Origin: Acidobacteriota bacterium
GTDB lineage: Bacteria; Acidobacteriota; Terriglobia; Terriglobales; Acidobacteriaceae
Length of the DNA: 64,000 nucleotides
NCBI GenBank assembly: GCA_031296115.1
Contig: JARLGI010000076.1
Span: 2,806-66,805 of the forward strand
Direction of reading: 5' to 3'
The notes below the pieces were generated by a model that saw only the letters and a program-made list of their open reading frames with translations, searched no databases and was not told the DNA's origin. Numbering within the stretch: the first letter of the stretch is position 1; each line of letters begins with the position of its first letter. The translations under genes and the position numbers were made by a program. Positions 1 to 64,000 of the stretch are shown in pieces.

Positions 1-2184
1 CCTTCTCAAGCTGGTTAGCAGCCCCGAATATCGCCTTTGCGGACGGTCATTATGGACGGCGATAGCGAGCGCCTTTCGCTGCCCGACTAGCACAAGCAGT
101 CGCTTTCCCCGCGTGATCCCGGTGTAAACCAGGTTGCGTTGCAGCAGCATGTAGTGCTGCGTGGCCAGGGGAATGACCACCGTCGGAAACTCTGACCCCT
201 GCGACTTGTGGATCGTGATCGCATAGGCCAAGGAAATCTCGTCCAACTCTCCGAAGTCGTATTTCACCAGCCTCTCGTCAAAGCGAACTGCGACCTGCTG
301 CTCAACGGCATCAATTCGCTCGACGATCCCGATATCGCCGTTGAACACGTCCTTGTCGTAGTCGTTCTCGGTCTGGATAACTTTGTCGCGGATCTGGAAC
401 CGCCATCCAAACCGCTCAACGCTGGTCTGGCCGGGTTTAGCCGGGTTCAGTACCTGCTGTAAAACCATGTTCAGTTCCCGCACGCCGAGTGATCCCCGGT
501 TCATCGGGCAAAGAACTTGAACGTCGCGGATGGGATCGAGAGCGAATCGCTGCGGAATCCTCTCCTGCACCATCTTGACCAACGTCGCTGCGATCTTTTC
601 AGGGTCATCCCGCTCCACGAAATGGAAGTCGGAACCTGGGTCAGCTCCGCTCATGTCCGGCATCTGTCCCTGGCGAATGCGATGGGCGTTGGTGATGATT
701 CGGCTGTTGGCCGCTTGCCGGAAGACTTCGGTGAGGCGAACGACCGGCACGACCCCGCTCTCGATCAAATCGTGCAGTACCGTCCCCGGCCCCACCGAGG
801 GAAGCTGATCCACATCCCCCACCAGAACCAGCCCGGAGCGGATGGGAATCGCTCGAAGCAGCGACTGCATCAGCAACACATCCACCATGGAGGTCTCATC
901 GACAACCAGCAGGCCGCAAGCCAACAGGTTGGACTCATAGCGAGTAAACCTGCCTGTTCCGGGATCGATTTCCAGCAGGCGATGGATCGTCTTTGCTTCC
1001 ATCCAGGTGGTCTCCGTAAGCCTCTTTGCGGCCCGACCCGTCGGCGCACAGAGCAGGCACTTCACCTTTTTCGCCCTCAGGATCGTCAAGATGGAGTTGA
1101 CCAACGTCGTCTTGCCGACACCCGGCCCTCCAGTGATGACCACAACCCGATTTTGCAGAACCGTTTTCAGCGCCTCGCGTTGGGTGGGGGCCAGCGTCTT
1201 GCCCGTCCGCTGCTGGCACCAGGTGACGGCCTTCTCGAAGTCGATTGGAGGGTACAGCATCGGCGCTTGTGTCAGCGCCTTAATCTTGGCCGCGATGCCT
1301 TCCTCCGCCTTCCTGAGGTGGGGCATGAAAATCAGGGCATCACCGTCAATCTCTTCCAGCAGCAGGGAGCCGCTGGTGAGCATTTGGGACAGAGCCTGTT
1401 CCACCGTCTCTTCCGAGATTTCCAGCAGCTTGATTGCCGTCAGTTTGAGCTTTTGTAGCGGCAGGGCACAGTGTCCGTCTGAAGTCGCTTCCAGCAAGAC
1501 ATGGTCGATGCCCGCCCGCGCCCGGTCGAGCGAATCCCGAGGGATTCCAATCTTCTGCGCGATCTGATCGGCGGTCGCGAAGCCAATCCCGTAGATGTCT
1601 TTCGCCAACATGTACGGATTGCTGCACACCTTCTCGATCGCTTGGTCCCCATAGGTCTTGAAGATTCGTACGGCTCGGCTGGTGCTCACACCATGGCTAT
1701 GCAGGAACAGCATGATTTGGCGGACTTGTTTCGCCTCCTGCCAAGCCTTCTCAATTCGCTGCCGGCGTTTCGGCCCAATGCCTTCGACGGATTGCAGTTC
1801 AGCGACCCGGTTCTCGATCACGCCCAAGACTTCGGCTCCGAACCGCCCGACCAGCTTCTTGGCCAGGACCGGCCCTATGCCTTTGACCAGGCCGCTACTG
1901 AGGTACCGCTCGATCCCTTCCACCGTCGTCGGCGGCACGGTCTTCATCAACCTGGCCTTGAATTGAAGTCCGTGCTCTTTGTCGCGAACCCACCAGCCCT
2001 CGGCCTCGAGCCACTCCCCGGCGGACACGGAAGGCAGCGATCCAAGGACCGTTACCTCGTCGCGCTGTCCTCTGACTTTTACCCGAAGCACACAGAAGCC
2101 GCTTTCCTCGTTGTGGAAAGTAACGCGCTCGATCAGGCCGGAGACTTCCTCGGTGCTCGCCTTGTCAGGCCCTTTGGCATTCAT
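1..2184 (-). CDS. recD2: RecD2-like (RecD/TraA family, SF1) ATP-dependent DNA helicase; 3' end runs off the window
   Basis: Minus-strand frame is open from the ATG (complement of 2182-2184) to base 1 (728 codons). There is no stop in the window, so it is absent from the ORF track. Own translation: MNAKGPDKASTEEVSGLIERVTFHNEESGFCVLRVKV.., Walker A VVITGGPGVGKTT, C-terminal AYAITIHKSQGSEFPTVVIPL..LLQRNLVYTGITRGKRLLVLVG. Confidence 0.85.
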   Translation of the reverse strand, partial: MNAKGPDKASTEEVSGLIERVTFHNEESGFCVLRVKVRGQRDEVTVLGSLPSVSAGEWLEAEGWWVRDKEHGLQFKARLMKTVPPTTVEGIERYLSSGLVKGIGPVLAKKLVGRFGAEVLGVIENRVAELQSVEGIGPKRRQRIEKAWQEAKQVRQIMLFLHSHGVSTSRAVRIFKTYGDQAIEKVCSNPYMLAKDIYGIGFATADQIAQKIGIPRDSLDRARAGIDHVLLEATSDGHCALPLQKLKLTAIKLLEISEETVEQALSQMLTSGSLLLEEIDGDALIFMPHLRKAEEGIAAKIKALTQAPMLYPPIDFEKAVTWCQQRTGKTLAPTQREALKTVLQNRVVVITGGPGVGKTTLVNSILTILRAKKVKCLLCAPTGRAAKRLTETTWMEAKTIHRLLEIDPGTGRFTRYESNLLACGLLVVDETSMVDVLLMQSLLRAIPIRSGLVLVGDVDQLPSVGPGTVLHDLIESGVVPVVRLTEVFRQAANSRIITNAHRIRQGQMPDMSGADPGSDFHFVERDDPEKIAATLVKMVQERIPQRFALDPIRDVQVLCPMNRGSLGVRELNMVLQQVLNPAKPGQTSVERFGWRFQIRDKVIQTENDYDKDVFNGDIGIVERIDAVEQQVAVRFDERLVKYDFGELDEISLAYAITIHKSQGSEFPTVVIPLATQHYMLLQRNLVYTGITRGKRLLVLVGQRKALAIAVHNDRPQRRYSGLLTSLRR

Positions 2185-2391
2185 CTGGTTTGGGATTCAT
2201 TTTCCCACGGATGGTTTGTCTTGGTGCTCTAATGGTTGCCGGGCAGTTTGGGCGACACCGGCTCGGGTATAACTGTCCATAGGAATTCATGCCGGTAAGT
2301 TACGGGCCGTAGCACGGTGTGCACATCATTGGTTTTCGCGATGACAGCCGCAGTAAATCGCCGTGAGCTACCGGTTAGTTGTGGAGTTGGG

Positions 2392-2706
2392 ATGATCGAC
2401 TGGAGGACCTCGCTGTTGGGCAAGACGAACTGGAAAGTAGGCCGTCTCGGTCTGGCATCCAGTTACGGCGCAGACGAGCGTTGCGTGCAAATGGCATTCG
2501 AGCGAGGCATCAATTACCTGTATTGGGGCTCGATGCGAACTGCCAAGTTCGGTGCCGGACTGCGCAGCCTGCGATCACGTCGGGATGAGTTCCGCCTCGT
2601 TATCCAGTCCTATTCGCGTATCGCCGCAATGGTCCCTTGGAGTCTGGAGCGCGCTTCGCCAGTCAAATGTGGACATGACTATGCGCTACGTCCACAACAG
2701 CCGTAA
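2392..2706 (+). pseudogene. aldo/keto reductase, N-terminal fragment only
   Basis: Within ORF 2317..2706, from the Met at 2392: MIDWRTSLLGKTNWKVGRLGLASSYGADERCVQMAFERGINYLYWGS..VIQSYSR. This resembles the first third of ~300-aa AKRs, then degenerates and stops. No remainder lies downstream. Confidence 0.5.
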
Positions 2707-2818
2707 GGCAAGAAACGCCCAAGCACAATTCATTGAGCGTTTCCTGCCTAACGCGGGTGCTGTGGCCAATCTGGAAGACCCACCAGAGGATGAGCGGGTG
2801 CCAGTGCGGGTGCAGTGA
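2660..2818 (+). pseudogene. tyrosine recombinase (integrase), extreme C-terminal remnant
   Basis: Frame of ORF 2552..2818 reads ..LRQSNVDMTMRYVHNSRKARNAQAQFIERF.., like the ..LGHS.v.mTmrYaH tail carrying the catalytic Tyr. No upstream catalytic core is present. It lies 40 nt upstream of tRNA-Gly. Confidence 0.4.
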
Positions 2819-2859
2819 ATTGTCAGCAAACGCGCAAGTGCTGTAAAATGAGAGAACAA

Positions 2860-2934
<75 letters not shown>

Positions 2935-2946
2935 TGATTTTGATGA

Positions 2947-2970
2947 CCCTCGCCGCGCGCGAGGGTTTTT
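2947..2970 (+). terminator. rho-independent terminator after tRNA-Gly
   Basis: CCCTCGC-cgcgc-GCGAGGG followed by TTTTT. Confidence 0.7.
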
Positions 2971-2971
2971 C

Positions 2972-3036
2972 GTTAGCCGGGTGAAATGTGGGCGGTCGCC
3001 GAGATCTTGTGGCGCCCGTCGCTCAGGATGACAGAG
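2972..3036. repeat. copy of the dispersed GC-rich hairpin repeat family
   Basis: GTTAGCCGGGTGAAATGTGGG..GCTCAGGATGACA. The reverse complement of 8730-8766 reads GTTAGCC..CGCGGTGAAGTGGG. The GGCTAAC and GGTGAA(A/G)TG(T)GGG blocks are shared. Confidence 0.45.
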
Positions 3037-3053
3037 GGATAGTTTTGTGCGGG

Positions 3054-3449
3054 CTAGTCCGTCACGGCCGCCTGCGAGTGGGTGCGTAGGATCCCGGTTC
3101 CGATGATGACCGCGCAGAACAGTAGCAGCACTCGCAAGACGTTGGCGTGCAGCACGGGGTCGCCCAACAGAATCCGCACCAGGCCGAACCCGGCGGAAGC
3201 GGCGCAGAGGGCGAAGTAAAGCTTCTCTTTCGCACAGTGCGAATAAGCCAGCAGAACCAGCAGCACGGTGGTGACGATCACGTAGATGCCGAGGAGGATG
3301 GCCCCGCCCACGACCTTCTCATTGTGGAGCGAGAACGCGGTGGCGTGTGAGATGGCCAGCTGCACTCCGGCCACCCCCAGGAAAAACACCGAGTGCACCA
3401 GCGCGATGATGGCGCGCTTGCGGTTGTTGATGATGGCAAAACGGTCCAT
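3054..3449 (-). CDS. hypothetical integral membrane protein (about 4 TM helices)
   Basis: ORF 3054..3512 begins at a GTG; an ATG at 3449 gives MDRFAIINNRKRAIIALVHSVFFLGVAGV... Four hydrophobic stretches. No family recognised. Confidence 0.5.
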   Translation of the reverse strand: MDRFAIINNRKRAIIALVHSVFFLGVAGVQLAISHATAFSLHNEKVVGGAILLGIYVIVTTVLLVLLAYSHCAKEKLYFALCAASAGFGLVRILLGDPVLHANVLRVLLLFCAVIIGTGILRTHSQAAVTD

Positions 3450-3602
3450 GAACACAGTTGATTGTGCCAAAACCAGCGCACATCGGGATGTGACGAAAAT
3501 CACAGTCAACACGTTGTTGGTCGTCCTGAGCGAGGTGGGGCCGCGTACCGGCCAATAAAACCGTGCGTCCCTGGAGGGGCTCGGGACAATTTGGGCACCT
3601 TA

Positions 3603-3653
3603 CCCAGGGCTTACGCCCTGGGCTAACTGCAATACCGCCGCTGCGCGGCTGAA
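3603..3653. repeat. copy of the dispersed GC-rich hairpin repeat family
   Basis: CCCAGGGCTTACGCCCTGGGCTAAC plus GCCGCtgcGCGGCTGAA. Same GGGCTnACGCC..GGCTAAC pattern as at 8743-8766. Confidence 0.45.
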
Positions 3654-3753
3654 CTCTTGCAAGTCATCATGCATTGCAACCACGACATTAAGTTCCCGAA
3701 GCTGGCAACCGGTTCTACGGGGCCTCAACGCGACATCTCTACTCCTCCCGCGC

Positions 3754-4419
3754 CTATTTCGACCCCGCGCCCTTCGCCCTCGTGCTCAGCAGCTCCACGA
3801 CATCCTTACTACCTTCGTTGGTAGCGATCTCCAGCGCGTTGAGGCCCTGGTCGCTCTTGACCGACACATCGGCGCCGGCGGCGAGCAACGCCTGCGCCCG
3901 CTCGACGCTGTTGTGCATGGCCGCCTCGTGCAGCGCGGTGTATCCGCCCTGCTGCTGGACGTTGGGATCGGCCCCGGCTTCCAGCACCAGCTTCAGTACG
4001 CGGGCATCGCGCGACGCAGCCGCGCTGTGGATGACCGCGATGCGGCTCGGCGACCCGGCATTCGCGTCGGCGCCGTGGCTGAGGAGCAGCTTCGCGGCGT
4101 CGAGGTGTCCGAAGAAGCAGGCCAGATGCAGCGGGGTGAAGCCGTCGCCGGCGCGGGTGTTCACCAGCGCCGGATCATTCGCCAGCAACACATTCAGCCG
4201 CGCGGCGTCGCCCAACGTCGAGGCCTCAGACACATCGAGTTCCCCCGCCACGGGACGCAGCAGCGCCACCGTATCCATCTGGCCCATGTAGCGGGCTTGC
4301 ATCAAAGCGGAGACGCCCGCGGCATTGCGGGCGCGCGCCGCGCCGGGGTCGGCTGCGATCAGCTTCACCACTTTCTCTTTATCGCCAGCAGCGATGGCCG
4401 CGAAAATTTCGTCGCTCAT
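3754..4419 (-). CDS. ankyrin repeat protein
   Basis: ORF 3754..4464. Start chosen at ATG 4419 (MSDEIFAAIAAGD) behind AAGGAG. Repeats such as GFTPLHLACFFGHLDAAKLLLSHGADANA and YTALHEAAMHNSVERAQALLAAGADVS. Confidence 0.85.
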   Translation of the reverse strand: MSDEIFAAIAAGDKEKVVKLIAADPGAARARNAAGVSALMQARYMGQMDTVALLRPVAGELDVSEASTLGDAARLNVLLANDPALVNTRAGDGFTPLHLACFFGHLDAAKLLLSHGADANAGSPSRIAVIHSAAASRDARVLKLVLEAGADPNVQQQGGYTALHEAAMHNSVERAQALLAAGADVSVKSDQGLNALEIATNEGSKDVVELLSTRAKGAGSK

Positions 4420-4429
4420 GATTGGCTCC

Positions 4430-4831
4430 TTAGAATGTCGCTGCACCGGCTTCGGCGACGGCATGGTCCTGCTCGCCGGAACCGCCGCTCACGCCGATCG
4501 AGCCGACCACCTTACCGTCGCGTTTCAGCGGAATACCGCCGGCAAAAATCATGATGCCGCAATCGTTGGAGACGTGGATGCCGAAGAACTGGTCGCCCGA
4601 CTGCGAGTGCGTGGCCAGGTCTTTGGTCGCGATGTCGAAGGCGCGCGAGGTGAAGGCCTTCTTGATGGAAATGTCGATGCTGCCCAGCCACGCGCCGTCC
4701 ATGCGGACGTGCGACACCAAGTTGCCGCCATCGTCGGCGACGGCAATGTTCATGGGCTGGCCGATTTCCTGCGCCTTCTTTTCCGCCGCGGCAATGACGC
4801 GGCGCGCATCTGCAAGATTGACTCCCGGCAT
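4430..4831 (-). CDS. GlcG/HbpS-like (DUF336) haem-binding family protein
   Basis: ORF 4430..4963. Start chosen at ATG 4831 (MPGVNLADARRVI) behind GGAGGA. Contains ..NIAVADDGGNLVSHVRMDGAWLGSIDISIKKAFTSRAF..GGIPL..GSIGVSGGSGEQDHAVAEAG. Confidence 0.8.
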   Translation of the reverse strand: MPGVNLADARRVIAAAEKKAQEIGQPMNIAVADDGGNLVSHVRMDGAWLGSIDISIKKAFTSRAFDIATKDLATHSQSGDQFFGIHVSNDCGIMIFAGGIPLKRDGKVVGSIGVSGGSGEQDHAVAEAGAATF

Positions 4832-5010
4832 GCTTCCTCCAGAAAGATAAGTTCCGGCCACGGCCGAACGGAGTCGAAGGATCCCTATCACCACCCTGAG
4901 CTCAATGGATCCCATACGGGCCTTCGACTCGCGCGGCCAACTGCCGCCACGCTCGCTCAGCATGACAGGATCTTTGGTGAACGGAAGAACTCCGCCGAAT
5001 CACCGCGCGC

Positions 5011-7116
5011 CTAGTCTTCCACCTCGACCTCTTCGCCGCGCTCGGCCTTGGCGGCGCTGATGATCTTTTCCTGCTGCAGCGCGGGCACGAAATCGTAATG
5101 ATGCATTTCCATACTGAAGCTGCCGCGGCCCTGAGTCATCGAGGTCAGATCGGTGCCGTAGGTCAGCATCTCCGACATCGGCACCTCGGCCTTGACGATG
5201 GTCTTGCCGCCCTTGTTGTCCATGCCCTGGATGCGGCCGCGACGGCTGTTGAGGTCGCCCATGATGCCGCCGGCGAACTCGTCGGGGATGGTGATCTCGA
5301 CGTTCATGATGGGCTCCAGCAGCGTGGGCTTGGCCTGCTCCATCGCCTTGCGGAAGGCGATGCGCCCCGCGGTCTTGAACGAAAGCTCGTTGGAGTCGAC
5401 GTCGTGATACGAGCCGTCGTAGAGGATGACGCGGAAATCCACGACCGGGTATCCGGCGAGATGGCCGCGCGCCGCGGCTTCCACGATGCCCTTCTCGACG
5501 GCCGGAATGTAGTTCTTGGGGATGGCGCCGCCGAAGATTTCGTTGACGAACTCAAAGTTGCCGCCGCGCGGCAGCGGCTCCATCCTGATTTTGCAATCGC
5601 CGAACTGGCCGTGCCCGCCGCTCTGCTTCTTGTGGCGGCCCTGCACGTCGGCCTTGCCGCGGATGGTCTCGCGATACGGCACCTTCGGCGCCTTCAGGTT
5701 GACTTCCGTGTGGTAGCGGTTCTTCAGCTTGGAGACCACGACCTCGATATGCTGCTGGCCGGTGCCCGCAATGAGGAACTCCTTGGTCTGGGGATCGCGG
5801 AAGAAGCGCAGCATGGCGTCTTCTTCCATCAGCTTGTGGATGCCGTTGCTCAGCTTGTCTTCGTCGGCGCGGGTCTTGGGCTCGATGGCGAAAGTAATGG
5901 CCGGTTCGGCAAACGTGATCTGCGGATACTGGATGGGCGAGCCCTTGTCGCCGAGCGTGTCGCCGGTCAGCGTTTCTTTCAGCTTGGCCACCGCTCCGAT
6001 GTCGCCGGCATGCAGCTCGTTGGCGGGAACTGCGGCCTTGCCCTGCATCGCAGAAAGATGAGCAAACTTCTCCACGCTCCCGCGGCCGAAGTTCTGCACC
6101 GTGGCGTCGTTCTTCAGCACGCCGGAATATACCTTGAAGAAGGAGATGCGCCCGGAGAACGGGTCGCTGATGGTCTTGAAGACGTAGAGCGAGAGCGGTT
6201 CGGAGTCGCTGATCTTGCGGGTCGCCGGCTCACCGTTGTTCGCGGTGGCGGCAGCCTGCACCGTGCCGCGCTCGATGGCGGTCGGCAGGTAATCGACGAT
6301 GAAGTCCAGCACCTCGTCGGTGCCGATGTTGCCCAGGCCTGAGGCGAAGAGCACGGGAAAAATCTTGTCCTCGCGGATGGCGTTGTGCAGCCCGGCGATG
6401 ATGTGCTCTTCGGCGATGGTGCCCTTGTCGAAGAACTCCTCCATCAGTGCGTCGTCGCCTTCGGCCACCAGCTCCACCAGTCGCTCGTGCGCGGCCGTGG
6501 CCTCTTCCTGCATGTTGGCGGGAATGTCGCCGACCGTGGCCTTGCCATTGCCGCCCATCTGGTAGGAGTAGGCCTTCATCTTGACCAAGTCGATGACGCC
6601 GGAGAAACTCTTCTCCGAGCCGATGGGCAACTGCACGGGAACGACGGTGCGGCCGAAGGCGGTGGTGAGCGACTCCATCACGCGCGTGAAGTCGGCGCGC
6701 TCGCGGTCCATGCGGGTGCAAACGATGGCCCGCGGCAGCGCGAAGCGGTCGGCATAATGCCAGATGCGCTCGGTGACCACCTCGACGCCGCTGACCGCGT
6801 CCACCACGACCAGCGCGGCTTCGACCGCGGGCAACGCCATCTCGGCCTCATGGATGAACATGTTGAAGCCGGGCGTGTCGATGAGGTTGATCTTGCAGTT
6901 GTGCCACTCGATGAGGGCGGTGGCGGCGGAAAGCGACATTCCGCGGGAAATTTCCTCGTCCTCGTAATCGGTGACCGTGTTGCCTTCGTCGACGCGTCCC
7001 AGGCGCTGGGTGGCGCCGGCGGTGAACAGCATGGAGGAGGCGAGTGAGGTTTTGCCCGAGTGCGAGTGCCCGATCAGGGCAACATTGCGAATGTTTGCGC
7101 TTTCGTAATTCTTCAA
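5011..7116 (-). CDS. elongation factor G paralog (EFG II-like)
   Basis: ORF 5011..7149. TTG at 7116 preceded by AGGAG gives (M)KNYESANIRNVALIGHSHSGKTS. EF-G domain order runs through to ..TQGRGSFSMEMHHYDFVP. G motifs deviate: DTPGF rather than DxPGH, and TRMD rather than NKxD. Confidence 0.9.
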   Translation of the reverse strand: MKNYESANIRNVALIGHSHSGKTSLASSMLFTAGATQRLGRVDEGNTVTDYEDEEISRGMSLSAATALIEWHNCKINLIDTPGFNMFIHEAEMALPAVEAALVVVDAVSGVEVVTERIWHYADRFALPRAIVCTRMDRERADFTRVMESLTTAFGRTVVPVQLPIGSEKSFSGVIDLVKMKAYSYQMGGNGKATVGDIPANMQEEATAAHERLVELVAEGDDALMEEFFDKGTIAEEHIIAGLHNAIREDKIFPVLFASGLGNIGTDEVLDFIVDYLPTAIERGTVQAAATANNGEPATRKISDSEPLSLYVFKTISDPFSGRISFFKVYSGVLKNDATVQNFGRGSVEKFAHLSAMQGKAAVPANELHAGDIGAVAKLKETLTGDTLGDKGSPIQYPQITFAEPAITFAIEPKTRADEDKLSNGIHKLMEEDAMLRFFRDPQTKEFLIAGTGQQHIEVVVSKLKNRYHTEVNLKAPKVPYRETIRGKADVQGRHKKQSGGHGQFGDCKIRMEPLPRGGNFEFVNEIFGGAIPKNYIPAVEKGIVEAAARGHLAGYPVVDFRVILYDGSYHDVDSNELSFKTAGRIAFRKAMEQAKPTLLEPIMNVEITIPDEFAGGIMGDLNSRRGRIQGMDNKGGKTIVKAEVPMSEMLTYGTDLTSMTQGRGSFSMEMHHYDFVPALQQEKIISAAKAERGEEVEVED

Positions 7117-7455
7117 GTAGGACTCCTGGCACCGCGCGCTGGTGACCACGCAAGTCTCTCAGAGGCTAAGGTCCCGGGCGGCAAGCCGAAGCCTGCTGGC
7201 ACAACCCCGAGGTTGCCGGTGAGGCAAAAAGGCGGGGCACCATGCTGATCGGTGCATGGTGAAGCTGAACAAACCAAGAATCGTAGCACAGCAGGTTTGC
7301 CAGCCTCAAACCGGGGTCGCGCGTGTTGCGTGAAAATCCCTCTTGCCGAAGTGTGGCAGATCCTGGCGCGCCAGCAGTGAATTGCTGCGGCACGGGCCTT
7401 AGTTTTCAGCGGAGCTGGGCTCAAGCCCCGAGATCATCCATTTGAGCAAGAGCAA

Positions 7456-7476
7456 GCCGCCCAGACATTGGGCGGC
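7456..7476 (-). terminator. hairpin downstream of the HAF-like fragment
   Basis: GCCGCCC-agacatt-GGGCGGC. On the minus strand it is followed by a T-rich stretch (ttgctcttgctc). Confidence 0.45.
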
Positions 7477-7497
7477 TCACCCCTGTCCTCCGGAAGT

Positions 7498-8190
7498 TCA
7501 GTGGAACTGTGATGCGCCTCCGCATTCACCGCCGGGGCAGGAGCCGCCACCGAAGCCTCCAACCGCAATTCGAAAGTTGTTCAGTTTCCAGGCAACGCTC
7601 CAATCACCCGGAAAGCCTAGAAGTTGGGAGGGCCTCAGATCGTTGGAACTCCACAGCATGGCCTGCTGTCCCGCCGAGCCCCACATCACTCCCGAGATGT
7701 CGCCCAGGTCGTTGATGCCATCGGCCCAGCCAGCATCCGCGTAGCCGTCTGGTCCCTTGAGGATGATGGGGAACCCGTAAACGTCTCGTTGGTGGTTAAG
7801 TGGTTTCCAGAGCGTGGGAGTCCAGGGAACCGTATCGCTGTTAAGCCCGCCCACGATTTCGCCGCGGTTGCTGATCCTGAAGTTCATTAAGGGATATCGG
7901 GGAAAACGGGAAGCTGAATGAGTTTCCAGCCTCGCCCATGCGGGAGAGGGTTCCAGAGAACGGGCAGGACAAGTGACAAGTCCGCATTCTGCGCAATGCC
8001 AATGATCTGGCCGTAGTCATTTACGTCCCAGGCAACCCAGTAAGGAAATTCCTCCATGCCGGTCACAGGGAGTTTTTGGATTTTCCAAACGACCGATAAT
8101 TGACCATGTCTCCATTCGAGTGATGGAGTCCAGACTGTAGGGTAGCCCGGGGCGCTTATTACAAAAAGGGAATGCAGGGAGGAGCCTTGT
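7498..8190 (-). pseudogene. HAF-like extracellular repeat protein, 5'-truncated and frameshifted
   Basis: Two consecutive minus-strand frames. Frame 7888..~8190 has no usable start (..PTVWTPSLEW..WDVNDYGQIIGIAQN..PVLWNP..KLIQLPVFPDIP*). Frame 7498..7887 reads MNFRISNRGEIVGG..TLWKP..GINDLGDISGV..AMLWSS... They meet at a TAATG junction in different frames. The periodic I-N-x-x-G-x-I-x-G ... L-W units resemble HAF repeats. Confidence 0.45.
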
Positions 8191-8522
8191 CACAGGCCCA
8201 GAAGTTCTTTGCTGTCTTGCATGACCACGAGGTCGAGGAGGCGCTGACACGCGGTTATTCTGAGGGTGGCTACGCGCGAACTATGCACCTCGGAGCAGAT
8301 GTGTTAGCCGCCGGTTCCCAACGCACCCACGTTCCTGCCGTTCGAATTGCCCGCCTGTACACCCACGCCCGAGATAAAGAGCAGGCTCGGCGCTGGCTCG
8401 AGAAGGCCTGCGACGAGCGGGAATCCCCCTTGACCCACCTCGGAGTGGCTTGGGATTGGGACCTCCTGCGCTCCGACCCGCGTTTCCAGGACCTGCTGCG
8501 TCGTGTCGGCTTAACGCCCTGA
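8172..8522 (+). CDS. hypothetical protein; looks like an isolated TPR-type C-terminal tail
   Basis: ..IARLYTHARDKEQARRWLEKACDERESPLTHLGVAWDWDLLRSDPRFQDLLRRVGLTP resembles the last TPR plus the DPRFQ.LLRR tail of much larger proteins. Only 116 aa here, and it overlaps the truncated HAF-like fragment. Confidence 0.45.
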   Translation: MQGGALSQAQKFFAVLHDHEVEEALTRGYSEGGYARTMHLGADVLAAGSQRTHVPAVRIARLYTHARDKEQARRWLEKACDERESPLTHLGVAWDWDLLRSDPRFQDLLRRVGLTP

Positions 8523-8688
8523 CTAACCCGTTCGCGTTTGGTTCGACCGCAAGTGGATGCTTTTTGATTGTCGGCAACCCCTCCACAATCTGGGCAATCC
8601 ACCGGTTTGCCCGTCACCCGCTAGTGGAGGGGGTCGCGGGTGAAATGGCGCTCTTACGGCAACCAACCACGGGGGTCCCTTCCCGGAT

Positions 8689-8841
8689 GCTATGTCATAG
8701 CTGGTGCGGCCGCTCCGCGGCTCCGTCGCTTTCCCACTTCACCGCGGGCTGACGCCTGCGGCTAACACCGATGTCGCGGCGGCGCGGCCGGAGCACGGCT
8801 GTTACTCCACTTTGCCGACGCCCATCCAGCTATGACACAGC
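8689..8841. mobile_element. MITE-like element bounded by inverted repeats and flanked by direct repeats
   Basis: IR GCTATGTCATAGCTGG (8689-8704) versus CCAGCTATGACACAGC (8826-8841), 15/16 match. A 13-bp direct repeat CCTTCCCGGATGC lies at 8678-8690 and 8844-8856. The interior carries GGGCTGACGCC and GGCTAAC family motifs. No ORF. Confidence 0.45.
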
Positions 8842-8900
8842 CACCTTCCCGGATGCCACCGCCAAGTCTTGCTCGGCCACGACGAACCTCAGGAGGCTTT

Positions 8901-10508
8901 TCAGGCCGTCATTGCCGGTCGTGAAACCCGGTAAAGCTGCCAGGCAAACGCTCCCAGACCCAGGCAAACCACGGCAAAGCGAACCAGCCCGCCAAGATAG
9001 GGGATAAACCCGACGATGGTGAGGATTAGCAGGCCCACCAGTAGTCCCAGCAGCCAATCGCTCTTCGTGTCTCCGGCTGGCTTCAGAAGCAGCCGCCCCA
9101 GAAATGCCCCAACCCAAAGCTTGGCTAGGTAGATGGCAATCAGATACGCCGCGAGCAACATGAACGAAACGGGCAGGCCGACCAGCGTGATGGCGATCAC
9201 GATGATGGCGACGGGCACGCCCGCCAGGACCCCAATCCCAAGCCCGAAGCTGCGCCAGCCCGAGCCCACCTCGTGCGTGCTGGCCTGGAAGAAGCCGGGA
9301 AACAGAACCAGGCCCAACCATCCCACCAGCATGGCGGCGGCGAGCCAGACAGCCTGGTAGAAGTAGAACTTGGGGCGCGCGAAACGGCTGTGCCGCACCC
9401 GCACCTGGAGGTCACGTTTGCCCGTAATGGTCGCGCCATCGGCGATGTGCACGTTTTTCAACTGGTGCACGCTGGCGCTCAGGTTGCCGCCGATTCGGGC
9501 CGTGTTGGTCAGGGTAAGGTTCTCTCCGGACATGGTCAGTTCGCGGCCGATGCTGCCGCTCACATCGGCGTTACCGGCGTAGATGGTCACGCTGCGATTC
9601 ACCTCGCCCTCCAGGCTGAAGTCGCCGGCGGCAACCAACACACCTTCACCCACGTGGCCCCGTTCATTCACCCGCAAGGATTGCACAAACCCGTAGAGGC
9701 TGTGGCCCAATTGCCCGTCCAAGTCGAGCGAACTCGAAAAGTCGTAGATGTTGCCCTTCACGGTCCCGCTTACCGCGGTCCTCTTGGCAAACGTCATCAG
9801 GTCGCCGTTCACGGTGCCTCGCACTTCGACAGACCCGCCAAAAGCCACCAGGTCCCCGTTGATGGCCCCTTCCATGCGCACAATATTGCCGGAGGCCACC
9901 AGAGTGTCATCTATCGTCTCGTTCGCCGCCACGGTGACGAAGTCACCGTGACGCCGCTCCAGGGCAAATCCCGGCAACGACACCGCAAGTAGCACGATCA
10001 GCAGGCGCAGGCCAGGTTCACGTAGAAGCCATCGGCGTCCCAGCAGCAGTGCGCTGCCGCCCACCAGCAGCAGGAAGAAGATCTTCCCAACGACAGCAGC
10101 ATAATCAATCAGCATGGCAGTACCTCCTTGCGCAAAGTAATAAGAAAGGTTGAAGAACAGGTTCGTGCGGCCGCTTACGCTGAAGGGATTGAGCCACTGC
10201 AGCGCTTCCGGAATGCTCAGCCGATCGAACCAGCCGGCAACGAATGAACCCAGCGCCAGCACCGCGGCCACGACCGCTACGTCGCTCCACGCCAAAGACC
10301 ACGGTAAGGGCGAGAAGTCCGGAATGGCCGCTTCTTCGGGAAGCTCCTGCAGGCTTTCGCTGAGAACATGGTTCTCGACGCGTAATGCGTCCAACAGTTG
10401 CCGGCAGCGCCGGCAGGTGGCCAGGTGTTCGCGCAGGCGGCGCGCCTCTTCCGCCGCTAGTTCGCCGTCCACGAAGATAGAGACGACCTGTTCCGAATAA
10501 CATTCCAT
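8901..10508 (-). CDS. multi-pass anti-sigma factor (zf-HC2 N-terminus, bactofilin-like beta-helix, C-terminal TM bundle)
   Basis: ORF 8901..10514 begins at a TTG; ATG at 10508. N-terminus MECYSEQVVSIFVDGELAAEEARRLREHLATCRRCRQ is the HxxxCxxC anti-sigma signature. Central GNIVRMEGAINGDLVAFGGSVEVRGTVNGDLMTF..VSGTVKGNI.. repeats. About 7 hydrophobic helices. Starts 2 nt after the sigma gene stop. Confidence 0.8.
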   Translation of the reverse strand: MECYSEQVVSIFVDGELAAEEARRLREHLATCRRCRQLLDALRVENHVLSESLQELPEEAAIPDFSPLPWSLAWSDVAVVAAVLALGSFVAGWFDRLSIPEALQWLNPFSVSGRTNLFFNLSYYFAQGGTAMLIDYAAVVGKIFFLLLVGGSALLLGRRWLLREPGLRLLIVLLAVSLPGFALERRHGDFVTVAANETIDDTLVASGNIVRMEGAINGDLVAFGGSVEVRGTVNGDLMTFAKRTAVSGTVKGNIYDFSSSLDLDGQLGHSLYGFVQSLRVNERGHVGEGVLVAAGDFSLEGEVNRSVTIYAGNADVSGSIGRELTMSGENLTLTNTARIGGNLSASVHQLKNVHIADGATITGKRDLQVRVRHSRFARPKFYFYQAVWLAAAMLVGWLGLVLFPGFFQASTHEVGSGWRSFGLGIGVLAGVPVAIIVIAITLVGLPVSFMLLAAYLIAIYLAKLWVGAFLGRLLLKPAGDTKSDWLLGLLVGLLILTIVGFIPYLGGLVRFAVVCLGLGAFAWQLYRVSRPAMTA

Positions 10509-10510
10509 GA

Positions 10511-11074
10511 TCAAAGGCTCCTGTGGCCCAGTCTCCGGCGCAGCTCCTGCTTGGCCCGGAATAGCAGCGCCGCCACGTAGTTCTTCTGCACGCCCAACTG
10601 CTGTGCGATTTCGTCATAACTCAATTCGCCGTAATAGCGCAGGACCAGCGGCACGCGATAGTTCTCCGGCAGACGTGCAATGGCATCCCGCACCTGCGTC
10701 CTGTCTTCCTTGCTGAGAACGGCGCCCAGCGGCGACGGTTCCGGGTTGGCTGCCTCGAGCACCGCGACGTCCTCTTCCACTTCCACAAACAACTGCCGTC
10801 CCCGCTTCCGGTGCCGCAAAGCGTCAATGCACTGGTTGCCAGCCACGTGCAGCAGCCACTTGTGGAACGGTATGGACCCGTCGTAGCTCTCGATGGAGCG
10901 CTGCAGCTTGAGGAAGACTTCGCTGGTGGCATCTTCTGCGCTCTCCCGCGAGTCGAGCATGTAACGGCACAACCCGAATACGCGCCGGGCATAGAGGCGA
11001 TAGATCTCCGCCAGCGCCTCGGCATCGTGGCCTTGTGCGCGCTCTATCACGCTCTCTAGATCCGGCCCCTCCAT
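10511..11074 (-). CDS. ECF-type RNA polymerase sigma-70 family factor
   Basis: ORF 10511..11134. Region 2 (..AEIYRLYARRVFGLCRYML..AEDATSEVFLKL) and region 4 (..LPENYRVPLVLRYYGELSYDEIAQQLGVQKNYVAALLFRAKQELR). ATG at 11074 (MEGPDLESVIERAQ) is preferred because a candidate promoter abuts the 11134 ATG. 11134 remains possible. Confidence 0.88.
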   Translation of the reverse strand: MEGPDLESVIERAQGHDAEALAEIYRLYARRVFGLCRYMLDSRESAEDATSEVFLKLQRSIESYDGSIPFHKWLLHVAGNQCIDALRHRKRGRQLFVEVEEDVAVLEAANPEPSPLGAVLSKEDRTQVRDAIARLPENYRVPLVLRYYGELSYDEIAQQLGVQKNYVAALLFRAKQELRRRLGHRSL

Positions 11075-11140
11075 GTGCGTGGCTTTGCCCTCGCGGGGCT
11101 GCGGTCCTTTCGCAGCGTTTCTCTCGGCGTCCATAAAGCA

Positions 11141-11168
11141 GTACGCTACAGCTGGAATAAAGTTACAC
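11141..11168 (-). promoter_or_regulatory. candidate ECF-type autoregulatory promoter
   Basis: Minus strand reads TGTAAC-16 nt-CGTAC, fitting AAC-N16/17-CGT. It ends 6 nt before the 11134 ATG. Confidence 0.3.
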
Positions 11169-11239
11169 AGATTCTAGGGATGAGCGGGACGACTCCGTCC
11201 GGGCGGCGGCATTGCCTCTTTTGCATTGGGAGAGTCCGC

Positions 11240-14044
11240 CTAGCGGAACCCGCTGAACAGGACGACGTCGGTATCGTTGTAGCGCGCGCGGGTGACGGCG
11301 AGTTTCTTGCCATCGCGTGACCAGGCATAGGCGGCCACACTTGCCGGCTCAGAATTGAAGTGGGTCAGTTGCACGGGCGGGCCGCCCGCCAGGGGCTGCA
11401 TGTAGATGTTCTGCGTGTTGCCGGTCGTATTGTGCGCGTAAGTGAGCGCGCGTCCATCCGGCGTCCACCCAAGCGAAAACGCATTGTAGGCCGGGGGCAG
11501 TTGGATCTCCTGCAGCGGTGCGCCGCCTTCCAGCTTCTGCACGACGAACTTCGACTTTGCGCTGGCTCCCTGGCCATCGAACCGGATGTAAGCGACGGAT
11601 GTGCCATCCGGGGACGCGACCGGGCCAGACACCTGGCCTTTGGCCAATTCTAGCGGTGCCCCGCCGTCGGTCGAGACCTTGAAAATATGCCGCACGCCGT
11701 CGGTAGCCACGAGTCCGGCGTAGACCATCCATTTTCCGTCTGGCGTACAGGAACCGACTTCCTCATCTCTTCCGAACGTGAGCTGCTTCAACTCACCGGT
11801 TGCGATGTTAAGACGCCAGAGATTGGCTGCGTTGCTCTCCAGGATTCTGGACAGCACGACGACATCCCCTGGCCCGCAGGCGCTTGGGGAAAAACTCAAG
11901 TCACTACCCTCCAGGAGCCGCACCCGGTTGCTGCCATCTCCGTCGGTAACATAGACGTGATTGGCTATGTCGTGTTGCAGGAGTTTTCCGGCGGCCGTCC
12001 AGGAAAGGAAGTAGCCGGTCGCTTGTTCGGTCGAAATCGGGGCCAGCTTCCATTCGATTTTGTCGTTCAGGGTGGCGGGAGAATCTCCCACGTAAATCGT
12101 TGCCGCCGGGCGTGTTTGGGCGGTGACGAACGATTTACCATCGGCGGTGACGCTGAGCGAGCCGTACTGGCTCAAATCGTTACTGATCTTGAACGGCTCC
12201 CCTTCCGGATAAGGCTGGAACCATACCTGATTGCGAGAAGTGGATTTTTCGGCGCCGACGAAGAACAGTCCGGAAGAATCGGGCAGCCACGCCACATCGT
12301 GAAGCAGCATCGGCAGGGGAAGGCTCTTGACCAGTTTGCCGTCGGGCGTAAGCACCAGAATGGATGACAGTGTGTTCTTGCCCAGCTCCCATACTCCTAC
12401 AGCGATGAGATTACCGGACGCCAACCAGGAGGGATCCGTACTGAAGCCGTTGGCTCCGGACTCGTGGCGGAAGATGATCTTCTCGTCACTGCCGTCCGCA
12501 TTTGCAATTAACAGCTGATCTTCACCTTTGTCCTGGATGGTACGCGCGTACACCATGCGCTTGCCGTCGGGTGAGAATGCGACCTTGCCGGGTACGTCGC
12601 TCACGACCTGACGCGATGCTCCACCCAGAGCCGGCACACCATAGAGATTCGCGGTGTTTCCATTCGTCGGGTCCGCGTGGGTGTAGTACAGATAGTTGCC
12701 GTCCGGGGTAAAGGTAGCTCCCGCGCCAAAGAAACCCGCCTGCGCCGGCACAACGGTCACCTCGCTGCCCGTGGCCACCTGCTTGACCCGCAGGCTGCGT
12801 TCGCCCTCGCGTCTGCCGTACGCTACCAATCTGCCGTCTCCCGAGATGCTGGCAAACCCGATGACCTGTCCGTGGTCCGTAAGAGGACGGATGGTGATGT
12901 TGCGGGTGTCGAGGGCGGAACCGCTTCGGCCCAGAAACTTGTAGAGCCCGAAGCCCGCGGCGATTACCAGCAAGACCACGAGCGCCGCGGTGCCCAGCAG
13001 CGCGCCCCTGTGCCGTCCCGCCTCGGCGATCAGTATGGAAGAAGAGGACGACGGTTGGGCCGCAGCCGCAGCCGCCGGCAGGGCAGAGCCGGAGCCTGAC
13101 GGTGCAGGCTGACCCGTCGCCGGCGAACTGCCGGCCGCGGAGTCGGTGAGCGTCCGGCCAGAATCGGATTCCCGCTTCAGGCGCTTCAGGTCAGCCCGCA
13201 TATCCGAGGCGTGCTGGTAGCGCAATTCCTGGTCCTTCTCCAACGCCTTGCCGATGATGTCTTCCAGCTTAGGCGGCACCTCGGGATTCAGGCGGACCGC
13301 AGGTGCGGGCGTCGCGTCCAGAATGGCTTTGCAGATGACTCCTGAACTCTCCCCGCGGAATGGCAAAACTCCGGTGGCCATTTCGTACAGCACAACGCCA
13401 AACGAGAACAGGTCGGTGCGTGAATCCAGTTCTTTGGCCCGCACCTGCTCGGGCGACATGTAGGAGACCGTGCCGAGCGCCGAGCCAGGGCTGGTCAGGT
13501 GCGGCTCAAACGATTCGACTGCCGTGTTGACCGTGGCAATCTGGTTCGACGAGCTCGCCTTGCCTGTGACCTTTGCCAGTCCGAAATCGAGGATTTTGGC
13601 GTGACCGCGTTTGGTCACGAAGACATTCGCCGGCTTGATGTCGCGGTGGACGATTCCCTCGGAATGGGCGGCGTCCAGCGCATCGGCAATCTCAATCGCG
13701 AGCGGGAGGATCGCTTCGGCGTCCATCGGCTTTCCCCCGATAAGATGCTTCAGGGTCACACCGTCCAGGAATTCCATGGCGATGAACGCCTGGCCGTCCT
13801 GCTCGCCGATGTCGTGAATCGTGCAAATATTAGGGTGATTCAGTGCCGAGGCCGCCTGCGCTTCGCGTTGGAAGCGGGCCAGTGCCTGCGCATCGCGGGC
13901 GATCTCTTCCGGCAGAAATTTGAGAGCCACAAAACGGTGAAGCCGCGTGTCTTCGGCCTTGTAGACAACACCCATCCCGCCGCCCCCGAGCTTTTCCAGA
14001 ATGCGGTAGTGCGAAATGGTAGTGTCGATCATACCAAGTAACAT
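11240..14044 (-). CDS. Ser/Thr protein kinase with one TM helix and a periplasmic TolB-like (PD40) beta-propeller
   Basis: ORF 11240..14164. Kinase motifs [45 protein letters not shown] helix [21 protein letters not shown]. Repeated ..SPDG..(V/L)(A/V)Y.. propeller units. Start at ATG 14044 or 14032. Confidence 0.9.
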
Positions 14045-14271
14045 TGAAACGGATGACTGATGGTAAGGGCGGCTGCCCCGCGAGTCAATTCGCTGGTTCC
14101 TGGCACTCGTGGCCCGGAAAATTTGCAGTGGAAGCGGCGGCGCGGAGCGCTGGCGGGATGGCATCGTTCTCGATCGGGCGCGAGACTCGTGGCGCGGGTT
14201 TCCGTTACTATGAGTAGATCTCCCTGCATAACTCGCCGGCGGTTGCGGCGCAACATCAAGGAACCTGTGGA

Positions 14272-14916
14272 ATGAATCGTACTCGTCTCTGGCAATTCGT
14301 CCTGGCCGTCACCGTGCTGGTGGGCAGTACTCTGGCCTGGGGCGGTGACACCTCCATGCTGCGGCCTCCGAAGGGCTCGAAGGTCGCCATCATCGTCTTC
14401 GAGGACCTGGAGTGCCCCGACTGCGCGCGCGCCGCACCCCTGCTGCATGAAGCGGCCAAGACCTACAACATCCCGCTGGTGCAGTATGACTTCCCGCTGC
14501 CCATGCATCCCTGGTCGTTCGAGGCGGCAGTGAATGCCCGCTATTTCGACACCAAGTCGAAGCAGGTGGGCGATGACTATCGCCTGTATATTTTCCAGAA
14601 CCAGCTGGCGATTACCAAGCAGAACCTGCGCGGCTACACGGAACGTTTCGCCGAGCAACACAAGACGCCGCTGCCCTTCGTCGTTGATCCTTCCGGCGAG
14701 CTGGCGGCCAAGGTGAAAGCCGACTATCAGTTGGGGCAGAAGATTCCGCTCGATCACACGCCGACCATCTACGTGGTCAGCGACAGCGTGCGCGGTACAC
14801 CGTTCATCGAGGTCGTGGACCGCACGCAGCTCTACCAGCTCATCGAGCAGGTGATGAAGGAAACCGGCGCAACGGCCAAGCCGGCGAGCGCCAGCAAGAC
14901 CACGAAAAGCCACTGA
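14272..14916 (+). CDS. DsbA-family thioredoxin-fold protein (CPDC active site), secreted
   Basis: Signal-like N-terminus, then ..[24 protein letters not shown]... Confidence 0.85.
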
Positions 14917-14937
14917 ATTCTGGCGGTCTCCGCGGAA

Positions 14938-14965
14938 GCCCGCCCAGCCGGCGGGCTTTTCTCTT
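14938..14965 (+). terminator. rho-independent terminator
   Basis: GCCCGCC-cagcc-GGCGGGC followed by TTTTCTCTT. Confidence 0.6.
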
Positions 14966-15024
14966 GTGGTTCCAGCGCGGGACGGAACTTCCCCCTTATC
15001 GTCGGGTTGCTATGCTTCGGTAGT

Positions 15025-15655
15025 ATGGCTGACATGCCTGCGGCAACATCCGTGCCCCCGTTTTCCTCCCGCGATCGTCTTCTGGCAGCGGCAAAACATT
15101 TGTTCGCTCACAACGGGCTACGAGAACACCAGTACCGTCACCATTGCCCGCGAAGCGGGAACCAGCGAATCGCAACTCATGAGGCACTTCGGCAGCAAGC
15201 AGGGTCTGCTGGTGGCCATCCTGGAACGCGGCTGGGAAGCCATTCGGCACCGCATGCGTGCGACCCAGGACGGCGGCTCTCCGGCCGACCAGGTCGTGCG
15301 GGTGCTGGAAGCGCTGGTCATCGAACTGGAAAACGACGCTGACCTGAAAGAAGTCATGATGCTGGAGTCGCGCCGGGTCCGCGGAGACAATCGCGATGTC
15401 CTTATGACCCGGGGCCTTCACCAGTTCTCCGAGACGGTGGAGGGAATTCTCAGCGAAATGCGCGGCCAGCGGGAGATCCTCCGACGTCAATCTGGACGCG
15501 GTCGGGCGGCGGTTATCGGCATGGCGGAAGCCATGGTCCGAGAGCAGGTGGTGGCGCGTCGTACCGGGCTCAAAACGAGCTACGGATTCGATGATATCCG
15601 GAAGGTGCTGGAGACCATGGTCTTCGCTTTGAACGGCGAGGCCGTCCCAAGATAG
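15025..15655 (+). pseudogene. TetR/AcrR family regulator disrupted by a 1-nt frameshift in the HTH region
   Basis: Helix 1 (MADMPAATSVPPFSSRDRLLAAAKHLFAHNG) is in the frame of ORF 15007... The rest (YENTSTVTIAREAGTSESQLMRHFGSKQGLLVAILERGW..) is in the frame of ORF 14966..15655. The junction CAC AAC GGG c TAC GAG is at 15111-15123. Confidence 0.7.
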
Positions 15656-15684
15656 CTCTGCATAAATACTCTGCAAAAGAAAAA

Positions 15685-15710
15685 CCCGCCGTTCTGGCGG
15701 GATTTCTTTT
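15685..15710. terminator. bidirectional rho-independent terminator (TetR / nadC)
   Basis: aaaagaaaaa-CCCGCC-gttct-GGCGGG-atttctttt. T-runs follow the hairpin on both strands. Confidence 0.7.
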
Positions 15711-15817
15711 GGCAGTTGTGAGTTTGTCGCAAGACCATTGTCGCCGAAAGCTGACGGTTGCGCAACTCCGCAACTATTGTCTTCGTAGATGCATCTCGTA
15801 ACAGTTCGATCTCCCGC

Positions 15818-16696
15818 TTATACCGGCTTGATGCGCATGCTGAGGTCAACGGCTTGCACCGAGTGCGTCAACGCGCCCACGGAGATAAAGTTGACGCCCG
15901 TTTCCGCGTAGGCGCGAACATTCTCCAGGGTGATGCCGCCGGAAGCTTCCAGCGGAATCGGACGCTCCAGTTTGGCGACCTGCTCGACCGCCCGCCGCAC
16001 CTGCTCCGGCGTCATGTTGTCGAGCAGCACCGCCTCCGCGCCATGTTCGAGGGCGAGATTGAGTTCGTCCAGCGAACGCACCTCGATCTCCATCACTTGC
16101 GAACCGCGGCGGTTGCGCAGCGCGCGCTCCAGCGCCACCGCGGCATTGCCGGCCAGCGAGATGTGGTTGTTCTTGATCAGCACACCGTCGCTCAGATCAA
16201 GCCGATGGTTGGTGCCTCCGCCGCAGCGCACAGCGTATTTATCGAGGACGCGAAGTCCGGGAGCTGTCTTCCGGGTATCGAGGATCGTAGTGTTCGTTCC
16301 GGACACGGCGTCGACGTAGCGCCGCGTCAGGGTCGCAATGCCGCTCAGGCGTTGCATGATGTTCAGGATGACGCGCTCACAGGAGAGAATGACGCGCGCA
16401 TTATGCACGATAACGGCGACCGACTGGCCTTTGTGCAGACGGACGCCATCGAAGATTTCCGTGTGACTGGTAACCTCCGGGTGCGAAGTGACCTTGCCGT
16501 CAAGCACGGCGAAGACGTCGAGTATCCTCGAGACGCAACCCACTCCGGAAAGCACGCAATCCTGCTTGGCCAGAATGGTGGCCGAAGCACGCTGGTTGGG
16601 GTCGATGCAGGCATAGGAAGTCGCATCGCTGGTGGCGCGATCTTCCTGTAAAGCGTTCTCCAGGATGGCGGTGATTCTCCGGCTTGTCCAGTCCAA
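15818..16696 (-). CDS. nadC: nicotinate-nucleotide diphosphorylase (quinolinate phosphoribosyltransferase)
   Basis: ..LDTRKTAPGLRVLDKYAVRCGGGTNHRLDLSDGVLIKNNH..EVRSLDEL..LLDNM..LEASGGITLENV... The 16762 start is a TTG inside a repeat element. The TTG at 16696 (LDWTSRRITAILENALQED) gives a typical 292 aa. Confidence 0.88.
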   Translation of the reverse strand: MDWTSRRITAILENALQEDRATSDATSYACIDPNQRASATILAKQDCVLSGVGCVSRILDVFAVLDGKVTSHPEVTSHTEIFDGVRLHKGQSVAVIVHNARVILSCERVILNIMQRLSGIATLTRRYVDAVSGTNTTILDTRKTAPGLRVLDKYAVRCGGGTNHRLDLSDGVLIKNNHISLAGNAAVALERALRNRRGSQVMEIEVRSLDELNLALEHGAEAVLLDNMTPEQVRRAVEQVAKLERPIPLEASGGITLENVRAYAETGVNFISVGALTHSVQAVDLSMRIKPV

Positions 16697-16734
16697 GATG
16701 ATTTCCCCGATTTCAAGAGCTCTTTGCGGCGATG

Positions 16735-16877
16735 GGTGGCGCAGGCCTTGAGGCCTGCACAAGAATACCCGGCGGTGACAAGGCTTCAGCCGCTGAGGAA
16801 GATTGTGAAGTTGCCTCAGGGGCTAAAGCCGCGCCCAGGAACTCAGGATCACTGCAGGCCTCAAGGCCTGCTCCACC
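16735..16877. repeat. 143-bp element bounded by inverted repeats (MITE/REP-like)
   Basis: GGTGGCGCAGGCCTTGAGGCCTGC (16735-16758) versus the reverse complement of 16854-16877, 23/24 match. Each arm is itself a hairpin. Interior has GGCTTCAGCC (16782) then GGCTAAAGCC (16821). Confidence 0.55.
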
Positions 16878-16894
16878 CGCTAGAACTGCCCGTG

Positions 16895-19630
16895 CTAGCT
16901 TTTCACCGCTTCCAATTCGGCGAGCGCAGACTTGGCCTTCCGAATCAGCACTTCCACTTCAGCTTTCCGCTTCTTCAGCCCCTCGACCACGTGTGCCGGC
17001 GCTTTCGCCAGAAATCCTTCATTGTTCAGCTGAGCTGTGCCGCGGGCCAGTTCCTGCGTCAATTTCTCAAGCTCTTTGTTTAACCGCTCCCGCTCAGCCG
17101 CCACGTCGATCTTGCGTTCGTACACAACGCGAACATCGAACCGCGACGTGCTGCGCGCCCCCGCCGCGTTCGCCAACGACGACTCGACAAACTCTACGCT
17201 TTCGACATTCGCCAGCCGCTCTACCGCGCCGCGATTACGATCGATCAGCGCGCTCACGTCGTTATTGGCAAAAATCTCCACCGCCAACTTCTGTTTAGGC
17301 TCGACCTTCAACTCGGCGCGGATGTTGCGCACGCTGACGATCAGGTCCTGCAGGATTGCCATCTCGGTTTCGGCGGCTGCGTCAACTTGCGCCGGGTCGG
17401 CTTGTGGAAATGCCGCCAGAGCGATTGATTTCGCCGGGGGCAGGCCGTCGTACACCGCGTGCCAGAGTTCTTCCGTAATGAACGGCATGAACGGCGACAG
17501 CAGGCGCAGCGCGGCTTCGAAGACGCTGACCAGGTTCTCGTAGGCCGTGCGTGCGTGCTCGCGATCGGCGGCAGCGAGGCGCGGCTTGATCAGCTCCAGA
17601 TACCAGTCGCAATACTCGCCCCAGAAGAAGTGATAGACCACGTGCGCGGCCTCGTGGAAGCGATATGCGTCCATGGCCTCTTGAATCTGCTGCGCCACGC
17701 GATTGAAGCGCGAGAGAATCCAGCGATCGTCCAGCGTGTCGGCCTTGAAACCGAAAACACCCTTCGCCGCGAAATCGGTGGGGGCCGCCTGGAAATCCGC
17801 CAGCGACCACACGCCGGCTTCCTGCGCGCGGTCCACGTTCATGAACAGGAAGCGGGCGGCATTCCAGATTTTGTTGGCAAAGGCGCGATAGCTCTCCGTA
17901 CGGCTTTCGGAAAACGCGATGTCGGTACCCGGCGCGGCCATGGCGGCCAGCGTGAAGCGCACCGCGTCGGTGCCGTACTGCTCGATGATCTCGATGGGGT
18001 CCATCACGTTGCCCTTGGTCTTCGACATCTTCTGGCGCTCCGCGTCGCGCACCAGGGCATGGATGTACACGTTGCGGAACGGCACGTCGCCATTCTTGTG
18101 ACCGCGCATGAAGTGGCAGTTCATCATGATCATGCGCGCCACCCAGAAGAACAGGATGTCGAAGCCGGTGACTAGCAGCGTTGTGGGATAAAAGGCATCG
18201 AGCTCGGGCGTGCTTTCGGGCCAGCCCAGCGCGGAGCACGGCAACAAGCCGGAGGAGAACCACGTGTCGAGCACGTCGTTGTCCTGTTCGAGCTGATCGC
18301 TTCCGCACTTCGGACAACGAGCAGGCTCTTCGCGCGACACGGCGATCTGATTGCAATTCTGGCAATGCCATGCGGGGATGCGATGGCCCCACCACAACTG
18401 GCGCGAGATGCACCAGTCATGAATATTGCGCATCCACTCGAAGTACGTCTTGGTGTAGTTCTCCGGCGTGAACTTGATGTCGCCGTTCTCCACCACCTCG
18501 ATGGCCCGATCGGCCAGTGGCTGGATCTTCACGAACCACTGCGTCGAAAGCCGCGGCTCGACCACCGTTTTGCAGCGGCTGCACTTGCCCAGGGGAACCA
18601 CGTAATCTTTGGTGCCGACCAGGAAGCCGCCCGCTTCCAGGTCCGCCAGCACTTGTTGCCGCGCTTCGAAGCGGTCGAACCCCTTATAGGGCCCCGTGTT
18701 TTCGTTCATCTGCGCGACTTCGTTCATCACTTCAATCTGCGGCAGGTTGTTGCGCAGACCAGCCTCGAAGTCGTTGGGGTCGTGCGAGGGCGTGACCTTC
18801 ACTGCGCCAGTGCCGAACTCAGCATTGGTCAGGATGTCGTCGGTGATGATCGGTATTTCGCGGTCCAGCAGCGGCAAGAGGACGTTCTTGCCGTGCAGAT
18901 GCCGGTAGCGCTCATCGCCGGAGTTGACGGCCACTGCGGTGTCACCCAGCATGGTTTCCGGCCGCGTGGTCGCGACCACGATGTATTCGCCTTTCGAGCC
19001 GATCACCGGGTATCGGATTTCGTAGATTTTGCCCTGGGTATCCTCGTGCGCCACTTCGAGATCGGAAACGGCTGTGATGCAGCGCGGGCACCAATTCACG
19101 ATGTACTTGCCGCGATAGATCAGGCCTTTCTCGTACAACCGGACAAAGGCCTCACGCACCGCGCGCGACATGCGCTCGTCCATGGTGAAGTATTCGCGTG
19201 ACCAGTCCACCGAAGCGCCGAGGCGCTTCATCTGCTGCAGAATGACGCCGCCGTAGTGTTGTTTCCAGTCCCACACGCGGGCAATGAAGGCTTCGCGCCC
19301 CAGGTCGAGGCGGCCCTGGCCTTCGACCGCGAGCTGCCGCTCCACCATCAGTTGCGTAGCGATCCCGGCGTGATCGGTGCCGGGGAGCCAGAGCGTTGGG
19401 GTCCCCTGCATGCGCTTCCAGCGGATGAGGATGTCGATCTCGGTGTGCTCCAGCATGTGTCCCATGTGGAGGTTGCCGGTGACGTTGGGCGGCGGCAGGG
19501 TGACGGTAAACGCCTGCTGCGCCGGGTCGTGCGGCGTTTCCAAGTGGAACAATTTCTCGCGCACCCAGTATTCCGCCCAACGCGGCTCAATCAGGCTGGG
19601 GTCGTAGGCTTTGGGGAGATCATGCGGCAT
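16895..19630 (-). CDS. valS: valine--tRNA ligase
   Basis: 911 aa. PPPNVTGNLHMGHMLEH (HIGH) and KMSKTKGNV (KMSKS). C-terminal coiled coil. Confidence 0.97.
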   Translation of the reverse strand: MPHDLPKAYDPSLIEPRWAEYWVREKLFHLETPHDPAQQAFTVTLPPPNVTGNLHMGHMLEHTEIDILIRWKRMQGTPTLWLPGTDHAGIATQLMVERQLAVEGQGRLDLGREAFIARVWDWKQHYGGVILQQMKRLGASVDWSREYFTMDERMSRAVREAFVRLYEKGLIYRGKYIVNWCPRCITAVSDLEVAHEDTQGKIYEIRYPVIGSKGEYIVVATTRPETMLGDTAVAVNSGDERYRHLHGKNVLLPLLDREIPIITDDILTNAEFGTGAVKVTPSHDPNDFEAGLRNNLPQIEVMNEVAQMNENTGPYKGFDRFEARQQVLADLEAGGFLVGTKDYVVPLGKCSRCKTVVEPRLSTQWFVKIQPLADRAIEVVENGDIKFTPENYTKTYFEWMRNIHDWCISRQLWWGHRIPAWHCQNCNQIAVSREEPARCPKCGSDQLEQDNDVLDTWFSSGLLPCSALGWPESTPELDAFYPTTLLVTGFDILFFWVARMIMMNCHFMRGHKNGDVPFRNVYIHALVRDAERQKMSKTKGNVMDPIEIIEQYGTDAVRFTLAAMAAPGTDIAFSESRTESYRAFANKIWNAARFLFMNVDRAQEAGVWSLADFQAAPTDFAAKGVFGFKADTLDDRWILSRFNRVAQQIQEAMDAYRFHEAAHVVYHFFWGEYCDWYLELIKPRLAAADREHARTAYENLVSVFEAALRLLSPFMPFITEELWHAVYDGLPPAKSIALAAFPQADPAQVDAAAETEMAILQDLIVSVRNIRAELKVEPKQKLAVEIFANNDVSALIDRNRGAVERLANVESVEFVESSLANAAGARSTSRFDVRVVYERKIDVAAERERLNKELEKLTQELARGTAQLNNEGFLAKAPAHVVEGLKKRKAEVEVLIRKAKSALAELEAVKS

Positions 19631-19718
19631 AGGGGTCGTTTGAGCTAAGTACCGATATTACAAGGAAGAGCTGTGAGCCGTCAGCAGGACGCAGCAGCAG
19701 GGGCGCATCGTCCGCCTC

Positions 19719-19750
19719 AAAACAGCAAAAGGCGCAGCCGAAGCCGCGCC
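19719..19750 (-). terminator. rho-independent terminator after the bamD-like gene
   Basis: Minus strand: GGCGCGGC-ttcg-GCTGCGCC followed by TTTTGCTGTTTT. Confidence 0.65.
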
Positions 19751-19770
19751 TTGTCGAGAAACCTTTCCAG

Positions 19771-21345
19771 CTAGAAGATGCCCAGCACCTTCTTCTTCTT
19801 TTTCTTTGACGTGCTCTCAGTGTTGGCGTTTGCGGGAGGGGCTTGCGGGGCATCGCTGCTGCTGGCCGCCGGCGCGCTGCTGCTGCTCTTATCTGAGGAA
19901 GGTGCGGCATCGTTGACCTGCGTCGGCGGCAGCGGAGGAGCCGGCGACGTGCCATTGGCTGGCGCCAGGTCATTCTGCATCTCGGGGACGGCAGAATTGC
20001 TATTCGTGTTACCGTTTGCCGCAGAACCGCTTACTGGGCCGCCGGCCGGCGGAGTGGCATTCGCAGTCGTCCCGGGTGCGGCGTCAGAGCGGGGAATTGC
20101 CGCATTCGCCGCCGGGGTGCCGCTGGTCAAATGCTCCACTGTGACAGTATTCTTGCCGCCGCCACCGAGACTGCTTAGAACACTGGTGTTTGCCGCGCGC
20201 ACCATCTCGGGGGCGCTGGCCTGTTTCGGGTCCACTAACGTCGGTTCGCCCGTCTTGGTCGCCTCCATTACATCAGGGCCTTTGTGGAAGTTTTCCATCA
20301 ACTTGCCGAACGTACCCACGGAGCCGCGGCTGGCGATTTCGGCCTTGTTCTGGGCCACGGCTTCCGGCGTCGCCTTAGGAACCGGCTTCTTCATGGCTTC
20401 CAGCCGCTTCTTGGCATCTCCTGCGCGAGCCTCCAGCGGATAGCGAGTGAGTATCTTGCCGTAAGCGGCGGCCGCACCGTCGGTGTATTGCTTGATCAGC
20501 GTACCTTTCGCGGTTTCCGGCAGCATCGACTTCCGGATGATGTCGACTTCTCTCTCGTAGGCGTTGCCCAACTCAAACAGCGCCTCGTCCGCATCGCTGT
20601 ACAGCGGATAGGTGTCGACCACGGACTGGAAGCGTGCGATCGCTGCGGGATAGGTTTCGCGGAGGAAGTAGAAGTGCCCGATCATGTATTCCCGGCGGGC
20701 CAGTACCTCCTGAACCTCCAGCAGGCGCTGCTTGGCTTGCGGCACCAGCGGACTGTCAGGGAATTGCAGAATCAGCTGGCGATATTCGTCCTCCGCGCGC
20801 CGGGCATGGGTCGGGTCGCGGTCCGCCTTCTCCATCTCTTTGTAATGGATATTGGCGATCTTCATCTGCGCTTCTGACGCTTCGGTCATCTGCGGGAAGA
20901 AGGTGATGAAATCCTTGTATTCGCTTTCCGCCTGCGCCATGGCAGCAGTGCCGCCCTCTTCATACCAGGAATCGGCTACCGCCAGCTTGGCCCTCGCCAC
21001 GTACTCAGAATCTGGATAGGTATTAATCAGGGTCTGCAGGGTCAAGCGCGCCACGTCGTACTTGTGGTGCTCCATCGCGTCCATGGCGCGGTCATACAGC
21101 ACCTTGTCGGGCTGTTTGGAATCCACGTTGGCAATCGGGTTCTGCCCCTTCTTGCTCTTCTTTTGCTTCTTGCTGCTGGCAGGCTTTTGAGCCGGAGGAT
21201 TGCTCGGCGCCGGGGTCTGGCTACTAGCGGCTGCCGGCGCGGTGGTGCTCGCCGCCGGACTTTGCGTGTCACTTGTGGTCTGGGCGATGGAGCACAGCGA
21301 AACAACGGTCCCGGCCATGAACGATATAAATACGCGACGATACAT
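19771..21345 (-). CDS. bamD: BamD-like outer membrane assembly lipoprotein (TPR) with long low-complexity extensions
   Basis: ORF 19771..21381; ATG at 21345 (MYRRVFISFMAGTVVSLCS). Core ..LYDRAMDAMEHHKYDVARLTLQTLINTYPDSEYVARAKLAVADSWY..FPDSPLVPQAKQRL..TYPLYSDADEALFELGNAYE. The C-terminal ~190 aa are P/A/S/N-rich and end KKKKKKVLGIF. Confidence 0.78.
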   Translation of the reverse strand: MYRRVFISFMAGTVVSLCSIAQTTSDTQSPAASTTAPAAASSQTPAPSNPPAQKPASSKKQKKSKKGQNPIANVDSKQPDKVLYDRAMDAMEHHKYDVARLTLQTLINTYPDSEYVARAKLAVADSWYEEGGTAAMAQAESEYKDFITFFPQMTEASEAQMKIANIHYKEMEKADRDPTHARRAEDEYRQLILQFPDSPLVPQAKQRLLEVQEVLARREYMIGHFYFLRETYPAAIARFQSVVDTYPLYSDADEALFELGNAYEREVDIIRKSMLPETAKGTLIKQYTDGAAAAYGKILTRYPLEARAGDAKKRLEAMKKPVPKATPEAVAQNKAEIASRGSVGTFGKLMENFHKGPDVMEATKTGEPTLVDPKQASAPEMVRAANTSVLSSLGGGGKNTVTVEHLTSGTPAANAAIPRSDAAPGTTANATPPAGGPVSGSAANGNTNSNSAVPEMQNDLAPANGTSPAPPLPPTQVNDAAPSSDKSSSSAPAASSSDAPQAPPANANTESTSKKKKKKVLGIF

Positions 21346-21387
21346 CCTAAACACCTCTGGGATTACTGCCTTCCATGCCACACCACA

Positions 21388-22062
21388 CTAGGCTCGCTGC
21401 AGCGTGGCTTCGTTGGCCGCCCTGAGCAGCCCTTCCACCTTTCGCCCCGGATCGCCATGACCGAAGATGTGACTCCCGGCAACGAAGATCTCCGCTCCAG
21501 CGCGCACCGCGGGCCCGATGGTGTCCAGGTCGATACCACCATCCATCTCGATACGAAAGTCGACACCCTTGGCGGCGCGCATGGTGGCCAGCTTGCGAAC
21601 CTTTTCCAGCGCCCCCGGAATAAACCGCTGGCCGCCAAAGCCGGGATTGACCGACATGACCAGCACAACGTCCACGATGTCGAGCACTTCGCCAAGCGTC
21701 TGCACCGTGGTGGCCGGATTGATCGCCACTCCAACCCGCGCCCCATGGCTGCGAATCAACTCCAGGGTGCGATTCAGGTGGATACAAGCTTCCTGATGCA
21801 CAACGATCGAATTGGCGCCCGCCGCGACGAAGGCAGGGATGTATTCGTCAGCGTCCTCGATCATCAGGTGGCAGTCCAAGGGCACTTCCACGGCCTTGCG
21901 CAGCGACTTGACCACCGGCGGCCCAATCGTGATATTGGGCACGAAATGGCCGTCCATCACGTCCACATGCAGCAGGGTTGCGCCTCCTCGGATCGCGGCA
22001 TTGGCGTCTTCCGCCAAGCGGGCGAAATCGGCCGATAATATGGACGGCGCTATCTCGATCAA
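21388..22062 (-). CDS. rpe: ribulose-phosphate 3-epimerase
   Basis: ..IAPSILSADFARL..LLHVDVMDGHFVPNITIGPPVV..VMSVNPGFGGQRFI..MDGGI... TTG at 22062 gives (M)IEIAPSIL, 224 aa. The longer ORF to 22281 adds an atypical 73-aa extension. Confidence 0.92.
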   Translation of the reverse strand: MIEIAPSILSADFARLAEDANAAIRGGATLLHVDVMDGHFVPNITIGPPVVKSLRKAVEVPLDCHLMIEDADEYIPAFVAAGANSIVVHQEACIHLNRTLELIRSHGARVGVAINPATTVQTLGEVLDIVDVVLVMSVNPGFGGQRFIPGALEKVRKLATMRAAKGVDFRIEMDGGIDLDTIGPAVRAGAEIFVAGSHIFGHGDPGRKVEGLLRAANEATLQRA

Positions 22063-22303
22063 GACACACTTCTCTCGCCAGGTTTCTGGGGAAATTCTAG
22101 CACGCAGGGTGGGTCTGGTGGGCTGTCTGCGGCGTCGATCGAGGCACGTCGCAGCCCGAGCGCCGGGAGCGCTACCGCTAACCGTGGCAAGCCGTGCCTT
22201 CACGGTCCCGGGGTATCCAAAACTTAAGTAGAGATTTAACAGGCTTTTCGCCTTCCATGATTTATCATGTGCATACCCCATTAAAAGGAAACCTTCGTCC
22301 CGA

Positions 22304-23827
22304 ATGAGAGTCTTCCCCGGTTTGCGCCGCCGATTGGCTCCCGTAGCCCTACTCTTCTGTTCCGCCCTGTCCTTTGGCTGTGATGGCCTACCAGCCGGAC
22401 AAACGCTTTGGATCCGGCTGAGCTCTCCGGTTTCCTCTTACAGTTCGAAACCCGGCGACCCCGTTCACGCGGTGCTGATTGAAGCGATCACCTGCGAGAA
22501 CGAAACGATTTTGCCCATCGGCACCAGCATTGAAGGCACAGTCCACTCGGTCCGCAAGGTGGGTTGGGGCATCGAGCATGAAACCGCTGCTTTGGACCTG
22601 CGGTTCACCCGTGCTGTGGTCACGCCAGACTCGTCACTCGCAATGACCGCAACGGTCGCGGAAGTGGAGAACGCTCGCGAGCAGGTCTCCACAAAAGGCG
22701 TCATCCAGGGAATCCGCAGCAGCGATTCGCCGCAGGGCCGCATTAACAGCCGGCTGCGTCACCTGCCGACCTTGAACCCTTATTCCGACGTTGGCCTGAT
22801 CGCCTTCAAAGCCACGTTTCCCATCTTTCCAGAACCGGAGATTTATTTTCCGGCGGGCACCGATGTTCGCATCCGGCTGAAGGAGCCGATCCGGGCGCCG
22901 GCAGCAGCGGCCGTCCAACCGGTGGAGAGCGCCGTCGTGAGCAACGAAGAGTTGGACGTGGAGCGCGCCGTTTCTTCTCTGCCGGAGCGCTCGACAACTC
23001 CCGCGATGCTGAACGCCGACGTGGTCAACCTGGCGTTCGTCGGTTCGCGCCAGGAAGTTGAGGACACCTTTCGGCAGGCCGGTTGGAGCACCAGCGACAC
23101 GTTTACCAAGCGCTCGTTCATGCACGATTTTTATGCCTTCCTCAACAACAGCGGCTACGCGCAGGCGCCGATGCGACCGTTTCTGCTGGAAGGTAAATCG
23201 GAGGACATGAGCTGGCAGAAGAGCCTGAACAGCTATGCCCGCCGCGACCATCTGCGCATCTGGCAATGGTCGCAAGCGCCGCAGGTGGAAACCGCGGATG
23301 CCCGGACGATATGGCTCAGTTCCTCCACGCATGACACGGGCGCGACCCTCTCACTGCGCCGTCATCAGTTCATCCACCACATCGCGCCCGACATCGACGA
23401 GGAACGCAGCAAGATCATTCGCGACCTGCAGGTTGCCGGTTGCGTGGAATCCGTCCACATGGCGCCACGGCCGGGGATGTCCAACCTTACCCAGAACGCC
23501 AACGGCGACCCGGTGCGCACCGACGGCGACCTGGCGATCGTGCTGCTCAAGCCGTGCCAACCCGTCGTTCCCGGACTGGCCGCCAACACCGCGCAGACCA
23601 AATTTAAGGCGGGCAATCACGTGTTCCGCTATTTCCGCCGCCAGATCCTCACCTTCCGCAGCGACATCTGGCGCGCCAACATCATCTACGGCATCTACGA
23701 CCTTGGCCGGATGAGCGTTGAAGCGATGCGCCACCATCCGGTCCCGCCGCCGATGCAGCAGGCCAAAGCCTTCGTCAAGCCAGCCGAGACAGACCTGAAG
23801 CCAGCACAGATCGAAGGACAACCGTAG
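22304..23827 (+). CDS. LssY C-terminal domain-like secreted protein
   Basis: Signal-like N-terminus. C-terminal half ..VVNLAFVGSRQEVEDTFRQAGWSTSD..YAQAPMRPFLLEGKSEDMSWQKS..RDHLRIWQW..STHDTG.. resembles the LssY_C family, from memory. Confidence 0.65.
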   Translation: MRVFPGLRRRLAPVALLFCSALSFGCDGLPAGQTLWIRLSSPVSSYSSKPGDPVHAVLIEAITCENETILPIGTSIEGTVHSVRKVGWGIEHETAALDLRFTRAVVTPDSSLAMTATVAEVENAREQVSTKGVIQGIRSSDSPQGRINSRLRHLPTLNPYSDVGLIAFKATFPIFPEPEIYFPAGTDVRIRLKEPIRAPAAAAVQPVESAVVSNEELDVERAVSSLPERSTTPAMLNADVVNLAFVGSRQEVEDTFRQAGWSTSDTFTKRSFMHDFYAFLNNSGYAQAPMRPFLLEGKSEDMSWQKSLNSYARRDHLRIWQWSQAPQVETADARTIWLSSSTHDTGATLSLRRHQFIHHIAPDIDEERSKIIRDLQVAGCVESVHMAPRPGMSNLTQNANGDPVRTDGDLAIVLLKPCQPVVPGLAANTAQTKFKAGNHVFRYFRRQILTFRSDIWRANIIYGIYDLGRMSVEAMRHHPVPPPMQQAKAFVKPAETDLKPAQIEGQP

Positions 23828-23908
23828 GCCTGGGTGCGGCCAGGTGAAGACACGACAAGCCCGCGCCAGGAAACGAATGGAGGCAAAGGCTCGTGTGCCG
23901 CGGCGTCG

Positions 23909-24610
23909 CTAGGTGCGTGGCCCGGCGAGCAGTTCCGCCAGCCCGGCGATGTCTCGCACTTCCACATCAGGAGTGGTTGCCACCAGCTTCGTCGCGGCCG
24001 CTTTCCTGCCCTGCCGGCGATTCACCCACACCGTGGTAATCCCTAACGAATGAGCGGGTACCACATCGTGGTACGAACTTTCCGCGACGTGCAGCAGGCG
24101 GTCGCGAGAGACCGGGCATCGCCGCAGTAACGCCTCAAAGTTGTTGAGCGCGGGCTTGTAGCTGCGGACCTGCTGCGCGGTCACGACGGCGTCAAACGGC
24201 ACTTCCAGCTTGGGCGCGGTGTAGGCGAACAGATCGTCGTCAATGTTGGAGAGGATGGCGAGTTTGTAACGGGAATGGAGGCGCCTTAACCCCGCGACCG
24301 TGTCGGCGAACGGTTGCCAGTCGCGAATCGACTCAGCCAGTCCGTTGGCCTCGTCATCCGTGACCTGGAAATGCAGCTCGCGCGCGAAATCGCGGACCAA
24401 GCTGGCCAGTACCTCGCGATAACTGCGGTAGTGGCCGGCCTGCTCCTGCGGCTCGAACTCGGAATACAGGTTCAGGATTTCGGCATCGCTGGCGGTGCAA
24501 CCTCTGCTTTGCAGCAAAGGACGCAAGTAGCCGAGGATGCCGGTCTCCCAATCGATCAGGGTGCCGTAGCAGTCGAACGAGAGCCATTGATAGGGGGAGA
24601 AGTCGAACAT
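23909..24610 (-). CDS. HAD superfamily hydrolase, haloacid dehalogenase type II-like
   Basis: MFDFSPYQWLSFDCYGTLIDWETG (DxYGTL nucleophile motif) ..LAILSNIDD..SYKP..HVAESSYHD... Confidence 0.85.
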   Translation of the reverse strand: MFDFSPYQWLSFDCYGTLIDWETGILGYLRPLLQSRGCTASDAEILNLYSEFEPQEQAGHYRSYREVLASLVRDFARELHFQVTDDEANGLAESIRDWQPFADTVAGLRRLHSRYKLAILSNIDDDLFAYTAPKLEVPFDAVVTAQQVRSYKPALNNFEALLRRCPVSRDRLLHVAESSYHDVVPAHSLGITTVWVNRRQGRKAAATKLVATTPDVEVRDIAGLAELLAGPRT

Positions 24611-24633
24611 GGATTGCGCCGAAGCGAAGCCGG

Positions 24634-25794
24634 CTAATTTGCCTTGCCTTTAATCGGGGTTACCTTGTGCGCCGAGAACTTCCGTTCCAGCGCGTCCAAG
24701 GACGACGATGGCTGGCCGTCGTCAAGCGAAGTCTCGGGTCGTGCCTCAGACGAAGCTGTCGTTTCTTCCGGCGAGCTCGCGGCCTCCGTGGATTTCGGCG
24801 GCTCAACCACGAGTACCGCCGCCAGCCCCTTCTCCAGAAATTTCTTCGTGTTCAGCAGAGGCCGCGCCAGCGAGGTGTTGTAGCTGGTCCAGGCGCTCTC
24901 CATCTCCGACTCGCGCTCGAACTGCGCCCGCATGCTCTCCATCTTGGAGTCAAGGTCGTCGAGATAGTGCAGCATGAGCGCCTCGGGAAACATGGGCAGC
25001 TTGGGCGAGCCGAATTCGTACTGCCCGTGATGGCTGAGGATCATGTGCTCCAGCAGGATTTTCAGCTCGTCGGGAAATCCCGGCAGTTGCGCCAGCTTCT
25101 GATGCAGCATCTCCAGCTCAATAATCATGTGGCCCAGCAGCTGGCCCTTGGTGGTGTAGGCGATCGAGCGCTGATAGGTGAGCTCGTGGACCTTGCCAAT
25201 GTCGTGCAGAAAAGCGCCGGTCAGCAGCAGGTCGCGGTTTACCTGTGGATAATTGCGCGCCGCCAGATCGCACACCGTGAACAGCGAAACCACGTGATCG
25301 AGCAGGCCGCCGACAAACGCGTGGTGCAGCGTCTTGGCCGCGGGCGCGTTCTTGTAGGCGATGGCGATGGCATCGTCGGCCAGGAACTCCTTCACCAGCG
25401 ACTTCAGCCAGGGGTCCTGAAAGGTCTCGACAAAATCGCCCAACGTCCGCCAGAGTTGCTCAATGTCCTTGGTGGTCTTGGAAATGTAATCCGCGTAGTC
25501 GATTTCGCCTTCGCCCAGCCGACGGATCTTGTGAATGGTCAGCTGCCAGCGGCCGTTGTACTTGTGCACCATGCCCTTGATCTTGACGAAGTCGTCCTGC
25601 TCAAAGGCATCGAGCGCGTCGGCGACGTTGTCCCACATATTGGCCTGTATCTGGCCACTGCGGTCCGCGAGAGTCATGGAAAGGTAGAGATCGCCGTTCT
25701 TCTTCGACTTCACCTGCTTGTTGGCGACGACGAACAGCGAGGTGATGGTCTGGTTCTCCACCCGGGCACAATCGCAAATATAGAAATCCTTCAT
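24634..25794 (-). CDS. OB-fold plus HD-domain 3'-5' exoribonuclease, YhaM-like
   Basis: ORF 24634..25815; ATG at 25794 (MKDFYICD). OB fold ..KKNGDLYLSMTLADRSGQIQANMW..FVKIKGMVHKYNGRWQL. HD domain ..HHAFVGGLLDHV..GAFLHDIGKV..SHHGQYEFGSP... Confidence 0.8.
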   Translation of the reverse strand: MKDFYICDCARVENQTITSLFVVANKQVKSKKNGDLYLSMTLADRSGQIQANMWDNVADALDAFEQDDFVKIKGMVHKYNGRWQLTIHKIRRLGEGEIDYADYISKTTKDIEQLWRTLGDFVETFQDPWLKSLVKEFLADDAIAIAYKNAPAAKTLHHAFVGGLLDHVVSLFTVCDLAARNYPQVNRDLLLTGAFLHDIGKVHELTYQRSIAYTTKGQLLGHMIIELEMLHQKLAQLPGFPDELKILLEHMILSHHGQYEFGSPKLPMFPEALMLHYLDDLDSKMESMRAQFERESEMESAWTSYNTSLARPLLNTKKFLEKGLAAVLVVEPPKSTEAASSPEETTASSEARPETSLDDGQPSSSLDALERKFSAHKVTPIKGKAN

Positions 25795-26089
25795 AAGAAA
25801 CCACGAGCGGCGCATCAGGCGCGCGATGCTGCCGATCCTTCATGGTATACCCTTTGGCGTGTGCACCAACCCGTCGCGAGTGAGCACCTTAGTGCCTTAT
25901 AATAGAGCGCTCTTAGGCCAAAAACATGTGGCCTACGAGTGCCCTGCTGCTCAAGATTCCGTTCGTTCTGATGCTCTACCCGACAATTTCGGGAAGGCAT
26001 CGACGATGACGATTACGCCGCCGCCGCTGGGCATCGAGGTGCTGTCGTTAATCGGGCAGCCCGACACAGGATTGGAAGCCAGGCCATAG

Positions 26090-26624
26090 ACGCATCCCAG
26101 CGAAGCTGGAGTCTCTCCCGCCGGTTGGGCTCCCGGCGTTATCTACCCCAGCTCTTCGGTGAACGTGGTTTCGGCCGGCGGCACGCAGGTGAATCGCGGC
26201 AGCAGCGGCGCTTACACCAACCAGACCGCGTGGAGTTCCGGCGGCGGGGGCGCCAGCGCCCACGAGTCGCGCCCCTCCTTCCAGAATGCCATTCAAAGCA
26301 TCGTGGGCACCAAACGCGGCACGCCCGACCTGTCGTTTGACTCCAGTGGTGGCTCTCCGGTTGCGGTGTACAACTCGAATTGCTACGGCGGCTGGCTTCA
26401 GGTCTAAGGAACCAGTGTGGCTTCCCCAGCGCTGGCCGGAATCATCAACAGCGCGGGAAGCTTCAACACCAGCAGCAATGCGGAGAACACCCTCATCTAC
26501 AGCAACATGCGATACACCTCGTACTTCACCGACATCACGTCGCAGTTGCGGCACGCACAGCGCGGCCGCGGGCTGGGACTTCTGCACCGGCGTGGGAGTT
26601 GACCAGGGACTGGTCGGGAAGTAA
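26090..26624 (+). pseudogene. S53 (sedolisin/kumamolisin-type) serine peptidase, C-terminal remnant with a nonsense codon and a frameshift
   Basis: ..YPSSSVNVVSAGGTQV..AWSSGGGGAS..RGTPDLSFDSS..GGWLQV-TAA(26405)-GTSVASPALAGIINSAG..YFTDITS, then a frame change near 26547 to SCGTHSAAAGWDFCTGVGV..GK*. An additional TAG lies at 26087. No pro-domain or Glu/Asp catalytic region was seen upstream. Confidence 0.65.
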
Positions 26625-26644
26625 TCGTTCTTGATGTATTTGTG

Positions 26645-26675
26645 GCCCGCTTCGCCAGAGGCGGGGCTTTTTTGT
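26645..26675 (+). terminator. rho-independent terminator retained behind the S53 remnant
   Basis: CCCGC-ttcgccagag-GCGGG, then GC and TTTTTTG. Confidence 0.5.
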
Positions 26676-26749
26676 TTCTGTTGCTGATGTCTGAAACTTT
26701 CTGCCCCGCCAGCCGTATATACTCCTGACCATTTCCCGAAAGGACAACT

Positions 26750-28132
26750 ATGATCTCGCGCCTGCGGGCGGCTTGCGCCCTTGCAGTACTCTGCTTGTGC
26801 TTCATTTCGCTGATGGCGTCGGCGCAGCAAGCGGCGACGGCTTCCGGTAATGCCGCCAACGAGATGCCGTCCGTGACTACGGTGCCACCGGCGGCGCAGC
26901 CTTCGCCCAACTTCGATGTAGATGCCGCGACGGAGGCATACTTGGCGCAGATTCCAGCCAGCGCCCGGGCCCGCTCCGACGCCTATTTTGAGGGCGGCTA
27001 CTGGCTGATCCTGTGGGACTTTCTGTACGGCGTCATGATCGCACTGCTCCTACTGAGCCTGCGCTGGTCGGCGCGAATGCGCGACTTTGCCGAGCGCATC
27101 ACGCGCTTCAAGCCCTTGCAGACCTTCCTCTATTGGGTGCAATATCTCGTGCTCACCAGCATCCTGGGTTTTCCGCTTGCGGTCTATGAAGGCTACATAC
27201 GCGAACGTCAATACGGTCTGGCTACCCAGACTTTCGGCCCCTGGATGTGGGACCAGACCAAGTTCCTGATGGTCAACATCGTGCTTGGCGGCATTCTGGC
27301 CATGCTGTTGTTCGGTGTGGTCCGCCGCCTGCCGCGCACTTGGTGGATTTGGGGAGCGGTGGTAAGCATGCTGTTTACCATCCTCACGGTGGCCATCGCT
27401 CCCGTTTATCTAGTACCCATCTTCAACAAGGTCACCAAGCTGAATAATCCGAAGATCACGCAACCTATCCTCAAGCTGGCGCGGGCGAATGGAATTGCCG
27501 CTAACGATGTCTATGAAATTGACGCCTCGAAACAGACCACACGCATGAGCGCCAACGTCAGCGGCTTCGGCAACACCATGCGCATCACCATGAATGACAA
27601 TCTTCTGCGCCGTGGTTCCCCGGAGGAAATTCAGGCCGTCATGGGACACGAGATGGGACACTATGTCCTGAACCATATTTACAAGGGCATTTTGTTCATT
27701 TTTATAGTTGTGGTTGTCGGTTTCGCGCTGCTGCGCTGGTCGTTAGATTGGTGCCTGGCGCGATGGGGAGAGAAGTGGCAAATCCGCGGCATCGGCGATA
27801 CTGCCGTACTGCCGCTCGTGGTTCTTCTGGCATCGATCTATGGCTTCATCCTGACTCCCATCATGAATACCGACACCCGCACCGGCGAGCGAGAAGCCGA
27901 CATGTACGGTCTGAACGCCAGCCGCCAGCCCGATGGTTTCGCACAAGCAGCCATCCATCTAGGTGAGTACAGGAAGATGAGGCCGGGACCAATCGAGGAA
28001 TTTGTCTTCTACGATCATCCCAGCGGCTATAACCGGATTCATGCAGCCATGCGCTGGAAGAAGGAAAATCTGGAGTTATACAGCGGACAGAATAGTCCGG
28101 AGAGTGCCCCAATAGTCCCGCCTGCTAACTAG
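26750..28132 (+). CDS. M48 family zinc metalloprotease (Ste24/HtpX-like) with multi-TM N-terminal domain
   Basis: ..IQAVMGHEMGHYVLNHIYKG (HExxH) ..EREADMYGL... Several TM helices. Confidence 0.9.
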   Translation: MISRLRAACALAVLCLCFISLMASAQQAATASGNAANEMPSVTTVPPAAQPSPNFDVDAATEAYLAQIPASARARSDAYFEGGYWLILWDFLYGVMIALLLLSLRWSARMRDFAERITRFKPLQTFLYWVQYLVLTSILGFPLAVYEGYIRERQYGLATQTFGPWMWDQTKFLMVNIVLGGILAMLLFGVVRRLPRTWWIWGAVVSMLFTILTVAIAPVYLVPIFNKVTKLNNPKITQPILKLARANGIAANDVYEIDASKQTTRMSANVSGFGNTMRITMNDNLLRRGSPEEIQAVMGHEMGHYVLNHIYKGILFIFIVVVVGFALLRWSLDWCLARWGEKWQIRGIGDTAVLPLVVLLASIYGFILTPIMNTDTRTGEREADMYGLNASRQPDGFAQAAIHLGEYRKMRPGPIEEFVFYDHPSGYNRIHAAMRWKKENLELYSGQNSPESAPIVPPAN

Positions 28133-28166
28133 CTAGCGCGAACTCGCCTTCGGCGGCAGATCCTTA

Positions 28167-28206
28167 TCCCACATTGTAAGTATTTCAAGCTCCATACAAT
28201 GTGGGA
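28167..28206. terminator. 12-bp inverted repeat between convergent genes
   Basis: TCCCACATTGTA-16 nt-TACAATGTGGGA. AT-rich loop, no clear T-run. Confidence 0.35.
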
Positions 28207-28208
28207 CA

Positions 28209-30536
28209 TCATGCAGGACCGTAGTGCTGACTGCTCTTGACCTTCAATTCGCATCGTGCGGTTGACTTGTCGGCGAGCTGAATGTCGAGATAGACAATGC
28301 CCTCCTGGGCGGTCATGGCGGGCGGCAGCCCGTCAACAATCAATACCGACTTGTCCAGTGAAAGTCGGAAATTCAACGATGAACCCATAAAGCTCACGCC
28401 GGCGACCTGGTCGAGCCGGCTGCCTTGAATCTGAAGTTGCTTGGCGCCGGGTGCGACTCCCTGGATCTTCAACTCGACCTTGGCGGGAACGTCTTTGGTG
28501 GCGTCATCGCTCAATGATACCGCTACCGGCAAGCCGGCAGGCTTTCCGCCGCCGTCGAATTTCCGCAACACAATTTCCTTCACACCTTCCATCATCCTCG
28601 CCGGAATGGTGACGACCAGAAATGCCGGAGCGGCCGCCGGGTTCACGCCGATCTCATGCTTCGGGTCGTCGGGTAGAACGACCCGGGCACCGTCCAGCGC
28701 GGTCCCTGCAATTCCCAGCACCAGCGTCTCGCGGGTCTTCGAGAGGACCGCGACTTTGGAGATCGCGAAGTCGCTGACAGAGGCACCGATACCGATGGGG
28801 TGCCTATCGGCGAAGCTGCTGCCCCACAGCAGCCGCTGCACCTGCAGCGTCCGGTTGGCCCGCAGCACCTCGTTGGGAACCACAACGGTGATCTCCTCGG
28901 GTGTTTGACTGTGGAAGGGCGCATCGCTCAATCCGTACAGATTGTCGCCGATCAGCACCACCAGCGGGTTCTTGCCGTTGGGGTAGATTTCTCCGCCCTG
29001 GTTGAGCTTGATGTGCAGCAAAGAGGAGGTGTCGGAGTAGGGACGAGGCGTGACCTCGCCAATTTGCGGAGGCTGGTCCGGATTCTTGAACAGATGCATC
29101 TCCGACTTCGAGTTTGCCGCCATCCTGGTGGCTTCGCTGACCGGGCAGGCGCCGTAGGCGAGGGCCTTGACCTGGGTAGGGTCCTCCACCGGGCTTTCGT
29201 GTCCATCGCGTCCCACCAGGAACGCGCCCCCGGCGGCGGCGATGGCCTCGGCCGAGACGACGAATTGCACCAGCTCGGAGCTCGCGAGGAAGCCGGGCGT
29301 GGTGGCGTCCATCAGGAACGGGCCGACGCGGGCGCGGACCCCCGGCAGAAATTGGCCTTGCACCCGCACCGCGATTCGTCCGCCTCCCATGTCCTGCACC
29401 TCCAACGCGCGGGTGTAGGGCGCGGTGTCAAAATTGGCGATGTCATACACTGTGGGACTATCGACGGGACTGATTTCCTCCGACGCCACTGCGCCGGTCT
29501 TGGGATCCATGCGGCGCCAGGCGGTATGAATCGAGGCGGTGCCGGAGCAGTCCATCTCCAGGCCGGCGGGGAAGGAAGGAAAAGCGATCTGCACAAACGT
29601 CTGCCGCAACCCGGAGCGTACCCGCTTCTGCCCCAACACGGGACGAAACTGCCAGGCAAAGGTGGTGCTGCCGCGTCCGTGGCAAGCGGCGTCATTGCCC
29701 GCCGGAAGTTGCAGGGCGATGGTGTCCTGCTGCTGAATCAGGTAATAGGTCTTGTGGCCGCTCAGAAAACTTCCGCCCACGTTGAACACTCCGGCAATCA
29801 CGCCGCCGGCGCCGAAGGAAAAGGATTTGTCGGTCAGGCTGGCGACGTTGTAGGTCTTCTCCCGCGGCAAGACCGTGATGACCGAGGGCACTAGCTCCAG
29901 CGGAACTTCCTCGGCTCCTACCGCTCGGCGGGCGGGCGGATTACATACCGTCACCGTGACTTCCGCCAGTGCATTTTCGTACCGCTTGCCGGCCGGTGCT
30001 TCCAGGCTGATGGGAAAGCCTATGGTTATGTGCTTTTTGTATCCCTTCCCGCCGGCCAGAAAGCGGTCGCTCAAGGCGCCATCCAGCAGCAGTTGCAGAT
30101 TGGTGAGTTCGTACTTGAGCTGCATCTGCTCGTTCAAAGTATCAAGGGAGGACTGCGCCATGCTGGAGGGCATGCTCATCGTCGATGCCGCCGGAGTGGC
30201 CGGCGCCGCAGCCGCCAGCGAGCCTTGGGTTGTGGCGGTGGACGCTGCCCCGGTCGCAGGTGTCGTCGTTACCACGCTGGGCGTGGACGGGCCGCCGCCC
30301 TGCACCGCAACTGCGGTCTGTGTAAGACTGGCGCCCTGCGTCGCGCCCAGGGCGCCGATAAGTTTGCCCTGATCAATCGGATTGACGATCGAGAGGCTGG
30401 ATTTGGTGGCGTCCAGTTGCTGTTGCAGGAAGGAGTCGTCGTACACTTTGGGAGCACCGACAAAGATTCCATTGCTCTGCTGACCCAGGCATATCGAGCT
30501 GGCCGCAAAACAGAGCACGAGTAAACGAAGCCGCAT
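28209..30536 (-). CDS. large secreted hypothetical protein (775 aa), Ig-like C-terminal repeats
   Basis: Signal peptide MRLRLLVLCFAASSICLGQQ. A T/A/S-rich linker, a predicted coiled segment (LDTLNEQMQLKYELTNLQLLLDGA), and beta-rich C-terminal repeats. No family recognised. Coding-like composition, and no competing recognisable ORF. Confidence 0.75.
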   Translation of the reverse strand: MRLRLLVLCFAASSICLGQQSNGIFVGAPKVYDDSFLQQQLDATKSSLSIVNPIDQGKLIGALGATQGASLTQTAVAVQGGGPSTPSVVTTTPATGAASTATTQGSLAAAAPATPAASTMSMPSSMAQSSLDTLNEQMQLKYELTNLQLLLDGALSDRFLAGGKGYKKHITIGFPISLEAPAGKRYENALAEVTVTVCNPPARRAVGAEEVPLELVPSVITVLPREKTYNVASLTDKSFSFGAGGVIAGVFNVGGSFLSGHKTYYLIQQQDTIALQLPAGNDAACHGRGSTTFAWQFRPVLGQKRVRSGLRQTFVQIAFPSFPAGLEMDCSGTASIHTAWRRMDPKTGAVASEEISPVDSPTVYDIANFDTAPYTRALEVQDMGGGRIAVRVQGQFLPGVRARVGPFLMDATTPGFLASSELVQFVVSAEAIAAAGGAFLVGRDGHESPVEDPTQVKALAYGACPVSEATRMAANSKSEMHLFKNPDQPPQIGEVTPRPYSDTSSLLHIKLNQGGEIYPNGKNPLVVLIGDNLYGLSDAPFHSQTPEEITVVVPNEVLRANRTLQVQRLLWGSSFADRHPIGIGASVSDFAISKVAVLSKTRETLVLGIAGTALDGARVVLPDDPKHEIGVNPAAAPAFLVVTIPARMMEGVKEIVLRKFDGGGKPAGLPVAVSLSDDATKDVPAKVELKIQGVAPGAKQLQIQGSRLDQVAGVSFMGSSLNFRLSLDKSVLIVDGLPPAMTAQEGIVYLDIQLADKSTARCELKVKSSQHYGPA

Positions 30537-30547
30537 GTGGGTTTTCC

Positions 30548-30814
30548 TTACAGGACCTCAATGACTTGAATGACCGGTTGGGGGCTCGGGACCTTGGGGA
30601 AGCCGGAGACGCTCAAGGTGCAACCTTCAGCCTTCCCATGGTTCATCAGAAACGCGCGGGCCGCCGTTGCCTGTGTGGGTACGGAATTCCCGCCGGGAGG
30701 AAAATCCATCAGCAACAGATAAAAGATGGGCGGTCCCGTGCCGGCTTGAACCTTCAGCAACACCGCCTGCGGTTGGTAGTGCAAAACTCCCGTGATGGTT
30801 TGCGGTGGAGTCAT
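30548..30814 (-). CDS. small hypothetical protein (88 aa) immediately upstream of the 775-aa gene
   Basis: ORF 30548..30988. ATG at 30814 gives MTPPQTITGVLHYQPQAVLLKVQAGTGPPIFYLLLMDFPPGG... Its stop is 11 nt before the next start. Start uncertain. Confidence 0.45.
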   Translation of the reverse strand: MTPPQTITGVLHYQPQAVLLKVQAGTGPPIFYLLLMDFPPGGNSVPTQATAARAFLMNHGKAEGCTLSVSGFPKVPSPQPVIQVIEVL

Positions 30815-31189
30815 GGTTGTTCTGCTGCAGAATGTGTGGAGCACCCGATCAGAGCCTGCAGCCAGGCCCCAGGCTGGGCTGCGCGTTGCCTCAATGTTCG
30901 GGTGGAAGGGGGAATGTTGTTCCTTCTTCCCTGCGAAGTCAAGGACGAAAAATCCAGGGGCTAGCGGGGGTAGCGCTCTTCCGCCCATTGCGGTAGCGAT
31001 ATTTCAGCATGGTGAGCGCCCATGCGGCTGGACCGTGCCGTGACCGGGATTTTAGATACTAAATTCGAAAACGCCGCGACACCCGCAGGTCCCTCTCCGT
31101 CATCCGGGGCACCGGCCGCTTCGCAACCCGGCGTAATAAATGGCGCGGTGCGGATGGCCCACCCGCGATTTGTTACTCTGGTAGTTTCC

Positions 31190-32284
31190 ATGACACTGAG
31201 GCTCTGCCTGATCGGGAGTTTCCTGGCGCTACTGACGCTCTGCGGGTGCGGAACTCCTGGGGCGCCGCAGTTCCCTTCACTGCAGTTGGCCAGGCCGGTT
31301 GAAGACCTGACTGCGGTGCGTTCCGGTAACCAGGTTGAGTTGGACTGGACCCTGCCGAAGAAGAACACCGACCGCACACTGGTCAAGCACATCCCCGAAA
31401 CCCGCATCTGCCGCCATCCGGGGACGGCACTGCTCAGCACGTGCGCCGTGGTCGCCGAAGTGCCCAGCCCGAAGCTGCAACCGAAGAAGAAAGGCCAAGA
31501 GCCGGAAAATGTCCGCCTGCATTACGTCGACACTCTGCCACCGCAGCTTGGCCAAGAGAACCCCGCCGGCTTCGTTACCTACGCCGTGGAAGAGATGAAT
31601 TCCCACGGGAAAAGCGCCGGTCTCTCCAATCAGGTTTTCATTCCGGTAGCGCCGACGATTCCTGCGCCGCGGCAACTGTCAGCAATGGTATCGGGAGACG
31701 GCGTGCGAATCTCCTGGACAGGGCCGGTTCCCCCGATCCCGCCGCAAGGTCTCAGCTATCACTATCAAGTCGACCGCAGGCCCGTCGGCGCTCCGTCGTA
31801 CATTGTCGTCGCGGGTAACGTTGAGCCATCGGCCAGCGGCTCGTACCTCGACAAGACCTTCGAGTGGGAAAAGCAGTATCAGTACCGCATCACGACGGCC
31901 ACCACGGTGCAGTCCCATGGATTAAGCGCTTCGGTTCCCGGTGAATCTTCAGAGCCGGTCGAAGTGTTCACTCGAGACATCTATCCGCCGGCGCAGCCTG
32001 CCGGGCTGCAGGCAGTTTTCTCCAGCGTCGGGCAGAAGCCGTTCGTCGACCTCACCTGGGCGCCGAACCTCGAAAGCGACCTTGCCGGCTACAACGTGTT
32101 CCGGCGCGTCGGTAGCGGCCCCTTCGAGAAGCTGAACCAGCAACTGGTGCAGGTTCCATCCTTCCGTGATGAGAAGGTCGAGCCTGGCAAGAAATACATC
32201 TATGTGGTTACCGCCGTGGACTTGCGCGGCAATGAGAGTCCAACGTCCGCCGAGGCAAGCGAGGAAGTGCCCGCGAAGCAGTAA
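31190..32284 (+). CDS. fibronectin type III repeat lipoprotein
   Basis: ORF 31022..32284. ATG at 31190 gives MTLRLCLIGSFLALLTLCGC (lipobox-like); 31154 is also possible. FN3-like units ..QVELDWTLP.., ..VRISWTGP..YHYQVDRR.., ..VDLTWAPNLESDLAGYNVFRR..YIYVVTAVDLRGNES. Confidence 0.72.
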   Translation: MTLRLCLIGSFLALLTLCGCGTPGAPQFPSLQLARPVEDLTAVRSGNQVELDWTLPKKNTDRTLVKHIPETRICRHPGTALLSTCAVVAEVPSPKLQPKKKGQEPENVRLHYVDTLPPQLGQENPAGFVTYAVEEMNSHGKSAGLSNQVFIPVAPTIPAPRQLSAMVSGDGVRISWTGPVPPIPPQGLSYHYQVDRRPVGAPSYIVVAGNVEPSASGSYLDKTFEWEKQYQYRITTATTVQSHGLSASVPGESSEPVEVFTRDIYPPAQPAGLQAVFSSVGQKPFVDLTWAPNLESDLAGYNVFRRVGSGPFEKLNQQLVQVPSFRDEKVEPGKKYIYVVTAVDLRGNESPTSAEASEEVPAKQ

Positions 32285-32299
32285 CTACCGAGGTTTGTC

Positions 32300-33097
32300 A
32301 TGCGTTATTGCCGGTTTCAATTGAATGGGGTCAGGCGCTACGGACTGGTCGAAGAGCTTCACGGGGTGGAATTCATTACCCGCGCTGTCGAGAGCGCGCC
32401 CAATTCCGCCAATGCCTTTGACGGCGCGCAGCCACTCGATATACCGCTGGGCGAAGTTCGCCTGCTTGCTCCCATCCAGCCATCAAAGATCGTCTGCATC
32501 GGGCGTAACTATCGCGAGCACGCCAAAGAACTGAACCATCCCATACCTACCGAGCCGCTGTTCTTTCTCAAACCTCCTTCTTCCGTTATTGGACCGGGCG
32601 ATGACGTGCGCCGCCCCAACCATCTTTCGCAGCGGGTGGATTACGAGGGCGAACTCGGCGTCGTCATCAGCAAGAGCTGCTACCGCTTGGAGGACAGTGA
32701 CGACGTGCGGCCCTATATCCTCGGCTACACGTGCGTGAACGACGTGACCGCGCGTGATCTACAGAACAAAGATGGGCAATGGAGCCGGGCAAAGGGCTTC
32801 GACACCTTCTGCCCGGTCGGCCCCTTTGTTGTCGACGGGCTTGATCCGTGGAAAGGCGTCCGCGTGGAGTCGCGCCTCAACAGTGAATTGCGGCAGAACG
32901 GCACCACCGTTGATTTCCTCTTCCCGCTCGACGTGCTCATGCGGTTTATCTCCCAGGTCATGACGCTGGAGCCCGGAGACGTGATCGCGACCGGCACTCC
33001 CGCGGGCGTGGGCCCGATGCAGTCCGGCGACACCGTGGAGGTCACGGTCGAGGGCATTGGAACACTCCGGAATCCGGTGGTAAACATCGAGCAGTAA
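32300..33097 (+). CDS. fumarylacetoacetate hydrolase (FAH) family protein
   Basis: ..KIVCIGRNYREHAKELN..PLFFLKPPSSVIGPGD..VDYEGELGVVISK..ILGYTCVNDVTARDLQ..WSRAKGFDTFCPVGP..GDVIATGTPAGVG. Confidence 0.92.
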   Translation: MRYCRFQLNGVRRYGLVEELHGVEFITRAVESAPNSANAFDGAQPLDIPLGEVRLLAPIQPSKIVCIGRNYREHAKELNHPIPTEPLFFLKPPSSVIGPGDDVRRPNHLSQRVDYEGELGVVISKSCYRLEDSDDVRPYILGYTCVNDVTARDLQNKDGQWSRAKGFDTFCPVGPFVVDGLDPWKGVRVESRLNSELRQNGTTVDFLFPLDVLMRFISQVMTLEPGDVIATGTPAGVGPMQSGDTVEVTVEGIGTLRNPVVNIEQ

Positions 33098-33221
33098 GGA
33101 AAAAGCGGATTAGCTGAGACGAACTAGTGCAAAGCGGTCGATCTCGAATCCGGATTTTTTAGTTCCCTTGCCTTCCCAATCCAGATATCTTTGTGGCAAG
33201 CCTCCTCGTCGAACGACCACC

Positions 33222-33668
33222 ATGCATTCCTTCAGGCTGTATCCGGTCCTTGCCTTCGGTGCTTTGGCAGCGATTGTAGGCTATGGCCTGCTCTCTCGCC
33301 ACGACAAGAAGTCATCGGAGCAATTAGAGCGCGAACGCAGGACCCAGCTCACGCTGGGCGGACGCATCATCGATGGCAACGTGATCGACGTGCTGGAACT
33401 GGAGGATGACGAGTCCGGTAGACAGATGATTCTGCTGGTGTACAAGTACGACGTGGCTGGCGTGACGTACGAAGCTTCGCAGGACGTGACCCATCTGCGC
33501 CAGTTTATCGACCTGTATTCCTGCCGGCTGGGGCTGCCGACATCGGTGAAATACGACCCGCACAATCCGGGGGATTCCATCGTGATTTCGGAAACGTGGT
33601 CCGGATTGAGAAAGTCGGCTATCCAACTGCCCCACCGGAGCGTCGCCCAATCCCGTACTTTGGTTTGA
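33222..33668 (+). CDS. DUF3592-like membrane-anchored protein
   Basis: ORF 33168..33668. ATG at 33222 gives MHSFRLYPVLAFGALAAIVGYGLL (TM helix), then ..LLVYKYDVAGVTYEAS..VKYDPHNPGDS... Confidence 0.55.
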   Translation: MHSFRLYPVLAFGALAAIVGYGLLSRHDKKSSEQLERERRTQLTLGGRIIDGNVIDVLELEDDESGRQMILLVYKYDVAGVTYEASQDVTHLRQFIDLYSCRLGLPTSVKYDPHNPGDSIVISETWSGLRKSAIQLPHRSVAQSRTLV

Positions 33669-33749
33669 TGACGGGAGCGACGGCTGGACTTACGGGGAAT
33701 TGTTTTCTGAATATTGACATCTGCGACCCCCGTCAAACTGCGGGAAGAT

Positions 33750-33758
33750 TGCTACAAT
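33750..33758 (+). promoter_or_regulatory. extended -10 element (TGcTACAAT) 7 nt upstream of the ccdA ATG
   Basis: TGCTACAAT at 33750-33758; ATG at 33766. The spacing fits a leaderless or near-leaderless transcript. No good -35 element. Confidence 0.25.
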
Positions 33759-33765
33759 AGTGCCA

Positions 33766-34488
33766 ATGCATAGCCTGCCGTTGCCGATAGCCGCCTTCGC
33801 AGCGGGCATTTTGTCGTTTCTTTCGCCCTGCGTATTGCCGCTGGTCCCGGGCTATGTGTCGCTGATTTCTGGCGCAACGGTTGAGGACTTGCAGTCGCCC
33901 GACCAGCGCATGTTGGGGACGGTAATGCTCCACTCCGTCACGTTTGTGCTGGGGTTTAGCGTGGTGTTTATCGCGCTGGGCGCGGCCGCAACCAGCATCG
34001 GCCAGTTTGCCGCAGAGTATCACCGTTGGCTGTCGCGCATCGCCGGGATTGTCGTCATCATCTTTGGTTTGCACCTGACGGGCATCTGGAAGATCAACGC
34101 GCTCTACGCCGACAAACGCCTGCATGACGTCAAAGGCGGCGCCAGCGCATTTGGCTCGTTCGCCGTGGGGTTTGCCTTCGCTTTCGGCTGGACGCCGTGC
34201 ATTGGTCCCGTCCTGGCCACCATCCTGGTTTTCGCCGGGGCGCAGGAAACCGTGTTCAAGGGGATTTTGCTTTTGGCGATCTATTCCCTTGGACTGGCCG
34301 TACCTTTTCTGCTGACTTCGTTGGGAGTCGATCGATTCTTGTCATTCTATGGACGCTTTCGTCGTCATTTGCATACCGTCGAAGTCATCAGTGGCGTTTT
34401 CTTAATCGCCATTGGTGTGTTGATTTTTTTGAACAACCTGAAAATGCTCTCCGGATATCTCTCTTTTCTGAACCGGTTCGCGCTGTAA
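33766..34488 (+). CDS. ccdA: cytochrome c biogenesis thiol-disulfide transporter CcdA (DsbD beta-domain family)
   Basis: ..GILSFLSPCVLPLVPGYVSLISG.. and ..AFGWTPCIGPVLATIL.. (both conserved Cys motifs). Six TM helices. Confidence 0.9.
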   Translation: MHSLPLPIAAFAAGILSFLSPCVLPLVPGYVSLISGATVEDLQSPDQRMLGTVMLHSVTFVLGFSVVFIALGAAATSIGQFAAEYHRWLSRIAGIVVIIFGLHLTGIWKINALYADKRLHDVKGGASAFGSFAVGFAFAFGWTPCIGPVLATILVFAGAQETVFKGILLLAIYSLGLAVPFLLTSLGVDRFLSFYGRFRRHLHTVEVISGVFLIAIGVLIFLNNLKMLSGYLSFLNRFAL

Positions 34489-34508
34489 GGTGTTGAGGGA
34501 TCTGCGTT

Positions 34509-35147
34509 TTGAAACGAAATGCCGTGGTTTTCGTGGCTCTGGTGGTGGTCGTGATGGCCTTGCTGGCCACCGGCCGCTATCTGGACCGCACCCGCAAACA
34601 CGGCCCCATCAGGCTGGTCGGCAATGTTCGCGGTGTGCCTGCACCCGACTTCGACCTGCTGACGTTGGATGGGCACAAAGTAAGACTGTCCGATTACCGC
34701 GGCAAGGCCGTGCTGCTGAACTTCTGGGCGACATGGTGCCCGCCGTGCAAGGTCGAGATGCCCTGGTTCGTGGATCTGCAGAACCAGTATCGCGAGGATG
34801 GCCTAGTCGTCCTGGGTGTAGCCATGGACGACTCCGAAGCCTCGAAGATTGCCGAGTTTGCCCATGAGATGGGCGTGAATTACCAGGTCCTGCTGGGCAC
34901 CGACAAGGTCTCCGACGACTACGGCGATGTGCAATACCTGCCGACCACTTTCTACATCGATCGCAACGGCATGATCGTGGACAAAATGGCCGGCTTGCTG
35001 AGCCGGCAAGAAATTGAGAACGACGTGAAGAAAGTCGTGAATTCGACCTACAAGGTCAATCCCACGTCCTCCAGCCAGGCCCACGCCCAGGTGAGACATC
35101 GGGCAGAAGCCGAGATCAAACCCCCATCGAAAGCCGCTGCGCAATGA
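34509..35147 (+). CDS. TlpA/ResA-family membrane-anchored thioredoxin (WCPPC)
   Basis: TTG start behind GAGGGA. N-terminal TM helix, then ..GKAVLLNFWATWCPPCKVEMPWF.. Confidence 0.9.
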   Translation: MKRNAVVFVALVVVVMALLATGRYLDRTRKHGPIRLVGNVRGVPAPDFDLLTLDGHKVRLSDYRGKAVLLNFWATWCPPCKVEMPWFVDLQNQYREDGLVVLGVAMDDSEASKIAEFAHEMGVNYQVLLGTDKVSDDYGDVQYLPTTFYIDRNGMIVDKMAGLLSRQEIENDVKKVVNSTYKVNPTSSSQAHAQVRHRAEAEIKPPSKAAAQ

Positions 35148-35629
35148 AGCGAGCCCCGCTCTTTGGACTGAGTGTGCTTGTGTTAGCGGCCCTGGCGGTA
35201 GCTCAGGGCGATAAACAGCCCACGGTAATCATGGCGCCTGTGGGCAACGTGCCGGTGCGTGCCGGGGGTAGCACTGATCTCGAACTCGACTTTCGCATTG
35301 ATTCTGATTTCCACATCAACTCCAACAAGCCCAAGGCCGATTACCTCATTCCCACCGTCCTGAAGCTGAGTCCGCCAGAGCAGGTGTTACTCGCCGACGT
35401 GAAGTACCCTCCCGGACAAGAGATGTCGTTCGCTTTCTCGCCCAACGAAAAGCTCAGTGTTTACAGCGGGGATTTCGCTATTAATACGGTATTGAAGTCG
35501 CCGGCCGGCGCCGCCGCCGGGACCTATCCCGTAAAAGGCGCGCTGCGATTTCAAGCCTGCGACCACAGCGCCTGCTACCCGCCGCGCTCGATTCCCGTGC
35601 AGTTCAAGGTGACCGTGGTCAGGAAGTAG
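35144..35629 (+). CDS. DsbD alpha (N-terminal) domain-like periplasmic protein
   Basis: ATGA overlap with the previous gene. Signal peptide. ..GALRFQACDHSACYPPRSIPV resembles the DsbD-alpha ..YQGC....FCYPP.. Cys pair. Confidence 0.7.
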   Translation: MKRAPLFGLSVLVLAALAVAQGDKQPTVIMAPVGNVPVRAGGSTDLELDFRIDSDFHINSNKPKADYLIPTVLKLSPPEQVLLADVKYPPGQEMSFAFSPNEKLSVYSGDFAINTVLKSPAGAAAGTYPVKGALRFQACDHSACYPPRSIPVQFKVTVVRK

Positions 35630-35637
35630 CTAGGCTT

Positions 35638-36987
35638 TTAACCCTGTAGCTGCGGTAACTCCGCCCGGCGCTCTCCCAGCCACCCATCCAATGCCTTCAA
35701 CGCCCGCTGACAAACCATGGCGTGGCGCTGCTTTTTATCGCGAGTCCGGCGGCGGGTCTCCTCGTCCAGCGCCAACAGAAGGTCGAAGGTAATATTCGCC
35801 GGCTGGAAATTCTTGGCGTCGGCGTGGCAAATGTAGTTCACCAGCGCGCCAAACGCGGTGGCGCGCGGCGGCGGAACAGGCTCAGCGCCCGCGGCTAACG
35901 CAGCAGCGAGCAGGCCTGCCAGCAGCCCGGTGGCAATGGACTCAACATATCCCTCGACTCCGGAAATCTGTCCGGCGAAAAGCACCTTCGGATGCTGCTT
36001 CATCTGCAGCGTTTCCGTCAGCAGCGTGGGCCCGTTGACGTAGGTGTTGCGATGGATTTGCCCGTAGCGCAAGAACTTCGCGTTCTCCAGGCCCGGGATG
36101 AGCCGCAGGATGCGCGCCTGCTCGCCGAACTTCAGGTGGTTCTGGAAGCCGACCAGGTTGTAGGAATCGGCGCGCAGGTTTTCCTGGCGCAACTGCACCA
36201 CCGCGTATGGCGTCTGGCCGGTGCGCGGATTGCGCAGGCCCACCGGCTTCATCGGCCCGAAGCGCAGGGTGTCACGGCCGCGCCGCGCTATCTCCTCGAT
36301 GGGCAGGCAGCTTTCGAAGTAATTCAGGTTCTCCCAGCCCTTGGCATCAACCGACTGCGCCTCGAGCAGCGCGTCGAGAAAGCGGTCGTACTCTTCGCGC
36401 GTCATGGGGCAGTTGATGTAGTCGGCCGTTCCCTTGTCGTAGCGCGCCGCCATGTACACCCGCGTCATGTCGATGGAATCGGCCTCGACGATGGGGCTGA
36501 TGGAATCATAGAAATACAGCTGCTCGCCGCCACCCAGGCGCAGGATCTCGCGCGACAGCGCATCGGAGGTAAGCGGGCCGGCGGCGATAATGGTGATCGG
36601 GCCCGCCTCGTCGATGGCGGTGACTTCTTCGCGCACGATGCGGATGAGCGGTTCGCGTTCGATGGCCGCTGTAACCGCCTCGGCAAACTTCTCGCGATCG
36701 ACGGCCAGCGCGTGACCGGCGGGAACCGCACTCTGCCGCGCAATCTCGATTAGCAGCGACCCCGCGCGGCGCATCTCTTCTTTCAGCAGCCACGGCGCGG
36801 TGTTCTCGCTATCGGACTTCAGCGAGTTGGAGCAAACCAGTTCGGCAAAATGCGCGGTCTGGTGCGCTGGCGTCGAACGCACCGGCCGCATCTCGAACAG
36901 CTCGACGGCAACGCCGCGGCGGACGCATTGCCACGCGGCCTCCGAGCCGGCCAGTCCGGCGCCAATGATGCGAATGGGGGTTGTCAT
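35638..36987 (-). CDS. trmFO: methylenetetrahydrofolate--tRNA-(uracil54-C5)-methyltransferase
   Basis: ORF 35638..37083; ATG at 36987: MTTPIRIIGAGLAGSEAAWQ..FAELVCSNSLKSD..FAGQISGVEGYVES... Confidence 0.93.
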   Translation of the reverse strand: MTTPIRIIGAGLAGSEAAWQCVRRGVAVELFEMRPVRSTPAHQTAHFAELVCSNSLKSDSENTAPWLLKEEMRRAGSLLIEIARQSAVPAGHALAVDREKFAEAVTAAIEREPLIRIVREEVTAIDEAGPITIIAAGPLTSDALSREILRLGGGEQLYFYDSISPIVEADSIDMTRVYMAARYDKGTADYINCPMTREEYDRFLDALLEAQSVDAKGWENLNYFESCLPIEEIARRGRDTLRFGPMKPVGLRNPRTGQTPYAVVQLRQENLRADSYNLVGFQNHLKFGEQARILRLIPGLENAKFLRYGQIHRNTYVNGPTLLTETLQMKQHPKVLFAGQISGVEGYVESIATGLLAGLLAAALAAGAEPVPPPRATAFGALVNYICHADAKNFQPANITFDLLLALDEETRRRTRDKKQRHAMVCQRALKALDGWLGERRAELPQLQG

Positions 36988-37102
36988 GAAAGGCGAGGTT
37001 TGCGGTTCGTGTCCATTATAGGGTGGAAAGAGCGACCCCATTAGCAGGCACGACGGCCAGACCCATATCGAAGTATCATGCAAGAGGAGGCGAACGAAAC
37101 TA

Positions 37103-37630
37103 ATGGCACGTGTGTCGAATGTCGAGATGGCGCAAGCTGGGCCTGAGGTGCGCGAAGTTTACGAAAAAACGCTGAAAGGCAAGCCGCTCGGCTTCCACAA
37201 ACTGCTGGGGCACCAGCCCGAGGTTCTTAAGACCCTGCTGCCCTTTTACGCCAGCGTGGGACGCTCGCTCGATCGCCGCCTCTACGAGATGGTCTACATC
37301 CGCATCTCGATGATTAACGGCTGCCACTACTGCCTGCAGCATCACCTGGCTGCGTCCAAGCGCGTGGGGGTTAGCCGCGATGACTGGCAGAACCTGAAGG
37401 GCGGCCAGCACGGCAACTTCAGCGAGGAGGAAGAAGCTGCGCTCGACTTCGCCGAGAAGCTCACCCGCGACCCCCACTCGGTCGCCGAGGCCGACATCCA
37501 GAGCCTGAAACTCCACTTCTCCGATCCCGAGATTGTCGACCTCGACCTGCTGGTCGGCTTGGCCAACGTAACCAACCGCTTCACCGACCCGCTGGGCGCG
37601 GACCTGGAGTTCCCTGAAGAGAAGCTCTGA
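37103..37630 (+). CDS. carboxymuconolactone decarboxylase / AhpD-like family protein (CxxC)
   Basis: GAGGAGG ribosome-binding site. ..YIRISMINGCHYCLQHHL... Confidence 0.88.
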   Translation: MARVSNVEMAQAGPEVREVYEKTLKGKPLGFHKLLGHQPEVLKTLLPFYASVGRSLDRRLYEMVYIRISMINGCHYCLQHHLAASKRVGVSRDDWQNLKGGQHGNFSEEEEAALDFAEKLTRDPHSVAEADIQSLKLHFSDPEIVDLDLLVGLANVTNRFTDPLGADLEFPEEKL

Positions 37631-37717
37631 GGCAAGCAGGCGGTGTTTGCCAGTTGGGCCGCCGAGTGACAAGATCCGGGGGCCAAGTATGCCCACCCGC
37701 TTGCAGCCTCGCACAAT

Positions 37718-37893
37718 CAGCCCGAAGGGCGGCTCAGGATAGTCCAGCGCGCAGCGCTGAGTAGGCTGCGGAAAACCCCAGCCCCGGCAGGGGCGGTTTC
37801 ATCCAAAGACAACTCTCACACCGAGGGACCTGCCTTTAGCGCCTTATGCGAAAAGCAGATTCCTCCCGCCAAACGCGGGCGCTCGTAATGACA
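37718..37893. repeat. array of short GC-rich hairpins (dispersed repeat family)
   Basis: GCCCgaaGGGC, CAGCGCgcaGCGCTG, CCCCggcaGGGG, CCCGCcaaaGCGGG..CTCGTAATGACA in tandem. No ORF. Confidence 0.45.
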
Positions 37894-37941
37894 ATCCTCC
37901 GTAACGGCAATCCGATAGGTCCGCGCTGAAAGCCACTTGGC

Positions 37942-39846
37942 TCACAGGATGACGCGCTCATCCCCCACGCGCCGGGTCACACGCTCGCGGTCGAGGTACT
38001 CCAGCAGCGGGATCGCGTACTTGCGAGACACGCCCATGAGGTCCTTGAAACTGCCCACGTTGAGCCTCGGCGTCGCGTTCTTCTGCGCGATGACCTGCTT
38101 GCGCAGCGCCTCCAGCGCATCGCGGTGAAAAACCAGGTCGTCCGCCAGCTTCACCAGCACCCGGTCGCGCATCAACAGGGTCACGATCTTCTGCGCCCGG
38201 ACCTTGTCCACCGGCAGCGCAGCCAGTACTTCCTTCAGCAGCGGAACCTTCAGGCCGGCGCGCGCAAAGGCCTGCTCGATCTGGGCTTTCGACTCCGCTT
38301 CCTCGTCGCGCAGCACCACACCGCGACCGGCAGCATGCACCTGTTCGCCGCTGACTTGCAGCTTCTTCTCGCGCAACAGCGATTCAAGGACGCCCCGGAA
38401 GACATCCCCACGAAGATCGAGCGTTTCGCGCAGTTGCTCCTGGCCGATGCCTGCGACCAGCGGGTTGGCCTTGTGAAATGCCTCGACGGCAGCAGACATC
38501 TGGACTCTCAGCCGATCGAGGACTTCACTGGCCACCCACTGTTCGTCAAACTTCGACAGCTTGCCGGAGCCGCCCAGGGCGTCAGTGAGCTTGGCGATGC
38601 GCGGGGGCAGCCATCCGGTTTCAGCCACGATCTCGGCGACGGACAGTCCGCTGGCGCCTCGGCGCGCAACGCGCGCCAGCAAAGCCTCCTCGTCCGTGCC
38701 CTTCGCCAGAACTTGCAGGAAGACGAGCCGCTCCTCACTCTTCACCCGCTTTGGAACGTCGGCCGCGTCGAGGACCCTGCCGCCGCCGATGGTGACCACC
38801 GGGGAAAACTGGCGGATGATGAAGCGGTCGCCGGGCAACAACAGTAGCGGGTTGTCGAGCTTCAGACGCGCTAATCCGCGCTCGCCGGGACGAAGCAACT
38901 TCGCTCCCAGCAGGCTGATTTCCGCGATGGTCTCGGCGGTAAACACATGCAGGTGAACCCGGGCGCGGTCGCGCAACGGACGCGCCGAGGGCAGCAGATC
39001 GAGTTGCACGCTGACCTGCGTCGCGGGCCGGAACATCTGCGGCGGTGTGAGCATCATGCCGCGAGCCAGCTCGGCGGTCTCGACGCCCGGGAGATTGAGA
39101 GCGGTGCGCTGACCGGCAACGGCCTGCTCTGCCGGATGGCCGTGGACTTGAACGCCGCGCACTCGCAGGCGCTCACCCGTGGGCTGTACTTCGACGTCCT
39201 GCTCTTTGCGCACCGTGCCCGAAATCAGCGTGCCGGTGACGACCGTGCCGAAACCCTTCATAGTGAAGACTCGGTCGATGGGCAGGCGGAAAGCGGCGCC
39301 CGGACCTTTGGCGGGAACTTCCGCGGCCAGGCGCGTCAACTCACTCTTAAGCCGGTCGAGCCCCGCACCGGTCTTCGAACTGACGGCGATGATCGGCGAA
39401 TTGGCCGGGTCGAGAAACGAGCCGCGCAGATACTCGGCGACCTCCAAGGTCACCACTTCGAGGGTCTCGGGATCGACGAGATCGGACTTGGTCAGCAGGG
39501 TAATGCCACGCTGCACGGTGAGCAGCCGGCAGATGTCAAAGTGCTCACGCGTCTGCGGCTTGATGGATTCGTCAGCCGCAACGACCAGCAGCACGAGATC
39601 GATGCCTCCGATGCCGGCCAGCATGTTGCGCACGAAGCGCTCGTGGCCGGGCACATCCACGAAGCCGATGCGGACCGGTTCGCCATTGGGCGCCGCCAGG
39701 TCGAGGTTGGCGAAGCCGATGTCGATGGTGATGCCGCGCCGCTTTTCTTCTTCCAGCCGGTCGGGGTCAATGCCGGTCAGCGCATGCACCAGGGCGCTCT
39801 TGCCGTGGTCAATATGGCCCGCCGTACCGACGATGACCGACTTCAT
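37942..39846 (-). CDS. selB: selenocysteine-specific translation elongation factor
   Basis: [58 protein letters not shown].., plus a long C-terminal winged-helix region. 634 aa. Confidence 0.93.
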
Positions 39847-40053
39847 GCTCCCAGTGTACCCCGCAGCTTGTGGAACTTAGGAGCATCCGCGAGTGAATCG
39901 CATAATGGGCTGCCCTGTGCGAAAATAGTAGGTGAAACTTGCTCCCAGCTGCCGGGTTTACTACGGTTGCTCCATCACCTGGAAGTAGTGTGCTTCCGAA
40001 GGGGTTGAGCGGCGTCTAAGTGGTTAGGCTCAAGGCGTGCTTGCTCCAAACGG

Positions 40054-41148
40054 ATGGCATCAATCCTCATTCCGCCCGACCGACCGACCCCGATTCCTCC
40101 CCAGGAGGACGGCCAGCTTGCCCTGTGGGATGCCGCTGAATTAGGCGACACCGATCTCACGCCGCACCTTCTCATCCAGCTGCAGGACGACCTGGAACGC
40201 TCGCGTCTGCGCGAGGCGTTCTGGCTCTCGGTCATCGTGCACATGGCGATCGTGATCTTCCTGGTCATGACCCCCAAGCTGTTTCCCGGCGTGAAAGGCG
40301 TGGTGCTGCTCTCGCCGGAAGACATCATGCGCAACCAGCAGCTCACCTATCTGGACCTGCCGCCTGACCTGCAGAAGACGCCCAAGGTCGCGCCTGACGC
40401 CAAGGTGCTGTCGGACAAGAACCGCATTGCCGAGAGCCGTCATCCTACGCTGGACCAGAAGACGCTGGAAGAGTTGAGGCGCGCGGGCCCGCCGGCGCCC
40501 GTTGCTCCTCCGGCCGAGCAGGCGCAGATGTCGCCGCCGACGCCGCAAGGCGGGCCGTCGGCCCAGCAGCCGAACCAGAACCAGCAGGCACAACTGCAGC
40601 CGCCGCAGATGGACCCCAAGCTGCCGATGCCTTCGCAGGGCGGCAGCAACAAGTCGCCGGTCAACTTTGCTGACCTGATGAAGTCGCCCGGCGATCTCAC
40701 GGCGCAGGCCGCACGTGCCGTGGCTGCTCGCCGCGGTGGCGGTACTTATGGTGGCGGCGACTATGGCATGGGACCGGGCGGGACCAACGCTCGCGTGCAG
40801 GGCAATCTCGAGGTTTTGAGCGACACCGAGGGTGTTGACTTCGGCCCGTACCTGTCGCGCGTGCTGCAGGCCGTCCGCATGAACTGGTACAACCTGATTC
40901 CGGAAGAGGCGCGCGCCCCGCTGATGAAGAAGGGCAAGGTCTCGATCGAGTTCGCCATCCTGAAAGATGGCAGGATCGCGGGGATGAAAATCATGGGCCC
41001 TTCCGGCGACGTTTCGCTGGACCGCGCGGCTTGGGGCGGCATCACAGCATCCGTTCCCTTCGCACCCTTGCCGAACGAGTTCCACGGGCCTTATCTCGCG
41101 CTGCGCTTCCATTTCTACTACAACCCCGCCCGGGGCGATATCGAGTAG
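40054..41148 (+). CDS. TonB-family energy transducer
   Basis: TM helix AFWLSVIVHMAIVIFLVM, a P/Q-rich spacer, and a C-terminal TonB-like domain ..KGKVSIEFAILKDGRIAGMKIMGPSGDVSLDRAAWGGI... Confidence 0.8.
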   Translation: MASILIPPDRPTPIPPQEDGQLALWDAAELGDTDLTPHLLIQLQDDLERSRLREAFWLSVIVHMAIVIFLVMTPKLFPGVKGVVLLSPEDIMRNQQLTYLDLPPDLQKTPKVAPDAKVLSDKNRIAESRHPTLDQKTLEELRRAGPPAPVAPPAEQAQMSPPTPQGGPSAQQPNQNQQAQLQPPQMDPKLPMPSQGGSNKSPVNFADLMKSPGDLTAQAARAVAARRGGGTYGGGDYGMGPGGTNARVQGNLEVLSDTEGVDFGPYLSRVLQAVRMNWYNLIPEEARAPLMKKGKVSIEFAILKDGRIAGMKIMGPSGDVSLDRAAWGGITASVPFAPLPNEFHGPYLALRFHFYYNPARGDIE

Positions 41149-41172
41149 CAGCGGCGCGTAGAATGGGCGTGA

Positions 41173-41349
41173 ATGCCCACTCTTCCTCCTGCCAGCGATC
41201 TTCGTTCGGATGAGCGCGAACTGGCGCTTGCTGCGCGACAGCGGTCGCGCGAACGCAGCAAGCTGATTGGGCTCATCGCAATTGCGCTGTTCATTCTCGC
41301 CCTGGCGTATCTGCGCTTCGGCAAGACCATTCCCTGGGGAGCGCGCTGA
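41173..41349 (+). CDS. small (58 aa) single-TM hypothetical protein
   Basis: Not in the ORF track (under 60 aa). Own translation: MPTLPPASDLRSDERELALAARQRSRERSKLIGLIAIALFILALAYLRFGKTIPWGAR*. It fills the TonB-miaA gap. Confidence 0.35.
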   Translation: MPTLPPASDLRSDERELALAARQRSRERSKLIGLIAIALFILALAYLRFGKTIPWGAR

Positions 41350-41354
41350 CTGCA

Positions 41355-42320
41355 ATGCATGCCGCCCAGCCAGCCGATTCGCTGCTGGTCGTCATTCTCG
41401 GGCCGACGGCGTCGGGCAAGTCGGCGCTCGCCATCAGCCTGGCGCAAACGTTTCGGGGTGAGATCGTTAGTTGCGACTCGGTTGCACTCTATCGCCACTT
41501 CGAAATTGGCACGGCCAAGCCGGCGGGCAAGCAACGCGCGTTGGCTCCGCATCATCTGCTCGACATTGCGGAGCCGGACCAGCCAATTACTGCCGGCGAG
41601 TACGCAAGGCAAGCGCGAGCGGTAGTTCGCGACATCGCGGCGCGCGGGAAACTGCCGATCGTGGTCGGCGGGACCGGACTTTATCTGCGGGCGTTGCTCG
41701 AAGGTCTTTTTCCCGGCCCGCAGCGTTCGGAAGAGCTGCGAACGCGATTGCGCGAGCGTGTCGCGGAGCGAGGTTCGGTGCACTTGCACAGGATATTGGC
41801 ACGACTTGACCCCGCTGCGGCCGTGAAGATCCACGCCAACGACGCGCCCAAGCTCATCCGTGCCATCGAGGTCTGCATGGCATCACGCGAGCCCATGAGC
41901 GAGTTGTGGCAGCAACGTGGACGCGATCCTCTGACCGGATTTTGTGTGCTGCGAATCGGACTGAACCCGCCACGCAAACACCTCTACGCCCGCATTAACC
42001 AGCGCGCACAACAGATGTTCGAGAGCGGCCTGATTGACGAAACTCGGGCGCTGCTGGAACGCTACAGCGGGCAGAAGAACGTCACCGCGCTGGACTCGCT
42101 TGGCTACAAGCAGGCGGCACATTTTCTGCGCGGCGAGTTGACGCGCGAGCAGGCAGTCGCGGCCGCGCAACAGGGCCAACGCAACTACGCCAAGCGGCAG
42201 ATGACATGGTTCCGGCGTGAGCCGGACGTGGCGTGGCTGGAGGGCTTCGGCGACGACGCTCCGATTGCCGCGAACGCTACCGAGCTGGTTTCCACAAACT
42301 ATGACCGCTGCGGCAATTGA
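41355..42320 (+). CDS. miaA: tRNA dimethylallyltransferase
   Basis: ..LLVVILGPTASGKSALAI..IVSCDSVALYRHFEIGTAKP..HHLLD..PIVVGGTGLYLRALLEG... Confidence 0.93.
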   Translation: MHAAQPADSLLVVILGPTASGKSALAISLAQTFRGEIVSCDSVALYRHFEIGTAKPAGKQRALAPHHLLDIAEPDQPITAGEYARQARAVVRDIAARGKLPIVVGGTGLYLRALLEGLFPGPQRSEELRTRLRERVAERGSVHLHRILARLDPAAAVKIHANDAPKLIRAIEVCMASREPMSELWQQRGRDPLTGFCVLRIGLNPPRKHLYARINQRAQQMFESGLIDETRALLERYSGQKNVTALDSLGYKQAAHFLRGELTREQAVAAAQQGQRNYAKRQMTWFRREPDVAWLEGFGDDAPIAANATELVSTNYDRCGN

Positions 42321-42367
42321 CATCCGCCCACTCCTCTGGAAATATCGCTGGTAAGCGATTGTGGGGT

Positions 42368-42512
42368 GTATCAGGGCGCGACTTTAGTCGTGCCGAAAAA
42401 GACACAGCTAGGATCCAGGGCTTCAGCCCCTGCGCTCGAAGCGTCTATCAGGGCTAAAGCCGGAAAATTTGGATCGCCGGTTTCCGGCATGACTAAAGTC
42501 ATGCCCTGATAC
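42368..42512. repeat. 145-bp element bounded by inverted repeats (MITE/REP-like)
   Basis: GTATCAGGGCGCGACTTTAGTCGTGCC (42368-42394) versus the reverse complement of 42486-42512, 24/27 match. Each arm is a hairpin. Interior has GGCTTCAGCC (42419) then GGCTAAAGCC (42452), the same order as in the 16735 element. Confidence 0.6.
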
Positions 42513-42616
42513 AAAACCCGACACACGATGGTGTGGTTTAGTGCGATCGCGTCTCGAGTTGCGGACGCGGCCCGGATTGAGTCCTCCGGTCGCAGGCATA
42601 GGAAAGGCACTGCACG

Positions 42617-43627
42617 TTGGTAGGCATTCGCACGCACGACTTGCGCAAGGTGTACAACTCCGCTCCGCCCTTCGGAGCCGGCGGAGGCAGCCCGCCGGCG
42701 CAGCGCGGCAAGCAGAAGAAGCCTAAGCCCGAGATCGTTGCCTTGGACGGCCTGTCGCTGGAGGTCGCAGCCGGCGAGGTCTTCGGACTGCTTGGTCCCA
42801 ACGGTGCGGGCAAGTCCACCACCGTTGGCATCCTGACCACGCGGGTGCAGCCTACCGGCGGCCAGGCCTGGATTGGCGAGCACGACGTGTGGAAGCAGCA
42901 GGTGCCGGTGAAGCGGGTCATCGGCGTGGTGGCGCAGCGCCCCAACCTCGACTTCTCGCTGACCGCGCGCGAGATACTGGCTTTTCACGGCGCGTATTTT
43001 GGGCTCGACTCGCACGAGCGAACGAAGCGTGCGGACGCGTTGCTGGAGCGTTTCAAGCTGACCGACCGCGCCGACCAGATGGTGCGCGGCTTCTCCGGCG
43101 GCATGATGCAGCGGCTCTCCATCGCGCGCGCCATGATGCACGATCCGCAGGTCCTGTTCCTCGACGAGCCCAGTGCCGGCCTCGACCCGCAAACGCGCCT
43201 GCTGTTGTGGGAGATCATCCGCGAGTACAACCACAGCGGCAAAACCATTCTGCTAACCACGCACAACATGGAGGAGGCGGACGCGCTCTCGCACCGGCTG
43301 GCTATCATTGACCACGGCCGCATGATTGCGCTCGGCACACCCGGCGACCTGAAGGCGTCGGTGCCGGGCGGCTATCTGCTGCGCCTGCGCTTCGGCACTA
43401 ATTCACCGGAACTGCTGGAGAAACTCCGTTCTCTTGCCGGCGTACGCGAGGTGCGGCCGGTCGAGCCCAACGGCGCCGACGTGTACGCCGATCGCGGCGG
43501 GTCGCTGATACCCGAGGTCGCCACTTTCGCCGCAAGTTCCGGTGCCGAGCTGCACGACGTGAATATCTCCGAGCCCAGCCTGGAGAACCTGTTCCTACAC
43601 CACACGGGAAGGAGCCTGCGGGAATGA
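42617..43627 (+). CDS. ABC transporter ATP-binding protein (ABC-2/DrrA-like)
   Basis: TTG start. GLLGPNGAGKSTT (Walker A), FSGGMMQRLSIARA (signature), VLFLDEPSAGLD (Walker B). Confidence 0.92.
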   Translation: MVGIRTHDLRKVYNSAPPFGAGGGSPPAQRGKQKKPKPEIVALDGLSLEVAAGEVFGLLGPNGAGKSTTVGILTTRVQPTGGQAWIGEHDVWKQQVPVKRVIGVVAQRPNLDFSLTAREILAFHGAYFGLDSHERTKRADALLERFKLTDRADQMVRGFSGGMMQRLSIARAMMHDPQVLFLDEPSAGLDPQTRLLLWEIIREYNHSGKTILLTTHNMEEADALSHRLAIIDHGRMIALGTPGDLKASVPGGYLLRLRFGTNSPELLEKLRSLAGVREVRPVEPNGADVYADRGGSLIPEVATFAASSGAELHDVNISEPSLENLFLHHTGRSLRE

Positions 43628-44391
43628 ATGGACGGGCCTTTCTCGCCATGCTGGCGCGCGATGCGCACGTGGCGCGGCGCAACGTGGTGGTGCTGCTGTT
43701 CCAGACGTTCCTACAGCCGCTGCTGTTCGTGTTCATCTTCGGCCGGGTGATGGTGCGCAGCGGTTACATGCCTGCGTCCTACAAGAGCCTGCTACTGCCC
43801 GGCATCATGGCCATCAGCATGGTGTTCACCGGGATCTGGGCGGTGGCCATGCCACTCATCTCCGAGTTCCAGTTCACCCGCGAAATCGAAGACCGCCTGC
43901 TGGCCCCGATCGAGATCGGCTGGGTCGCGATGGAAAAGGTGCTGGCCGGGACAATCCAGGCACTGCTCTCCGGCCTGGTGGTGATACCGGCGGCGTGGCT
44001 CATCCTGCGTCCGGTTGCGCTGGACTTCAGCCGGCCGCTGCTCTTCCTCGCCGTCACCGTGCTGGTGGCCCTGTTCGCTGCCGCGGGCGGACTGGCTCTG
44101 GGCTGCACCGTCAACCAGACACACATCGGGCTGATGTTCAGCCTGGTGCTTACGCCCATGATCTTCTTCGGCTGCACCTACTATCCCTGGAGCGCGCTCG
44201 ACAGCTTCCCCATCCTGCAGAAGGCCGTGCTCATCAACCCGCTGGTCTACGCCAGCGAAGGACTGCGCGCCACGCTGGTCCCGCAGTTTCCTCATCTGTC
44301 GCTGATAGCGGTGCTGATCGTGCTCACATTGTTCGACGCGCTGATGCTGGTGCTGGGCCTGCGGCAGTTTCGCGGAAAGGCCGTCAGTTGA
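43624..44391 (+). CDS. ABC-2 type transporter permease
   Basis: ATGA overlap with the ATPase gene. Six hydrophobic helices. Confidence 0.85.
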   Translation: MNGRAFLAMLARDAHVARRNVVVLLFQTFLQPLLFVFIFGRVMVRSGYMPASYKSLLLPGIMAISMVFTGIWAVAMPLISEFQFTREIEDRLLAPIEIGWVAMEKVLAGTIQALLSGLVVIPAAWLILRPVALDFSRPLLFLAVTVLVALFAAAGGLALGCTVNQTHIGLMFSLVLTPMIFFGCTYYPWSALDSFPILQKAVLINPLVYASEGLRATLVPQFPHLSLIAVLIVLTLFDALMLVLGLRQFRGKAVS

Positions 44392-44512
44392 GCGCTTGCG
44401 CAGTGGACCGCGGCAATCGCATGGCAGAGCCATCGCGCCTGGCTGCTCATAGTAACCCACAAGCCACTTGCCAAACCTCGTCCACCGGAGATACTCAACT
44501 CTGTTGCCTTTC

Positions 44513-46414
44513 ATGACCCGGACTTCCGCGCTCGTTCTTCTCTTATCCATGTCCATGCCTCGACTCGCCCACTCTCAGCAGAACTTGCAGCAGCCCGCAG
44601 CGGTCCATCTGGATGAGGCTGGGGAGAAGTGGGCGCGCGAGTCGCTGCAGAAGATGTCGCTGGAGCAGAAGGTCGGACAGATGTTCATGGTGTGGTCGCT
44701 GGCGCGGCTGATGAACGTCGAGAGTCCGGACTACCTCAAGCTCCGCGACACGGTGCGCACGTATCATCTTGGTGGCCTGGGACTGACGGTGCGCTTCGAA
44801 GACGGCATCCTCTACGAGAACGAGCCGCTGGAAGCCGCCATGGTGACCAACCAGTTGCAGAAGGACGCGGAGTTCCCGCTGCTCTTCGGCGCCGACTTCG
44901 AACATGGACTGGGCATGCGCCTGAAGGAGGTCACAAACTTTCCGCAGCCGATGGCCTTCGGCGCAACCGGCAACGTGGAGTTGGCGCGGCAGGCAGGACG
45001 CATCACGGCGCAGGAGGCGCGCGCCATCGGCGTGCACTGGAACTGGTATCCCGTGGCGGATGTGAATTCCAATCCGCTGAATCCCATCATCAACACGCGC
45101 TCGTTCGGCGAGGACCCCAAGCTCGTCAGTGACATGGTAGCGGCCTACATTGAAGGCGCGCACGAGTACGGCCTGCTGACCACGGCCAAGCATTTTCCCG
45201 GTCACGGCGACACCGACACCGATTCGCACACCGCGACTCCCATCGTGGACAGGGACAAGGCCTACTTCGACGACGTCGCGCTTCCGCCGTTTCGCGCCGC
45301 CATCGCGGCCGGCGTCGACGCGGTCATGGTGGCGCACATCCTGGCGCCGGCGCTCGATCCCAATCCCAAGCACATCGCCACGCTCTCGCCTGCGATCGTG
45401 ACCGGGCTGCTGAAGCAGCAGCTGGGCTTCACCGGACTGGTGGTGACCGACGCTTTCGACATGGGCGGCCTCACCCTTATGTTCCCCGAAGGCGGGCCGG
45501 CAGCGGCCGCCAGGGCCGCGGTGAAAGCGGTGCAGGCCGGCAACGACATGCTGCTGATTCCCTCCGACCTCGACGCCTCCTACCATGGTCTGTTGCAGGC
45601 CGTGCGCAGCGGCGAGATCACGGAAGCGCGCATCGATGAGTCGGTGCTGAAGATCCTGCGCGCCAAGGCGTCGGTGGGACTGGACCGAACGGCGATGGTC
45701 GACCTGGACGCCGCAACGCGCATCGTCGACAAGCCGTCGAGCCTGGCCATGGCCCAGGAAATCGCGGACCAGGCGGTCACGCTGGTGCGCGATAATCATC
45801 GTGTGCTGCCCCTGAAGGCGACGCATGCGGGAACCAATCCGGCGCGGAATCCGTACCTATCAGCAGCGGAGACGCATAATCGTATCGTCGTGCTGGTGTT
45901 CACCGATGACAGCCGCTCCGATTCCGGCCGGCTGCTGGATCAGCAGGTGAAGATGCGAATTCCCGATGCCAACGTGATGTACATCGACCCCCGCACCGCC
46001 GTGGGAATGACGCCGCCCGTGCTGGATGCGGTGCAGCAGGCGCAGGCCGTCATCGCCGCCATCTACATGGCTCCGGTGCCGGGCAAAGTTGTGCGCGACC
46101 AGAGTGACGCCGTGATGAACGCGATGGCGCTGCAGGACGCAGCCGCGGCGTTGTTGCAAAGCGTGCTGCGCGCCGCCAACGAGAAGACGGCCGTCATCGC
46201 CATGGGCAATCCGTACCTTGCGGCAGCGTTTCCCGGGATTCAGACCTATGTGTGCACCTACTCCCACGCCCAGGTTTCGGAGATGAGTGCAGTGAAGGCC
46301 ATGTTTGGCGAGATACCGATGCCCGGCCGCCTGCCGGTGACGATTCCCAACTTTGCCAAGCGCGGCGCGGGCCTGGGCGCCCCAGCTCCAGTTTCCAGCG
46401 GAGGAACGCAATGA
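44513..46414 (+). CDS. glycoside hydrolase family 3 (beta-N-acetylhexosaminidase/beta-glucosidase-like), secreted
   Basis: ORF 44468..46414. ATG at 44513 gives a signal peptide. ..GQMFMV..GGL..KHFPGHGDTDTDSHT..GLVVTDAFDMGG... Confidence 0.9.
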   Translation: MTRTSALVLLLSMSMPRLAHSQQNLQQPAAVHLDEAGEKWARESLQKMSLEQKVGQMFMVWSLARLMNVESPDYLKLRDTVRTYHLGGLGLTVRFEDGILYENEPLEAAMVTNQLQKDAEFPLLFGADFEHGLGMRLKEVTNFPQPMAFGATGNVELARQAGRITAQEARAIGVHWNWYPVADVNSNPLNPIINTRSFGEDPKLVSDMVAAYIEGAHEYGLLTTAKHFPGHGDTDTDSHTATPIVDRDKAYFDDVALPPFRAAIAAGVDAVMVAHILAPALDPNPKHIATLSPAIVTGLLKQQLGFTGLVVTDAFDMGGLTLMFPEGGPAAAARAAVKAVQAGNDMLLIPSDLDASYHGLLQAVRSGEITEARIDESVLKILRAKASVGLDRTAMVDLDAATRIVDKPSSLAMAQEIADQAVTLVRDNHRVLPLKATHAGTNPARNPYLSAAETHNRIVVLVFTDDSRSDSGRLLDQQVKMRIPDANVMYIDPRTAVGMTPPVLDAVQQAQAVIAAIYMAPVPGKVVRDQSDAVMNAMALQDAAAALLQSVLRAANEKTAVIAMGNPYLAAAFPGIQTYVCTYSHAQVSEMSAVKAMFGEIPMPGRLPVTIPNFAKRGAGLGAPAPVSSGGTQ

Positions 46415-46989
46415 AGAACGCAGCTCTGAAGATTTCGTTCGCCCTGTTGCTCGCCGCGGTGGCGCTGTTGCTCGCCGCGTGCAGCATCAACGTGGACGAC
46501 AAGAAGAACGGCAAGGACGGCAAGGTCGATATCCAGACTCCGTTCGCCAGCATCAAGGTCAATTCCGACGAGAAAGCGGCCGATAACGGCATCCCGGTCT
46601 ATCCGGGTGCGCATCTGCGTCCCAAGGAGAACGGCGACGGCCACACTGCGAACGTCAACATCGGCGGGCCGGGCTTCGGCCTGAAAGTGATTGCCGCCGA
46701 GTATGAGACTAGCGACGCGCCGGAGAAGGTCAAGGCCTTCTACGAGGACAAGATGAAGACCTTTGGCGAGGTGCTGGTGTGCCGCGGCCACAGCGGCGGC
46801 TCGGACGTCCACATGGGCTCGAAGGGCGACTCGGAGAAGCTGACGTGCAAGGACACGCACGGCAGCGGCTGGGAGATCAAGGCGGGCAGCAGCTCCGACG
46901 AACACCTGGTCTCCATCGAGCCGCAGGGCGAGGGCACGCGCTTCGGAACGGTGTTGGTGCAGACCCACGGCAAAGAGGGTACACTGTAG
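46411..46989 (+). CDS. hypothetical lipoprotein
   Basis: ATGA overlap with the GH3 stop, behind GGAGGA. MKNAALKISFALLLAAVALLLAACS (lipobox LAAC). Confidence 0.65.
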   Translation: MKNAALKISFALLLAAVALLLAACSINVDDKKNGKDGKVDIQTPFASIKVNSDEKAADNGIPVYPGAHLRPKENGDGHTANVNIGGPGFGLKVIAAEYETSDAPEKVKAFYEDKMKTFGEVLVCRGHSGGSDVHMGSKGDSEKLTCKDTHGSGWEIKAGSSSDEHLVSIEPQGEGTRFGTVLVQTHGKEGTL

Positions 46990-47021
46990 CCGGGCACTAA
47001 GTGCCCGACGGAATGCGGCCG

Positions 47022-47972
47022 CTAGCGCCCGTAGAGAAACAACAGGGCATCGGGCAGGCGCCGTGTCCACGCTGCCTCGTTGTGGACGGCGCCTTCCTCC
47101 ACCTCGACCTTCAGCCGCGCGGGTCCCATGCCGCGCTTGCGCAGCACCGCTTCCAACTCCTTCACGTCGTTGACCACCTGCTGGCTGTAGGCGGCGTCCG
47201 GGTTCTCGCTGGTCCCGATGGCGACAAACATCTTTTGCGGGAGTGCCTTGGCGGTTTGCGCGTCCTTCAGCAGCTGCCCTTCGCCAACTCCCACGATGGG
47301 GCTCTCAATGAGCGCCTTGCCGAATACGCCGGGGTACTCGAACACCGCGTTCAGGCTGACGGCGCCGCCGTACGATGAGCCGCCGATGCCGGTGTTCGCT
47401 GCCCCCACGACCACGCGGTAGTGCTTCTCGATGAACGGCATCACCTCGGTGATGACGAACCTGGCGTACTCCTTGCCGCGGGCTTCCTGCTTCTGCAGAT
47501 CCGGCGTGCCCCACTTCTCGTGGTTGGCGTCGGGATAGGGCAAGTATTCGGAGGCGCGCTGCTCACCGGCGTTATCGATGCCCACAACGATCATGGGCGG
47601 GACCTTGAAGCTGCCCACGAGGTGGTCCAGGGTCTCGTCCACGTGCCACTCGCCCGCGGCGTTCGCCGTGGCCGTGTCAAACAGGTTCTGGCCGTCCTGC
47701 AGGTAGAGAACGGGATACTTCCGTTGTGCGTTATGGGGCGAAAAGTAATTTCCCGGCAGCCAGACGCGCAGCATACGGGTGTTGTGGAAGGTCTTGCTGG
47801 TGAAGGGAACGATCTCAAGCCATCCCACAACGCTGTGGTCCTTGTCGAACGATGTGATCGTGACTGTGCCGGGCACGGTGGAGACCGAGGGCCTGGACTT
47901 CGTCTGGGCAGAAAGCGATATCGAAAGCACGCAGGCGCAGAGGGCGAAAGCAATCAGCAAAGGTCGGACCAT
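47022..47972 (-). CDS. alpha/beta-fold esterase (enterochelin-esterase-like 'putative esterase' family)
   Basis: ORF 47022..48002. ATG at 47972 gives a signal peptide. ..YPVLYLQDGQNLFD..TGIGGSSYGGAVSL... Confidence 0.8.
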   Translation of the reverse strand: MVRPLLIAFALCACVLSISLSAQTKSRPSVSTVPGTVTITSFDKDHSVVGWLEIVPFTSKTFHNTRMLRVWLPGNYFSPHNAQRKYPVLYLQDGQNLFDTATANAAGEWHVDETLDHLVGSFKVPPMIVVGIDNAGEQRASEYLPYPDANHEKWGTPDLQKQEARGKEYARFVITEVMPFIEKHYRVVVGAANTGIGGSSYGGAVSLNAVFEYPGVFGKALIESPIVGVGEGQLLKDAQTAKALPQKMFVAIGTSENPDAAYSQQVVNDVKELEAVLRKRGMGPARLKVEVEEGAVHNEAAWTRRLPDALLFLYGR

Positions 47973-48143
47973 AAAGGAAAGATTAGCAGCGCACACAAGC
48001 AAAAAAATTCAATAAATTACTTATTAACATCCGCCACCCGGCGAACGAGCCGCGCGGCATTGCGCGGTCATTGTCCTACCAGACTTCATCTTCTCGGCCT
48101 GTGCAGGGATGAGAATCCCGGCACCACAGATATCACCGGCCAT

Positions 48144-48159
48144 TGTGACGTAGGTCACT
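48144..48159. promoter_or_regulatory. CRP/FNR-family-like palindrome
   Basis: TGTGA-cgtagg-TCACT (9/10 to TGTGA-N6-TCACA), 109 nt upstream of the 48268 start. Confidence 0.3.
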
Positions 48160-48267
48160 GCCAGATGGTTTATGCCGCCTTAATACTCTCGTCCATCAGC
48201 AAAATCACAGGTGGGTAGCGGGGGTGTTCCATCTTTAATACTTCTCCGCCCACAGAGGAGGGTCGGT

Positions 48268-49920
48268 ATGCCCGGGCAGCCGTTCCGTACTGGTAACAGA
48301 GTTCTGCCGTTTCTGGTTCTGGTTTTGGTGCTCTTCGCGACACGCGAGAGCCGCGCAATCCCTGCGTTTTCAAGAATGTACGGGACAAGCTGCAGCACCT
48401 GCCACATCGACTTTCCCAAGCTGAATGACTTCGGCAAGGCGTTTAAGGACGCGGGCTTCAAGTTCCCTAAAGACGACGAGTCGATGATCAAGATCCCGCC
48501 CGTCATGCTGGGCGCCCCGGCCAACGCGGAGCTCTGGCCGCACGCCATCTGGCCGGGCGTCATCCCAGGTCTACCGCCGATCGGCCTGCGCTACAACACC
48601 TATTTCCAGTACACTAGCACCAACCGCACAAATTTCAACCAGTTGCTGCCGCCCGGGACGGTGGCGCCATTCATTCCCACTACCGACTTCCAGACCGGCT
48701 TCTTCAGCATCTTCACCGCAGGAAACTTCGGCAGCGATATCGCCTTCTGGGTTGACGACGACATCAGTGTCAGCGGCGCCAACGCCAATGGCGGGTTGGG
48801 CGAGGCTTACCTCAAATTCGTCAACGTTGGGCGGCTGATGAAATTGCCGCCGTATCTGTTAAGTCTGCGGGTGGGTCAGGTGGAGCTCGACATACCGTTT
48901 ACCCAGTCGAAGTCGATCTGGATCAGCCCATACGACATTTACAGCCAGGCCAATATAGGCGCGGTGAATGGGGCGTTCCCTCTGCAACAGTTCGTTAACA
49001 ATGCGTTCACTTTTGCCGGATCAGGCAAAGGTATCGAACTCAGCGGCGGCCACTCGACTGGCGGGTACCACTACTCCGTTGCGTTCATCGACCAGGTCAC
49101 CACCCCAGGCCTATCCCAAGCTAACAACAACAACTACGTGCCGACGGCGACCGGCAGCAACCAGGGAGGGGTCGGTGTCGCTTCGGACGCAAACTTCAAG
49201 GACATCTACACGAATTTTCAATACCGCTTTAACCTTGAGCGCGACAAAGCGAGTCGCAACGCCATTCAAGCCGCCGGGCCGACGGGCCCGCGCGACCACA
49301 CTTACTTGAATGTCGGAAGCTTCTATTTATATGGACGCTCGGTACAGCGGCTATCGGGCTCAACCCTCGACGGCCTGCCTGCGGTCGTCACCGCACGTGA
49401 GCCCTTCTACCGCGTGGGGGGAAACTTCACCTTTAACTACCACTGCTGCCTGCAGTTCAACGGCCTGTGGATGTACGGGCACGACAACAACTTGTTGCCG
49501 GTGGACGCCAGCGGTATGCCAGTTCCTTTGCCGGTGAGCGGCACCACAACAGTGGGCTTGGTCTCCGGACGGCCAGCCACATTCAGTGGAGGCTTTGCCG
49601 ATGTGGAATGGCTGGCGTACCCCTGGATGATGGTTTTGATGCGCTATGACGGCGTAAACTCGACGTCCGACTACATAAACGGCCTGACGTCGGGAGGGTT
49701 CACAAACTCGCCCTTTAACGGGGCGGCCTATGCGACACGGAACCGGGTTACACCGGGTGTTCAGTTCCTCATCCACGCCAACATTAAGGCCTCGTTCGAG
49801 TATCAGTTCCGGCCGTCGCAGTCAGTCGTTATCGGTAGCAATCCCCGAACCGGTTATCCGGTGGCCATAAGCCCATTCCACACCAATACAGCCGTCGCAG
49901 GTTTAGAATTCGTGTATTAA
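48268..49920 (+). CDS. predicted outer-membrane beta-barrel protein with an N-terminal CxxCH haem-c motif
   Basis: ORF 48211..49920. ATG at 48268 behind GAGGAGGG. Signal peptide ..LFATRESRA, then IPAFSRMYGTSCSTCHIDFPKLNDFGKAFKDAGF. About 500 aa of G/N/Y/T-rich alternating sequence ending ..NTAVAGLEFVY (aromatic terminus). Confidence 0.7.
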   Translation: MPGQPFRTGNRVLPFLVLVLVLFATRESRAIPAFSRMYGTSCSTCHIDFPKLNDFGKAFKDAGFKFPKDDESMIKIPPVMLGAPANAELWPHAIWPGVIPGLPPIGLRYNTYFQYTSTNRTNFNQLLPPGTVAPFIPTTDFQTGFFSIFTAGNFGSDIAFWVDDDISVSGANANGGLGEAYLKFVNVGRLMKLPPYLLSLRVGQVELDIPFTQSKSIWISPYDIYSQANIGAVNGAFPLQQFVNNAFTFAGSGKGIELSGGHSTGGYHYSVAFIDQVTTPGLSQANNNNYVPTATGSNQGGVGVASDANFKDIYTNFQYRFNLERDKASRNAIQAAGPTGPRDHTYLNVGSFYLYGRSVQRLSGSTLDGLPAVVTAREPFYRVGGNFTFNYHCCLQFNGLWMYGHDNNLLPVDASGMPVPLPVSGTTTVGLVSGRPATFSGGFADVEWLAYPWMMVLMRYDGVNSTSDYINGLTSGGFTNSPFNGAAYATRNRVTPGVQFLIHANIKASFEYQFRPSQSVVIGSNPRTGYPVAISPFHTNTAVAGLEFVY

Positions 49921-49948
49921 CAGCTTGAGCTCTACGAAAGGAACATTC

Positions 49949-50524
49949 ATGAAGCGCAGCTTTCTACTGACTCTATTACTGGTTATCGCGGTAGCAGCCA
50001 CTGCTGTTGCGGGCACAATCGAAGGCAAAGTGTCGCCCGGCAAGTCGGTCGTCTACGTGGACACCATCCAGGGGAAAACATTTCCGGCACCGTCTCAGCA
50101 ACCCGTCATGGACCAGAAGGGGCTGGTATTTGGCCCGCACGTGATGGTCATTCAGCAGGGGACCACGGTCGAGTTCCTGAACAGCGACAATGTGCAACAC
50201 AACGTCTTCTGGCCCTCCATCAGCGGCAACAAGAAGCTCGGTCATAACCTCGGAACCTGGCCCAAGGGCGAGAAGCGTCCCTTCAAGTTCGACAATCCCG
50301 GTGTGGTCTCGCTGCTGTGCAACGTGCATCCCGAGATGGCGGGCTACATTATCGTCAGTCCGACGCCGTACTTTGCCGAGGCCGACGCCATTGGGAACTT
50401 CAAGATCGAAAACGTTCCTGACGGCAAGTACAACGTGGTTGCCTGGCACGAAGGCATGAAGCAGCAAACCAAGTCGGTGGATGTCGCCGGAACCGGCAAA
50501 GCCGATTTCACTCTCTCGAAATAG
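49949..50524 (+). CDS. secreted amicyanin/plastocyanin-like cupredoxin fused to a CarboxypepD_reg-like domain
   Basis: ORF 49925..50524; ATG at 49949 (MKRSFLLTLLL..). Candidate type-1 Cu ligands: VQHNVF and LLCNVHPEMAGYI (C-x2-H-x2-M). C-terminal ..GNFKIENVPDGKYNVVAWHE... Confidence 0.75.
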   Translation: MKRSFLLTLLLVIAVAATAVAGTIEGKVSPGKSVVYVDTIQGKTFPAPSQQPVMDQKGLVFGPHVMVIQQGTTVEFLNSDNVQHNVFWPSISGNKKLGHNLGTWPKGEKRPFKFDNPGVVSLLCNVHPEMAGYIIVSPTPYFAEADAIGNFKIENVPDGKYNVVAWHEGMKQQTKSVDVAGTGKADFTLSK

Positions 50525-50535
50525 CGATTAGGACT

Positions 50536-50557
50536 GGCGTGCTCTGGCCAGCACGCC
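50536..50557 (+). terminator. hairpin between the cupredoxin gene and the Rieske/cyt b operon
   Basis: GGCGTGCT-ctggcc-AGCACGCC. The tail is C/T-rich rather than a clean T-run. Confidence 0.35.
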
Positions 50558-50612
50558 CTCCCTCTTACTGAGTACCACGCAAACACGCAACCCCCGTTTC
50601 GAGAGAGGGCTG

Positions 50613-52592
50613 ATGTTAAGTCGTTTCGCCAAGAAGATTGTCGACCGGGAATGGCTGAATACTAATTTTCCCTGCATGATGGCCTGCCCGGCGCACACCA
50701 ACGCCGGCCGGTATGTGTCGCTGATCGCGGAGGGGCGCTTCGAGGAGGCGTACCGCTACGCCCGCGATCCCAATCCCATGGCAAGTATCTGCGGCCGCGT
50801 GTGCGCCCACCCCTGCGAGACCGCCTGCCGGCGCGGCCAAATCGATCGCCCCATTTCCATTCGCGCCCTCAAGCGCTTCCTGACCGAGCGGCATGGGCCG
50901 GAGTCGCGGCACCCGGTTGCCCCCACGACCAGGCCGGCGGCCAAGCTGCCCTACAAAGTAGCGGTAATTGGAGGCGGTCCGGTGGGCCTTTCGGCGGCAC
51001 ACGATCTCGCGCTGCTGGGCTACTCCGTCACTATCTTCGAAGCCTCGCCGGTGGCCGGCGGAATGTTGTACCTCGGCATTCCTGAATACCGTCTGCCGCG
51101 AAGCGTGGTCGAGGCGCAGGTGCGTGAGATTCTCGAAACTGGCGACATCACGTTGCGCCTGAATGCCGTGGCCGGCCGCGACTTCACGGTAGGCGAACTA
51201 AGGCATCAGGGTTTTGACGCCGTGCTGATTGCCGTGGGTGCCCATCGCAGCCGCGACTTGTCGATACCGGGCGTCGATCTCGATGGGGTGCACCGCGGCA
51301 TCGAGTTTCTGCTCAACGTAAACCTCGGATACAAGTTCACCATCGGCAAGAAGGTACTGGTGATCGGGGGCGGCAACGTCGCCATGGACGTCGCCCGCTC
51401 CGCCGCTCGCGAAGTCCTGCGGCAGCACGATGCGCCGGGCGAGGTCACGCCGTCGGAAGAGAATGAGCAGGCTGTGGCCGCCCACGAGATGATGGACATC
51501 TCGCTCTCCGCTCTGCGTATGGGCGCGCGCGAAGTCGGCCTCGTCTGCCTGGAAAACCGCGATGAAATGCCGGCCGCCCTGGAAGAGATCGAGGAGGCGG
51601 AGACCGAAGGCATCATCATGCATCCGGGTTTCGGACCGAAGCGGGTGCTCGGGCGCGACGGCAAAGTCGTGGGCCTCGAATGCCTGAAGACCAAGTACGT
51701 TTTCGACGAGAACCACCGCTTCAACCCCGCGTTCTACGAAAACAGCGATACCCAGTTTGATTGCGACACCATCATTCTTTCGATCGGGCAGGCGCCCAAT
51801 CTCGACTTCCTGCGGCCGGAAGACGGCGTCCTGGTTTCGCCCCGGGGACTGGTCAACGTAAATCGAGACAGCTTGATGACCTCCGCTCCCGGTGTATTCG
51901 CCGGTGGCGACTGCGCCTTCGGACCGCGACTGATCATCGATAGCGTCGGCGACGGAAAGCGCGCTGCCGTAGGCATCGATGAGTACCTGCGAGGCTGCAA
52001 GCATCCCGAACCGGAGATTGAAGTACAGATTCTGGAGCGCTGGCAGATGGCGGCGGACTACATGAACATAAACCGCCAGCCCATCCCCATGCTGCCGCTG
52101 GACCGCCGCACCGGAATGACCGAGGTCGAGCTGTGCTACACCGAGCAGGAAGCCATGGCCGAGGCGCAGCGCTGCCTGAAGTGTTACATCAACACCATTC
52201 TCGAGGGCAGCGAACAGGACGGCACCGACTGCGTGCTCTGCGGCGGCTGTGTCGATGTTTGTCCGGAGAACTGCCTGGAACTGGTTTCGCTGGACCGCAT
52301 TCAGTTCGACACAAACGCCATCGACGCCATCGCGAACCACCCCGAGGCATTCAGTTTCGAACTCCAAGGCATACAACCGGCAGAGTTGGGCAGCATCGCG
52401 GGCACCGCCATGCTCAAGGACGAGACGCGGTGCATCCGTTGCGGACTGTGCGCGCTGCGCTGCCCGGCCAACACCATCACCATGGAGGCGTATCACTTCG
52501 TCGCAGCGGAACCGACTGGGCTCATCACCATTCAGAGCTTTGATGGGCCCAAGCCGGCCGCCGCGGCGGCGGCAGCAGGCCCCAAGCCATGA
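50613..52592 (+). CDS. GltD-like NAD(P)H-dependent FAD/Fe-S oxidoreductase with a C-terminal 2x[4Fe-4S] ferredoxin domain
   Basis: N-terminal Cys cluster (FPCMMACPAH..CGRVCAHPCETACRR). VAVIGGGPVGLSAAHDL and VLVIGGGNVAMDVAR (two Rossmann motifs). CVLCGGCVDVCP and CIRCGLCALRCP. No signal peptide or TM helix. Confidence 0.88.
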   Translation: MLSRFAKKIVDREWLNTNFPCMMACPAHTNAGRYVSLIAEGRFEEAYRYARDPNPMASICGRVCAHPCETACRRGQIDRPISIRALKRFLTERHGPESRHPVAPTTRPAAKLPYKVAVIGGGPVGLSAAHDLALLGYSVTIFEASPVAGGMLYLGIPEYRLPRSVVEAQVREILETGDITLRLNAVAGRDFTVGELRHQGFDAVLIAVGAHRSRDLSIPGVDLDGVHRGIEFLLNVNLGYKFTIGKKVLVIGGGNVAMDVARSAAREVLRQHDAPGEVTPSEENEQAVAAHEMMDISLSALRMGAREVGLVCLENRDEMPAALEEIEEAETEGIIMHPGFGPKRVLGRDGKVVGLECLKTKYVFDENHRFNPAFYENSDTQFDCDTIILSIGQAPNLDFLRPEDGVLVSPRGLVNVNRDSLMTSAPGVFAGGDCAFGPRLIIDSVGDGKRAAVGIDEYLRGCKHPEPEIEVQILERWQMAADYMNINRQPIPMLPLDRRTGMTEVELCYTEQEAMAEAQRCLKCYINTILEGSEQDGTDCVLCGGCVDVCPENCLELVSLDRIQFDTNAIDAIANHPEAFSFELQGIQPAELGSIAGTAMLKDETRCIRCGLCALRCPANTITMEAYHFVAAEPTGLITIQSFDGPKPAAAAAAAGPKP

Positions 52593-52607
52593 CCGGAATG
52601 AGGAATT

Positions 52608-53099
52608 ATGTCTGACGACCCTAAACCAACCGTTCCCGACAGTCCCGAAGAGATGACCCGGCGCCAGTTCTTCATCAAGGTGGGTGTTGGCTCGGTCGCG
52701 GTCGCGGCCCTGGGCACCGCAGCCTTCGGCTATCAGTACCTGTCGCCGAATGTGTTGTATGAACCGTCGCCAGTGGTGGATGCCGGAAAGCCGGACCACT
52801 ACGCACCGGATTCCGTCACCCTCGACCCGCAGACGGCCATCTACGTGGTGCGCACGGCGGAAGGTTTCTTCGCACTGTCGGCCATCTGTACCCACCTCGG
52901 CTGCCTGACAGCTTACAAACCAGACCTCGGCATCATTGCCTGTCCCTGCCACGGCAGCAAGTTCAAGAAGGACGGTGTGAAGATTGAGGGACCGGCGCCA
53001 AGGCCGCTGCCCTGGCTGCGCATGTGGCTAAACGACGATGGCAACCTCATGGTGGACCGCGGCAATGCAATCGCAATCAAGCAACTGGTGAGGGTCTGA
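52608..53099 (+). CDS. Rieske [2Fe-2S] subunit of a cytochrome bc-type complex (Tat leader)
   Basis: [27 protein letters not shown]..(14)..CPCHGS. Confidence 0.92.
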
Positions 53100-53101
53100 G
53101 C

Positions 53102-53857
53102 ATGGCAAACACGGTTGATCAGCTGCTTGAACAAGTACGCGAAAACCGGATCTGGCGCTCCATCTTCCGCAGTGGCACCGGCGACAGCAATCTCCACAAG
53201 TCGTTGTTCGTGCAGCAGAATGTCTTTCTGCACCTGTTCTCCATCAAGGCGCGCAAGCGCACCCTGGAGTTCAGCGCCACCTGGTACCTGGGCGCGATGA
53301 CACTGGGAACTTTCCTCATCCTCGTCATCACCGGCATTTTGCTGATGTTGTACTACCATCCCTCCGTCCCGCAGGCCTATGCCGACATGAAGGATCTGCA
53401 GTTCGTGGTCTCGTCCGGTGTGTTCCTGCGTAACCTGCATCGCTGGTCGGCACACGCGATGGTGTTCCTGGTGTTCGCGCACATGTTCAAGGTGTTCTAT
53501 CGCGGGGCCTATCGCCCGCCGCGCGAATTCAACTGGGTCGTCGGGGTGGTGCTGCTTCTGGTTACCCTGCTGCTGAGCTACACCGGCTATCTGCTGCCCT
53601 GGGACCAACTTGCGTACTGGGCGGTTACCGTCGGAAGCAACATCGCGTCCGCGGTTCCGGTGATGGGTAGTAAGATCCGCTTCCTCATGCTGGGTGGAAC
53701 TGCGGTGAATGCGAACGCGTTGTTGCGCTTCTACGTCCTGCACTGCGTGATCCTGCCACTGGCGGCTATTTTGTTTATCGCCATCCATTTCTGGCGGATC
53801 CGCAAAGACGGCGGGATTTATGCCGGCGAGCCCGCGCCGGAAGTGGAGAGCAAATGA
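53102..53857 (+). CDS. cytochrome b (b6-like N-terminal, four-helix haem-binding subunit)
   Basis: ATG 2 nt after the Rieske stop. ..[22 protein letters not shown].. and ..[25 protein letters not shown].. supply the paired His ligands. Confidence 0.92.
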
Positions 53858-54558
53858 GCGAACCAAAAGATCTTGTTGCCGTCATGGATTCCGATGTTCG
53901 GAAGACGCCGCGGCGAATCGCCTTCATCACTAAGCGAACCTCGCCCCAGGTACGTGTACGCGATGAAGACCGGGTGATGACTTATCCCGAAGTTTTCTTT
54001 CGAGCGGCTGTCGCCATTCAGGTGCTCGCGATTGCGCTGGTCGTGACCTCTCTGTTGTGGGACGCGCCTCTGGAAGGCCTCGCCGACCCCATGCACACGC
54101 CGAACCCTGCGAAGGCACCCTGGTATTTTTTGGGCCTGCAGGAGTTGCTGCACTACTTCCCGCCAGTGGTGGCCGGCGTGCTCATACCCGGACTGGTGGT
54201 AATGGCGCTCATCATCATCCCGTACTTCAATATCAATGTGGAAGCTGAAGGCTTGTGGCTGCGCGACAAGGCAAAACGCCTGCGAATCTTCGGGATCGTG
54301 GTGGTGGTCTTCTGTATTTTTCTGGCGGTCTTCGACGTGTGGGTGGCGCTGGTACCAACCCTCATCGTAGCGGCCTTCATGCTGCTGGCGGCGCGAACCG
54401 ATCCGCAAACCGCAAAAGGATTCCGGCAATGGCTGGTGCGAAAACCGCTTTCCTTCTGGATCATGACCTGGTTCCTGGTTGAACTCTTCGTGCTAACCGC
54501 AATAGGAACCTTCTTCCGCGGCCCGGGATGGTCGTGGGTCCTGCCCTGGAGGGCCTGA
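53854..54558 (+). CDS. cytochrome b C-terminal domain / subunit IV-like protein
   Basis: ATGA overlap. ..[21 protein letters not shown].. motif, plus extra TM helices. Confidence 0.85.
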
Positions 54559-54564
54559 GCTGCG

Positions 54565-56616
54565 ATGAAAGACAAGCTCAAATCACTATGGCGGTTCTTC
54601 TTCGGAGACAGCGCGCGCGCCTTCGGCTCAGCAAGTCTTATCCTCCTGGCGCTGCTCGCCATCTCTCCGGCCAAAGACCACTTCAGCCAGTGGCGTCATT
54701 ACCAGAAGCAGTACCTGCACCTCATCCGCGGACGCGCCGATGCTGTCACTCTGGAGCGTCATTTCCAAGGCGGCATCCAGCAGATATGGATCCCCGAGCA
54801 GCAAGTGACCGACCGTTGCACGACCTGCCATCTCGGGCTGAAGGAAGCTAGTTTGAATGATGTCAGCGCGGTTGCGTTTCGCAAGCACCCTGTCATACCG
54901 CATTCGCTGACCGAGTTTGGCTGCACAACCTGCCATCGTGGACAGGGTGCCGCTACCACGGTCGAGGAGGCGCATAGCGCCACAGAACAATGGGAACAGC
55001 CGCTGCTTCGGGCGAAGTACATCGAATCCGGCTGCGGACAATGCCATCTGGAGAAGCAGACGGCCACTCCGTTCCTCAATCAGGGCCGGCAACTGATCTC
55101 CACTTCCGGCTGCACGAATTGTCACACCATCAAGCAGGCGGACGGAACGTACATCGTCCCCGAGGACGATCCACCGTCGCTGAAACATGTGGCCGACAAG
55201 ACGACCCGCGAGTGGGTGTATGCCTGGATCAAGGACCCTCAGGCGTATGCCAGCACGGCGACCATGCCGAACTACCATCTGAGCGACGACGACGCGCGCG
55301 ACATCTCGGCATTCATCATCGCGCAGAGTGCGCCCCTCGAGCCGCCACTCCAGCCAGTGAAGGCTGATGCAAAAGCCCCGGCCGACCCGGCCGCAGGCAC
55401 TTCGCTATACGGGCAGTCCTTCTGCGCGTCATGTCATGCCATGCAAAACGCTGCCGGAATGCTGGTCGGAGGAAATGTCGGGCCGGAGTTGACGGGCATC
55501 GGAACGAAGGCAAAGCCGGAATGGCTGCCGGATTGGGTGGCGAATCCGAACCACTATGATCCGGCAACGATGATGCCGCACTACCGCTTCGACGCCGCGC
55601 AAGTGGCAACCCTGGCCGGTTTCCTGGCGTCGAAGACGGAGCCGGATTTCCTCGCCAACGTACATCTTGACCCTGCCACACCGCAGCAGATTGAGCACGG
55701 CAAACGACTCGTCCTGGAGAACGGCTGTGCGAGCTGCCACGAGATTAACGGCATCAAGAAGCCGGAAAACTTTGCCCCCGAACTGAGCCGCATCGGCAGC
55801 AAGCCGATGTCGCAGCTCCTGTTCGTAGAGGGCGTGGAGCGCAGCCTTCCGGGATACGTTAGCGCCAAGGTGCGCAACCCGCGTGCCTTCGGCTCCTCGC
55901 TGAAGATGCCGCAGTTCAAGCTGACGCCACAGCAAGTGGATGCGATTACCACCGCGCTGTTGGCGCTCACCGACCGCGCGCAGACGCAACCACCTGCCAT
56001 GCGGATTGCCTCCGTCCAGCAGACAAAATATGAGCCCGCAGGGCACGCAGGCCAGCTCATGAAAGACCTGCGCTGCTTCACTTGTCACATGATCAACGGG
56101 CATGGCGGCGACATGGCGCCCGACCTCACGTGGGAAGGGACCGCAGTGCAGCGTGATTGGCTGACGCAATTCCTCAAGAATCCGGAGACTTTGCGGCCCG
56201 CGCTGATCCGGCGCATGCCTAAGTTCAACCTGACCGAGGCGGAGATCAATTCTCTCGCCGACTACATGATGACCGTGTATCAGACGCCGCAGTTTGATCG
56301 CGATTGGTTGCCGGTCTCGGAGTTCACGCCCGCTACGGCCGAGCAGGGGCGGCAGCTCTTCTACTCGAAGTTTGCCTGCCAGTCATGCCACATCGCCGAC
56401 TTCGCCAAAGACAAGGGCTACATTGGCCCTGCCCTGGCCGGCACTGGCAAGCGGTTCAATGCAGCCTGGGTGTATCACTGGCTGAAAGATCCGCAAGCGC
56501 TGCGCCCGGGAACCATTGAGCCCAATCAGCACATGACCGACGATGAGGCGCGCGCGTTGACTGCGTTCCTGATGTCGCTGAAGTCCACCGGATCCAAGGA
56601 GGTGGCAAAGAAATGA
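54565..56616 (+). CDS. membrane-anchored octahaem c-type cytochrome
   Basis: N-terminal TM helix. Eight CxxCH motifs: CTTCH, CTTCH, CGQCH, CTNCH, CASCH, CASCH, CFTCH, CQSCH. The later ones are followed by MP(N/H/Q/K)(Y/F)-type distal Met segments. Confidence 0.88.
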   Translation: MKDKLKSLWRFFFGDSARAFGSASLILLALLAISPAKDHFSQWRHYQKQYLHLIRGRADAVTLERHFQGGIQQIWIPEQQVTDRCTTCHLGLKEASLNDVSAVAFRKHPVIPHSLTEFGCTTCHRGQGAATTVEEAHSATEQWEQPLLRAKYIESGCGQCHLEKQTATPFLNQGRQLISTSGCTNCHTIKQADGTYIVPEDDPPSLKHVADKTTREWVYAWIKDPQAYASTATMPNYHLSDDDARDISAFIIAQSAPLEPPLQPVKADAKAPADPAAGTSLYGQSFCASCHAMQNAAGMLVGGNVGPELTGIGTKAKPEWLPDWVANPNHYDPATMMPHYRFDAAQVATLAGFLASKTEPDFLANVHLDPATPQQIEHGKRLVLENGCASCHEINGIKKPENFAPELSRIGSKPMSQLLFVEGVERSLPGYVSAKVRNPRAFGSSLKMPQFKLTPQQVDAITTALLALTDRAQTQPPAMRIASVQQTKYEPAGHAGQLMKDLRCFTCHMINGHGGDMAPDLTWEGTAVQRDWLTQFLKNPETLRPALIRRMPKFNLTEAEINSLADYMMTVYQTPQFDRDWLPVSEFTPATAEQGRQLFYSKFACQSCHIADFAKDKGYIGPALAGTGKRFNAAWVYHWLKDPQALRPGTIEPNQHMTDDEARALTAFLMSLKSTGSKEVAKK

Positions 56617-57344
56617 AACGCGCGTTGATCGCTTATTGCGGAATTACGTTGCTGCTGACGTCAGGATGCTCACGCAAGAGTAAGCAGCCCCCTCAACTTC
56701 AGGCCACCGCAAAGGGGGCGGCGATTGTCGAGTCCAGCGGCGGCAAGCAGATTGGCTACATCGGATTGCCACTCGACCAGCCGGTTGTGGTGCAAGTGAA
56801 CGACGCTTCCGGAGCAGCGGTCGCGGGGGCGGCGGTTTATTTCAGCGGAGCGCCTGGAGTTAGTTTTGAGCCTCCCGCGGCGCTGACCGATTCCAGCGGG
56901 CAAGTCACCAGCGCGGTTTCGCTGGGACAGCAGGCCGGGCGCTACAAGATCAGCGCCAGCACGCGGGACGCATCTGGCAAGAACGTGGAGATTGCGATCG
57001 AGGAAGCGGCGCTGGGCTACCAGCAAACCCTGGGAGCGCAACTCAACGCACAGTACTGTATTCGCTGCCACGACCCAGAATCGAGTCCACTGCGGGTATC
57101 CAACATGGACAACCTGTCGGTGAAGCCGCATCCTTTCACGGAGGGCGAGACTCTCAACAAGATGACGGACGCGGACCTGATTGCCCTCATTAGCCACGGC
57201 GGCCCGGCGTTGAACAAGTCGGCGGAAATGCCGCCTTGGGGTTACACGCTCTCCAAGAGCGACATCGCCGCGCTGGTGGCTTACATCCGGGCCGTTGCCG
57301 ATCCGCCGTATGAAGCCGGTGGGCTGGTGTACGCCCAGAAGTGA
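56613..57344 (+). CDS. monohaem cytochrome c lipoprotein with an Ig-like N-terminal domain
   Basis: ATGA overlap. MKRALIAYCGITLLLTSGC (lipobox). CIRCH. ..EMPPWGY... Confidence 0.8.
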   Translation: MKRALIAYCGITLLLTSGCSRKSKQPPQLQATAKGAAIVESSGGKQIGYIGLPLDQPVVVQVNDASGAAVAGAAVYFSGAPGVSFEPPAALTDSSGQVTSAVSLGQQAGRYKISASTRDASGKNVEIAIEEAALGYQQTLGAQLNAQYCIRCHDPESSPLRVSNMDNLSVKPHPFTEGETLNKMTDADLIALISHGGPALNKSAEMPPWGYTLSKSDIAALVAYIRAVADPPYEAGGLVYAQK

Positions 57345-57386
57345 CCAATGTTTGATTGCGTTTGGGCAAAAGAAGAAACTGCTGGC

Positions 57387-57656
57387 ATGAAGTTGGTCCG
57401 GGCTCTTGCCGGCTTAATTGTTCTGTTGGGAACAAAGCTTCCTTTGTCTGCACAGGCGGTCCCTCCGGCGGAGTTGCCGGATCCGGCTTCGCGACACCTC
57501 CAGCAACGCCACCTCCAGACGCTGATGGCCATCGGCCGTGAAATCGAGGCCCACAAGTTTCCCTGTCCGTTCTATTTCAGCCGGGTCCTGAACGTCCGCC
57601 ACCTGTCCTCCAAGCCGACTTTTCGGGAGTTACCGTTCAACCTCTCCATAGATTGA
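57387..57656 (+). CDS. hypothetical secreted protein, possibly a truncated fragment
   Basis: ORF 57348..57656. ATG at 57387 gives MKLVRALAGLIVLLGTKLPLSAQA (signal peptide). Only ~65 mature residues. No family recognised. Confidence 0.3.
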   Translation: MKLVRALAGLIVLLGTKLPLSAQAVPPAELPDPASRHLQQRHLQTLMAIGREIEAHKFPCPFYFSRVLNVRHLSSKPTFRELPFNLSID

Positions 57657-57789
57657 GGATTCTTGTCTTTCAGCGCGTGTGTCTGGTGTGACATGACAGA
57701 GGGAGGCCATCGTGAGGTGCCCAGCGCCATTTTTGTTACTTCACGCCTCATCACTGACAAAAGCATGCCGACTGGAGGATGCTATTTGG

Positions 57790-59511
57790 ATGAACCAAAG
57801 ATCGACTCTCCCTACCGCTTATCGTAATCGCGACAGTCGAAATTGTTCTTTGCTCGATCACCTAATCCAAAAGTCGTTGAGTGATCCGCGAGTGGCAGTT
57901 TTCTTGAACTTGCCCACAGCTGCCCGTACGAGTGCGCTGGCCACGATCCTCGACAGCGATGAAGGAATGAACTTTCGAGAGGAGGCGAGCCAGTGGATCG
58001 TTGAGGCCCTATCGGTCAGGCACTTGGTCCCCGAGCGGTATGCGGAGTGGCGGCCGGTGGTGCGCGAAGCCATGTTGTACTTTGGCTCGCATCTCTCGAC
58101 CCCACGGCTCGCACCTAAGCTAGTCGAACAGATCGAGCTTCCAGTGAATACAACGCCCGAGAAGCGTCTTCTCCGATTGATCGCAAAAGTGCCAGGATTG
58201 CAGAAGCTCGGGCAGGTGATCGCCAGGAATCGGCACTTGCATCCGCGTTTGCGACGAGCACTCACACAACTCGAAAACGGGATATGCGATGTAACTGTCG
58301 AGGAGATCCGGGCCACCATCGAGCAGAACTTAGGTCTGACGCTAAAGCAGTACAAGGTTGAGATTAAAGACAAGATCTTCTCGGAAGCAAGCGTTAGCGC
58401 GGTAGTTCGATTTACCTGGTACAACCCTGAACGGCGGCGGCGAGAGCACGGTGTGTTTAAGGTGATGAAGCCTTATGTTGCGGCGTATTTTGCCGAGGAC
58501 ATGGACCTGCTTGCACGCTTGGCAGCGCACCTTGGCTCGAGGCACCAGGAATATGGTTTCGCTGAGCACGTCCTCTCGGAAACGTTTGGCGACGTCCGTT
58601 GCTTGCTGCAGCACGAAGTGGAATTCGTCCGCGAGCAGACGAACCTGCAGAAGGCCTCGCGCGCTTACAGCTTGCTGGCGTCCATCCACATACCCCGCGT
58701 CATTCTGCCATTGTGTACTGACACGATAACTGCCATGACGGAGGAGTATGGGCAGAAGATCACGAAGGCCGTGACCAGCATGCCGAGCTGGCAACGGCGA
58801 CGCACTGCTGAGCAGCTCATCGACTCAGTGATTGCCGTTCCCCTGCTTATGCCTGGGACGAATGGCATGTTCCATGCAGATCCGCATGCCGGCAATCTTC
58901 TCTACAACAAGCGGACCAGGATCCTAACCCTTCTCGATTGGGCCCTTACCGGCCACGTGAGCGAAGAGCACCGACGGCGGTTTGCTTTGCTGTTCTTGAT
59001 GGTCCTCCTGCGCGATTCGGAGGGAGTTTGCAACGCCATCGACTCCCTCAGTATGGGAAGGAAAAAACGCGGCACCGACAAAGCGAGGATAGTCCGGAAA
59101 CAGGTAACCGACTTCTTTAGTGAACAGCCGCTAATCTGGGTGCCGAGGGCGGTAGATATCGTGGACCTGTTGGAACGAACCGCGTGGCAAGGCGTCCGCC
59201 TGCCCAATCAACTGATCATGCTGCGTAAGGTGCTGTTCACGCTGGACGGCATTCTGCACGACATCGCAGGCCCGAGCGACAGTATTGAACTCATACTGCT
59301 GCAACGCCTGCTGCAACGCTGGCTCGAGGACTTAACCTGCGTCGGCTGGCCTCTTTCAGTGCGCGACTGGATTGGGGTGTATCTGTCCGTCATGCTCTAT
59401 CCCAGCCGTTTGGCCATAGCAACTCTTCAACAGTTCTCGGGCTTACAGCGAGCCTCTGTCGCAGCTAGCGCGCATACGGAACCGGCATTTGGCTGGGTGG
59501 GGCTGAAGTAA
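57790..59511 (+). CDS. ABC1/UbiB (AarF) atypical kinase family protein
   Basis: ORF 57712..59511; ATG at 57790 chosen. ..VPGLQKLGQVIARNRHL..LENGICDV..SAVVRF..VFKVMKP..GMFHADPHAGNLLYN..LTLLDWAL... Confidence 0.82.
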   Translation: MNQRSTLPTAYRNRDSRNCSLLDHLIQKSLSDPRVAVFLNLPTAARTSALATILDSDEGMNFREEASQWIVEALSVRHLVPERYAEWRPVVREAMLYFGSHLSTPRLAPKLVEQIELPVNTTPEKRLLRLIAKVPGLQKLGQVIARNRHLHPRLRRALTQLENGICDVTVEEIRATIEQNLGLTLKQYKVEIKDKIFSEASVSAVVRFTWYNPERRRREHGVFKVMKPYVAAYFAEDMDLLARLAAHLGSRHQEYGFAEHVLSETFGDVRCLLQHEVEFVREQTNLQKASRAYSLLASIHIPRVILPLCTDTITAMTEEYGQKITKAVTSMPSWQRRRTAEQLIDSVIAVPLLMPGTNGMFHADPHAGNLLYNKRTRILTLLDWALTGHVSEEHRRRFALLFLMVLLRDSEGVCNAIDSLSMGRKKRGTDKARIVRKQVTDFFSEQPLIWVPRAVDIVDLLERTAWQGVRLPNQLIMLRKVLFTLDGILHDIAGPSDSIELILLQRLLQRWLEDLTCVGWPLSVRDWIGVYLSVMLYPSRLAIATLQQFSGLQRASVAASAHTEPAFGWVGLK

Positions 59512-59675
59512 GCGAACTTGTCGCAATTAGTCCAGTTCACGAGAAGCCGATTTGGGCATCAACTGAGATTGGCGACGCAGTCAACTTCCGGATGGCCAAC
59601 CATACGGGAGTCGAGGGATAGCTGCATCGATATGGCTGAAGGGATGCTGAGACGCCCGCTTCCGATGGGATCAGA

Positions 59676-60596
59676 CTAGAAGCCGGCGAGGTTGGGAGTG
59701 AGCTTGCGGTAGCCGTGATTCGTGGCCCAGAGGTCGAGTGAGACGGCGGCGAGTTCGTCGACGATGGGGACAGCCAGGCCGTCCTTTGTCATATCGACAG
59801 TCTTGAGGTAGTGGTGACAAGTTTCGCAGGCATCGATGCGGACATGCGGCGTTTCCTGGGGAGTGAAGACAGGAAGCAAGTCAAAGCGGTCCTCACCGCA
59901 AGCGGGGCAGACAGCCCGCAGGAAACTCCATTCATACATACAAAGTGAGCAGACGAGCGAGCGTCGCGCACCGTGGTCTTGGTCGCGGAGAACTGCACAG
60001 ATGGGCTCGGAGGCACAGATGGGGCAGATGGCGTGGCCCATGGCGGCCGAGTTGCTATATCCGGACTGAGCGAGCCATTCGGCGTAGGGCTGGAGGAAAG
60101 CAACCGCGATGAAACGATCCGCAAGCGACGAGTCACCGCTGTTCGCCGGCTCTTGTGCGAAGTCCCCATTCCAGAAACGTGTGAGGAGGTGCGCCTGTGC
60201 GACCTCGTCCGAAGCGGCGATGTCCGAAGCGCGATCACGCATGGCAGCAGGAGAGATTCCAGCGAGCGACCCCGCAAAACCGGGAAACAGCGGAAGCACG
60301 CTTTGCAGGAGCAGAGGCCAGCCATCGGTATCGGCAAGACTGCTGGAAAAGCTCCGATCCTTTGGCTTGCGCGACGAGGATGCGTCCCCGCCAGCCGTAG
60401 AGATCGAAAGAGAATCGAAGACGTGTTGTTGCGAAAACGCAAGACGAGCGTAGAAGCGAAGGAGTTCGACGCCTCCCGGATAACGCTCCGACAGTTCGTA
60501 GGCGCGTTGGATCCTCTGAGGAAAGGCAGGCCGAGGTGGTAGTTCCGGGATGAGTGGTTGATCGCCGAGCACGGTGAAAGGGTTATCGCCGCTCAT
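59676..60596 (-). CDS. fdhE: formate dehydrogenase accessory protein FdhE
   Basis: Cys-pair motifs CPICAS..CSLC..CPACGE..CETCHHYLK. Confidence 0.9.
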   Translation of the reverse strand: MSGDNPFTVLGDQPLIPELPPRPAFPQRIQRAYELSERYPGGVELLRFYARLAFSQQHVFDSLSISTAGGDASSSRKPKDRSFSSSLADTDGWPLLLQSVLPLFPGFAGSLAGISPAAMRDRASDIAASDEVAQAHLLTRFWNGDFAQEPANSGDSSLADRFIAVAFLQPYAEWLAQSGYSNSAAMGHAICPICASEPICAVLRDQDHGARRSLVCSLCMYEWSFLRAVCPACGEDRFDLLPVFTPQETPHVRIDACETCHHYLKTVDMTKDGLAVPIVDELAAVSLDLWATNHGYRKLTPNLAGF

Positions 60597-60681
60597 TGTT
60601 CCAAGCCTGTTTAGTTCCGCAACGGATCCTCGGTTATGAAACCAATCCTACTTCACGGTACGATTGAGGCACCTCGGGAGA

Positions 60682-61371
60682 TTACTTCTTAGCGGCCGAT
60701 GCACCGGTGACGCGGTCCAGCCACAAGCGGTGATGATAACGGGCCCAGGATTCGGAGACCTCGCCGCGGATTACCGAGGAAAACCCGCCGCGCACTACTG
60801 CAGTGCCCATATAAACATGGATGATAAAGCCGCCGACGGTGAACAGGAACGCTACCGGATGAAGAAACGCGGACAGCAAACGAAGCCAGCGGAGGCTCCA
60901 AGGCAAATAGTCGCTAAACCAGAGAACCAGTCCGGTGGCGAGCAGAGTGAGGCCAGCCCAGAACATCAGCCAGAACAGGTACTTCTGGCCGAGATTGAAA
61001 CGGTCAACGGGCGCGAAGCGGTCGAAACCGCGAGCCGCCTGAAGCGGATGCATCTCTTCTTCTTCATTGCGAACGTAGGCGCGTATCGTCTTCCTCCATT
61101 CCAGGTCTGTCGGTGTAATGCGCATGTCGGGCAGCCACATGCGATACATGTAGACGACAGCGGCTGTGAAGATCAGCCCCATCCAGGGGTGAACGGCGCG
61201 GCTGACCGGGCCACCACCGAGCATCATGGCAACCCACCACATCCAGGGTGTCCAGAAGGCGAGGCCGCTGAGCAGAAGGTAGATATAAGACAACGCGGCT
61301 GTCCAGTGCACCAGGCGTTCGGTGAAGTTGTAACGAAGTACGTTTCCTTGAGCGACCTTTACCGGTTTCAT
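60682..61371 (-). CDS. fdnI: formate dehydrogenase-N gamma subunit (cytochrome b556)
   Basis: ..RYNFTERLVHWTAALSYIYLLLSG..VHPWMG..FLHPVAF..IHVYM.. (four TM helices with His ligands). Confidence 0.88.
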   Translation of the reverse strand: MKPVKVAQGNVLRYNFTERLVHWTAALSYIYLLLSGLAFWTPWMWWVAMMLGGGPVSRAVHPWMGLIFTAAVVYMYRMWLPDMRITPTDLEWRKTIRAYVRNEEEEMHPLQAARGFDRFAPVDRFNLGQKYLFWLMFWAGLTLLATGLVLWFSDYLPWSLRWLRLLSAFLHPVAFLFTVGGFIIHVYMGTAVVRGGFSSVIRGEVSESWARYHHRLWLDRVTGASAAKK

Positions 61372-61382
61372 AGTCGTCCTCT

Positions 61383-62267
61383 TCAGCGTCCTGCGTCTGC
61401 CTGCTTAGCCTTGTCGTCTTCCGGGACGTGCTTCGGGCCAAAGCGAAGGTAATGGACAAAGGTACCGATGATCCCGCCAACGATGGCGATATTACCGATC
61501 CATTTCAGCGGGCCCTTCCAGATTTCCACCGCGAATGAGACGCTGGGGTCTTTCGGAAGGCCGTAAGCCTCAGGGTTCTTGCCAAAGGCGAGAATGGAGA
61601 CCACCCCGGTACCGCTGACGCCCGGAGGATCGTACACCGCCGCGTCGAGAAATCCTGCAGTTTGCAACTGGGCGACGCGCGACTTCGCTTTCTGTAGCAG
61701 TACTTCCTTGGTCCCGAAGGTGAGACAGTTCGTCGGGCAGGCCTTGATGCAGGCAGGCTCCAGCCCGACGGAGACGCGGTCCACGCAAAGCGTACATTTG
61801 TAGACCTTCTTGGTCTGCCGGCTCATCTTAGGAACGTTGAATGGACAGCCGGCAATGCAATAGCCGCAGCCGATGCAGTTGTCCTGCTGGAAATCGACGA
61901 TACCGTTGTTGTATTGGACGATCGCGCCCGGTGCAGGACAGGCCTTCAGGCATCCCGGGTCGGCGCAATGCATGCACTGGTCCTTGCGGAGGAGCCAGTG
62001 GAAAGCGCCATCGTCGGTCTCATGCTCATTGAACTTGATGAGGTTCCAGAAGCTCGGCGTGGTGTCCGGCATGGTCTGGTAGGTGCCGATCTGCACCGTG
62101 GTTTCCGGGGGCAGGTCGTTCCATTCCTGACAAGCTACTTCGCAAGCTTTGCAGCCGATGCAGGCCGATGTGTCGATGAGCTTGGCAACGACAGGTGCGC
62201 TGCGGATGCCCGGCGCAGGGGTGGAACTTGCGGACATCGCGCGAATTTCGAGAACTTTTCCAGCCAT
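61383..62267 (-). CDS. fdnH: formate dehydrogenase-N beta subunit (4x[4Fe-4S], C-terminal TM anchor)
   Basis: ..VAKLIDTSACIGCKACEVACQEWN..CMHCADPGCLKACP..CIGCGYCIAGCPF..CTLCVDRV..ACIKACP... C-terminal helix GNIAIVGGIIGTFVHYL. Confidence 0.93.
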   Translation of the reverse strand: MAGKVLEIRAMSASSTPAPGIRSAPVVAKLIDTSACIGCKACEVACQEWNDLPPETTVQIGTYQTMPDTTPSFWNLIKFNEHETDDGAFHWLLRKDQCMHCADPGCLKACPAPGAIVQYNNGIVDFQQDNCIGCGYCIAGCPFNVPKMSRQTKKVYKCTLCVDRVSVGLEPACIKACPTNCLTFGTKEVLLQKAKSRVAQLQTAGFLDAAVYDPPGVSGTGVVSILAFGKNPEAYGLPKDPSVSFAVEIWKGPLKWIGNIAIVGGIIGTFVHYLRFGPKHVPEDDKAKQADAGR

Positions 62268-62276
62268 GGTCTCCTC

Positions 62277-64000
62277 CTATGCCTTCTCCAGCTTTACAAG
62301 GAAGCCCTTGTATTCTGGTGCGAAGGAGTTGGGATCGACGACGCTGTGCGTCACCAGGTTGGCGATTGAGCCCTCCTGGTCGCCGGCGCCAAAGAAGCCC
62401 CAGTGGATCGGCATGCCGATCTGGTAGACCTTCTTTCCCGCGATGGTCATGGGCTTGATGCGCCTGGTGACCATGGCCTTGCCCACGATGGAACCGCGAG
62501 CCGAGGTGACGCGAACGTATTGCGTGCTCTTGATGCCTTTCTCCGCGGCGAGTTCTTCCGGGATCTCGACGAAAAATTCGGGCTGCTCCTGCAGGTTGTA
62601 CGGGTTGTTCTTGGTCCAATAGTGGAAATGCTCGGTGAGGCGGTAAGTCGTTGCGACGATGGGATACTCGTCGGGCTTGCCCAGCTTGTCCCATTGCGTC
62701 TTGAAGGGCTTGGCCGCCGGGTTGGAGCTCTGCCCGTCAGGATGCAGCGGGTTTTGCACGGGCGACTCCATGGGCTCGTAATGCTCTGTCCATGGGCCTT
62801 CCACGAACTGGCCCGGCACGAACAGCCGGGCAACGCCTTCGGGGTTCATGATGAATGCACCCATGCCGGCTTCCGGCGGAGAGTCGGGCTTGTAGTCGGG
62901 AACGTCGCCAATCCACTTGTTGCCATTCCACTTAATGTCGGCGCGAGTGGGATCCCACGGTTGTCCCGTCGCGTCGGCGGAACAGCGGTTGTACATGACC
63001 CGGCGATTGGCCGGCCAGTTGAAGGCCCACTCCGAGTAGCGGCCGAGACCGCTTGGGTCAGCCCCATTCCGGCGCTGGGTGAGATTGCCGGCTTGCGTGT
63101 AGGAACCGATGTAGAGCCAGTTCCCGCTTAGGGTAGAACCGTCGGCACGGGCGTCGAGGAACTTCCCGAGTTGGTCGCCTGCCTTGACGGCGACGACTTT
63201 CGGGTCCTTTTCGTCCATGACGTCGGTGATGGCCCAGCCGTTGATCTCCTTGGCAACCTCTTCCAGCGCCGGCTTGTTTGGACTGGTGTACCACCAGTTA
63301 AGCGCCAGCACCGGGTCGGGATACTTGCCACCTTCCTTCTGGTAGAGCTCGCGCACCTTGAGGAAGATGCGGGCGATGATTTCCTGGTCCGGCTTGGCAT
63401 CTCCGGGCGGGTCGAGAGCTTTGTATTTCCAGGCAATCCAGCGGGCGGAGTTGGTGAACGAGCCATCCTTCTCGGCAAAGTTGGCGGCCGGCAACAGGAA
63501 GACCTCGGTCTTCACATCTTCCGGCTTGCCGCCGTTGAGCCACAGGACTCTCTCGCTCCAGAAGGCGGCGGTTTCCGTCTCGAAATTCTCGGCCACCACC
63601 AACCACTTGAGCTTGCTGAGGGCGGCAATGGCTTTGCGCGAATGAGGTCCGTTGCAGACGGGGTTCATGCCGAAGCTGAACAGCCCGTCCATTTGCCCTT
63701 CGTACATGTGATCGAACATGTACGCCCAACTCCAGTTCTGGTATGTGCCGGGAGCAGCGCCGACGGGAAGCTTGGGGTGGAGATTGAAGCCGAAATCGTT
63801 CTCCTGGGTGGCGTTCTTCCCGTAATAAGCCTTGTACTGACTCACTACAAAGCGATCATAGTTCGCCATGAAATTCATGACGCCCGGGCGTAGCGGTTTG
63901 GGTCGGACGGCGTTGAGGTAATCTTCGAACTTGGCCTGGTCGGCTTTCTGAATGGCGATGTAGCCGCAGATGTTGTGGTACGCCATCCCACAGTCAGTGC
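62277..64000 (-). CDS. fdnG: formate dehydrogenase-N alpha (molybdopterin) subunit, C-terminal ~575 aa; the 5' part lies beyond the window
   Basis: ORF 62277..63986, with the frame staying open to 64000. ..GMNPVCNGPHS..WLVVAENFETETAAFW..TTYRLTEHFHYWTKN..VTSARGSIVGKAMVTRRIKP..IGMPIHWGF.. Confidence 0.93.
   Translation of the reverse strand, partial: TDCGMAYHNICGYIAIQKADQAKFEDYLNAVRPKPLRPGVMNFMANYDRFVVSQYKAYYGKNATQENDFGFNLHPKLPVGAAPGTYQNWSWAYMFDHMYEGQMDGLFSFGMNPVCNGPHSRKAIAALSKLKWLVVAENFETETAAFWSERVLWLNGGKPEDVKTEVFLLPAANFAEKDGSFTNSARWIAWKYKALDPPGDAKPDQEIIARIFLKVRELYQKEGGKYPDPVLALNWWYTSPNKPALEEVAKEINGWAITDVMDEKDPKVVAVKAGDQLGKFLDARADGSTLSGNWLYIGSYTQAGNLTQRRNGADPSGLGRYSEWAFNWPANRRVMYNRCSADATGQPWDPTRADIKWNGNKWIGDVPDYKPDSPPEAGMGAFIMNPEGVARLFVPGQFVEGPWTEHYEPMESPVQNPLHPDGQSSNPAAKPFKTQWDKLGKPDEYPIVATTYRLTEHFHYWTKNNPYNLQEQPEFFVEIPEELAAEKGIKSTQYVRVTSARGSIVGKAMVTRRIKPMTIAGKKVYQIGMPIHWGFFGAGDQEGSIANLVTHSVVDPNSFAPEYKGFLVKLEKA

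Follow-up and report, generated by a model that had tools for sequence, protein, structure and literature searches.

Bacteria of the Terriglobia, which rank among the most numerous in acidic peat and in permafrost soils, are generally regarded as heterotrophs that degrade sugars. In the 64,000-nucleotide stretch analyzed here (the window), a predicted outer-membrane barrel with a single haem c motif is encoded upstream of a cupredoxin and of a Rieske/cytochrome b operon. This locus raises the question of which family the barrel belongs to, whether it and its neighbors form one electron conduit, and in which direction electrons would pass through it. The evidence points to a route, not previously described, that would link external iron with the cell's pools of quinone and NAD(P).

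The porin gene and its product

The first gene of the operon (48268 to 49920, forward strand) encodes a 550-aa protein that we predict, from its sequence, its homology to Cyt572, and its fold, to be a Cyc2/Cyt572-type fusion of a monohaem cytochrome c with an outer-membrane porin of 16 strands. An AGGAGG Shine-Dalgarno sequence is located 7 nt 5' of its ATG at 48268; the frame is open farther upstream to a GTG at 48211, a start without comparable Shine-Dalgarno support. Residues 1 to 30 constitute a predicted Sec-type signal peptide, cut between ESRA and IPAF, a junction whose residues line up one by one with the Cyt572 cleavage site established by Edman sequencing (A-x-A followed by YPGF). 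The sole CxxCH of the protein, CSTCH, occupies residues 42 to 46 (48391 to 48405) and begins at residue 12 of the predicted mature protein, within the signature AIPAFSRMYGTSCSTCHIDFPKL (residues 30 to 52; 48355 to 48423), which can be compared with the published Cyc2 signature (PMC8406198). The C terminus reads GLEFVY. The stop codon, TAA, spans 49918 to 49920, and the cupredoxin ATG at 49949 follows exactly 28 nt later. In all of these respects, the reading frame with its signal peptide, the single haem motif near the mature N terminus, the aromatic end of the barrel, and the intergenic distance, the description given by the initial annotation was accurate.

The haem motif is not lost in homologues, a point on which that annotation had made its reading depend. 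A single CxxCH within the signature was present in 79/79 extracted relatives, and so were the P[KQR]L that follows it (here CSTCH-IDF-PKL) and an aromatic last residue. Across families of Acidobacteriota, porin identity ranged from 62 to 88%. When the own genome of the porin was scanned in six frames (7.5 million residues) with the pattern P.F.R.[YT].{2,6}C..CH, the porin gene was the one occurrence. No conserved Met or His other than H46 was found across the superfamily for the role of sixth haem ligand. We infer that haem is bound to the barrel and that the protein resides in the outer membrane.

The AlphaFold2 model of the porin, computed from an 89-sequence alignment, had a mean pLDDT of 76.2 and a pTM of 0.78 and comprised 16 long strands that close into a barrel, as had been anticipated. 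An earlier run on a shallow alignment (71 to 88% identity) yielded a pLDDT of 42 and was discarded. The best 48 Foldseek matches to the model in the PDB were all 16-strand porins, with E values down to 4e-13 and target-normalized TM scores of up to 0.69. They represent the general trimeric-porin fold (OmpF, OmpU, PorB, Omp32, Omp-Pst1, and similar). As far as prediction goes, the 550-aa protein thus folds as a closed 16-strand porin barrel.

Membership of the Cyc2/Cyt572 family

Database matches to the porin were all named "hypothetical protein," and these names gave no link to Cyc2. Pfam and NCBIfam contained no matching family, and PDB sequence searches with the single porin and with a profile returned no match. 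Membership was assessed by the criteria of Keffer et al. 2021, which include a length of at least 365 aa and a 16-stranded porin barrel (PMC8406198). The Cyc2 signature is AxPxFAR[Q/K][T/Y], then CXXCH, then PxL four residues later, and the published screening filter is PXFAR[Q/K][T/Y] (PMC8406198). Length, signal peptide, single N-terminal CXXCH, and PXL four residues on all agree with the Cyc2 criteria. The porin motif consists of AIPAFSRMY, GTS, CSTCH, IDF, and PKL in succession. Of the seven fixed positions of AXPXFAR[Q/K][T/Y], AIPAFSRMY matches five; S replaces A and M replaces Q/K, and because of these two substitutions the porin is not retained by the strict filter. The exact form AIPAFAR[QK]Y was found in 11/79 orthologues and in nearly all distant relatives, and the variation between it and AIPAFSRMY sits inside one clade with 100% support. 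The published filter (FAR[Q/K][T/Y]) misses genuine relatives with FSRMY or FARMY.

Genes for Cyt572 of Leptospirillum were recovered from metagenomes by back-translating the Edman N terminus YPGFARKYNF, as quoted in a review, and scanning for it; one recovered contig has the published cleavage site, AANA followed by YPGF. BLASTP aligned the porin with Cyt572 at an E value of 3e-11 and 47% identity across 49 residues. Using hhalign, the family-only profile matched Cyt572 with a probability of 96.5% (E 1e-9), and the wider superfamily profile matched it with 99.1% (E 7e-19) in an alignment of 329 columns that extends far into the barrel. On the tree, Cyt572 lies far from the acidobacterial clade, and its branch measures 3.4 changes per column. 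The characterized members of the Cyc2 family all oxidize Fe(II), and some have been purified (PMC8406198, PMC13692758, PMC13741234). The statement in the initial annotation that no member had been characterized is therefore wrong, since the porin is a Cyt572 homologue with a Cyc2 signature. The authors of the Cyc2 phylogeny consider function to be most uncertain in the divergent Cluster 3 (PMC8406198). Sequence comparison nevertheless provides good support for placing the 550-aa protein in the Cyc2/Cyt572 family, a known family of iron oxidases.

A cupredoxin as the probable partner

The second gene (49949 to 50524, forward strand) encodes a 191-aa protein with a signal peptide. Matches in Pfam, NCBIfam, and the PDB, together with its ligand residues, describe it as a secreted type-1 copper cupredoxin housed in a CarboxypepD_reg/transthyretin-like beta-sandwich. 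On the intact protein, Copper-bind scored 27.5 bits (threshold, 21.2), fn3_3 was above its Pfam threshold, and CarboxypepD_reg was just below. Excision of residues 45 to 140 in silico raised CarboxypepD_reg to 37.3 bits, above its threshold of 32.3, and extended the fn3_3 match to positions 4 to 69 of 75. Judged by these profile matches, the cupredoxin domain is inserted into the CarboxypepD_reg beta-sandwich, which refines the fusion recognized earlier. The copper ligand set that had been called complete-looking is predicted to consist of H84, C124, H127, and M130 (CNVHPEM), and this H/C/H/M set is kept in 78/78 cupredoxin relatives. PDB matches were to blue-copper domains, namely plastocyanin, amicyanin, and the cupredoxin domains of nitrite reductases, and the ligand loops align. 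The protein fits the plastocyanin/amicyanin group of type-1 copper proteins and would be expected to bind copper.

The co-occurrence of the two genes is close to universal, with the cupredoxin gene directly downstream of the porin gene in 78/80 species loci. Among six distant relatives, a CarboxypepD_reg protein of 198 to 257 aa was encoded within one to two genes of the porin in five; at the sixth (P0199), such a protein was encoded five genes upstream. The CarboxypepD_reg proteins of three of the six gave a faint or weak Copper-bind match.

The Rieske/cytochrome b operon

The next six genes are all located on the forward strand. The first of them (50613 to 52592) encodes a predicted cytoplasmic, GltD-like NAD(P)/FAD iron-sulfur subunit of 659 aa (Pfam Fer4_20, Pyr_redox_2, and Fer4; NCBIfam NF009410 at 449.9 bits) with a C-terminal 2x[4Fe-4S] ferredoxin domain and two CxxCxxCxxxCP motifs. 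It is followed by a Rieske [2Fe-2S] subunit (52608 to 53099; Pfam, NCBIfam, and motifs) with a twin-arginine signal (RRQFF) and the motifs CTHLGC and CPCH. The cytochrome b is split into a b6-type four-helix protein (53102 to 53857; Pfam Cytochrome_B, E 1.3e-45), whose ExtP-like NCBIfam match of 263.8 bits is below the cutoff of 290, and a subunit-IV-like membrane protein that corresponds to the C-terminal part of cytochrome b (53854 to 54558; Pfam Cytochrom_B_C, 26.2 bits; cutoff, 20.7) and has a weak ExtQ-like match in NCBIfam. A membrane-anchored octahaem cytochrome c with eight CxxCH motifs (54565 to 56616; Pfam, NCBIfam, and motifs) and a probable lipoprotein that combines an Ig-like (Big_1) domain with a single haem c site, CIRCH (56613 to 57344; Pfam and motif), complete the set. 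The Rieske protein, b6-type cytochrome b, subunit-IV-like protein, multihaem cytochrome c, and NAD(P)/FAD/FeS subunit are thus all contiguous here.

In 50/80 loci, the porin-cupredoxin pair was followed by the whole of this arrangement (GltD-like, Rieske, split cytochrome b, octahaem c, and monohaem c), making up an eight-gene operon. The same Rieske/cytochrome b block was found after porin relatives of approximately 27% identity in three of six other lineages sampled. Conservation does not extend to the genes flanking the operon here (esterase, GH3, ABC1, and FDH-N) when orthologous operons are compared, and the block therefore behaves like a cassette complete in itself. The quinone-reducing FDH-N operon adjoins the porin operon in this genome; the idea of a functional island leading from formate dehydrogenase to the Rieske/cytochrome b complex was dropped because this flank is not conserved in orthologous loci. 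We found no paper that describes a porin-cupredoxin-Rieske/cytochrome b operon. On the basis of sequence and gene order, the identity of the porin and the wiring of the operon appear well supported. The initial proposal, a minimal trans-outer-membrane conduit with a blue-copper partner attached to this operon, therefore stands in its core idea, both pairing and operon being conserved, and agrees with the role proposed for the Cyc2/Cyt572 family; it falls in its claim that the protein had no characterized relative.

Upstream of the operon, a CRP/FNR-type palindrome, TGTGACGTAGGTCACT (48144 to 48159; TGTGA-N6-TCACA, 9/10), is located approximately 109 nt before the porin start codon. With at most one mismatch, such a site occurred at a conserved distance in 27/49 full-operon loci versus 1/29 pair-only or cut loci; with at most two, the values were 36/49 and 5/29. 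Background frequencies were 0.024 and 0.14 sites per 500 nt, respectively. The box is conserved upstream of full operons, as a putative regulator site. Promoter scans for sigma-70 and sigma-54 consensus sequences gave nothing above background.

Distribution and paralogous loci

The porin was present in 42 of the 301 sampled genomes of the order, distributed over 22 of 60 genera, and species-representative genomes contained 416 porin loci. Their hosts are acidic peat and bog bacteria. In many genomes, a full operon coexists with a pair-only locus. Of 28 pair-only paralogue loci, 26 had a gene for a dihaem cytochrome c directly upstream, and three pair-only loci were near genes for an aa3-type oxidase or the assembly factor CtaG. 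COX1 was within 10 kb of only two pair-only loci; the oxidase link is therefore weaker than the link to the dihaem cytochrome c. In the genome analyzed here, the only copy is the one linked to the Rieske/cytochrome b complex, and there is no oxidase in the operon. RuBisCO was not found in this genome, which is 93.6% complete. The genome also encodes many multihaem cytochromes.

Proposed route and direction of electron transfer

The porin and the cupredoxin, its probable dedicated partner in the periplasm, would form the arm, in the outer membrane and periplasm, of a complex whose subunits are encoded by the six genes that follow. This complex would be a b6f-like Rieske/cytochrome b assembly, with octahaem and monohaem cytochromes c facing the periplasm and the GltD-like NAD(P)/FAD/FeS subunit facing the cytoplasm. 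Electrons might pass from an external redox species, most likely iron, to the barrel haem, the cupredoxin, and the c-type haems, and from there to the Rieske center and quinone site, the b haems, the FeS clusters, FAD, and NAD(P). We regard it as fairly likely that the Cyc2/Cyt572-type porin, the cupredoxin, and the NAD(P)-linked Rieske/cytochrome b complex act as one such route, and its substrate is probably iron.

With respect to direction, we lean tentatively towards inward flow, with Fe(II) or another external reductant being oxidized. The Rieske/cytochrome b complex would then run in reverse or confurcate, as may be compared with the rus and petI operons of Acidithiobacillus ferrooxidans. 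The Fe(II) oxidation seen in all characterized family members favors this direction. By analogy, the dihaem cytochrome c gene upstream of pair-only paralogues resembles cyc1 beside cyc2 in the rus operon, and the presence of a pair-only locus and a full operon in many genomes recalls rus and petI; the three pair-only loci near aa3-type oxidase or CtaG genes point the same way. Several points count against inward flow. The single copy in this genome is linked to the Rieske/cytochrome b complex, with no oxidase in the operon, and because RuBisCO is absent an uphill need of NAD(P)H for CO2 fixation is not evident. Rieske/cytochrome b complexes normally oxidize quinol and reduce plastocyanin-type carriers. 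At the potential typical of Met-ligated type-1 copper, going by textbook values, entry of electrons from Fe(II) would be unfavorable at bog pH unless the iron is complexed.

Outward flow is the main alternative, possible but less convincing to us. Menaquinol would be oxidized in the normal manner, and the high-potential electron would pass through the c haems, cupredoxin, and barrel haem to an external high-potential acceptor, for which soluble Fe(III) at bog pH, Mn(III/IV), and oxidized humics are proposed. A b6f-like architecture with a carrier of the plastocyanin family is the normal forward arrangement. The hosts live in acidic peat and bog, where Fe(III) is a high-potential acceptor. The lack of RuBisCO, the single module copy, the wealth of multihaem cytochromes, and the neighboring quinone-reducing FDH-N operon are in line with this direction, and the conserved CRP/FNR-type box would be apt for control by anaerobiosis or redox state. 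In one variant, the low-potential electron might reach NAD(P)+ via the GltD-like subunit in a quinone-based bifurcation of the kind proposed for anammox, where for complexes with an NAD(P) subunit a coupling between NAD(P)+ reduction and a high-potential acceptor has been suggested (PMC12954380); alternatively, the flavoprotein would feed NAD(P)H in. However, no Cyc2-family protein has been shown to act as a reductase, and paralogues linked to a dihaem cytochrome c or an oxidase only make sense with inward electrons. The FDH adjacency, moreover, is not conserved in orthologous loci, and the regulator of the CRP/FNR-type box is putative.

A more specific and rather unlikely proposal is that the operon encodes a self-contained, quinone-based bifurcating (or confurcating) machine whose Rieske/cytochrome b core splits menaquinol electrons between NAD(P)+, via the GltD-like subunit, and extracellular iron, via the octahaem cytochrome c, the cupredoxin, and the Cyc2-type porin. 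If true, it would directly link the external redox state of iron, the quinone pool, and NAD(P)H energetically in peat Acidobacteriota and, for an NAD(P)-linked Rieske/cytochrome b complex of the anammox type, would be the first case of a high-potential partner identified genetically.

We consider it improbable that the barrel is mainly a channel or sensor, that is, an uptake porin for iron, copper, or another metal whose haem and cupredoxin serve as ferrireductase/ferroxidase or redox reporter rather than in respiration. Its fold is that of diffusion porins, a gene with a near-threshold P19-type "Iron_transport" (PF10634) match is located between the porin and cupredoxin genes in several distant relatives, and two-component regulators precede the module in other lineages. 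Against this, the porin shares one operon with a complete respiratory Rieske/cytochrome b complex and nine c haems, the operon contains no inner-membrane metal transporter, and conservation across Acidobacteriota families is very high for a porin (62 to 88% identity). The initial annotation had also raised a metal or redox uptake gate, and nothing specific was found in its support. That the CxxCH is fortuitous, in a porin of the ordinary kind that binds no haem and has no special role, would fit the missing Pfam and NCBIfam match, but it has a negligible probability and is in practice ruled out by conservation data, the motif and 20 flanking conserved residues being invariant in 79/79 relatives and at 27% identity, the motif occurring once in the whole genome, and the porin being homologous to purified Cyt572.

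Iron cycling in peat affects carbon stabilization and greenhouse-gas release. A conserved outer-membrane cytochrome of the iron-oxidase type, wired to the respiratory chain, would make Terriglobia candidate players in it. The function of Rieske/cytochrome b complexes with an NAD(P) subunit has so far been studied in anammox bacteria. In the present operon, gene order connects the periplasmic side of such a complex with a defined chain of partners, namely c haems, a cupredoxin, and a haem-porin, a connection that lends itself to hypotheses for in vitro work.

Comparison with known systems

The nearest comparison is Cyt572 of Leptospirillum group II, which belongs to Cyc2 Cluster 3 (Jeans et al. 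2008, as summarized in PMC13741234). Both proteins have a signal peptide cut just before x-P-x-F-A/S-R-x-Y, one CxxCH approximately 12 residues into the mature protein, PxL four residues later, a GxxFKDxGF stretch, a similar length (546 to 577 aa for Cyt572 and 550 aa here), and a porin barrel of 16 strands whose last residue is aromatic, with significant sequence and profile similarity. In contrast, BLASTP aligns only the cytochrome domain, and very long branches part the two clades. The Cyt572 contigs, which are short, show no cupredoxin or Rieske/cytochrome b genes. Leptospirillum is described with cytochrome 579 as its periplasmic carrier, whereas a cupredoxin is encoded beside the porin here, and the host of Cyt572 is an extreme acidophilic autotroph, whereas ours is a peat acidobacterium without RuBisCO.

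In A. ferrooxidans, the rus operon is cyc2-cyc1-coxBACD-rus and the petI operon is cycA1-sdrA1-petA1B1C1. By description, Cyc2 and rusticyanin resemble the pair found here, with an outer-membrane monohaem cytochrome-porin passing electrons to a periplasmic blue-copper protein, and a dihaem cytochrome c gene is likewise found beside the porin gene in the paralogous loci. The second branch in A. ferrooxidans is a Rieske/cytochrome b operon in which an NAD-binding protein is also encoded (PMC10654088), similar to the situation here. Our cupredoxin, however, is plastocyanin/amicyanin-like and inserted in a beta-sandwich and is not a rusticyanin. The complex also differs: it is b6f-like, its cytochrome b is split, and its octahaem cytochrome c and GltD-like FeS flavoprotein, like its other subunits, are encoded in one operon with the porin. 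The neutrophilic Cluster 1 proteins (Mariprofundus Cyc2PV-1 and Ghiorsea Cyc2TAG1_1) have, by description, the same architecture, signature, and 16-strand barrel, and acted as Fe(II) oxidases when expressed heterologously (PMC8406198, PMC13692758). They are shorter (389 to 439 aa), come from autotrophic iron oxidizers, and have been described with neither a cupredoxin partner nor a Rieske/cytochrome b operon, both of which accompany the porin here.

For the inner-membrane part, the comparison is with the anammox complexes Kuste4569-4574 and Kustd1480-1485 of Kuenenia (PMC12954380). As described, these match the operon here in combining a Rieske protein and a subunit-IV-like protein with a b6-like cytochrome b of four helices; a multihaem cytochrome c takes the position of cytochrome f, and an NAD(P) oxidoreductase subunit is predicted on the cytoplasmic side (PMC12954380). 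Unlike the operon here, they are without an outer-membrane porin-cytochrome and a cupredoxin, and one of them includes an octahaem protein that is HAO-like. Among curated models, ExtP and ExtQ of Geobacter come closest to our cytochrome b and subunit IV, with scores just below threshold. MtrCAB, PioAB, MtoAB, and Geobacter Pcc also move electrons across the outer membrane via haem in a beta-barrel. In those systems, a separate periplasmic decahaem or larger cytochrome is held in a much larger barrel, and the separate multihaem cytochrome in a barrel of approximately 26 strands that defines MtrAB and PioAB has no counterpart in the porin described here, in which one haem would be fused to a 16-strand barrel and which falls outside that group.

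Identity of the barrel protein

The porin gene (48268 to 49920, + strand) carries an AGGAGG ribosome-binding site 7 nt before its ATG. The encoded protein of 550 aa has a hydrophobic leader ending in ESRA and followed by IPAF, a sole CxxCH motif (CSTCH, residues 42 to 46), and the C terminus GLEFVY. The initial annotation had listed the two ORFs, the leader, the single CSTCH, the GLEFVY end, the 28-nt gap, and the copper ligands, and all of these sequence statements were correct. Searches of Pfam, NCBIfam, and PDB sequences returned no match to the porin. Its relatives number in the thousands, all of them without names: more than 2,600 matches were obtained in 90% clusters, 2,462 clusters at 50% identity matched with an E of ≤1e-3, and 416 loci were found in species-representative genomes.

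Cyc2-like fused cytochrome-porins are defined by a signal peptide, a single CXXCH, the motifs AXPXFAR[Q/K][T/Y] and PXL, and a 16-strand porin (Keffer et al., PMC8406198). The first motif, upstream of CXXCH, was termed unique to Cyc2, and PXL lies four residues past CXXCH (PMC8406198). The corresponding string of the porin reads AIPAFSRMY-GTS-CSTCH-IDF-PKL, with two substitutions relative to the published upstream motif. Exact AIPAFAR[QK]Y was present in 11 of 79 porin orthologues and in nearly all distant relatives. A loose form of the haem motif context, P.F.R.[YT].{2,6}C..CH, matched once among the 7.5 million six-frame residues of the source organism's own 3.75-Mb genome, and this match was the porin gene. 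Because the pattern is unique to that gene, the haem motif is, judged by sequence, no chance feature. A conserved sixth haem ligand was looked for among the porin relatives, and none was found.

Purified Cyt572, the fused cytochrome-porin of Leptospirillum, has the Edman N terminus YPGFARKYNF and the haem site CSFCH (quoted in PMC13741234). Its genes were sought by back-translating YPGFARKYNF and scanning metagenome contigs. Six contigs carried such genes, encoding 546 to 577 aa, and on one of them the published cleavage site between AANA and YPGF was present. BLASTP aligned the porin with Cyt572 at an E of 3e-11 and 47% identity over 49 residues, a span that comprises the leader end, the motif, the haem site, PxL, and a GxxFKDxGF stretch. 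In profile-profile comparison with Cyt572, the superfamily profile reached 99.1% probability (E of 7e-19) over 329 columns, far into the barrel, and the acidobacterial family profile alone reached 96.5% (E of 1e-9) over 181 columns.

An AlphaFold2 model of the porin, built from 89 diverse sequences, showed 16 long strands (pLDDT 76.2, pTM 0.78); a first model from a shallow alignment was useless and was set aside. When the model was compared with the PDB by Foldseek, the top 48 matches were all 16-strand porins, such as OmpF, OmpU, PorB, Omp32, and Omp-Pst1. In the model the barrel closes, and model and matches agree with the beta-barrel that the initial annotation had predicted.

Signature, homology to Cyt572, and the predicted 16-strand porin fold together place the porin in the Cyc2/Cyt572 superfamily; the characterised protein that was aligned is Cyt572, and Cyc2 was compared by its published motif. 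The view that the family has no characterised member was thus not borne out, given the homology to Cyt572. In the tree, Acidobacteriota porins form one clade with 100% support, well apart from relatives of 420 to 520 aa and from Cyt572, the branch of which is very long. In a network study, Acidobacteria and Nitrospira homologues grouped with Cyt572 (PMC10654088). The porin adds a new, divergent member to a family already known.

Two local features of the barrel were also recorded. A vicinal Cys-Cys lies in a barrel hairpin (residues 392 to 393, window positions 49441 to 49446) and occurs in 48 of 79 family members. The acidic motif FWVDDDIS (residues 163 to 165, positions 48754 to 48762) is specific to the acidobacterial clade, with DDD in 53 of 79; modelled Asp pairs in A. 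ferrooxidans Cyc2 suggest, by analogy, that it may bind metal.

Cupredoxin partner

The cupredoxin gene (49949 to 50524, + strand) starts with an ATG at 49949, exactly 28 nt past the TAA stop of the porin gene, and encodes 191 aa with a signal peptide. The protein scored above the Pfam thresholds for Copper-bind and fn3_3 and just below that for CarboxypepD_reg. H84, C124, H127, and M130 make up a complete type-1 copper ligand set, which was kept in all 78 cupredoxin relatives. Cupredoxin domains of plastocyanin, amicyanin, and copper nitrite reductase were matched, with the ligand loops aligned.

The copper domain (about residues 52 to 137) lies between the first strands and the remainder of a CarboxypepD_reg/fn3_3 beta-sandwich. 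After in silico excision of residues 45 to 140, the fn3_3 match reached profile positions 4 to 69 of 75, and CarboxypepD_reg scored 37.3 bits against a threshold of 32.3 bits. Both domains of the fusion described in the initial annotation are therefore present, but the excision indicates that the copper domain is inserted in the sandwich and not merely fused to it.

Among the best 80 loci, on which all locus counts out of 80 are based, the cupredoxin gene lies directly 3' of the porin gene in 78; it is upstream in one, and the remaining contig was too short. A CarboxypepD_reg protein of 198 to 257 aa is encoded near all six porin relatives sampled from other lineages (about 27% identity), one to two genes downstream in five of them and five genes upstream in P0199, the sixth; three of these six proteins gave a faint or weak Copper-bind match. 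The porin-cupredoxin pair is the conserved core. In distant relatives, a gene for 366 to 373 aa lies between the porin and cupredoxin genes (L084, 9396 to 10517; L095, 8344 to 9444); its match to PF10634, the "Fe2+ transport protein" of the periplasmic P19 type, falls close to threshold, at 20.3 bits versus a cutoff of 21.

Operon structure and promoter

In the window, the pair is followed by six further genes (operon genes 3 to 8) in an unbroken run. The first encodes a GltD-like NAD(P)/FAD subunit of the cytoplasm, which has a Fer4_20 cluster domain and, at its C terminus, a 2x[4Fe-4S] domain. Next, in order, come genes for a Rieske protein exported by the Tat route, a b6-type cytochrome b with four helices, a protein resembling subunit IV, an octahaem cytochrome c anchored in the membrane, and a protein with one haem and an Ig-like domain, probably a lipoprotein. 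In 50 of 80 loci, the full block was found 3' of the pair; it also came after the distant porin relatives in three of the six other lineages. It behaves as a cassette, since the genes that border it are not conserved. An FDH-N type formate dehydrogenase operon (FdnG, partial, FdnH, FdnI, and FdhE; 59676 to 64000, - strand) converges on the Rieske/cytochrome b operon in the window, separated from it by an ABC1/UbiB-like kinase gene. This neighbour is specific to the source genome, and its adjacency was not conserved among orthologous loci.

A CRP/FNR-type palindrome, TGTGACGTAGGTCACT (TGTGA-N6-TCACA, 48144 to 48159), lies about 109 nt before the porin start codon. Its position was kept in 27 of 49 full-operon loci versus 1 of 29 loci that were pair-only (lacking the Rieske/cytochrome b block) or cut; the background rate is 0.024 sites per 500 nt. 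Being conserved in position and rare in the background, the palindrome suggests regulation by a member of the CRP/FNR family.

Paralogues and distribution

The 28 pair-only loci are paralogous copies, and many genomes hold one together with a full operon; the sole copy in the source genome is the Rieske/cytochrome b-linked one. Directly 5' of the porin gene, 26 of the 28 carry a gene for a dihaem cytochrome c of about 420 aa (e.g., L024, 8752 to 10020; L029, 8702 to 9943). This gene also precedes some full operons (L004, L007, L008, L009, L018, L023, and L026) and is absent from the window. A few pair-only loci have CtaG or an aa3-type oxidase nearby. At two distant loci (L082, 3645 to 11570; L093, 8735 to 12311), porin and cupredoxin-sandwich genes stand beside those for COX2-like (CuA) proteins with no Rieske/cytochrome b complex, a second recurrent wiring of the porin-cupredoxin front end; L093 also encodes a polyferredoxin-like protein.

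Distribution is patchy (42 of 301 genomes and 22 of 60 genera of the order), and the best 80 loci all derive from metagenome-assembled genomes of bogs, palsas, fens, and Danish soils. Three copies in genomes labelled Binatia, Verrucomicrobiia, and Limnocylindrales (L054, L060, and L065) are 65 to 74% identical to Acidobacteriota proteins; L065, the only one in the tree, nests inside the Acidobacteriota clade. They probably reflect mis-binning, possibly recent transfer. In another genome of the order, an in-frame TAG cuts the porin gene in two (G288, contig C6, 694052 to 695684), likely a pseudogene or a sequencing error. Several large ORFs for multihaem cytochromes also occur outside the window in the source genome (G000), on contigs C3 (about 15496 to 22400), C10, C80, C109, and C104. 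They have 19, 16, 11, 10, 9, and 8 CxxCH motifs, and three are clustered on C3; they might form a separate system for extracellular electron transfer.

The literature searched describes neither a dedicated cupredoxin inserted in a beta-sandwich, nor a porin-cupredoxin module joined to a Rieske/cytochrome b operon with an NAD(P) link, nor the spread of this module among peat Acidobacteriota.

Direction of electron flow and comparison with known systems

The analysis establishes superfamily membership, the predicted fold, the ligand sets, and the gene linkage with its conservation; the electron route is inferred. On the route proposed here, the barrel haem would exchange electrons with an external redox species on one side and with the cupredoxin on the other; the cupredoxin would connect to the c haems, and these to the Rieske protein and quinone site. 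A cytoplasmic branch would run from the b haems over FeS clusters and FAD to NAD(P). The external substrate is most likely iron, because all characterised Cyc2-family members oxidise Fe(II) (PMC8406198, PMC13692758, PMC13741234).

This family precedent argues for inward flow, to which we tentatively give first place. The combination of dihaem cytochrome c, porin, and cupredoxin resembles cyc2-cyc1-rus of the A. ferrooxidans rus operon, and the joint presence of oxidase-near paralogues and Rieske/cytochrome b-linked copies recalls the downhill rus and uphill petI of that organism (PMC10654088). Outward flow is a serious possibility, held with less confidence. The usual role of Rieske/cytochrome b complexes is to reduce plastocyanin-type carriers, and the source genome, in which no RuBisCO was found, has two haem-copper oxidases and many multihaem cytochromes. 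At the pH of bogs, soluble Fe(III) would be a suitable high-potential outlet. Just such an outlet is needed by the anammox bifurcation hypothesis (PMC12954380).

In Kuenenia, two Rieske/cytochrome b complexes with an NAD(P) link are described, the function of which is still unknown (PMC12954380). The operon in the window shares the architecture described for these complexes, and the 16-strand porin fold of its modelled barrel protein is that reported for Cyc2 models.
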